Assembly (NCBI GenBank): GCA_934660865.1
Contig: CAKUIA010000026.1
Location: forward strand, 1-13,879
Source: an uncultured Opitutales bacterium
GTDB lineage: Bacteria; Verrucomicrobiota; Verrucomicrobiia; Opitutales; Intestinicryptomonadaceae
Length of the DNA stretch: 13,879 nt
Direction of reading: 5' to 3'
Below the pieces are notes generated by a model, which saw only the letters and a program-made list of their open reading frames with translations, made no database searches and had not been told where the DNA came from. The position numbers and the translations under genes are program-made. How positions within the stretch are numbered: the first letter of the stretch is position 1; every line of letters starts with the position of its first letter. Positions 1-13,879 of the stretch are shown one piece after another.

Positions 1-107
1 CGTAGAATGCGGAATAAAACTATGAAAAACAAATTACAAAAAAAACCTTATTCCACAACCTTTGGGGTTGACCCAAAAATGGGACATATAGATTATTAAC
101 AACTTAC

Positions 108-144
108 AAAAAAACGCCGCAAGCCACAAGCCTACGGCGTTTTT
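108..144 (-). terminator. Putative rho-independent terminator downstream of the tmRNA gene (hairpin usable on either strand)
   Basis: Inverted repeat aaaaacgccg (110-119) / cggcgttttt (135-144) with a 15-nt loop. On the minus strand the stem is followed by a 7-U run (A-run 108-114 on +). It lies about 95 nt beyond the tmRNA 3' CCA. The GC core of the stem is only 5 bp and the loop is large, so this is weak. Confidence 0.35.
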
Positions 145-236
145 CAGATAAAACTATTCTCTTTGGTGTTGCCTCACTTAAAAACGTTCCACACGAAAAA
201 ACAATTTTATAAATACATGATAATCAACACAAAAAA

Positions 237-588
237 TGGTGGAGATGGCGGGAGTTGAACCCGCGTCCTAAGGACTTTCATAAACGCCGTCTACATGCTT
301 AGTTTGCTTTATTGTTTCGATTTGCGCTTCGAGGCAAACACCCTTCGCATCTCTACCGCATTGTTGTTTGCGCGGGCACCCCAACGCGAAAAAGCGCCCG
401 TACTTTTCCCGATGTCGACGCTCGTTTCCGTTATCGGGAGTCGCGGAACGAACGTGTCGCTTAATTAAGCGGCAATAGCGTAATCTTCGCCATTTATATA
501 GTTTGTCGATACATTTTTACGGAGCCGAGTATCATCTCCGACATGCGAACGAATATTACGATTCTCAGTCGAATTCCGGAACATCCCC
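237..588 (-). ncRNA. ssrA: tmRNA (transfer-messenger RNA, SsrA), 352 nt
   Basis: The minus strand begins GGGGATGTTCCGGAATTCGACTGAGAATCG and ends GGACGCGGGTTCAACTCCCGCCATCTCCACCA. This gives a tRNA-Ala-like acceptor stem (5' GGGGAUG pairs with CAUCUCC, including the G3:U wobble), a T-arm GGGTTCAACTCCC and an encoded CCA. An internal tag frame ends ...GAA GAT TAC GCT ATT GCC GCT TAA. Confidence 0.93.
465..491 (-). other. tmRNA tag-peptide reading frame, probable tag (A)GEDYAIAA then stop
   Basis: Minus strand reads GGC GAA GAT TAC GCT ATT GCC GCT TAA, giving G-E-D-Y-A-I-A-A-stop. This matches the usual ...xxYA(L/I)AA degradation-tag ending. The resume codon is inferred; it could begin one codon earlier at AAT. 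Confidence 0.55.
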
Positions 589-709
589 GTTATCCGTGCA
601 ATATTTGTTCTGCCCAACATTATATCGTACTTGTCAAGGGACGTTTTAAATTGTTTTTTGACGCAATTTTTTACTTTACCAAGCTTAATTGTTTTTTTGA
701 TGAATGGTG

Positions 710-739
710 TTGACTTTTAGGGCTTTTTGTGTATGTTTG
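710..739 (+). promoter_or_regulatory. Putative promoter for the PFOR gene
   Basis: TTGACT (710-715), a 16-nt spacer, then TATGTT (732-737). The same stretch, TATGTTTG (732-739), also fits the Bacteroidetes-type -7 motif TAnnTTTG. It sits about 45 nt upstream of the ATG at 783. Motif reading only. Confidence 0.3.
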
Positions 740-782
740 GGCACAAAATTTTAATATCACAAAGAACACTAAAAGATAGATT

Positions 783-3700
783 ATGAAAAATAAGAATAGC
801 GTAATTACCGATGCGAACGAAGCGGTAGCTTCGGTCGCTTTTCGAGTTAGCGAAACTATTGCTATTTACCCCATAACGCCGTCCTCGCCTATGGCAGAGT
901 TCTGCGAAGAATGGGCCGTAAAGGGCAAGAAAAACATTTGGGGCTTAACACCCGATATTTCCCAGCTACAGAGCGAAGGCGGTGTTTCGGGTGCCGTTCA
1001 CGGCGCGCTTAACACGGGCACTTTAATGACTTCGTTTACGGCCAGCCAGGGCCTGCTTTTGATGATTCCGAACATGTACAAAATAGCGGGCGAACTTACC
1101 AGCTTCGTACTTCACGTTTCGGCAAGGGCTTTGGCTTCGCACGGCTTGTCTATTTTCGGCGACCAGGGCGACGTTATGGCATGCCGCCAAACGGGCTTTG
1201 CAATGCTTTGCTCGAACAGTGTTCAGGAAGCGCACGATATGGCCATGATTGCCCATGCCGCCACCCTCGAAAGCAGAGTTCCGTTCATTCACTTCTTCGA
1301 CGGCTTTAGAACCTCGCACGAAATCAACACCTACGAAATGATTTCCGACGAAGTAGTAGAACAGATGATTCCCTACGAAAAGGTTATAGAGCACCGCCAG
1401 CGTGCCCTTAGCCCCGAAAAGCCCTTTATCAGAGGCACGGCCCAAAATCCCGACGTATTTTTCCAGTCTATCGAAGCGAGAAATCCCTTCTACGACAAGT
1501 GCCCCGCCATTGTTCAGGCGCAGATGGACAAGTTCGCAAAATTGACGGGCCGCCAATACCACGTTTACGAATATGTCGGCGCAGCCGACGCCGAACAGGT
1601 TGTTGTAATTATGGGTTCGGGCGCCGAAACTGTTGAAGAAACCGTAAAATACCTGAACGCCAAAGGCGAAAAATTCGGCGTATTAAAGGTTCATTTGTAC
1701 AGGCCTTTCGACGTAAAAATGTTTGTAGACCAGCTGCCCAAAACCGCAAAAACCATTGTTGTTATGGACAGAACACGCGAACAGGGCTCGGCTGCAGAAC
1801 CCCTTTTCCTGGACGTTGCAACCGCAATTTCGCAGGCACGCTCGCAGGGTATCTGCCAAAAGTCGTTCGACCCGTCCATTATCGGCGGCGTATACGGCTT
1901 GGGCTCTAAAGAATTTGTACCCGCAATGGTTAAGGCGATTTTCGAAAACGCAAAAAGCGCAAACCCGAAACCCCGCTTTACCGTTGGCATTAACGACGAC
2001 GTTACCCACAGGTCTTTGCCCTACGACGAATCTTTCGACCTCGAAAGCGACAAGGTTTTGCGTGCCGTATTCTTCGGCTTGGGTTCCGACGGTACTGTTG
2101 GCGCAAACAAGAACACCATTAAAATTATCGGTAAGGAAACCCCCAACTATGCACAGGCCTACTTTGTGTACGACTCCAAAAAGAGCGGCGGCATAACGGT
2201 TTCGCACTTGCGTTTCGGCCCCGAAGAAATCAAGGCGCCCTACCTTATCGGTTCGGCCCAGTTTGTGGGCGTTCACCAGTTCTCGTTTATGGAAAAGCTC
2301 GACGTGCTTAAATGCGCGGCCGAAGGCGCGGTATTCCTGCTAAACTCCATTCACGACGCAAACACTGTTTGGAACTACCTTAACAAAGACGTTCAAAAGA
2401 CCATTATCGACAAAAAGCTTAAGTTCTATGTAATAGACGCCTACAAGGTTGCTGGCGAAATGGGCATGGGCGGCCGCATTAACACCATAATGCAAACTTG
2501 CTACTTCGCAATTTCGGGCGTATTGCCCGCCGACGAAGCCATAGCAAAAATCAAGGCTTCCATCGAAAAGACCTACGGCAAGAAAGGCCCCGAAGTTGTC
2601 AAGAAGAACTTTGCCGCTGTAGATGCTTCGGTTTCGAACCTGCAAAAGGTTGAAGTTCCCGCCGCAGTTTCGGCAACCGAAGGCTTTAAGCCCACGGTTT
2701 CCGACAAGGCTCCCGACTTTGTAAAGAACGTAACCGCAGTTATGATGAGAAACGAAGGCGACAGCCTCCCCGTTTCGGCAATGCCTGTAGACGGCACATG
2801 GCCCTCGGCCACTACAAAGTGGGAAAAGCGCAACATTGCGTTGTTCGTTCCCGCGTGGAACCCCGCTGCCTGCATACAGTGCGGCAAGTGCTCGGAAATT
2901 TGCCCCCACGGCGCAATCCGCACAAAGGCATATCCCGAAGAACTGCTTAAAGACGCTCCCGCAACATTCAAGAGCACAAAATTCCGCTCGAAGGATTTTG
3001 CAAACTGCGCCTTTACGGTGCAAGTTGCGGTTGAAGACTGCTCCGGTTGCGGTTTGTGCGTAAGCGTATGCCCCGCAAAAGACAAGGCAGACCCCTCAAA
3101 GAAGGCCATAAATATGACCGAGCAAGAACCCATACGCGAAGCCGAAGCCAAGAACTTCGAATTCTTTATGAACTTGCCCAACCCCGACAGAACAAAGCTT
3201 GGCAACCTGCCCAAAGACGTGCAGTTGCGCCAGCCCCTGTTCGAATTTTCGGGCGCATGTGCAGGCTGCGGCGAAACTCCGTATGTAAAAATGCTTACCC
3301 AGTTGTTCGGCGACAGGCTTTTGGTTGCAAATGCAACGGGCTGCTCTTCTATTTACAGCGGCAACTTGCCCACAACCCCCTACTGCACCAACCCCGAAGG
3401 CAGGGGTCCGGCATGGGCAAACTCGTTGTTCGAAGACAACGCGGAATTCGGTTTCGGCTACAGGCAGTCGTTAGACGTTAAAGAAGCATTTGCAAAAGAC
3501 TTGCTTACAAAGTTTGCCTCCAAGTTTGGCGACGACTTTGTAAACGAAATTGTAAACGCCGACCAAAGCACCGAAGCCGGCATAATTAAGCAGCGCGAAA
3601 GAGTTGCGGCCCTCAAAGAAAAGTTGGCCTTAGACAACTCGAAAGAAGCTATGCTTTTGAAACCCATTGCCGACGACCTCGTTAAAAAGAGCGTTTGGAT

Positions 3701-4325
3701 AATCGGCGGCGACGGCTGGGCATACGATATCGGCTACGGCGGCTTAGACCACGTTTTGGCAAGCGGCAAGAATGTAAACGTTCTTGTTTTGGATACCGAA
3801 GTATACTCGAATACGGGCGGTCAGATGAGCAAATCTACACCTATTGGCGCGGTTGCAAAATTCGCTTCCAAGGGCAAATCTATGCCCAAGAAGAATCTCG
3901 GCTTGTTGGCTATGGACTACGGCAATGTATATGTTGCCCAAGTTTCGATGGGTGCAAAAGACGCGCAGGTTGTAAAAGCCTTCACCGAAGCAAATTCGTA
4001 CGAAGGCCCCTCGCTGATTATCGCATACAGCCACTGTATCTCGCACGGCTACAACTTGGTAAACGGCCCCGACCAGCAAAAGAAAGCGGTAGAATCGGGT
4101 TATTGGCCCTTGTTCAGATTCGACCCCAGACTAAGAGGCGAAGGCAAAAACCCCTTCATGCTCGATTGCGCAGATCCCAAGATTCCCGTAACCGACTACA
4201 TGATGGCCGAAAACCGCTTCAAGATGTTGCAAAGGTCTAATCCCGAAAGAGCTGCATTGCTTGCAAAAGAAGCTCAGGAATTTGTGGATTACCGCTGGGC
4301 AAAGTACAAGAAGTTGGCCGAATAG
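783..4325 (+). CDS. nifJ: Pyruvate:ferredoxin (flavodoxin) oxidoreductase, single-polypeptide PFOR
   Basis: 1180 aa is the typical length for a fused PFOR. The N-terminus is the diagnostic MKNK..DANEAVASVAFRVSETIAIYPITPSSPMAE pyrimidine-binding region. There are two 4Fe-4S ferredoxin motifs, CIQCGKCSEICP (Cys codon at 2871) and CSGCGLCVSVCP. The ACAGCGETPY atypical cluster region and the TPP-binding motif GGDGWAYDIGYGGLDH..LDTEVYSNTGGQ are present. The C-terminal YWPLFRFDPR is typical of the family. Confidence 0.97.
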   Translation: MKNKNSVITDANEAVASVAFRVSETIAIYPITPSSPMAEFCEEWAVKGKKNIWGLTPDISQLQSEGGVSGAVHGALNTGTLMTSFTASQGLLLMIPNMYKIAGELTSFVLHVSARALASHGLSIFGDQGDVMACRQTGFAMLCSNSVQEAHDMAMIAHAATLESRVPFIHFFDGFRTSHEINTYEMISDEVVEQMIPYEKVIEHRQRALSPEKPFIRGTAQNPDVFFQSIEARNPFYDKCPAIVQAQMDKFAKLTGRQYHVYEYVGAADAEQVVVIMGSGAETVEETVKYLNAKGEKFGVLKVHLYRPFDVKMFVDQLPKTAKTIVVMDRTREQGSAAEPLFLDVATAISQARSQGICQKSFDPSIIGGVYGLGSKEFVPAMVKAIFENAKSANPKPRFTVGINDDVTHRSLPYDESFDLESDKVLRAVFFGLGSDGTVGANKNTIKIIGKETPNYAQAYFVYDSKKSGGITVSHLRFGPEEIKAPYLIGSAQFVGVHQFSFMEKLDVLKCAAEGAVFLLNSIHDANTVWNYLNKDVQKTIIDKKLKFYVIDAYKVAGEMGMGGRINTIMQTCYFAISGVLPADEAIAKIKASIEKTYGKKGPEVVKKNFAAVDASVSNLQKVEVPAAVSATEGFKPTVSDKAPDFVKNVTAVMMRNEGDSLPVSAMPVDGTWPSATTKWEKRNIALFVPAWNPAACIQCGKCSEICPHGAIRTKAYPEELLKDAPATFKSTKFRSKDFANCAFTVQVAVEDCSGCGLCVSVCPAKDKADPSKKAINMTEQEPIREAEAKNFEFFMNLPNPDRTKLGNLPKDVQLRQPLFEFSGACAGCGETPYVKMLTQLFGDRLLVANATGCSSIYSGNLPTTPYCTNPEGRGPAWANSLFEDNAEFGFGYRQSLDVKEAFAKDLLTKFASKFGDDFVNEIVNADQSTEAGIIKQRERVAALKEKLALDNSKEAMLLKPIADDLVKKSVWIIGGDGWAYDIGYGGLDHVLASGKNVNVLVLDTEVYSNTGGQMSKSTPIGAVAKFASKGKSMPKKNLGLLAMDYGNVYVAQVSMGAKDAQVVKAFTEANSYEGPSLIIAYSHCISHGYNLVNGPDQQKKAVESGYWPLFRFDPRLRGEGKNPFMLDCADPKIPVTDYMMAENRFKMLQRSNPERAALLAKEAQEFVDYRWAKYKKLAE

Positions 4326-4353
4326 TTTCCGTACATTCTTGACAAATAATTGG

Positions 4354-4384
4354 GAGCTGCCCGAAAAGGGGCAGCTCTTTTTTT
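4354..4384 (+). terminator. Rho-independent terminator of the PFOR gene
   Basis: Perfect 9-bp GC-rich stem gagctgccc (4354-4362) / gggcagctc (4369-4377), a 6-nt loop gaaaag, then a T7 run (4378-4384). It starts 29 nt after the stop codon. Confidence 0.85.
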
Positions 4385-4584
4385 ACAGATAATTAACTGC
4401 CGCAAACAGATAAAATTTACCTAGCAACCCACAATGCAGATTTTGCCAAAGTAAAATATAAATTACGCACAAAGCGTGTGTAAAATTGCTATATTGCAAA
4501 AAGGCGTAATTGGTAAGATTGGGCAACTTTTAGCCGCTATTGTATATTTACAATTTTTGTGTTTTCCGATAATATTTAAGAAAA

Positions 4585-5454
4585 ATGAAGGACATAGAGA
4601 AAATGGAATATACAACACTAAATAACGGAGTAAAAATGCCGATGGAGGGCTTCGGCGTATTTCAGGTTAGCGATGCCGCGGTATGCGAACGCGCGGTATT
4701 AGACGCCGTCGAAGAAGGCTATCGCAACATAGACACGGCTGCGGCCTACTTTAACGAAGAGGCCGTAGGCAACGCCATACGCAAATGCGGCGTTGCGCGC
4801 AAAGAGCTTTTTATAACAACAAAACTTTGGATTCAAGACGCAGGCTACGAAAACGCAAAAAAGGCGTTCGAAACGTCTATGGAAAAACTGGGGCTGGATT
4901 ATTTGGACTTATACCTTATCCACCAGCCTTTCGGAGACTATTACGGCTCTTGGCGCGCAATGGAAGAACTGCATAAAAAGGGCCTAATACGCGCAATAGG
5001 CGTAAGCAATTTCCAGCCGGACCGCCTTGCCGACCTATGCGCCAATGCCGAAATTAAACCCGCCGTAAACCAGATAGAGCTGCACCCCTTCTACGCCCAG
5101 CCAAACGCGCTAAAATATATGCAATCCGAAAAAATCTGCCCCGAGGCCTGGGGGCCTTTGGCCGAGGGCAAACACGGGATTTTCTCGCACCCCGTGCTTG
5201 CGCAAATAGGCAAAAAATACGGCAAAAGCGCGGCTCAAGTTGCGTTAAGGTGGAACACCCAGCGCGGCGTTGTTATAATTCCAAAATCCACCCACCGCGA
5301 ACGCATAAGGGAAAACCTAAATATTTGGGATTTTCGCCTTAACGACGCCGAAATGGCGGAAATTTCGGCTCTCGATTTGGGGCATAGCGAAATTATAGAC
5401 CACCGAAACCCCGAAACCGTAAAATGGCTTAACAGCCACAAAATACACGAATAA
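4585..5454 (+). CDS. Aldo/keto reductase (DkgA / YtbE / YvgN-like NADPH-dependent glyoxal or diketogluconate reductase type)
   Basis: The AKR catalytic tetrad context is readable: [11 protein letters not shown] (Asp, Tyr), ITTKLW (Lys), LYLIHQP (His). The C-terminal cofactor motif [14 protein letters not shown] and the family motif [16 protein letters not shown] are also present. The second in-frame ATG at 4603 (MEYTTLNNG...) gives a more typical family N-terminus and may be the real start. Confidence 0.9.
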
Positions 5455-5470
5455 CAGCGCCAAACATAAC

Positions 5471-5512
5471 AAAAAAAGGCGAAGCATTGGTTTTGCGTGC
5501 TTCGCTTTTTTT
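5471..5512. terminator. Bidirectional rho-independent terminator shared by the convergent reductase gene and the TIR-TPR gene
   Basis: Stem gcgaagca (5479-5486) / tgcttcgc (5498-5505) with an 11-nt loop. It is flanked by A7 (5471-5477) on the left and T7 (5506-5512) on the right, so either strand reads stem plus U-run. It sits between the stop at 5454 (+) and the stop at 5542 (-). Confidence 0.75.
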
Positions 5513-5541
5513 GGCATTAAACTGCGGCGGCATTAAAAAAT

Positions 5542-8532
5542 TTATTTTCCGCCCAGCTTGGATATGCGTTTTTCAAGCTCTAGCGCTCTTTCTGAGCCTG
5601 CGCCGAAATTTTTTACGATTATCGGAAGCGCCGCCTTGCAATATTGCCCGGCCGATTTAAAATCGCCGCCCTTTTCTAAAATGTCGGCTAAAATCAGGCA
5701 GTTTTCGGCTATTAAAACGTGGTTTGCATGCAGCATTTTCATTCGTATGTCCAAAGCTTTTTTGTAGGCGTCTACGGCTTCGGCCATTTTCCCGCTCTCC
5801 GAATATGCGTCGCCTATATTGCACAGTGTAAAGGCTATGTCGGGGTTTGCAGTCCCGAACATTTCGGTTTGTATTTTAAGCGCCTTTTCGAAAAACTCCA
5901 TTGCCTGCAAAGCTTTTCCCGTTCGCAGCAAAACGGCTCCCCTATTGTTGTATGCCAGCGCAACGCTCGGGTGGTTTTCGCCGAGCGTTTGTTTAAGGAT
6001 TTCAAGCGCGCGCACGCAATAGCGCTCGGCCTGCTCGGGTTTGCCCATCTTAAGATACGCCGAAGAAATGTTGCCGCATGCTATTGCAACATCTGAATGG
6101 GTTTTGCCCAAAGACTTTTCCTGAATTGCCAGGGCCCTTTTGTAGTAGTCTACCGCGGCTTTGTAGTTTTTTTCCAGCTCCATTACCAAGCCCAAATTGT
6201 TTAGCGAGCGCGCCAAAAGCGGGTGCGACATTCCCAAATTTTTCCTTCTTGCCTCGTAGGCTATTTGGTTGTGGTGCCTGCAGTTTTTCGAATCGGTAAG
6301 GTGGTAGTAAACGCTGCCCAAATTGCTGTGCGTAATGGCGGTTATTGTGTGGCTTTCCCCGAAAATCCTTTCCTGAATTGCCAGGGCTTTTTGGTATTCT
6401 TCGGCGGCTTTTTGATATTCGCCGCGGCGAAAGTAAAGGCTGCCTATGTTGTTTAGCGTGCGCGCTTTGTCGGCAAGGCCTGCGTCGCCGAATTTTTCCT
6501 CTATAGACAGCGCCTCCGAATAGCTTTTAAACGCCGAGCGCCACTTGCTTTGCCTGTTGTATACCCCGCCAATATCGTCGTGCGAGCGCGCGGTTTCAAG
6601 GTGCAAATTGCCGTAAAATTTAAGGCGTATTTCAAGCGCCTTTTGGTAGGCTGCAATGGCTGCTGCAAAATTTTCGTTTTCAAGGTTTGCGTCGCCTATA
6701 TTCGAGTATGTAACCGCCAAATCGGGGTGGCCGTCTTTGTGTATTGCCTGTTGTATTTTAAGGGCCAAATCGAAACATTCCAAAGCTTTTGCATATTCTG
6801 CAAGCTTTATGTACACGCAACCGATGTTGTTTTCAAGCCTTGCAATGTCGGGGTGCTTTGCGCCGAATGCCGCGGTTTCCAACTTTATTGCCTTTTGGTA
6901 GCTTTCAAGCGAGCTTTTATATTCGCCCATATGCTCAAGCACGGTGCCCATATTATTCAGTGTAAGCGCAATGTCGGGGTGGTTTTCGGGCAGATATTTT
7001 TCCTGAATGTCAAGCGCCTTAAAATGGTATTTTTTGGCGGCGGCAAAGTCGCCCAGTTTGTCGAGCTGAACGCCTATATTGTTTAGCGTTCTTGCAAGTT
7101 CCGATTTTTTTGTTTCGGGGTTTTGCCTTTGTATTTTCTCGGCTTTTTCCATCAGCCTTGCCGCGGTTTTGTAGTGGCCCATTGCGCTTTCCGACAAAGC
7201 TATGTTCGAATACGATATTGCAACCGCAGGGTGCAAAGCTCCCAAAATTTTCGCCTGCAAATCTAGCGCTTCTTTGTAGAAATTTACGGCAAGTTCGTAT
7301 TCGCCCCTGTTAAAGCAGACAAGCCCCATATTGTTTAAAATGCCCGCCCGCGAAAGCGCGTCTTCGTCGGAATTGCCGCTGTAGCAGTCCATAGCCTTTT
7401 GTATAAGCCGCTTTGCCTTGTCGTATTCGCCGTACGAATTGAAAATTGCGCCTATTGTGCGGTAGACGGTTGCGCGCACTTTGGGGTGTTTAATCTTGTC
7501 GATATCGGCCAACGCCGCCGACATAGCCTCGAGCACGGTTGTATTTTTGTTGCCCTTTTGAGACGGGTCGCTCGACATTAAAATATCGCGCAGAAAGTCG
7601 AAAGTTTGCGAGGTTTGCTTTGATTGGTCTACCGCCCTTGCCTCCGAAATTCTGGCCTGTTTTTCCGATTCTACCGCGCGTTTTTCCGACGCGCGGGCGG
7701 CGGCTTCGGAAGCGCGCGCTACAGCCTCCGACTTCTTTGCAAGCTTTTCCGACTCTATTGCCCTTGCCTCCGAAACGCGCGCAATTTTCTCCGATTCTAT
7801 TGCGTGCTTTTCGGATATCCTGGCGGCGGCTTCCGACTTTACGGCCTTCGCCTCCGAAATTTTGGCTGCGGCCTCCGAAACGCTTGCCTTGTGCTCGGCG
7901 TGCAACGCCCACATTGTAAGAACGGCAAAGCCCGCAACCGCGCTAAACGCGTAAAAGAGTATTATCTGCAAAATTCTGCGTTTTTCGCGCTGAAAACGGT
8001 TCGATATTTTTGCGCGCGAAACTTTCAGCATATACGATACAACCTGCACAAAGCCGTTTTCCCAACCCTGCTTTTGGGTTTCGTCGTCGGACTTGCGCAT
8101 GTCGGGCAGGTTGCGCGATTTTATGTCTTCGCCGTATTCGGCAAGCGCGGGGCAAAGAACGGTGTCGATATTGTCGCCCTCCAAAAATACGGGAATAACG
8201 CGCGAAATATCGTTGTTGTGGGTTTTAAGGAAATATTTTATTTCCTCGTTGCACCATTTAGACGCCGCAAAATTCTTCGAGCACAGCGCAATAACGTAGC
8301 GCGATTCGCCAAGCGAGCGCTCTATCTCCTTCTTAAAACTTTCGTCGGTAGACTCAAGTTCGTTTTTGTCGAGAAATATATTGCGAATGTATACGGGGTG
8401 CCACGGCCTGTTTTCGGGCAAAACAAGTTTTGCGGGGTAGCGGAATTTTTCGATTTGCCTTTGCAGCCACGCAGCGGCGGTCTTGTCGCGGCGCGAGTAG
8501 CTTATAAACGCATAGTATTTTGTTTGCGCCAT
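5542..8532 (-). CDS. TIR domain - single TM helix - heptad coiled coil - 15x TPR protein (996 aa)
   Basis: N-terminus YYAFISYSRRDKTAAAWL ... LDKNEL ... VIALCSKNFAASKWCNEEIKYF ... VIPVFLEG reads as a TIR_2-type domain. One 24-aa hydrophobic segment (ILQIILFYAFSAVAGFAVLTMWAL) follows, then 12 SExxAxx heptads and 15 tandem 42-aa kinesin-light-chain-type TPR units (consensus ..LNNIG.VY...GEY..A...Y.KAL.IQEK..G..HPD.A). No Walker A (GxxxxGK[ST]) or NB-ARC-like region is visible anywhere. Confidence 0.9.
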   Translation of the reverse strand: MAQTKYYAFISYSRRDKTAAAWLQRQIEKFRYPAKLVLPENRPWHPVYIRNIFLDKNELESTDESFKKEIERSLGESRYVIALCSKNFAASKWCNEEIKYFLKTHNNDISRVIPVFLEGDNIDTVLCPALAEYGEDIKSRNLPDMRKSDDETQKQGWENGFVQVVSYMLKVSRAKISNRFQREKRRILQIILFYAFSAVAGFAVLTMWALHAEHKASVSEAAAKISEAKAVKSEAAARISEKHAIESEKIARVSEARAIESEKLAKKSEAVARASEAAARASEKRAVESEKQARISEARAVDQSKQTSQTFDFLRDILMSSDPSQKGNKNTTVLEAMSAALADIDKIKHPKVRATVYRTIGAIFNSYGEYDKAKRLIQKAMDCYSGNSDEDALSRAGILNNMGLVCFNRGEYELAVNFYKEALDLQAKILGALHPAVAISYSNIALSESAMGHYKTAARLMEKAEKIQRQNPETKKSELARTLNNIGVQLDKLGDFAAAKKYHFKALDIQEKYLPENHPDIALTLNNMGTVLEHMGEYKSSLESYQKAIKLETAAFGAKHPDIARLENNIGCVYIKLAEYAKALECFDLALKIQQAIHKDGHPDLAVTYSNIGDANLENENFAAAIAAYQKALEIRLKFYGNLHLETARSHDDIGGVYNRQSKWRSAFKSYSEALSIEEKFGDAGLADKARTLNNIGSLYFRRGEYQKAAEEYQKALAIQERIFGESHTITAITHSNLGSVYYHLTDSKNCRHHNQIAYEARRKNLGMSHPLLARSLNNLGLVMELEKNYKAAVDYYKRALAIQEKSLGKTHSDVAIACGNISSAYLKMGKPEQAERYCVRALEILKQTLGENHPSVALAYNNRGAVLLRTGKALQAMEFFEKALKIQTEMFGTANPDIAFTLCNIGDAYSESGKMAEAVDAYKKALDIRMKMLHANHVLIAENCLILADILEKGGDFKSAGQYCKAALPIIVKNFGAGSERALELEKRISKLGGK
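5584..7476 (-). repeat. Array of 15 x 42-aa TPR units (KLC / TPR_12-like), aa ~353-983
   Basis: I could lay out 15 consecutive 42-residue units by eye. Each ends in ...HP(D/S/A)(I/V/L)A or a variant and restarts with (R/L/I)(T/S)(L/Y)(N/S)N(I/M/L)G. The copies are diverged at DNA level. Confidence 0.85.
7627..7878 (-). repeat. 12 tandem 21-nt / 7-aa repeats (SExxAxx) encoding a predicted coiled-coil stalk
   Basis: Protein reads SEAAAKI SEAKAVK SEAAARI SEKHAIE SEKIARV SEARAIE SEKLAKK SEAVARA SEAAARA SEKRAVE SEKQARI SEARAVD. The DNA shows ctccga/ttccga/ttcgga recurring every 21 nt. The periodicity also generates the long stop-free alternative-frame ORFs in the track. Confidence 0.9.
7903..7974 (-). 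other. Predicted transmembrane helix (aa 187-210)
   Basis: 24 consecutive hydrophobic or small residues, ILQIILFYAFSAVAGFAVLTMWAL. The 15 residues before it (SRAKISNRFQREKRR) carry 7 K/R; the 15 after it (HAEHKASVSEAAAKI) carry 2. By the positive-inside rule the N-terminal TIR is cytoplasmic. No prediction program was run. Confidence 0.7.
8128..8520 (-). other. TIR domain (aa ~5-135) of the 996-aa protein
   Basis: The FISYSRRD beta-A/AA-loop motif, the SKWCNEEI motif (equivalent to the plant and bacterial SxWCxxEL motif carrying the NADase glutamate; E97 codon at 8242-8244) and the VIPVFL strand. Domain ends are approximate. Confidence 0.8.
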
Positions 8533-8533
8533 G

Positions 8534-11500
8534 CTATTTGCGGTGTCTTAAAAACGCAGCCGCAAGCAACGCGGCAAAGGCCAAAATTGCCGCAGTTTCG
8601 GCGGGTTCGGGAACAACGGTACTAAACCTTATTTCAAGCGAGTTTTCCTCCAAATAAAAATCCCATTGGCCGGTATACGGCTTGTCGTTAAGGCAAAGGG
8701 TTATGTTAAAGTCCTTCTCCAAATCGGCAAGCGACGCCATATTGCAATCGTCTGTCCATTCCATAATGGTAAAGCCGAATTCCGATTGCGGAAGCTGCGT
8801 GATGTCTACTATAATATAGCCGCCGTCGAGAACAAACGAAGCCCCCTCGGAAAACGAAATGGGAACAATGCCGCTGTCGGGATTTACTACAATGTGAATG
8901 CCGCCGTTTTCGGAAAGCGTAAGCGATTTTCCGTTTAGAACTTCAAGTTGCGCGTCTTCCAAAAGCTTTAGCTTGGCGTTGGATACCACTGCATTGTCGT
9001 AGTATATTTTTGCCGAAACGGCGCTTTGCCCCGCTTTTGGCCTGTGTGCAATTATGTCTATGGAAGTTGCCGAATTTGAAGCCGAAAAATTGCGTATCCT
9101 GCCGTCGGCATACAACACGTTTGTAAGCGAAGAAGCAGTGTCTACGCAGTAGTCCGAAACATTCGACCCCCTAAAATCCACCCTCTCTAAAATTGCTCCG
9201 TTAAAGACCATTCCTTTTGTATCGCTTACATCTTTCGAGTTTTCGATAACCTTAACCGACACATTTTGAAAGTTTACGTTTTTTAGAGTTGTTCTTTGTC
9301 CATAATAATCATCAGGATCACAATAAAACCCCTTTGCGCCGCCCGAAACACCCGTAGAAATTGCGGTAAAACTTGCTCCGCTAAAATCTACATTGCTAAT
9401 AATAGCTACCGAATCTACGTAAAAGCCAGTGGCCCATGACATATCTTGCGATTCAGAAGTTGCATAAAATGTAGCGTTTCTAAAATCCGTATTTGTTATG
9501 TTTCTACCAGAATAAAATGCGCTACTTTGAGCAAGGTAGTCTTTACCAACCGCGCTTGTTTTAAATACTGCCCCGCTAAAATCGCAATCGGTTATGTCTT
9601 TTCTTCTCATCAAAAAGCCAATACTTTGTGCATGGTAGTTAGAATTTGATGTTGCTGTAAATTCAGCATTTGCAAAATTAGAATTGATTATACTTTCGTC
9701 CGAATAAAAACCGTATGCACCTGCGGCATAAAAATTAGTTCCCGAAGTTTCATTGGAACTTACATTTATTTTTGCCCCTACAAACGATGCGTTTACTATA
9801 TCGTTTCCCACAACGCTAAGTCCGTATGAATATGCCCCGTTCTTTGCATTTGTTTCGGTATAAATTTCAACACCGTCGGCCAAAATTATGCCGTCGCCGC
9901 TTTTGTTCGACAAATCAATACCGTATGCATCTGCCGAACCGTTTGAATTTTCGGCCGAAGTATATATTTTTGCATTGTTTGCGCAAAAGGCATAACCGCT
10001 TTTAGAACCGTTGTTTAGTTGCGTATCGGCAAGGTTTATGCCGCGCGAAATAATGTCGCCGCTGCCCAAGCCGTTAGAGGCGCTAACTTCTATAACAGTG
10101 TTGCCAAAGTTTACATTTTCCAGCGTAGAGCCGCCGAAATTTGCGCCAATAAACACCGTAGGGTCTGCCGAAGTAGAATCGTTTACGCCGCTTGCAATAA
10201 CGCTAGAGCCGCTAAAGTCGGCATTGGTAAGCTTGCCCTTATACATTGTAATTGCGCAAGACTGCGTTTGCTTGTCGTAGCTGTTTAAAGCCGAAGTGTT
10301 GTCGGAAACAAAAGTTGCATTTTTTGCCGACAGGTTTTTTATGTCGGCACCGGCCATAGCCAAAGCGTAGGCTTCGTTTTCGGCCTGCGAATACACGCTT
10401 GCATTGTCCAGCGTTATGCCGTTTATATTCGAGCGCGAAAGAAACAACCCTATAGACGTAGCGCCCTGCGTTTTGGAAATTTGCGAGCCTGCAAGGTTTA
10501 AATTGCCAACATTTGCGCCCTCGGCAAAACCCAACGCAAATATGCCGTTTTTATCGGCAACGCTGGCCGAAACTTTTTGCGCATTCATATCCGAAACGGT
10601 TTTGCCGTTAAAATTCCAGCCGCTAACGTCCAGCCCCGAAATATTCAACCCGCGTATTGTGCCGTCGCCATAGTCGCGAGTAGAATAGAATTGCTCTTTC
10701 GTTAAATTCGAACCCGCAAAGTTTGCCCCCGACACTGCAAGACCGTTTAAGTCGGCACCTTTCAAATTTGCGCCGCCAAAATTTGCGTTTGTTGCATCGG
10801 CATTGGCAAGTATTGCGTTGGTAAAATCCGCGTAAGAGGCGTTTGTGTTTTTAAGATTGGCGTTTGTCAGGTTTGCCGAGTTAAAATCGGTTTTGTCTAG
10901 TTGCGAATTTTCGAAGTTTGTGCCTACGGCTTTTGTGCTGCGAAATTTTACACCCGAAAATGTTTTGTCGGACAAATCCTGCCCGCTTATGTCTTTGCCG
11001 CTGTAGTCTAAAGTTGTTTCTTCGGTGATAATTATTGTGTTGTCGGGCAGTTGCGCCCCGTCAGAATCGCCGCCTGCGCCAGCAGAATTGGAACCGCCCG
11101 CCGAGGCCTCCTGTCCCCCGGATTTATTGTCGGCAGAAGTGTCGGTGTTTTTAGCCACATCGTTTGCAGATACATTTGAATCGGATTTTACCGTGCTAGA
11201 CGATGTGGTTTTGCCAGTCGAATCCTTTTCGGTGGTAGTTGTAGTAGAAGTTCCGTCGGGATTGTTTACATAGTCGGTCTTTTTTGTGCTGCCGTCGGAA
11301 CGCGTGTCGGTTATCGAAGCCTCTTTAAGCGTAGTTTCCACTTTTTCGGAGGGCAGCTGCGAAACGTCTTTGCCGCCTATTGTACCCGAAGACGAACCGT
11401 CTTTTACAACCAAGTCAACTTTCGATGTATTGCCCGAGTCGCCGCTTCCAGTTTTAGTTTCGCCCGAAACGCTCGTAGTTCCGTCGGGGTTTGCCTTTAT

Positions 11501-11989
11501 AACAAGGTCGGCCTCTACGGTTTTGTCGTCGCCGGTAAATTTAATCGAAACGGTTGTATTGTCTTCCTTGTCTACCGAAGAAACTACGTCCAAAATTACG
11601 TCGCCTTCGGCGCCGTCGGCGTCGCCCACACCGTCGGCAAGAACTTTAGAAACCGCGTCTAAAACGTCTTTGTTGCCCGAGTCGCCCAAAGAGTCTCCCA
11701 AAGCCGAAACCAAAGCGTCGGCCTGCTTTGCCATAGAGCCCGTGTCGCCCTCAAGCGGCGGCGTTAAAACCAGTTGCGCGTCCGACGATTTTGCGGATTT
11801 GCCCAATTTTACGCGTACGCGGCCGTATTTTGTATCGAAAGAATAGTCGCACGACTGCAACACAATTTCCTCTCCCGAAAATTTCGCCAAAAGATTTATT
11901 GCGCCCGCCTGAACGTCGGCCTGGGCAAAAAGCCCGCAGCCCGTAAACAACATTGCAAACAGCGTTATCGAAAAAAATATTTTTTTCAT
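8534..11989 (-). CDS. Large exported PEP-CTERM protein with pentapeptide repeats and a beta-helix-like repeat array (~1151 aa from the ATG at 11989)
   Basis: The ORF is open from 12073, but Met29 (ATG at 11989) starts a classic signal peptide, MKKIFFSITLFAMLFTGCGLFAQA|D. Using it removes a 41-nt overlap with the upstream gene. The C-terminus VVPEPAETAAILAFAALLAAAFLRHRK has the PEP motif, a hydrophobic helix and a basic tail, which is the PEP-CTERM architecture. Internal pentapeptide repeats and a long degenerate repeat region are listed separately. Confidence 0.85.
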   Translation of the reverse strand: MKKIFFSITLFAMLFTGCGLFAQADVQAGAINLLAKFSGEEIVLQSCDYSFDTKYGRVRVKLGKSAKSSDAQLVLTPPLEGDTGSMAKQADALVSALGDSLGDSGNKDVLDAVSKVLADGVGDADGAEGDVILDVVSSVDKEDNTTVSIKFTGDDKTVEADLVIKANPDGTTSVSGETKTGSGDSGNTSKVDLVVKDGSSSGTIGGKDVSQLPSEKVETTLKEASITDTRSDGSTKKTDYVNNPDGTSTTTTTEKDSTGKTTSSSTVKSDSNVSANDVAKNTDTSADNKSGGQEASAGGSNSAGAGGDSDGAQLPDNTIIITEETTLDYSGKDISGQDLSDKTFSGVKFRSTKAVGTNFENSQLDKTDFNSANLTNANLKNTNASYADFTNAILANADATNANFGGANLKGADLNGLAVSGANFAGSNLTKEQFYSTRDYGDGTIRGLNISGLDVSGWNFNGKTVSDMNAQKVSASVADKNGIFALGFAEGANVGNLNLAGSQISKTQGATSIGLFLSRSNINGITLDNASVYSQAENEAYALAMAGADIKNLSAKNATFVSDNTSALNSYDKQTQSCAITMYKGKLTNADFSGSSVIASGVNDSTSADPTVFIGANFGGSTLENVNFGNTVIEVSASNGLGSGDIISRGINLADTQLNNGSKSGYAFCANNAKIYTSAENSNGSADAYGIDLSNKSGDGIILADGVEIYTETNAKNGAYSYGLSVVGNDIVNASFVGAKINVSSNETSGTNFYAAGAYGFYSDESIINSNFANAEFTATSNSNYHAQSIGFLMRRKDITDCDFSGAVFKTSAVGKDYLAQSSAFYSGRNITNTDFRNATFYATSESQDMSWATGFYVDSVAIISNVDFSGASFTAISTGVSGGAKGFYCDPDDYYGQRTTLKNVNFQNVSVKVIENSKDVSDTKGMVFNGAILERVDFRGSNVSDYCVDTASSLTNVLYADGRIRNFSASNSATSIDIIAHRPKAGQSAVSAKIYYDNAVVSNAKLKLLEDAQLEVLNGKSLTLSENGGIHIVVNPDSGIVPISFSEGASFVLDGGYIIVDITQLPQSEFGFTIMEWTDDCNMASLADLEKDFNITLCLNDKPYTGQWDFYLEENSLEIRFSTVVPEPAETAAILAFAALLAAAFLRHRK
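8537..8617 (-). other. PEP-CTERM sorting signal
   Basis: V-P-E-P (codons at 8603-8614), then AETAAILAFAALLAAAFL (hydrophobic) and RHRK (basic) directly before the stop at 8534-8536. Confidence 0.85.
9149..10441 (-). repeat. About 12 degenerate ~32-aa repeats of an unrecognised type (I-x-N-x-D/N-F-x-x-A-x-F-x-x-x-S ... A-x-G-F-Y)
   Basis: Clearest copies: IINSNFANAEFTATSNSNYHAQSIGFLMRRKD / ITDCDFSGAVFKTSAVGKDYLAQSSAFYSGRN / ITNTDFRNATFYATSESQDMSWATGFYVDSVA / IISNVDFSGASFTAISTGVSGGAKGFY... / LKNVNFQNVSVKVIENSKDVSDTKGMVFNGA / ILERVDFRGSNV. Earlier copies are more degenerate and the boundaries are approximate. Confidence 0.65.
10688..11002 (-). repeat. Canonical pentapeptide-repeat block (A[D/N]LxX type), ~20 pentads
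   Basis: GKDISGQDLSDKTFSGVKFRSTKAVGTNFENSQLDKTDFNSANLTNANLKNTNASYADFTNAILANADATNANFGGANLKGADLNGLAVSGANFAGSNLTKEQF shows 5-residue periodicity with central L/F and A/N/D/S at i-2. Confidence 0.85.
11054..11491 (-). other. Low-complexity S/T/D/G/K-rich linker (long-ORF aa ~195-340)
   Basis: Runs such as NPDGTTSVSGETKTGSGDSGNTSK, NPDGTSTTTTTEKDSTGKTTSSSTVKSDSN and GGQEASAGGSNSAGAGGDSDG. NPDGT(T/S) occurs twice. Likely a disordered or glycosylatable spacer. Confidence 0.7.
11918..11989 (-). other. Signal peptide (Sec/SPI AQA|D site; an alternative lipobox-like FTG|C lies upstream)
   Basis: MKK n-region, hydrophobic core IFFSITLFAMLF, then both FTGC (lipobox-like, with F at -3) and AQA|D (AxA signal peptidase I site). 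Which site is used cannot be decided from sequence. Confidence 0.7.
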
Positions 11990-12032
11990 ACGGTTTCTAT
12001 CTATAAAGCTTTTTTCGGGTAATAATGCCGAG

Positions 12033-13508
12033 CTAAAGCGACTGTTTAGACGCCAGTATTTTGTTGATTTCAAAAACTATATCCACATTGTCGCGGTCGT
12101 ATTTTTCGTAGTCTTCGCCGAACATTTCCGAAACCGGCTTAAGCTCGTCGAACGGAACAAGGCAGGTATGCAACTTTTTTGCGGTGTCTTTGTTTTCAAC
12201 CATCATCTCGCCCGAAAGATTTAATTTGTCCCAACCGCGCGAATATAGATAGGCGCACCAGCGCAGGTGCTCGGTTCTGGTAAGCGTGTCGTACTTGGCT
12301 GGATTGTCGCGCAGCCACGCCCTGTAGGCGTTTCCGTCGGCAAATTTTCCGAAAATTTCGCGCCCTATCATTTTCACAAAACTGTAGTTAAAATCGGCAA
12401 CCGAAATGTTCGACCCCCTTTCAAAGTCGGTCATTCCTATCCAATTTTTCATTTTCATAGAATCCAGTTTTGTTTTGTTGTAATAGTCGTTTACAAAACG
12501 CCCGCCCATTGTAAAGGCGTCGGCCATTATGGCGTCTACACTATATACGCTTTTAAGACTTCCGAATGGCTGCACATTAGGCATGGAACTTTCGTCTAAA
12601 TGGGTAGTTTCCAAAAACGGCGCAACGGTTGTTTCGGCGTTGAACGACTCTACAAGGCGCTCCTGCACGCTCTTTGCAAAATCAAAAGTCGCTTTTTCGT
12701 CGTCTAGGTCTACCACAACCAAATCGTATTTGCCGAAATCCAGCTTTTGGACAAGCTCAAGCGGGTTTACCTCTATTTGCTTAAACTCCACATCGCCGAT
12801 AAAGCCCGAAAACTTTTCGCAAAAGGCCCTGCATTTTGCCGCTACCGAAACGTCGAAAACGTCAACAAAAAACCTTGCCCCCTCAAACCTGCCCTGCTCG
12901 TAGGTTTTAAGCAATGCCTCGCGGGAATTTTTTGTAAAGCCAACAACGGCCACTTTAATGTCTTTCTTTGCCCTAAGCGTGTCGCTGTCGAACTGCATTG
13001 CGTCTACAGGCCTGAATTTTTTTGAAAGCGTATACGCCGCAAGCTTCGACGGATTTACAAGCTTTACATTAAAAGTTGCAAGAATGTCGTTTTGGCACGA
13101 AATTAAAAAACGCTCTATTTCCTCCCAGTTGGGGGCTATGTACATTGAAAAATCGTCGAACGAAGCCCCGCATTTTTTTGCGGCTTTCATAATCTGCGAG
13201 GAAAGCGAGGCGTTGCGGTCGGCATTTTTAGAAATGAAAAAGAACTCGTTTTTGCCGTCCGAAAAAAAGCGTTTTATTTGGCGGTCCGAAAAAACGAATA
13301 TGTCCGAATCGAATTCTACGGTTTTTACTTTTACGCGATTTTTAAAATCGGCCCATTGAACATCGCAAAACGACTGCTTGCTGCCCAAAAACAAAATTTT
13401 TGCCGTAGAACTCGACCTACCGTATATGTCGGCGGCAAGCATTCTGTGTTCGGGATTATTGCCGAAAAAAACGTATTCGGTATCGGAATTATAAAAGGCG
13501 TTTTTCAT
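12033..13508 (-). CDS. RyR-domain protein with two degenerate Rossmann/RCK-N-like modules (491 aa)
   Basis: The C-terminal third matches the bacterial RyR-domain pattern: WIGMTDFERGSNISVADFNYSFVKMIG (W..L....SN...AD....K..G), then RTEHLRWCAYLYSRGW...KDTAKKLHTCLVPFDELKPVSEMFGEDYEKYDRDNV (EH.RW......GW....kd...K.HPcLVP(Y/F)DEL.....K..DRd.V). The N-terminal two thirds contain two strand-loop-helix starts, YVFFGNNPEHRMLAADIY and KVAVVGFTKNSREALLKTY. These resemble TrkA-N/RCK Rossmann folds but lack GxGxxG. No signal peptide or TM segment. Confidence 0.85.
   Translation of the reverse strand: MKNAFYNSDTEYVFFGNNPEHRMLAADIYGRSSSTAKILFLGSKQSFCDVQWADFKNRVKVKTVEFDSDIFVFSDRQIKRFFSDGKNEFFFISKNADRNASLSSQIMKAAKKCGASFDDFSMYIAPNWEEIERFLISCQNDILATFNVKLVNPSKLAAYTLSKKFRPVDAMQFDSDTLRAKKDIKVAVVGFTKNSREALLKTYEQGRFEGARFFVDVFDVSVAAKCRAFCEKFSGFIGDVEFKQIEVNPLELVQKLDFGKYDLVVVDLDDEKATFDFAKSVQERLVESFNAETTVAPFLETTHLDESSMPNVQPFGSLKSVYSVDAIMADAFTMGGRFVNDYYNKTKLDSMKMKNWIGMTDFERGSNISVADFNYSFVKMIGREIFGKFADGNAYRAWLRDNPAKYDTLTRTEHLRWCAYLYSRGWDKLNLSGEMMVENKDTAKKLHTCLVPFDELKPVSEMFGEDYEKYDRDNVDIVFEINKILASKQSL
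12069..12536 (-). other. RyR (ryanodine-receptor repeat)-like domain region, aa ~325-480
   Basis: Motifs as listed for the CDS. EHLRW is encoded at about 12258-12272 (ccagcgcaggtgctc on +). Boundaries are approximate. Confidence 0.7.
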
Positions 13509-13557
13509 ATTATTCGGGAACGATGGCTGTTATTTTAGCTGATAACGCGGCAAAACG

Positions 13558-13645
13558 TGAAAGAATGGAGTTTTCCCCAACCGGGCAAACCCCGCCATAT
13601 TGCATGCAACAAGTTGCATGGCACATACAAGGATTCATTCTTACA
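13558..13645 (-). promoter_or_regulatory. Nested inverted repeats in the leader/upstream region of the operon (possible structured 5' UTR or operator cluster)
   Basis: Outer 10-bp inverted repeat tgaaagaatg (13558-13567) / cattcttaca (13636-13645), 9 of 10 complementary. It encloses the small hairpin cggg-caaac-cccg (13582-13594) and an 18-bp palindrome catgcaac-aa-gttgcatg (13603-13620). It lies 50-137 nt upstream of the ATG at 13508. Confidence 0.35.
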
Positions 13646-13657
13646 AGACACCCATGT

Positions 13658-13676
13658 ATAGTATTAAGAATACGAT
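13658..13676. repeat. Left copy of a 19-nt inverted repeat pair (atagtattaagaatacgat)
   Basis: 18 of 19 nt identical to the reverse complement of 13825-13843. Each copy is also internally palindromic (cgtatt-N3-aatacg). Confidence 0.7.
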
Positions 13677-13824
13677 ACTTGGCTAGCATTCCCCAACAGG
13701 CTTATTCTCAATATGATAAGAACATATCGTTAAAAATACACAAAACGCCAATCTCTAAAACACATAAGTACAAATCAATTCCCTTCTTTTTTTATTTCAA
13801 GCAGTTGAAAAATTAAATTTGACA

Positions 13825-13843
13825 ATCGTATTCTTAATACGAT
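13825..13843. repeat. Right copy of the 19-nt inverted repeat pair (atcgtattcttaatacgat)
   Basis: Its reverse complement atcgtattaagaatacgat matches 13658-13676 at 18 of 19 positions. The asymmetric central triplet (ctt versus aag) is inverted between the copies. TTGACA (13819-13824) abuts it on the + strand. Confidence 0.7.
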
Positions 13844-13879
13844 GAACACGGAATACATTTCAGCTAGAAAAATTTTGAC

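Follow-up and report, generated by a model that had tools for sequence, protein, structure and literature searches.

The window analysed here is the whole 13,879-nt stretch of DNA from an uncultured Opitutales bacterium, in which ORF calling and direct reading place three tightly spaced genes on the minus strand (Table 1). Genes 2 and 3 are separated by a single nucleotide (junction TAGcATG, read directly). The start of gene 2 was taken as the ATG after the signal-peptide Met, and an alternative TTG start at 12073 would overlap gene 1.

Table 1. Features of the three-gene operon and its borders (positions are those of the window).
Feature	Position	Strand	Details
Hairpin between convergent genes	5473-5512		A7/T7 flanks; folds on both strands; bidirectional intrinsic-terminator candidate
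Gene 3, 996 aa	5542-8532	-	Single-pass membrane protein: TIR, TM, heptads, TPR array
Gene 3 TPR_12/TPR_10 array, aa ~340-990	5563-7515	-	TPR_12 3e-118
Gene 3 heptads, aa 219-302	7627-7878	-	12x SExxAxx; coiled coil
Gene 3 TM, aa 187-209	7906-7974	-	Single predicted TM
Gene 3 TIR, aa 1-170	8023-8532	-	Catalytic-type Glu E97; Pfam TIR_2 1e-16
Gene 2, 1151 aa	8534-11989	-	Secreted; signal peptide aa 1-23; pentapeptide aa ~320-470; further degenerate repeats; PEP-CTERM-type tail
Gene 2 PEP-CTERM-type sorting tail, aa ~1125-1151	8537-8617	-	VPEPAETAAILAFAALLAAAFLRHRK; read directly
Gene 1/gene 2 spacer, 43 nt	11990-12032		Read directly
Gene 1, 491 aa	12033-13508	-	Cytoplasmic, no TM; Rossmann/RCK-like aa ~10-165 and ~180-330, then C-terminal RyR (Repeat12-type)
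Gene 1 RyR domain, aa ~395-491	12036-12326	-	H414, W417, K440, H447, D471
Divergent intergenic/promoter region, 333 bp	13509-13841		19-nt palindrome (ATCGTATTnnnAATACGAT) twice: 13658-13676, 13825-13843
Integrase-like gene start (MNTEYISARKIL...)	13842-13879	+	Divergent; leaves window edge; gene present on longer contig L001

A consensus scan of the intergenic region upstream of gene 1 returned one sigma-70-like match on the minus strand (13561-13532), no better than chance. Pfam found no match in the partial protein of the integrase-like gene, and its N-terminal 125 aa share 35% identity (E 6e-37) with a PF00589 integrase near the gene-1 homolog of another Opitutales locus (L004). Downstream of gene 3, the hairpin has folding z-scores of -4.0 on the plus strand and -5.4 on the minus strand, and was missed by a terminator consensus scan because its loop is longer than 8 nt. 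The first-pass annotation had described a minus-strand trio with gaps of 43 nt and 1 nt, inverted repeats upstream and a bidirectional terminator downstream; the ORFs and junctions as read directly, the two palindromes in a region ending at the integrase-like gene, and the folding of the hairpin on both strands bear this out, with the terminator still a candidate. It was also right that the usual TIR partners are missing from the window, for which PADLOC matched no named system, and a literature search found no published description of this TIR/RyR system. A location in a defence island, which had also been raised, was not borne out, as the flanks are metabolic genes (PFOR, aldo-keto reductase) and the integrase-like gene.

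With Pfam, the RyR model (PF02026) matched gene 1 itself weakly (E=0.16, 12.7 bits against a threshold of 27.4). The assignment holds despite this, because profile-profile alignment of its RyR domain with canonical RyR domains (hhalign, 97.7%, E 1.6e-12), comparison of the family profile with solved structures in the PDB (RyR1, 6uhi, 2e-6) and Pfam RyR matches in 12 of 17 family members all agree, and these comparisons confirm the C-terminal domain as a member of the RyR/Repeat12 family. The AlphaFold model (pLDDT 87, pTM 0.89) has two Rossmann-like domains and overall lies closest to the tandem-RCK gating rings of LjCASTOR, BK and Slo2.2 (TM 0.43-0.45). One family member has a sub-threshold TrkA_N match and another matches a Slo-like RCK, and the GxGxxG motif is absent from both Rossmann-like domains of gene 1, which look like RCK scaffolds and not like NAD-binding sites. 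Neither a pore nor a recognisable enzymatic or killing domain was found in gene 1. The gene-1 family was absent from IMG/VR viral contigs and is thus host-encoded.

Phage RyR domains (RyR Tad, RyDEP) bind or cleave 2'/3'cADPR made by TIR proteins (2026 preprints PMC13232231; 10.64898/2026.06.04.730250). H129, W132, K147, H154 and D171 of RyR Tad align with H414, W417, K440, H447 and D471 of gene 1, and counterparts of the ligand-contact set of RyDEP (H75, W78, H100, D117) are likewise kept. Of the gene-1 residues, H414, W417, H447 and D471 do not vary in the family alignment (A1), and K440 hardly does. Since H414 and D471 also correspond to the catalytic His/Asp dyad of RyDEP, binding and hydrolysis are indistinguishable from these residues.

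Gene 3 carries a TIR domain with a catalytic-type glutamate, as judged from its alignment. The invariant E97 lies in a WCNEE motif and aligns with the catalytic Glu of plant TIR NADases such as ROQ1 (WCLEEL), and the ThsB_TIR model also matches the protein (3.8e-7). Pfam found no P-loop NTPase between the TIR domain and the repeats, where there is a TM helix and a coiled coil instead, which rules out a STAND/Avs-type TIR NTPase. Seven K/R residues precede the TM helix and one follows it. From this charge bias and the one predicted TM, the TPR array is predicted to be periplasmic; arrays of the TPR_12 type are usually cytoplasmic. An inside TIR and an outside TPR array had been proposed before, and the topology signals are consistent with this across ~45 homologs.

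The signal peptide of gene 2 is matched at the C-terminus by a tail with the PEP motif, hydrophobic helix and basic cluster of PEP-CTERM proteins (VPEPAE, a hydrophobic stretch and RHRK), kept in all 12 of 12 homologous loci. The NCBIfam and Pfam HMMs did not detect this tail, for which the model is a short motif. The Pentapeptide match (PF00805, 3.8e-21; tandem A(D/N)LXX repeats) is limited to the segment given in Table 1, and the remainder of the protein has no family match. No exosortase genes were found within the window.

The trio recurs with tight spacing in at least six further Opitutales lineages at 44-78% gene-1 identity. It is abutting or overlapping in L008, L012, L011, L083 and L006/L017 (the last cut by the contig end), and L009 has the three genes in another order (PEP-CTERM, gene 1, TIR). 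This recurrence, once in a different order, supports the earlier view of the trio as one unit. Among 60 loci with a gene-1 relative, drawn from GTDB species representatives (Opitutales, Bacteroidales, Clostridia, Lachnospiraceae, Oscillospiraceae and others), a TIR gene or a TIR-like DUF4062-STAND gene lies within 3 kb of the relative in at least 35 and within 300 bp in at least 32, these counts being lower bounds because many contigs are cut. Two proteins (P0246, P0255) are fusions of TIR and gene 1, and in three loci (L053, L072, L013) a DUF4062-STAND/NACHT-TPR protein takes the place of the TIR partner. Co-occurrence across genomes, which the first-pass annotation had put forward as a check for the trio or pairs from it, stands for the TIR/gene-1 pair, which spans phyla, but not for the PEP-CTERM gene, which is confined to Opitutales. 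Some Opitutales loci (L004/L015) have gene-1 homologs alone, beside a TetR gene. In three Firmicutes loci of the TIR-TM-TPR type (L065, L067, L069) a large signal-peptide protein unrelated to gene 2 lies within the cluster.

Nearly all full-length partner TIR proteins have an N-terminal TIR domain, a single TM helix 10-50 aa past it with more K/R before than after, and then variable repeats predicted to lie outside the cell. These repeats are typical of surface proteins (TPR, Sel1, BspA-LRR/DUF285, LRR, WG, beta-propeller). The cross-phylum TIR adjacency, the fusions and the conserved cADPR-contact residues together give strong indirect support, drawn from sequence, to the RyR domain of gene 1 as a putative receptor for a TIR product. 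The annotation had suggested a nucleotide-binding receptor or regulator of Rossmann and RyR type; the RyR part of this is indirectly supported, but the Rossmann-like domains, RCK-like and without GxGxxG, do not support that role.

Gene-1 relatives outside Opitutales have TM helices, and in 34 of the 60 loci a K+-channel paralog with a TTVGYGD filter and a C-terminal RyR domain lies beside them, scoring above the Pfam gathering thresholds (Ion_trans_2 5.7e-15, RyR 1.4e-7). Since most other bacteria thus combine a membrane-embedded gene-1 family with an RyR-tailed K+ channel, the ancestral output was probably ion flux or membrane depolarisation.

We lean, with some reserve, towards reading the operon as an NAD-signalling module of a Thoeris-like kind, with a transmembrane TIR receptor at its centre. 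Gene 3 would sit in the inner membrane with its TIR domain in the cytoplasm and its heptad coiled-coil stalk and ~650-aa TPR array reaching into the periplasm. An event at the envelope would change how the ectodomain and stalk oligomerise, which would draw the TIR domains together, and these would then make a cyclic-ADPR-type product from NAD+. The gene-1 RyR domain could bind this product in its His-x-x-Trp/Lys/His/Asp pocket, as phage RyR proteins bind 2'/3'cADPR in theirs, and relay the change to the tandem RCK-like body. In the Opitutales version gene 1 is soluble with no membrane pore of its own; there is a precedent in TrkA/KtrA, where an RCK protein is soluble and acts on a membrane partner encoded apart from it. 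Such a module might serve in anti-phage defence or in sensing of the envelope or environment.

Like Thoeris (types I-XI, a TIR protein ThsB with a signal-binding effector), the operon places a TIR with a catalytic-type Glu next to a domain type that elsewhere binds TIR-made cADPR isomers, and Thoeris types II, VI, VII and X have effectors with TM helices or ion-channel-like effectors (10.64898/2025.12.03.692087). However, ThsB is small and cytosolic, whereas gene 3 appears to be a single-pass membrane TIR with large extracytoplasmic repeats, and the putative receptor domain here is RyR (Repeat12) on a tandem-RCK scaffold and not SLOG, Macro, DUF6650 or SLATT. We traced the type X 'ion channel' effector to a 246-aa protein of B. 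cereus that has several TM helices and lacks RyR, RCK and a K+ filter; the TIR of that system is from a different family from gene 3. None of the curated Thoeris models (PADLOC ThsA/ThsB, NCBIfam types) matched at threshold and no effector model matched, leaving weak generic TIR matches (PADLOC ThsB E 0.005-0.009; ThcB4 16.8 bits, cut-off 220). The phage RyR proteins that counter Thoeris (the glycosidase RyDEP and the sponge RyR Tad) have a fold of the Repeat12-type family and the HxxW/K/H/D contacts in common with gene 1, but they are small, phage-encoded and end the signal, while gene 1 and its relatives are host-encoded, large, fused to RCK-like domains, often also to TM helices or K+ pores, and encoded beside the TIR protein that would make the signal. 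As for RCK-regulated K+ channels and transporters (MthK, the BK/Slo gating ring, TrkA/KtrA), tandem-RCK gating rings align best with the gene-1 model, and the B-type paralogs carry TTVGYGD in a pore of the Ion_trans_2 family; in contrast to known RCK families, the TrkA_N matches are sub-threshold, GxGxxG is absent in gene 1 and a C-terminal RyR domain is present. FxSxx-COOH loci pair a TIR-like FxsC with a protein of TPR_12-type repeats, but this identity was rejected on scores (FxSxx_TPR 191 against 300, FxsC_Nterm 27 against 130), and the window has neither FxsA/FxsB nor radical-SAM or peptide genes. PrsT of PEP-CTERM/exosortase loci, also a TPR protein tied to PEP-CTERM biology, was rejected at a score of 44 against a cut-off of 312.

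Taken with the K+-channel relatives beside TIR genes, the TIR/RyR operon suggests an undescribed bacterial TIR-to-RyR signalling pathway. More tentatively, and with more doubt than belief, we propose a bacterial 'outside-in' path from a Toll-like TIR receptor through a cyclic-ADPR-type messenger to RyR Repeat12 domains on RCK-regulated K+ channels or soluble gene-1 relatives, which might correspond, in prokaryotes, to the ligand-binding module of animal RyR and to cADPR-to-RyR signalling, and could even be the origin from which these evolved. As in Toll-like receptors, extracellular repeats, one TM helix and a cytoplasmic TIR are predicted, although the order is inverted in gene 3, where the TIR is N-terminal. 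As in the animal cADPR/ryanodine-receptor axis, a cADPR-type molecule would act on an ion channel bearing RyR Repeat12 domains, but animal RyR is a giant Ca2+ release channel and the bacterial relatives are 2-TM K+ channels with RCK. The parallel is a functional analogy with one shared domain, not orthology. If the proposal is true, the window holds a verrucomicrobial variant of the pathway that is coupled to a PEP-CTERM surface protein.

Other readings of the TIR/RyR link have to be weighed. From the TIR side, an RyR or gene-1 ORF was found within 8 kb in only 15 of 80 related TIR-TM loci, and those genes without an RyR neighbour often stand in tandem TIR arrays, suggesting that the TIR receptor can exist without an RyR partner and could itself be an effector that depletes NAD+. 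The TIR protein would then both sense and kill, and the RyR proteins, gene 1 and small RyR-only ORFs of 94-101 aa (the commonest TIR-side partner, 13 loci), would clear stray cADPR-type by-products, by sequestration or hydrolysis, or would reset the system, as host counterparts of the phage sponges and RyDEP. The invariance of the RyDEP catalytic equivalents H414 and D471 and the lack of an obvious killing domain in gene 1 are in keeping with this. On the other hand, the gene-1 family has the layout of a ligand-gated channel, with a pore or TM region followed by RCK and a ligand-binding tail, a K+ channel with the same RyR tail in over half of the loci is hard to square with a mere sponge, and most RyR homologs with the conserved residues bound the signals and did not cleave them (PMC13232231), so we regard this explanation as improbable. 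Alternatively, the wiring from TIR to RyR and K+ channel could belong to ordinary physiology and not immunity, with extracellular cues as its input (for example host glycans, neighbouring cells or stress at the envelope) and K+ flux, the membrane potential or the export of surface proteins under its control. The family occurs mainly in anaerobes of the gut and rumen, the ectodomains include classic gut-bacterial adhesin or ligand-binding repeats (Sel1, BspA-LRR/DUF285, WG), among the neighbours are metabolic genes, MerR/TetR regulators and, in L062, a response regulator of the GGDEF-EAL type, and PADLOC gave no match. We still think it somewhat unlikely, given several traits of conflict systems: sensor domains are diverse and are exchanged even between closely related proteins, TIR paralogs occur in tandem arrays, DUF4062-STAND-TPR proteins replace TIR, integrase and NERD genes lie nearby, and synteny is not conserved past the operon. 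Bacterial TIR systems tested so far are also mostly anti-phage.

The place of the PEP-CTERM gene in the Thoeris-like module is a separate matter. It is missing from one Opitutales locus (L016) and from all Firmicutes and Bacteroidota loci, putting it outside the conserved core and linking it only within Opitutales; the proposal that the TPR array monitors the PEP-CTERM protein consequently rests on clade-restricted synteny. Gene 2 could be a passenger, one of the many Opitutales surface-protein genes, inserted between its two present neighbours and since passed on by vertical descent with no role in TIR-RyR signalling. It is the least conserved of the trio (34-63% identity against 70-91% for TIR), and three further paralogs lie upstream in L011. 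Yet junctions of 0-18 nt are kept in at least six lineages down to the lowest gene-1 identity, gene 2 stays beside the pair even in the permuted locus, operon-linked copies have a common specific N-terminal region (QADVQAGAINLL...GEEIVLQS.DY.F), and the Firmicutes clusters noted above also contain a large signal-peptide protein, which makes a passenger a rather doubtful explanation. In the favoured reading gene 2 would be a fast-evolving, PEP-CTERM-sorted, lineage-specific accessory, and it may be what the TPR array faces outside the cell, as its partner or ligand.

Gene 1 encodes a 491 aa protein with no Pfam match at normal thresholds (RyR at E=0.16), and only 18 homologs were found in an index of 5.8 billion proteins. 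An AlphaFold model built from 17 homologs was confident (pLDDT 87, pTM 0.89) and predicts a pair of Rossmann-like domains and then a helical domain at the C terminus; globally it is most similar to channel gating rings built of tandem RCK domains (CASTOR, BK, and Slo2.2; TM 0.43–0.45). The C-terminal domain was assigned as RyR from three family-level results: the family profile matches solved RyR domains (2e-6), a Pfam RyR match is present in 12 of the 17 family members, and profile-profile comparison with canonical RyR domains gave 97.7% probability (E 1.6e-12). The contact residues of RyR domains have been defined in two preprints on phage anti-Thoeris proteins (10.64898/2026.06.04.730250; PMC13232231). 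When gp68 of phage CB1, the RyR Tad sequence used here, was aligned to gene 1, residues H129, W132, K147, H154, and D171 corresponded to H414, W417, K440, H447, and D471, and across the gene 1 family four of the five positions are invariant and K440 is nearly so.

To place this protein among its relatives, the gene 1 alignment was scanned against one genome per species, giving 60 loci; a few are from Opitutales and most from Rikenellaceae, Bacteroidales, Prevotella, or Clostridia (Oscillospiraceae, Lachnospiraceae, Christensenellales, and Butyrivibrio). TIR neighbours were called with purpose-built HMMs and checked by Pfam, and 35 of the 60 loci had a partner within 3 kb of the gene 1 relative, a TIR gene in 33 cases and a TIR-like DUF4062-STAND-TPR gene in 2. 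The partner was within 300 bp in 32 of the 60, and many of the loci with no TIR neighbour sit on truncated contigs. The partnership of TIR and RyR, which the first-pass annotation had read from the window alone as part of an envelope-coupled TIR operon, is supported well beyond that reading; the interpretation as a whole is supported in part. Forms of gene 1 lacking TM helices, like that of the window, occur in Opitutales alone. Elsewhere the relatives are proteins of ~620 aa with about three N-terminal TM helices (A-type), accompanied in 34 of the 60 loci by a ~520-aa paralog (B-type) that bears the K+ selectivity filter TTVGYGD and exceeds Pfam thresholds for both Ion_trans_2 (5.7e-15) and RyR (1.4e-7); both types keep the same RyR contact residues. 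Among 1.84 billion cluster representatives the family numbers 4216 at E≤1e-3, of which 355 reach E≤1e-30, and the best 150 members include two fusions (P0246 and P0255) with a TIR N-terminal to a gene 1-type body. No gene 1 relatives were found in IMG/VR viral contigs. Two other relatives of ~1150 aa (P0194 and P0201) have an additional TM and end, past the RyR domain, in a papain-like (C1 peptidase) domain.

The reciprocal comparison used a TIR-TM alignment against metagenomes, with the best 80 loci kept. TIR-TM relatives were collected by locus scans because a word-indexed search with a TIR-TM fragment returned 5 proteins and missed known full-length homologs. An RyR or gene 1 ORF lay within 8 kb in 15 of these 80 loci (adjacent in 14 of the 15), many of the TIR-TM genes were solitary or in tandem arrays, and the sole recurrent non-TIR partner was a small RyR-only ORF of 94–101 aa. 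Given 35 of 60 loci from the gene 1 side and 15 of 80 from the TIR side, the association is strong seen from RyR but only partial seen from TIR. In metagenomic loci L084–L162, TIR-TM-repeat genes often lie in tandem arrays of 2–6 paralogs. Bacteroidales-like contigs repeatedly carry, in this order, a ~502-aa protein (cluster c2), a ~380-aa TIR-TM gene, and a 95–101-aa RyR-only ORF. A separate cluster on a Logan contig from SRR26557939 (L013, 55-9134) combines a TM-RCK-RyR protein (626 aa), an RyR-only ORF (95 aa), a DUF4062-NACHT protein of 1087 aa, and a protein of 755 aa in which a Slo-like RCK is joined to an RyR domain. Two sugar-phosphate enzymes, a SIS-domain protein and a DAHP-synthase-family protein, lie beside these RyR and TIR-like genes.

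The 996 aa of gene 3 comprise a TIR domain at the N terminus (TIR_2, 1e-16), a single TM at aa 187–209 with 7 K/R before it and 1 after, a stalk of 12 near-perfect SExxAxx heptads (aa 219–302; window 7627-7878, minus strand), and a long TPR_12/TPR_10 array (3e-118). By the positive-inside rule, the TIR is predicted to be cytoplasmic and the stalk and TPR array periplasmic. Stalk length varies among homologs by whole heptads gained or lost (alignment A2), and no DNA-level tandem repeat was detected under the stalk of gene 3. Nearly all full-length partner TIR proteins in the 60 loci follow the same plan of N-terminal TIR, TM, and variable repeat module, with the single TM ~10–50 aa past the TIR and a K/R excess on the TIR side. 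The repeats are Sel1, beta-propeller, TPR, BspA-type LRR/DUF285, LRR, or WG modules, all typical of surface proteins. Judged from sequence, these partners would place an extracellular repeat domain and a cytoplasmic TIR on either side of the membrane, the same logic as Toll-like receptors with inverted polarity.

Recurrence of the trio was judged from the contigs of gene 1 homologs and a later metagenome scan. The order of gene 1, pentapeptide/PEP-CTERM gene, and TIR-TM-TPR gene is found in loci L011 (gene 1 identity to the window 78%), L008 and L012 (44%), and L083, and L006/L017 have gene 1 and the pentapeptide gene before the contig ends. L009 (56% gene 1 identity) has a permuted order of PEP-CTERM gene, gene 1, and TIR-TPR gene. 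Some junctions across the trio loci overlap and others span up to a few tens of nt, with 1–6 nt from the PEP-CTERM to the TIR gene. Since the flanking genes are different in every lineage, the three genes move or persist together, in keeping with the initial view of a single unit. Not every locus conforms: gene 1 is on its own in L004/L015, and in L016 it precedes two TIR-TM genes, with no pentapeptide gene. A variant also without the pentapeptide gene was seen at L014:749-6092 (GCA_045589455.1), where an RyR-only ORF (94 aa) and a TM-RCK-RyR protein (632–717 aa) accompany a TIR-TM-coiled-coil-TPR protein in two overlapping ORFs (309 + 634 aa), with a NERD-domain gene next; the two ORFs may reflect a frameshift or a genuine division of the gene.

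Comparison with known systems agreed with the earlier impression that no named system fits the trio. PADLOC returned only generic TIR or TPR matches for all three proteins and nine homologs, and NCBIfam gave nothing above cut-off for the window proteins. A Thoeris survey preprint lists 29 configurations of effectors, among them a validated type X whose effector is an 'ion channel' (10.64898/2025.12.03.692087); it mentions RyR solely for animal channels, and the searched part of its supplement contains no gene 3-like TIR sequences and no RyR or TrkA terms. A type X TIR (P0025) was traced to a B. cereus locus and belongs to the ThsB/DUF1863 family, and the candidate effector beside it, a TM protein of 246 aa, has no RyR, RCK, or K+ filter, so identity with type X was rejected. 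Plasmid matches of the P0025 TIR family are type II (Macro) Thoeris systems. STAND/Avs was rejected as gene 3 has no NTPase, and FxsC/FxSxx-TPR and PrsT were rejected with scores far under their cut-offs. Literature searches for a host system of TIR with RyR or RCK yielded only the two phage preprints. As no type fits, the window system was classed as a new TIR-signalling (Thoeris-like) variant outside the named types.

Phage RyR Tad binds the 2′/3′cADPR made by Thoeris TIRs with nanomolar affinity (10.64898/2026.06.04.730250) and phage RyDEP cleaves it (PMC13232231), both through Repeat12 domains. We somewhat favour the operon being a Thoeris-like signalling module of a transmembrane TIR receptor and an RyR-domain receptor protein, and what we say of the function of the TIR-RyR module we infer computationally. 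RCK domains are known to link the binding of a ligand to channel gating, and RyR repeats function as dimers. The TIR product would bind the RyR tails, and their occupancy would then gate the K+ channel complex; in the window version the product would alter the state of a soluble RCK-like assembly. Plant TIR NADases are the nearest match to the gene 3 TIR profile (ROQ1, 9e-8), and the invariant E97 aligns with their catalytic Glu. Alternatively, the TIR could itself be an NAD+-depleting effector buffered by RyR proteins acting as sponges or hydrolases, like their phage counterparts; set beside the RCK-like fold of gene 1 and the K+ filter of the B-type paralogs, we think this improbable. The signalling module is hypothesized to serve in defence in the window. 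The same wiring might instead serve non-immune sensing of the envelope or environment, which is orthogonal to mechanism and which we hold to be a possible but less probable role.

Gene 2, 1151 aa when read from its ATG, combines a signal peptide with pentapeptide repeats at aa ~320–470 (4e-21) and a tail of VPEPAE, a hydrophobic stretch, and RHRK that is kept in every homolog, although this PEP-CTERM-type tail has no HMM match in Pfam or NCBIfam. Relative to the window, conservation is 70–91% for the TIR, 48–80% for the TPR array, 44–78% for gene 1, and 34–63% for the pentapeptide protein, which also shows large length changes among the trio loci. It would be an Opitutales-specific accessory, possibly a surface partner of the TPR array, and its role in the operon is hypothetical; that it is a passenger, as its divergence might suggest, we hold less probable beside its close junction with the TIR gene. 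Three Firmicutes TIR-TM-TPR loci each encode a large signal-peptide protein (927, 914, and 1586 aa) in the interval that separates the channel pair from the TIR genes (L065:12868-15651, L067:4472-7216, and L069:12725-17485); these have no Pfam match and may be analogues of the PEP-CTERM gene.

If the signalling module is real, RyR Repeat12 domains would have a use beyond phage counter-defence, as receptors in the host for nucleotides derived from TIRs, and would offer a tractable bacterial model for the long debate on whether RyR-type domains are targets of cADPR-type molecules, and where. It would also be a new kind of TIR system with its sensor facing outward through the membrane, in which immunity or signalling is possibly triggered at the envelope instead of by cytoplasmic phage components. 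Thousands of uncharacterized gut and rumen bacterial proteins, including ligand-gated K+ channels, would gain a function, and the window adds a testable predicted link from a PEP-CTERM surface protein to a periplasmic TPR receptor. Membrane TIR receptors, K+ channels, and an RyR domain encoded by the host would be tied together over three phyla, in steps that are each testable.

Features of the window and their coordinates
Feature	Position	Strand	Remark
Pyruvate:ferredoxin oxidoreductase (PFOR) gene	783-4325	+	
Aldo-keto reductase gene	4585-5454	+	Pfam 6e-53
Gene 3	5542-8532	-	
Gene 2	8534-11989	-	
Gene 1	12033-13508	-	
Intergenic region 5′ of gene 1			333 bp; two 19-nt palindromes
19-nt palindrome, two copies	13658-13676, 13825-13843		ATCGTATTCTTAATACGAT and its near-complement
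Integrase-like gene start	13842-13879, continues as L001:1-699(-)	+	divergent from operon

The 13.9-kb window derives from a metagenomic contig (L001 and L002 are identical contigs), and its nearest genome relatives are Opitutales (Verrucomicrobiota) MAGs. The first-pass description of the sequence is confirmed; the spacers inside the block are 43 nt and 1 nt. Genes 1–3 converge on the PFOR and aldo-keto reductase genes, and between the convergent genes is an A7/T7-flanked hairpin that folds well on either strand (z −4.0 and −5.4). Consensus scans of the window for sigma-70 promoters and terminators reached only chance level and missed this real hairpin. A 333-aa ORF antisense to gene 3 (7624-8625, plus strand) is most likely not a gene, its R/F/L richness coming from the Ala/Glu/Lys-rich coiled-coil region read backwards. 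The palindrome copies lie 167 bp apart between gene 1 and the divergent integrase-like gene, with that at 13825-13843 abutting the integrase start codon, and could be operator or recombinase sites. Homologous PF00589 integrase genes are also near gene 1 homologs in L004/L005/L015 and L011, which hints at a mobile element that carries or adjoins the three-gene block. In L001 the similarity stops after ~aa 125, so that copy may be degenerate. Unlike in L001, PFOR in L002 was called as two pieces of 166 aa and 980 aa (L002:9362-9862), suggesting a frameshift or assembly difference of that sample.

Follow-up and report, generated by a model that had tools for sequence, protein, structure and literature searches.

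Domain architecture and genetic context of a predicted membrane-anchored TIR-TPR protein from an uncultured Opitutales bacterium

The locus considered here raises two questions: on which side of the membrane would the two halves of a bacterial protein lie that joins an N-terminal TIR domain to a long TPR array through a single hydrophobic helix, and to what would such a protein signal? The window (the whole stretch of 13,879 nucleotides that was analyzed) carries its gene among metabolic genes (PFOR, aldo-keto reductase) with no obvious defence island around the locus, and PADLOC found only generic TIR and TPR similarity in the window.

Architecture and predicted topology of the TIR protein

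The gene and the parts of its product are as follows:

5542..8532, minus strand: TIR-TM-TPR gene, ATG at 8532, product of 996 aa
8083..8520, minus strand: TIR domain (aa 5-150), from Pfam matches, with Glu97 in the motif S-K-W-C-N-E-E-I
7975..8082, minus strand: juxtamembrane extension (aa 151-186), an amphipathic helix followed by a K/R-rich cluster
7903..7974, minus strand: single TM helix (aa 187-210), predicted N-in signal-anchor from hydropathy and charge bias
7597..7902, minus strand: helical stalk (aa 211-312) with 12 exact heptads S-E-x-x-A-x-x at aa 219-302
7498..7596, minus strand: conserved cap before the TPRs (aa 313-345), recognized by its motif F-L-R-D-I-L-x-S-S-D-P-S-x-K-G-N-K...
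5545..7497, minus strand: about 15 KLC-type TPR units of 42 aa (aa 346-996), a predicted extracytoplasmic sensor solenoid, from Pfam and periodicity

The order from the N- to the C-terminus (TIR, one hydrophobic helix, heptad stalk, cap, TPR solenoid) agreed with the initial annotation and was borne out by Pfam, the hydropathy scan and the heptads, the gene lying on the minus strand. The TIR domain matched Pfam TIR_2 at aa 9-148 (E 1.1e-16; 61.8 bits, the cutoff being 28), TIR (E 1.9e-9) and ThsB_TIR (E 3.8e-7). Its Glu97 was invariant in 26 aligned relatives and was aligned by the family profile to the Glu of the plant TIR motif SSWCLDEL (AtTIR, 3jrn; ROQ1, 7jlv), indicating a TIR probably of the NADase type with the catalytic-type Glu kept. 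The juxtamembrane extension was the best conserved segment between orthologues (83% identity; 79% for the TIR domain), and its motifs RNLP and GWENG..Q..SY.L were kept across the family.

A Kyte-Doolittle scan over 19 residues gave one TM-grade segment at aa 187-205/210 with a score of 2.26, the only one above 1.6 (next best 1.27). It comprises 24 uncharged residues without Pro and was only 38-42% identical to the orthologues, as expected for an anchor. A recount of K and R gave seven in the 15 residues before it, which close the juxtamembrane extension, and two in the 15 after it, exactly the numbers given previously.

The stalk heptads were uninterrupted with S1, E2 and A5 invariant, no 21-bp tandem repeat was present under the stalk at the DNA level, and AF2 drew, with low confidence, one unbroken helix from aa 181 to 319. 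The orthologues had 13-14 heptads and other relatives stalks of 18-32 aa, the range among relatives being 18 to 109 aa. The initial annotation had the stalk dimerizing as a coiled coil; the heptads are perfect, but oligomerization through a coiled coil is unproven because the would-be a/d core consists of invariant Ala/Ser rather than Leu/Ile/Val. The cap motif was kept in the TPR-class relatives P0002, P0003, L005 and L083 and was 73-79% identical between orthologues, while a search with the cap and the first TPRs produced no matches. The remaining C-terminal region was covered over approximately aa 345-990 by TPR_12 (E 3e-118) and TPR_10 (E 8e-78), with TPR_NPHP3 also matching, and its best PDB sequence matches were kinesin light chains. 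The proposed count of about 15 KLC-type repeats held up: self-identity peaked at lags of 42 and 84, 14 unit markers of the N-N-[ILM]-G type were spaced by 42 aa, and the AF2 model had about 16 helix pairs (pLDDT 70-90), which fits about 15 TPRs plus a cap. This was the most divergent part between orthologues, where the identity fell from 51 to 40%.

No NTPase family was among the Pfam matches of the protein, and a pattern search revealed neither a Walker A nor a Walker B motif. The 135 residues that separate the TM helix from the first TPR are all accounted for by the stalk and the conserved cap, so that there is no room for an NB-ARC domain, and the view that the TM helix and the stalk stand in its place was upheld.

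These data suggest a type II (N-in) single-pass membrane protein with the TIR domain in the cytoplasm and the TPR array predicted to face outward. The N-terminus is a folded domain of 186 aa without a signal peptide. Nearly all full-length homologues had exactly one TM helix at approximately aa 190-230. Of 135 homologues, 108 had more K+R before it than after it and six had fewer (mean 5.3 against 3.4); the bias is moderate, the stalk being K/R-rich itself. Across the family this bias favors the TIR-in/TPR-out orientation as a prediction, as initially proposed. More distant members have RHS repeats and PDZ domains C-terminal to the helix, the gene product described below as a partner is soluble, and Ser/Thr kinases of the PVC bacteria provide an independent precedent, in which a single TM helix joins a cytoplasmic kinase to TPR/WD40 arrays, periplasmic according to DeepTMHMM (PMC11032199). 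The earlier assignment of KLC-type arrays to cytoplasmic STANDs as the normal case was too narrow, omitting these receptor kinases.

The TIR-TM family and the gene cassette

A phmmer search with aa 1-215 as the query against 1.84 billion representatives yielded 9605 matches below an E-value of 1e-3, of which 124 were below 1e-30, and the alignments extended through the TM helix. The common core of the family consisted of TIR, juxtamembrane extension and single TM helix, and because more than 100 independent relatives repeat this layout the architecture is not a product of chance. The C-terminal part was WD40 in 50 of 125 relatives, TPR in 47 and of another kind in 28. The protein was first taken for a curiosity but is one of a large family whose ectodomains are TPR, WD40 or other. 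The 76 genome loci obtained were mostly from Opitutales, Lentisphaerae, Kiritimatiellia, Verrucomicrobiae and Planctomycetes. Several paralogues per genome were found, with seven loci in a single MAG and tandem arrays of TIR-TM genes in at least 15 loci, while the family was essentially absent from viral contigs. Judged by its sequences, this is a large family, undescribed so far and centered on the PVC superphylum, and its conserved TIR-juxtamembrane module with a swapped, fast-diverging ectodomain would fit a receptor repertoire.

The TIR gene closes a conserved three-gene operon (RCK-RyR, then PEP-CTERM, then TIR-TM-TPR), whose other members are:

12033..13508, minus strand: first gene, soluble 491-aa tandem-RCK and RyR protein, from profile and AF2/Foldseek
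8534..11989, minus strand: middle gene, exported pentapeptide-repeat PEP-CTERM protein of 1151 aa (1179 aa from an upstream TTG)

The middle gene product begins with a signal peptide/lipobox-like sequence (MKKIFFSITLFAMLFTGC), ends with a PEP-CTERM anchor (VPEPAETAAILAFAALLAAAFLRHRK) and matched Pfam Pentapeptide (E 5e-22); its stop codon lies 1 nt from the ATG of the TIR gene (TAG-C-ATG). In the window this large, unrelated-looking gene lies between the RyR and TIR genes. The cassette recurred in L083, with a partner of just 44% identity, and in L085+L005; in L005 an integrase follows directly downstream.

The 491-aa partner had two Rossmann/RCK-like domains (approximately aa 8-170 and 180-300) and a C-terminal RyR domain of the R12 type (approximately aa 395-480), with neither a signal peptide nor a TM helix. 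Its family profile matched the RyR1 chimera 6uhi (E 5.6e-11) and the putative RyR protein 3nrt of B. thetaiotaomicron (E 2e-5) in the PDB. The AF2 model built with an MSA reached a pLDDT of 87 and a pTM of 0.89, and its best whole-chain Foldseek matches were the RCK gating rings of CASTOR, BK and Slo2.2 (TMq ~0.44). Residues H414, W417, H447 and D471 were invariant and correspond by spacing to the ligand and catalytic residues H75, W78, H100 and D117 of RyDEP (PMC13232231); according to the same 2026 preprint, phage RyR domains bind or cleave 2'/3'cADPR from Thoeris TIRs.

Homologues of the partner adjoined TIR-TM genes in Opitutales, Kiritimatiellia, Lentisphaeria, Treponema, Coriobacteriia and Bacteroidales, while no TIR gene was present within 8 kb of the homologue P0165. 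In total, 21 RyR ORFs lay beside TIR-TM genes in 16 of the 76 loci (~21%) and at least five phyla, a raw count within the fetched flanks (0.93 Mb). One neighbor, in L055, was by Pfam a fusion of a K+ channel with RyR, others were stand-alone RyR proteins of about 100 aa, and in other loci TPR-S proteins neighbored the TIR-TM genes. The adjacency to RyR suggests outside-in TIR signalling.

Proposed mechanism and alternatives

The operon context, with its RyR partner and exported PEP-CTERM protein, did not figure in the initial annotation. It points to a mechanism, and at a probability of about 0.5 we favor a membrane-anchored TIR receptor with a periplasmic TPR sensor, an NADase-type TIR and a RyR partner that reads the TIR-made signal. 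The TIR domain and the basic juxtamembrane segment would lie in the cytoplasm, and the long helical stalk with the solenoid of about 15 TPRs in the periplasm, where it would bind or monitor an extracytoplasmic ligand; candidates are the co-encoded PEP-CTERM protein or whatever disturbs it, such as phage or envelope damage. The ligand would cluster the receptor via the stalk and the TM helix and so gather the cytoplasmic TIR domains. As in known bacterial and plant TIRs with the conserved Glu, the assembled domains might cut NAD+ to an ADPR-type signal, for example 2'/3'cADPR, and the gene linkage and the conserved ligand residues make the RyR domain of the partner a candidate for binding or hydrolyzing it. 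The partner of other loci is channel-like and membrane-bound; the one here is soluble and gating-ring-like and may have a different target or determine the signalling threshold. Because RyR domains can also degrade the signal, the partner could be a negative regulator and not an effector.

A self-contained membrane-tethered abortive-infection effector, whose TPR-triggered TIR depletes NAD+ with no signal being read and the RyR gene unrelated or mopping up by-products, would agree with the conserved catalytic Glu, with the approximately 79% of TIR-TM loci that have no RyR gene in the fetched flanks, and with E. coli TIR-II, a single-protein TIR-TPR defence (PMC11350192). We consider it unlikely, because RyR, TPR-S and channel-RyR genes recur beside TIR-TM genes in at least five phyla, the partner retains all four cADPR-contacting residues, and the three-gene order is kept even at 44% partner identity. 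Equally doubtful is envelope or cell-surface signalling instead of immunity, in which the periplasmic TPR array, in the manner of the expanded PVC receptor Ser/Thr kinases, would bind the PEP-CTERM protein or other exported clients and report client sorting, surface state or cell-cell contact, the TIR product being an ordinary second messenger that acts via RCK-RyR on ion flux. The bacterial TIR enzyme systems characterized to date are all defence systems (PMC11350192; bioRxiv 10.64898/2025.12.03.692087), the numerous, quickly diverging paralogues and the tandem arrays are what conflict genes typically show, and the L005 integrase points the same way; on the other side stand the translational coupling to the exported PEP-CTERM gene, kept in three genomes, the centering of the family on PVC bacteria with expanded TM kinases bearing TPR/WD40 ectodomains, the metabolic neighborhood, the near-absence from viral contigs and the gating-ring resemblance of the partner.

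Two further readings concern the protein itself. In the other topology the hydrophobic segment would be peripheral, re-entrant or inserted on activation only, with TIR and TPR both cytoplasmic and tethered to the inner leaflet. In its favor, cytoplasmic sensors classically use KLC-type TPR_12 or G-beta-type WD40 arrays as their arms, no Pfam domain exclusive to the outside of the cytoplasm was found in the closest relatives, and the TPR region contains 10 Cys. This topology is nevertheless very unlikely: the uncharged, Pro-free segment is too short for a helical hairpin and is charge-flanked like a canonical TM helix at a position kept in more than 100 relatives, and the consistent family-wide charge bias, the RHS and PDZ ectodomains and the periplasmic repeats predicted for the analogous PVC kinases all oppose it. 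Least probable of all, and only a slight chance in our estimate, is a non-enzymatic scaffold as in animal TLRs that recruits a TIR protein or adaptor via TIR-TIR contacts; the TLR-like architecture, the tandem TIR-TM genes and the extra TIR genes in some loci (e.g., a ThcB4-like TIR in L012) would suit it, but the family keeps the catalytic-type Glu without exception, its profile matches best to plant TIRs that are enzymes, ROQ1 among them, and both linked domains, RyR and TPR-S, serve nucleotide signalling.

Comparison with known systems

The receptor with its RyR partner is best read as a Thoeris-like TIR signalling system whose sensor would be membrane-anchored and extracytoplasmic. Thoeris systems defend against phage with a TIR sensor and synthase, ThsB, and an effector to which a cADPR-type signal binds. 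In common with them, the TIR matched ThsB_TIR and TIR_2 with a conserved catalytic Glu, and its gene is linked to domains tied to TIR-made nucleotides (RyR here, PMC13232231; TPR-S in sister loci). In contrast to the soluble cytoplasmic sensor ThsB, this TIR is tethered through its TM helix to an ectodomain of about 785 aa that is predicted to be extracytoplasmic, and an exported PEP-CTERM gene belongs to the cassette. Tandem-RCK with RyR was not among the Thoeris effector types found in the literature; the 2025 systematic survey contains none of the terms RyR, TrkA and RCK.

The TLR logic invoked by the initial annotation holds as far as the solenoid-TM-TIR order, with a repeat solenoid as the predicted ectodomain, one membrane-spanning helix and the TIR in the cytoplasm, to which many paralogues with divergent ectodomains can be added. 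Its observation was confirmed and its interpretation partly supported. Unlike animal TLRs, the protein would be type II with an N-terminal TIR, has TPR (WD40 or RHS in relatives) instead of LRR, keeps the NADase Glu where TLR TIRs are scaffolds, and has a RyR-domain partner in place of a MyD88-type adaptor. The resemblance is no more than an analogy; nothing points to common descent of the whole architecture. The PVC receptor Ser/Thr kinases (PMC11032199) share the phyla, the layout of cytoplasmic output domain, TM helix and TPR/WD40 array, and the lineage-specific expansions, differing in having a kinase as the output domain. [quoted passage not shown] Finally, the partner shares with phage RyDEP and RyR (R12, PF02026) proteins the His/Trp/His/Asp set by which RyDEP contacts or cleaves 3'cADPR, and stand-alone RyR genes of about 100 aa occur beside TIR-TM genes in sister loci; in contrast to phage RyDEP, the RyR genes here are host-encoded and TIR-linked rather than phage counter-defence, with RyR fused to two RCK/Rossmann-like domains and, in relatives, to a K+ channel pore or 2-4 TM helices.

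Architecture of the TIR-TM-TPR protein

The gene at 5542-8532 (minus strand, ATG at 8532) encodes a protein of 996 aa, whose layout of TIR domain, transmembrane (TM) helix, stalk and TPR array, as proposed in the initial annotation, was confirmed by Pfam, by a hydrophobicity scan and by repeat periodicity. TIR_2 covered aa 9-148 (E 1.1e-16, 61.8 bits against a cutoff of 28), the Pfam TIR (38 bits, cutoff 21.3) and ThsB_TIR (30.9 bits, cutoff 21.2) profiles also scored above their cutoffs, and TPR_12 (E 3e-118) together with TPR_10 (E 8e-78) covered approximately aa 345-990. NCBIfam and PADLOC returned generic TIR/TPR similarity only. The Kyte-Doolittle scan gave a single TM-grade segment at aa 187-210 (score 2.26; runner-up 1.27), which, with 24 residues and no Pro, is too short for a hairpin. 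The C-terminal region showed a periodicity of 42/84 aa, and the AF2 model contained approximately 16 helix pairs there; both fit some 15 predicted TPRs plus a cap. The whole-protein AF2 run was of the single-sequence type and, with a pLDDT below 40 for the TIR domain, was left unused for TIR structure. Tandem Repeats Finder detected a short repeat with a 21-bp period within the TPR-coding region (6385-6428, 2.1 copies, 83% match), which probably reflects the repetitiveness of the encoded protein.

The absence of an NTPase, also claimed previously, was upheld: no NB-ARC/NACHT P-loop family was found between the TIR domain and the repeats by Pfam, NCBIfam or PADLOC, no Walker A/B pattern was present in the 996-aa protein, and the position is occupied by the TM helix, stalk and cap, leaving no spare sequence. 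A degenerate NTPase in this interval was thus ruled out, and the protein, lacking the central NTPase, falls outside the STAND/NLR-like NTPases.

The stalk contained 12 unbroken heptads of the form S-E-x-x-A-x-x at aa 219-302, with Ser1, Glu2 and Ala5 invariant, and AF2 modeled one continuous helix at aa 181-319 with low confidence. The orthologues had 13-14 heptads, and the stalks of other TPR-class relatives were only 18-32 aa long. Its i/i+3/i+4 face is formed by Ala/Ser, not by Leu/Ile/Val, and the bigger hydrophobic residues are spread over positions 4, 6 and 7, so that the Leu/Ile/Val a/d core of a canonical coiled coil is missing. Of the oligomerising coiled coil proposed earlier, the heptads held up and the hydrophobic core did not: there is good support for a rigid helical spacer, and a dimerising coiled coil remains a hypothesis. 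A recent 21-bp repeat expansion in the stalk was ruled out, since Tandem Repeats Finder sees no tandem repeat there.

In an alignment of 26 sequences, E97 in the motif SKWCNEEI was invariant, as were D55, R140 and N141. The best matches of the family profile in the PDB were the plant TIRs AtTIR and ROQ1, and E97 aligned with the Glu of their 'SSWCLDEL' motif, i.e., with the Glu of the W-x-x-x-E pattern. In the TIR NADases of plants and bacteria this Glu is catalytic, and its conservation indicates that the TIR domain is probably an enzyme rather than a TLR-type scaffold. Between orthologues, identity was 77-79% in the TIR domain and 83% in the juxtamembrane segment, against 38-42% in the TM helix and 51% in the TPR array, falling to 40% distally; the pattern is that of a putative conserved output module joined to a putative fast-evolving sensor. 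The family TIR profile also matched (E 4.9e-4) an 824-aa 'tetratricopeptide repeat protein' in PDB entries 9m0n and 9umd, which appears to be a soluble TIR-TPR protein and could serve as a structural template for how the TIR and TPR parts relate.

Family extent and predicted orientation

A word-indexed search with aa 1-220 recovered six relatives only, all with TIR and TM, including one protein (P0006) with a beta-rich C-terminus instead of TPRs. The exhaustive phmmer search with aa 1-215 among 50%-identity representatives returned 9605 proteins at E<1e-3, of which 124 reached E<1e-30, with alignments extending through the TM helix and with exactly one hydrophobic helix, at approximately aa 190-230, in almost all full-length matches. 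The presentation of this protein as unique was thus wrong, thousands of relatives carrying the TIR-TM module, and these relatives, together with the presence of the identical protein on 4 independent metagenome contigs, ruled out a one-off fusion or gene-calling artefact. When 125 C-terminal regions were assigned by Pfam and clustered, 50 proved to be WD40 propellers and 47 TPR arrays, the rest being a class of nine members of approximately 400 aa, a class of five members, and singletons without Pfam matches. No diagnostic periplasmic domain was found by Pfam in the close relatives of the non-TPR, non-WD40 type, and kinship with receptor-kinase ectodomains was probed by a word-indexed search that used the cap and the first TPRs, which gave no matches.

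The genome scan gave no match with the single sequence and needed the family alignment (A3), with which 104 relatives were found in 76 loci, mostly of Opitutales, Lentisphaerae/Victivallaceae, Kiritimatiellia, Verrucomicrobiae and Planctomycetes, with lower-identity members in Desulfobacterales, Akkermansia, Bacteroidales, Treponema, Coriobacteriia and Firmicutes. With 74% identity, an uncultured Opitutales MAG gave the best match, which makes an Opitutales bacterium of the gut or rumen the most likely source of the window; seven loci belonged to one Lentisphaerae MAG. Tandem TIR-TM genes, two to four each, were present in at least 15 loci. A phage or prophage origin was considered and rejected, the family having a single weak match among 2.9 million viral contigs.

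The proposed orientation, with the TIR domain inside and the TPRs outside, was judged probable. The 15 residues preceding the TM helix carry 7 K/R and the following 15 carry 2, exactly as counted in the initial annotation, and the bias extended to the family: K+R were more frequent before than after the helix in 108 of 135 homologues, equal in 21 and reversed in 6 (mean 5.3 vs 3.4). The preceding side is a folded domain of approximately 186 aa with no signal peptide, and NAD+, the substrate of TIR domains, is cytoplasmic. More distant genome-derived members have RHS repeats, PDZ domains or ankyrin repeats past the TM helix, the RHS and PDZ domains being a hint of an exported C-terminus. The Ser/Thr kinases of Planctomycetota, found within the phyla of the family, are an independent precedent: the kinase lies in the cytoplasm and is followed by a single TM helix and by TPR/WD40 arrays that DeepTMHMM predicts to be periplasmic (PMC11032199). 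Because the charge bias, the N-terminal fold, the helix length, the RHS/PDZ relatives and the kinase precedent agree, TIR-in/TPR-out is accepted as the most probable predicted topology.

One homologue, from Kiritimatiellia (locus L001), has a PDZ-like tail of approximately 120 aa after the TPRs and an unusually Cys-rich TPR part. Its TIR-TM part (3313-4221, 302 aa) and TPR part (4206-6092, 628 aa) were called as overlapping ORFs, which may reflect a frameshift, misassembly or a true split of the gene.

The cassette and the linked RyR-domain genes

The other genes of the window are as follows:

783-4325, plus strand: full-length pyruvate:ferredoxin oxidoreductase (POR_N, POR, EKR, Fer4, TPP_enzyme_C)
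4585-5454, plus strand: aldo/keto reductase, convergent with the TIR gene across an 87-bp spacer
8534-12073, minus strand: middle gene, exported protein, with possible starts at ATG 11989 (1151 aa) and TTG 12073 (1179 aa)
12033-13508, minus strand: partner gene, 491 aa, 43 nt upstream of the middle gene

The two plus-strand genes are ordinary housekeeping neighbours. No recognisable terminator was found in the 87-bp spacer, and the promoter and terminator scans gave no informative signal. The ATG of the TIR gene lies one nucleotide past the upstream stop codon (TAG-C-ATG), an operon setting that the initial annotation overlooked. For the middle gene, the gene callers chose ATG 11989, which places the signal peptide (MKKIFF...) at the very start, and the TTG 12073 start overlaps the partner gene. 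The middle protein, spanning MKKIFFSITLFAMLFTGC to VPEPAETAAILAFAALLAAAFLRHRK, combines pentapeptide repeats (Pfam E 5e-22) with a signal peptide containing a lipobox-like stretch and, at the C-terminus, a PEP-CTERM anchor; with its signal peptide, P-E-P, TM segment and basic tail it has the make-up of a PEP-CTERM substrate, a call read by eye from the sequence, the PEP-CTERM HMM having given no match. Past the pentapeptide region, degenerate 'N-F/A-x-x-A-x-F' repeats extend over approximately 700 aa and may fold into a beta-helix.

The gene order was retained in another assembly (locus L083, protein P0168), where the RyR partner is followed by a 1955-aa pentapeptide PEP-CTERM protein ending in IPEPAEYAAIMGLLVLVFARYYKRRK and by a TIR-TM-stalk-TPR gene. 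The partner homologue P0166 (L084, L085) is followed by a large gene at the contig end, and its MAG also holds the L005 contig, which starts with a PEP-CTERM C-terminus followed by the TIR gene; near a further homologue, P0165, there was no TIR gene. Downstream of the TIR gene of L005, the 74%-identical orthologue, a tyrosine-recombinase-type integrase (4317-5366, minus) and a 736-aa P-loop dynamin-like GTPase (5601-7811, plus) occupy the position held in the window by the aldo-keto reductase and the pyruvate:ferredoxin oxidoreductase, which means that, in at least one genome, the DNA next to the cassette is variable or mobile.

The 491-aa partner alone had no Pfam match. Its family profile matched a RyR1 chimera (6uhi, E 5.6e-11) and a protein of B. 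thetaiotaomicron (3nrt, E 2e-5) in the PDB, and H414, W417, H447 and D471 were invariant in 17 homologues, which identified a RyR (R12, PF02026) domain. The MSA-based AF2 model (pLDDT 87, pTM 0.89) had two Rossmann/RCK-like domains followed by the helical RyR domain, and the best whole-chain Foldseek matches were the tandem-RCK gating rings of the CASTOR, BK and Slo2.2 channels. Many relatives of the partner carry two to four TM helices at the N-terminus, which the window copy lacks. RyR domains bind 2'/3'cADPR, and in the phage protein RyDEP four critical residues, His75, Trp78, His100 and Asp117, contact the ligand, His75 and Asp117 forming a catalytic dyad, as described in a 2026 preprint, in which the four ligand residues are conserved across PF02026 (PMC13232231). 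By motif and spacing, H414, W417, H447 and D471 are their counterparts. The invariance of all four in the 17 homologues provides a specific mechanistic link between a TIR-made molecule and the partner, which seems built to recognise the class of molecule that TIRs make.

ORF clustering of 80 loci demonstrated that partner homologues adjoin TIR-TM genes, mostly co-directionally and with gaps of 5-30 nt. The HMM of the RyR part was matched by 21 ORFs, distributed over 16 of the 76 loci from the genome scan (0.93 Mb covered), a presumed enrichment that is judged by the general rarity of RyR genes.

RyR-domain and TPR-S genes linked to TIR-TM genes
L001 (Kiritimatiellia); L007, L015 (Opitutales); L012, L042 (Lentisphaeria): partner homologues
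L047, L049 (Treponema); L053, L054 (Coriobacteriia); L073 (Bacteroidales): partner homologues
L048, L067: TrkA_N/RCK-RyR proteins
L001 731-1030; L012 2828-3112; L042 10628-10933; L043 5565-5879; L046 9730-10020: stand-alone canonical RyR ORFs of 95-105 aa (Pfam E 1e-26 to 1e-37)
L055 4030-5643, plus strand (Oscillospiraceae): K+ channel-RyR fusion, approximately 2.4 kb upstream of the TIR-TM gene at 8001
L066 1673-4498 (Hydrogenedentota MAG): RelA_SpoT, TPR/TPR-S and C-terminal RyR, 941 aa, upstream of the TIR-TM gene
L011 6530-7837; L044 12290-13594; L042 6168-7379 (Victivallaceae/Lentisphaerae): TPR-S (PF20308) proteins, approximately 435 aa

The L055 fusion combines a 2-TM pore (Ion_trans_2, E 2.6e-13) with a TVGYGD filter and, at the C-terminus, a RyR domain that scores above the Pfam cutoff at 32.3 bits, and may be a nucleotide-gated channel linked to the TIR-TM gene. 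RelA_SpoT, joined to the RyR domain in L066, is a nucleotide pyrophosphokinase. The stand-alone RyR ORFs, RyDEP-like in size, often adjoin a larger RCK-RyR gene; their products could be host-encoded signal buffers or hydrolases. TPR-S is a 'TPR sensor' domain, reportedly defined by Burroughs et al. (NAR, 2015). The TPR-S proteins sit directly downstream of TIR-TM genes and may represent another kind of reader for the TIR product; a 2025 preprint (bioRxiv 10.64898/2025.12.03.692087) credits Aravind and colleagues with predicting such a TPR domain in TIR signalling. The Treponema MAG locus L047 has, besides its RCK-RyR gene, a 1269-aa TIR-less protein with TPR_12 and CHAT (caspase-like) domains (4166-7975) between two TIR-TM genes.

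Proposed pathway and relation to known systems

A tentative pathway, to which we assign a probability of roughly 0.3, would give PVC and some other bacteria a repertoire of transmembrane TIR receptors that would sense extracytoplasmic ligands by exchangeable TPR, WD40 or RHS ectodomains, and whose cADPR-type messenger would be read by RyR-domain proteins, RCK-gated and K+-channel fusions among them. The TPR solenoid, spaced off the membrane by the helical stalk, is predicted to sense something periplasmic; the PEP-CTERM surface protein is a speculative candidate for the ligand or a guarded component, solely because of the conserved translational coupling. Engagement would cluster the receptors and the cytoplasmic TIR domains would assemble, by analogy with TIR activation in general; given the conserved Glu, the assembled domains could turn NAD+ into an ADPR-type messenger, which the partner, to judge from gene linkage and residue conservation, would bind or remove through its RyR domain. 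In sister loci, where the partners look like ligand-gated channels, signalling could therefore end in ion flux or depolarisation; in the window, the soluble gating-ring-like partner would act on another target or set a threshold.

Such receptors may function in anti-phage defence, and the fast-diverging paralogues, the tandem arrays and the integrase beside the L005 orthologue all speak for a role in defence or conflict. They may equally serve envelope or social signalling, and it is with ordinary signalling of this kind that the metabolic neighbourhood, the near absence of the family from viral contigs and the parallel with the PVC kinases fit.

To our knowledge, the role demonstrated so far for bacterial RyR domains is solely phage counter-defence; the linkage described here suggests a cellular function for them and gives a concrete, testable downstream step. 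If confirmed, the pathway would connect TIR-made cADPR isomers to bacterial ion-channel regulation. It would also bear on a long debate about animals, namely how cADPR relates to ryanodine receptors, whose modulation by cADPR has been reported there.

The proposed mode of working comes closest to that of Thoeris, with a TIR synthase and a signal-binding partner: a RyR gene for a putative signal-binder is in the same conserved cassette, with one gene between. In contrast to Thoeris, the TIR domain here is membrane-anchored with a predicted external sensor, and a 2025 survey of Thoeris types names no RyR effector type, the terms RyR, TrkA and RCK being absent from it. In the literature searched, whose coverage was incomplete so that a prior description is possible, no bacterial TIR-TM-repeat receptor family or TIR-RyR pair was found. 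The characterised bacterial TIR immune and signalling proteins that we found all sense triggers inside the cell; a sensor outside the cytoplasmic membrane, if true, would be the first bacterial 'ectodomain - TM - TIR' logic, and one that comes in many diversified paralogues. In architecture, the nearest relatives are the receptor kinases of PVC bacteria, which differ in the output domain.

The architecture 'repeat + TM + TIR' is listed in a review as typified by animal TLRs (PMC9153377). The TLR logic read into the protein by the initial annotation holds for the single-pass TM helix between the repeat solenoid and the TIR domain, conserved in the family and with predicted sidedness. It fails for the ectodomain, which is TPR_12/TPR_10 with no LRR family found, and for the type I orientation, as the TIR domain is N-terminal with no signal peptide and the TM helix lies at aa 187-210; the resemblance to TLRs is one of layout only. 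If true, the pathway would prefigure both TLR-style receptor logic and the cADPR modulation of ryanodine receptors.

Follow-up and report, generated by a model that had tools for sequence, protein, structure and literature searches.

The locus analysed here raises the question of whether a bacterial protein with a ryanodine receptor (RyR) domain receives a nucleotide signal made by a TIR protein from the same operon. The window, by which we mean the whole 13,879-nt stretch of DNA that was analysed, carries the target gene on the minus strand at 12033..13508 (ATG at 13508, stop at 12035-12033); its 491-aa product combines two tandem Rossmann/RCK-like domains with a C-terminal RyR domain of the R12 type. 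The initial annotation had speculated that this protein may bind a TIR-made nucleotide or NAD+ itself. We consider it on balance probable that the gene product acts as the signal receiver in a Thoeris-like TIR nucleotide-signalling module, in which the RyR pocket binds the TIR product.

RyR and RCK-like domains of the target protein

Profile, PDB and Foldseek searches delimit a Repeat12-type RyR domain at residues 326-491 (12036..12533, minus strand), the core matching canonical RyR domains being residues 400-477. The motifs on which the initial annotation based its RyR signature are all present, with EHLRW at 413-417, GW at 425-426, KKLHTCLVPFDEL at 444-456 and YDRDNV at 470-475, preceded upstream of the core by W356, S366-N367, A371-D372 and G382. 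Direct family models hardly register the domain: Pfam PF02026 gave no match to the full-length protein at E<0.1, Pfam and NCBIfam scans of the full-length protein were likewise without a match, and the C-terminal 127 aa scored 15.7 bits against PF02026 (E=0.018), below the gathering score of 27.4 bits. A PADLOC scan of the protein returned one weak match, to PDC-M36B (E=0.0016), which was disregarded, and single-sequence phmmer against PDB gave RyR matches that were marginal only. When a family profile was compared with PDB, the top entries were RyR structures only (6uhi at 5e-8 and the Bacteroides thetaiotaomicron RyR 3nrt at 1e-3), and an hhalign comparison of the C-terminal alignment with stand-alone RyR domains from bacteria and phages, RyR Tad included, reached a probability of 96.4% and E=1.1e-9.

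Modelled by AF2 (pLDDT 92), residues 326-491 display the helical RyR-repeat fold with a hairpin ahead of the CLVPYDEL segment. Foldseek matches of this model in PDB are almost all RyR Repeat12 or bacterial RyR structures (TM about 0.5, identity 23-25%), and the top 13 in BFVD are phage RyR-domain proteins, the best at 6e-4 with TM 0.53/0.60. In addition, PF02026 matches 8 of 48 relatives at E<=0.01 (best 2.2e-5), and a tblastn search of GenBank phages with the RyR core retrieved, as weak matches only (E 2e-3 to 0.7), phage 'Ca2+ release channel domain' proteins. The profile-profile, PDB-profile and Foldseek comparisons agree that the C-terminus is a RyR-type domain despite the failure of the Pfam model to detect it. 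A division of the C-terminal 165 aa into a tandem pseudo-dimer (Repeat1+2) was considered and is somewhat less favoured. PDB Foldseek alignments of this region to R12 span 180-205 columns, and the BFVD matches, which are single-domain phage proteins of 110-190 aa, cover 148-167 columns of it; given this span in single-domain proteins, a single extended RyR domain is the more economical interpretation.

The N-terminal part was modelled as two beta-alpha-beta domains (full-length AF2 model, pLDDT 88, pTM 0.89). The first lies at about residues 8-170 (12999..13487, minus strand), as delimited by AF2 secondary structure, Foldseek and the column profile, and the second, from AF2, Foldseek and the column profile, at about residues 181-325 (12534..12968, minus strand). 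The best full-length Foldseek matches are tandem-RCK proteins, namely TrkA 4g65 (9e-7), CASTOR 6o7c and the BK gating ring 3u6n, with TM-scores of 0.42-0.46, and TrkA_N Pfam matches occur in 12 of the 48 relatives (best 1.4e-11). The classical ligands of RCK domains are NAD(H) and ATP. The initial annotation was right that both domains lack GxGxxG: G16-N-N-P-E-H stands in its place in domain 1 and G190-F-T-K-N-S in domain 2. By the column profile, the glycine motif of domain 1 is degenerate throughout the family (GxNxxS), and that of domain 2 is retained in the wider family as G-F-G-x-x-G.

The operon and its TIR linkage across the family

The target gene is the first of an operon in which it is followed by a gene for a giant pentapeptide-repeat PEP-CTERM lipoprotein and then by one for a TIR-TM-TPR protein, with 43 nt and 1 nt, respectively, between consecutive genes; the shared operon noticed in the initial annotation is thus real, with a 3.5-kb gene between the two partners. 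A candidate sigma-70-like promoter, TTCACG-18-TAAAAT (13532..13561, minus strand), proposed from a consensus match only, is found 24 nt ahead of the target's ATG within an AT-rich intergenic region of 370 bp. The surroundings are chromosomal, with PFOR and aldo-keto reductase genes nearby. The 3.5-kb pentapeptide-repeat gene (8534..11989, minus strand; likely start the ATG at 11989, the ORF being open from 12073) encodes a secreted protein with what is probably a lipoprotein signal (MKKIFF...LFTGC), and its C-terminus bears a PEP-CTERM sorting signal (VPEP...RHRK); the gene keeps its position in four family loci (L001, L004, L005 and L010).

The TIR partner (5542..8532, minus strand) is a 996-aa protein with a coiled linker between its transmembrane (TM) and TPR parts. 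Its TIR domain occupies residues 1-182 (8532-7987, minus strand) and is followed by a TM helix at about residues 187-205 (7974-7918, minus strand) and a TPR array at about residues 315-996. The catalytic glutamate E97 (8244-8242) is found in WCNEEI, aligned to WCLEEL of ROQ1, and among solved structures its nearest counterparts are plant TIRs that produce signals. Many TIRs of bacteria act simply as NADases. A tandem-repeat search of the TIR and pentapeptide genes revealed nothing relevant. The target protein has no TM segment, no channel partner gene is visible in the window, and the target locus shows no partner gene of the TrkH/KtrB kind.

The target is a member of a large family of bacterial proteins, the majority of them membrane-anchored, with the RCK body fused to 3-4 TM helices, a segment where no recognisable pore signature was seen in the main family. 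The target protein is a soluble TrkA-like offshoot of this mostly membrane-embedded family. The co-occurrence of RyR and TIR genes, which the initial annotation had raised as a point to be counted, was surveyed in 86 non-redundant family loci with about 1,121 ORFs, 46 of them TIR ORFs. TIR genes adjoin family members in 35 of the 86 loci, distributed over four phyla (Verrucomicrobiota, Bacteroidota, Bacillota and, with one spirochaete, a fourth); 42 of the 46 TIR ORFs are on the same strand as the family gene, 36 of the 46 are within 2.5 kb of it, and all ten weak TIR matches (10/10) were confirmed as TIR_2. By these counts the association is conserved and appears far above chance. Nearly all linked TIR proteins consist of a TIR domain, a single TM helix and a variable repeat domain. 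Linkage of the RyR-family gene with a TIR-TM-TPR gene recurs in five loci of the Opitutales type (L001, L004, L008, L010 and L012; identity 33-78%), counted without the window itself.

In 32 loci the family gene is adjacent to K+-channel (TVGYGD)-RCK-RyR paralogs or to stand-alone RyR proteins, the latter of 90-100 aa, and three-gene operons of a family gene, a channel-RyR gene and a TIR gene exist, for instance in the Bacillota loci L036 (4851-11619) and L045 (2578-9462). In 30 of the 86 loci both kinds of partner, TIR and RyR, are lacking, and a close subclade (L002 and L011) is without TIR. Among gut and rumen anaerobes the family is widely and stably represented. Recurrent neighbours include the housekeeping genes for SecDF, radical SAM proteins and a P-type ATPase, integrases are located near L001 and L002, and a defence-island character is not obvious from the neighbours. 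PADLOC has no model for the family, and its matches at these loci are to generic TIR only. No relative of the target was found among IMG/VR viral contigs, and a phage-borne family of the RyDEP kind was rejected on this search. Literature searches, including those for Thoeris with TrkA and for bacterial RyR with potassium channels, yielded no prior description of a host-side RCK-RyR family.

Predicted ligand pocket and proposed mechanism

The TIR products 2'cADPR, 3'cADPR and cADPR are ligands or substrates of phage RyR-domain proteins, whose affinity for cADPR isomers is nanomolar (PMC13232231; 10.64898/2026.06.04.730250), and the residue roles in their ligand pockets were taken from the same two preprints. 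Mapping to RyR Tad and to the Asp of the canonical YDR motif predicts five ligand-contact residues in the target, whose codons lie within 12096..12269 on the minus strand: H414 (12269-12267), W417 (12260-12258), K440 (12191-12189), H447 (12170-12168) and D471 (12098-12096). RyR Tad H129/W132/K147/H154 align with the His-x-x-Trp and Lys...His residues of the target, and D471 corresponds to the Asp of YDR in the hhalign/HMMER alignments, which were used in place of a MAFFT placement of RyR Tad K170/D171 that was disturbed by an insertion. By the column profile, each of the five is retained in 35-48 of the 48 family members, and conserved H414 and D471 correspond to the catalytic dyad of RyDEP, H75 and D117. 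Moreover, crystal structures of animal RyR3 Repeat12 contain ATP, ADP or AMP-PCP, according to the PDB titles. The description of the RyR domain as a functional orphan therefore has to be dropped, since adenine nucleotides are known ligands of phage members and of animal R12. The initial annotation also pointed to the degenerate Rossmann domains as possible ligand sensors; their degeneracy stands, and for that very reason the RyR pocket is the likelier ligand site.

We infer the TIR product, its binding to the target RyR pocket and the output as follows. The single-pass membrane TIR protein would hold its TIR domain in the cytoplasm, with the TPR array probably facing outward. When triggered, the TIR domain would use NAD+ to make a signal derived from ADP-ribose, most probably an isomer of cADPR, which would bind the predicted H414/W417/K440/H447/D471 pocket of the 491-aa protein and alter the conformation or assembly of its TrkA-like tandem-RCK body. 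By analogy with the phage RyR-cADPR complexes (PMC13232231; 10.64898/2026.06.04.730250), the pocket may sense, or possibly cleave, such an ADPR derivative. At the family level, fusion of the RCK body to 3-4 TM helices and the paralogs with a TVGYGD pore point to ion flux as the output, which may take the form of membrane depolarisation or K+ loss. The target protein, having lost the membrane part, would act in trans on a partner, like soluble TrkA.

The same residues would also suit an off-switch or buffer, a RyR domain that, like RyDEP or RyR Tad, cleaves the cADPR isomer of the adjacent TIR by its His/Asp dyad or sequesters it, and that would thereby set a threshold or end signalling, the true effector being elsewhere. 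Phage RyR domains can serve as sponges or glycosidases instead of receptors. The match of H414/D471 to the RyDEP dyad (PMC13232231), the stand-alone RyR proteins adjoining family genes, which have the format of phage sponges, and the lack of an obvious output domain in the target agree with such a role. However, most phage homologs carrying the same residues are non-catalytic (PMC13232231), a sponge or hydrolase needs no 325-aa tandem-RCK body, 3-4 TM helices or K+ pore, and RyR fused to channel and RCK modules is a typical sensor-effector layout; we regard this role as distinctly unlikely. A module for envelope-to-cytoplasm signalling or ion homeostasis with no part in phage defence, where the TPR/Sel1/WG repeats of the TIR proteins sense an extracytoplasmic cue, perhaps the surface pentapeptide protein, and the RyR-RCK proteins tune K+ flux or membrane potential, is unlikely as well. 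It would fit the housekeeping neighbourhoods without a defence-island signal, the conserved TIR-TM-repeat topology, the broad and stable occurrence in gut and rumen anaerobes, and the conserved secreted PEP-CTERM partner in the Opitutales operon. At the same time, the experimentally characterised bacterial operons of a TIR and a partner in the literature consulted are all anti-phage systems (10.64898/2025.12.03.692087). Variable C-terminal repeats on a constant TIR are, moreover, typical of diversifying sensors, and phages carry RyR-domain counter-measures.

Finally, the RyR pocket might sense ATP or ADP, linear ADPR, or the depletion of NAD+ by an NAD-degrading TIR, and not a cyclic signal, as the nucleotides held in the RyR3 Repeat12 structures, the classical NAD(H)/ATP binding by RCK domains and the plain NADase activity of many bacterial TIRs would allow. 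We find this very unlikely: a general energy sensor would not need tight genetic coupling to TIR, and phage RyR domains take cADPR isomers at nanomolar affinity via the same residues, as reported in both preprints.

Returning to reception of the TIR product by the RyR pocket, a broader proposal can be put forward only tentatively, as a possibility that we rate below the reading for the target itself: the family may be the prokaryotic counterpart, possibly the source, of the animal cADPR-ryanodine receptor axis. Membrane TIR receptors with extracytoplasmic TPR/Sel1/WG sensors would then work from outside in, like Toll; a cADPR isomer would be read by an R12-type pocket gating RCK-controlled K+ channels; stand-alone 3NRT-type RyR proteins would be built-in buffers; and the target would couple the same signal to another partner, perhaps linked to the pentapeptide protein. 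To our knowledge, the regulation of animal RyR by cADPR has been debated for decades, and its binding site has never been mapped. As the R12 pocket is common to animal ryanodine receptors, a bacterial R12-fused K+ channel that is genetically tied to a synthase of the cADPR type would offer a simple model in which to ask whether, and by what mechanism, cADPR-like molecules gate a channel via this domain. If the proposed module is true, host bacterial RyR proteins, including the structurally solved 3NRT type, would read or edit TIR-made ADP-ribose signals; the two 2026 preprints cover phage RyR proteins only (PMC13232231; 10.64898/2026.06.04.730250). Likewise, the effectors of Thoeris-like TIR signalling would be extended by an ion-channel/RCK class whose sensor domain is new to it, and the layout of TIR, TM helix and extracytoplasmic repeats would be a rare bacterial transmembrane TIR receptor.

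Comparison with known systems

The phage proteins RyDEP (mycobacteriophage DyoEdafos gp78) and RyR Tad (Pectobacterium phage CB1 gp68) have the R12-type RyR fold in common with the target, which retains their ligand residues His-x-x-Trp, Lys...His and Asp. In contrast to these phage-encoded anti-Thoeris proteins, the target is host-encoded and shares an operon with a TIR instead of being directed against one; it joins its RyR domain to a 325-aa tandem-RCK body, whereas theirs stand alone or carry a small N-domain, and, relative to phage RyR domains, insertions of about 6 and 7 residues lie within its hairpin and ahead of its last helix. Being chromosomal, 491 aa long and multidomain, the target falls outside the class of small phage RyR proteins. 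The domain family is also that of the B. thetaiotaomicron 'putative ryanodine receptor' (3NRT/4N05/6UAG) and of animal Repeat12, and the H..W...GW...K..H.CLVPYDEL...YDR signature is common to all three. The 3NRT type is a stand-alone domain, whereas the target is multidomain and below the Pfam gathering score; 3NRT-like proteins are neighbours of family genes, not their orthologs. With TrkA 4G65, MthK, CASTOR and the BK gating rings the target has two tandem Rossmann-type RCK-like domains in common, and like TrkA it is soluble, but it lacks GxGxxG in both domains and has the additional C-terminal RyR domain.

An RCK-RyR or K-channel-RyR effector is not named among Thoeris types I-XI in the available part of Yirmiya et al. 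(10.64898/2025.12.03.692087). Identity of the family with the type X ion-channel effector ThsK was rejected: a B. cereus type X-like locus (L098), located by homolog search and contig look-up, encodes next to the type X TIR homolog an unrelated 246-aa multi-TM protein (3247-3987), presumably ThsK from its position, with negative bit scores against both family HMMs. A plasmid tblastn search with type X TIR domains retrieved type II (Macro) systems only. Thoeris ThsB is short, whereas the TIRs described here are long, membrane-anchored TIR-TM-repeat proteins. The likeness to Thoeris lies in the pairing, within an operon, of a catalytic-Glu TIR gene with a gene for a protein whose nucleotide-binding sensor domain is, at the family level, fused to a membrane or ion-flux module, and in the combination of a constant effector family with varying TIR partners.

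Domain structure and family of the RCK-RyR protein

All motifs by which the initial annotation recognized a ryanodine receptor (RyR) domain at the C-terminus of the 491-aa protein encoded on the minus strand (13508..12033) are present in the ORF, and the assignment is backed by profile, alignment and structure comparisons. The full-length protein retrieved nothing in the Pfam, NCBIfam and PADLOC scans; its C-terminal 127 aa alone matched the RyR family PF02026 with E=0.018 and 15.7 bits, under the gathering score of 27.4 bits. A profile of 18 close homologs found only RyR entries in PDB, and one built from 48 diverse members of the family found 6uhi, a chimera of B. thetaiotaomicron and human RyR (5e-8), and 3nrt, a stand-alone RyR protein from bacteria (1e-3). 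Comparison by hhalign of the family C-terminal alignment with 11 stand-alone bacterial and two phage RyR proteins gave 96.4% probability and E=1.1e-9 over residues 400-477. The AF2 model of residues 326-491 (pLDDT 92) matched in a Foldseek search of PDB almost only RyR Repeat12 and bacterial RyR structures, with weak E-values (best 0.057), probabilities up to 0.99 and TM about 0.5; in BFVD the top 13 matches, spanning 148-167 aligned columns, were all phage RyR-domain proteins, the best at 6e-4 with TM 0.53/0.60.

The remaining part of the protein had been read as degenerate Rossmann/RCK-like folds, and the full-length AF2 model (pLDDT 88, pTM 0.89) agrees: it contains two Rossmann-type domains, and its best Foldseek matches are the tandem-RCK proteins TrkA (4g65) and the CASTOR and BK gating rings. 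The glycine loop is degenerate in each of the two domains of the window protein; in the wider family, the second domain retains G-F-G-x-x-G.

Close relatives are rare (only 18 in a set of 5.8 billion proteins); a profile search of 1.84 billion representatives yielded 4,137 relatives, 356 of them below 1e-30. Pfam recognizes TrkA_N in 12 and RyR in 8 of 48 sampled members. A typical member has about 620 aa, including an additional N-terminal segment of about 130 aa with 3-4 hydrophobic helices; the window protein is among the few that form a soluble offshoot without the membrane segment. Most hosts are anaerobes of the gut and rumen (Opitutales, Bacteroidales/Rikenellaceae, Lachnospiraceae, Oscillospiraceae, Butyrivibrio and one Treponemataceae MAG), and no members were found on IMG/VR viral contigs. 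Two members of 1,140-1,151 aa (P0070 and P0073; L053 9206-12628) carry after the RyR domain an extra transmembrane helix followed by C-terminal Peptidase_C1 (papain-like) and Lectin_like domains, pointing to alternative outputs, or to extensions outside the cytoplasm, in some lineages.

The probable three-gene operon and the linkage to TIR genes

The initial annotation placed a TIR gene in the operon of the RyR gene, and the gene layout bears this out, with a giant pentapeptide-repeat gene lying between the two. On the minus strand, the RyR gene is followed by the pentapeptide gene (8534-11989; likely start ATG 11989, ORF open from 12073) and a gene for a 996-aa TIR-TPR protein (8532..5542), at gaps of 43 nt and 1 nt. 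A sigma-70-like promoter match occurs in a 370-bp AT-rich non-coding stretch, 24 nt ahead of the ATG of the target. Together with the tight packing, this suggests that the target heads an operon of three genes. A 97-aa ORF on the plus strand of this AT-rich region (13523-13816), overlapping the putative promoter, is probably not a gene. The other window genes are ordinary housekeeping ones, encoding pyruvate:ferredoxin oxidoreductase (783-4325) and an aldo-keto reductase (4585-5454), both on the plus strand.

The nearest genome matches are Opitutales (Verrucomicrobiota) MAGs. Within the soluble Opitutales-type subfamily, the gene order of the operon was also observed in loci L001 (78% identity), L004 and L010 (44%); the TIR-TPR gene directly follows the target homolog in L008 (56%), and two TIR genes do so in L012 (33%). 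The L005 contig ends inside the pentapeptide gene, and the Opitutales-type subclade of L002 and L011 has no TIR gene. A TIR profile applied to all 86 non-redundant family loci detected 46 TIR ORFs among approximately 1,121, in 35 loci; 42 of the 46 are co-stranded with the family gene, 36 lie within 2.5 kb of it, and all ten weak matches checked are bona fide Pfam TIR_2 domains. The TIR share near family genes is thus 4%, orders of magnitude above the background of 81,720 defence-associated TIR proteins among approximately 600 million proteins in the survey by Yirmiya et al. (10.64898/2025.12.03.692087), in a rough, informal comparison. The co-occurrence of TIR and RyR genes is conserved.

Nearly all TIR partners consist of an N-terminal TIR domain of about 180 aa, one strongly hydrophobic helix and a variable C-terminal part formed by TPR, Sel1 repeats, WG beta-repeats or a short tail (TIR-helix-repeat proteins of L012, L020, L029, L036, L039, L045, L062, L074, L078 and others). 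In the window TIR protein the helix is encoded at 7918-7974 on the minus strand, and the basic residues RFQREKRR preceding it place the TIR domain, by prediction, on the cytoplasmic side and the repeats outside. The partners are membrane-anchored TIR proteins whose sensor is probably extracytoplasmic, a layout that recalls an inverted Toll-like receptor. Right after the helix, residues ~215-300 (~7630-7890) contain degenerate heptad-like 'SE[AK]xA[IRVK]xSE' repeats, not flagged in the DNA by Tandem Repeats Finder, which probably form a coiled-coil stalk leading to the TPR array. The window TIR domain, whose nearest solved relatives are those of plant TIR-NLRs, has the catalytic glutamate E97 (WCNEEI aligned to ROQ1 WCLEEL).

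In Opitutales loci the pentapeptide giants (1,150-1,950 aa; L001 11077-14709, L004 3952-9819, L010 3580-9240, L005 11490-16583) sit between the RyR-type and TIR genes and carry a lipoprotein-type signal peptide and a PEP-CTERM sorting signal; in the window the former (MKKIFF...LFTGC) follows ATG 11989 and the latter ends at 8534. The giant may be an extracytoplasmic partner or bait of the TPR domain. Three further pentapeptide/PEP-CTERM genes lie upstream in L001. In two different Opitutales-type contexts (L001 1566-2564 and 317-1348; L002 4715-5716), a tyrosine integrase gene occurs some kb upstream of the family gene, joined in L001 by a YhcG/DUF1016 nuclease-like gene. The region may therefore be mobile or variable, although the neighbours in the window are housekeeping genes instead.

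Channel-type and stand-alone RyR partners

Clustering of the ORFs around family genes revealed that the most frequent partner, in 32 loci, is another RyR-domain protein, existing in two forms. The first (about 520 aa) has an Ion_trans_2 pore (3.6e-13), the K+ selectivity filter TVGYGD (22 loci), an RCK-like middle part and a RyR domain passing the Pfam threshold (PF02026, 30.2 bits), and is itself paralogous to the family, whose HMM matches it at E=1e-10 to 1e-20; examples are L062 9662-11230, L036 6721-8292, L045 4543-6114 and L074 10337-11881. These genes, encoding K+ channels that bear the ryanodine-receptor R12 module, adjoin the family gene and sometimes also the TIR gene; in L036 and L045, for instance, the family gene forms a three-gene operon with a K-channel-RyR and a TIR-TM-TPR gene. 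The second form is a stand-alone protein of 87-107 aa with a canonical RyR domain, of the type of B. thetaiotaomicron 3NRT (L029 9277-9564, L015 11594-11893, L014 6122-6415, L021 2234-2521, L025 11498-11761, L084 11415-11705, L089 11424-11720). Its gene lies a few bases downstream of the TM-RCK-RyR gene, which gives genomic context to this solved, functionally orphan type.

Both a TIR gene and a RyR/channel partner occur in 11 of the 86 loci, the RyR/channel partner only in 21, TIR only in 24 and neither in 30; many contigs are short, so missing partner genes are weak evidence. PADLOC and NCBIfam had no models for these proteins, and the remaining recurrent neighbours are housekeeping genes. 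Directly downstream of the family gene, five Lachnospiraceae loci, among them L065 (11257-12252), carry a gene for an inosine-uridine nucleoside hydrolase (IU_nuc_hydro, 7e-28). A nucleoside-hydrolase fold is also that of XopQ. A 2026 preprint (10.64898/2026.06.15.732069) reports cleavage of 2'cADPR by XopQ. The hydrolase could be a further signal-degrading component, or a coincidence.

Predicted ligand pocket and possible function

Binding of a TIR-made nucleotide, which the initial annotation put forward as a speculative idea for the RyR protein, was later confirmed for phage RyR domains in two 2026 preprints. RyR Tad, gp68 of Pectobacterium phage CB1, binds 3'cADPR, 2'cADPR and cADPR via H129/W132, K147/H154 and K170/D171 (10.64898/2026.06.04.730250); in another phage RyR protein the residues involved are H75, W78, H100 and D117 (Lopez Rivera et al., PMC13232231). 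H129, W132, K147 and H154 of gp68 align with H414, W417, K440 and H447 of the window protein, and the canonical RyR aspartate with D471; at each of these predicted ligand positions, the residue is shared by 35-48 of the 48 family members. The proposal that the RyR protein may bind a TIR-made nucleotide is supported by every computational check that was run.

Our preferred reading, held with moderate confidence, is a Thoeris-like module. We infer that the membrane TIR would make an ADPR-derived signal, the RyR pocket of the RCK-RyR protein would read it, and the likely family-wide output would be RCK-controlled ion flux; the soluble window protein may act in trans on a membrane partner, by analogy with TrkA. 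Other phage RyR homologs are nanomolar sponges (PMC13232231), and the RyR domain might likewise be a built-in hydrolase or sponge; given its fusion to an RCK-like body in this family, we consider this unlikely. With a putative sensor and a lipoprotein-type giant outside the cytoplasm, the module might instead serve physiological envelope-to-cytoplasm signalling and not immunity, which seems rather unlikely. Finally, animal R12 domains were crystallised with ATP or ADP, according to PDB titles, and the pocket might sense ordinary adenine nucleotides, ADPR or NAD+ depletion; with the cADPR-binding residues of gp68 conserved, this is very unlikely.

As for known effectors of the Thoeris-like signalling favored here, the systematic Thoeris survey (10.64898/2025.12.03.692087) lists 29 putative effector types, and neither its text nor the examined portions of its tables mention RyR, TrkA or RCK. 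The type X 'ion channel' effector was considered through a 246-aa proxy, a gene adjoining the type X TIR homolog in B. cereus, whose effector role is inferred from position; the proxy is unrelated to the family, and the identity was rejected. Literature searches uncovered no earlier account of host systems of the RyR-TIR or K-channel-RyR type. Apparently new on the host side are a large family of RCK-RyR proteins, with K-channel-RyR paralogs encoded next to them and a genetic coupling to membrane TIR-repeat proteins, and the soluble Opitutales variant, whose gene shares an operon with that of a giant pentapeptide protein of PEP-CTERM type. The system would belong to the known kind of TIR/Thoeris-type signalling, to which it would add a new sensor-effector class.
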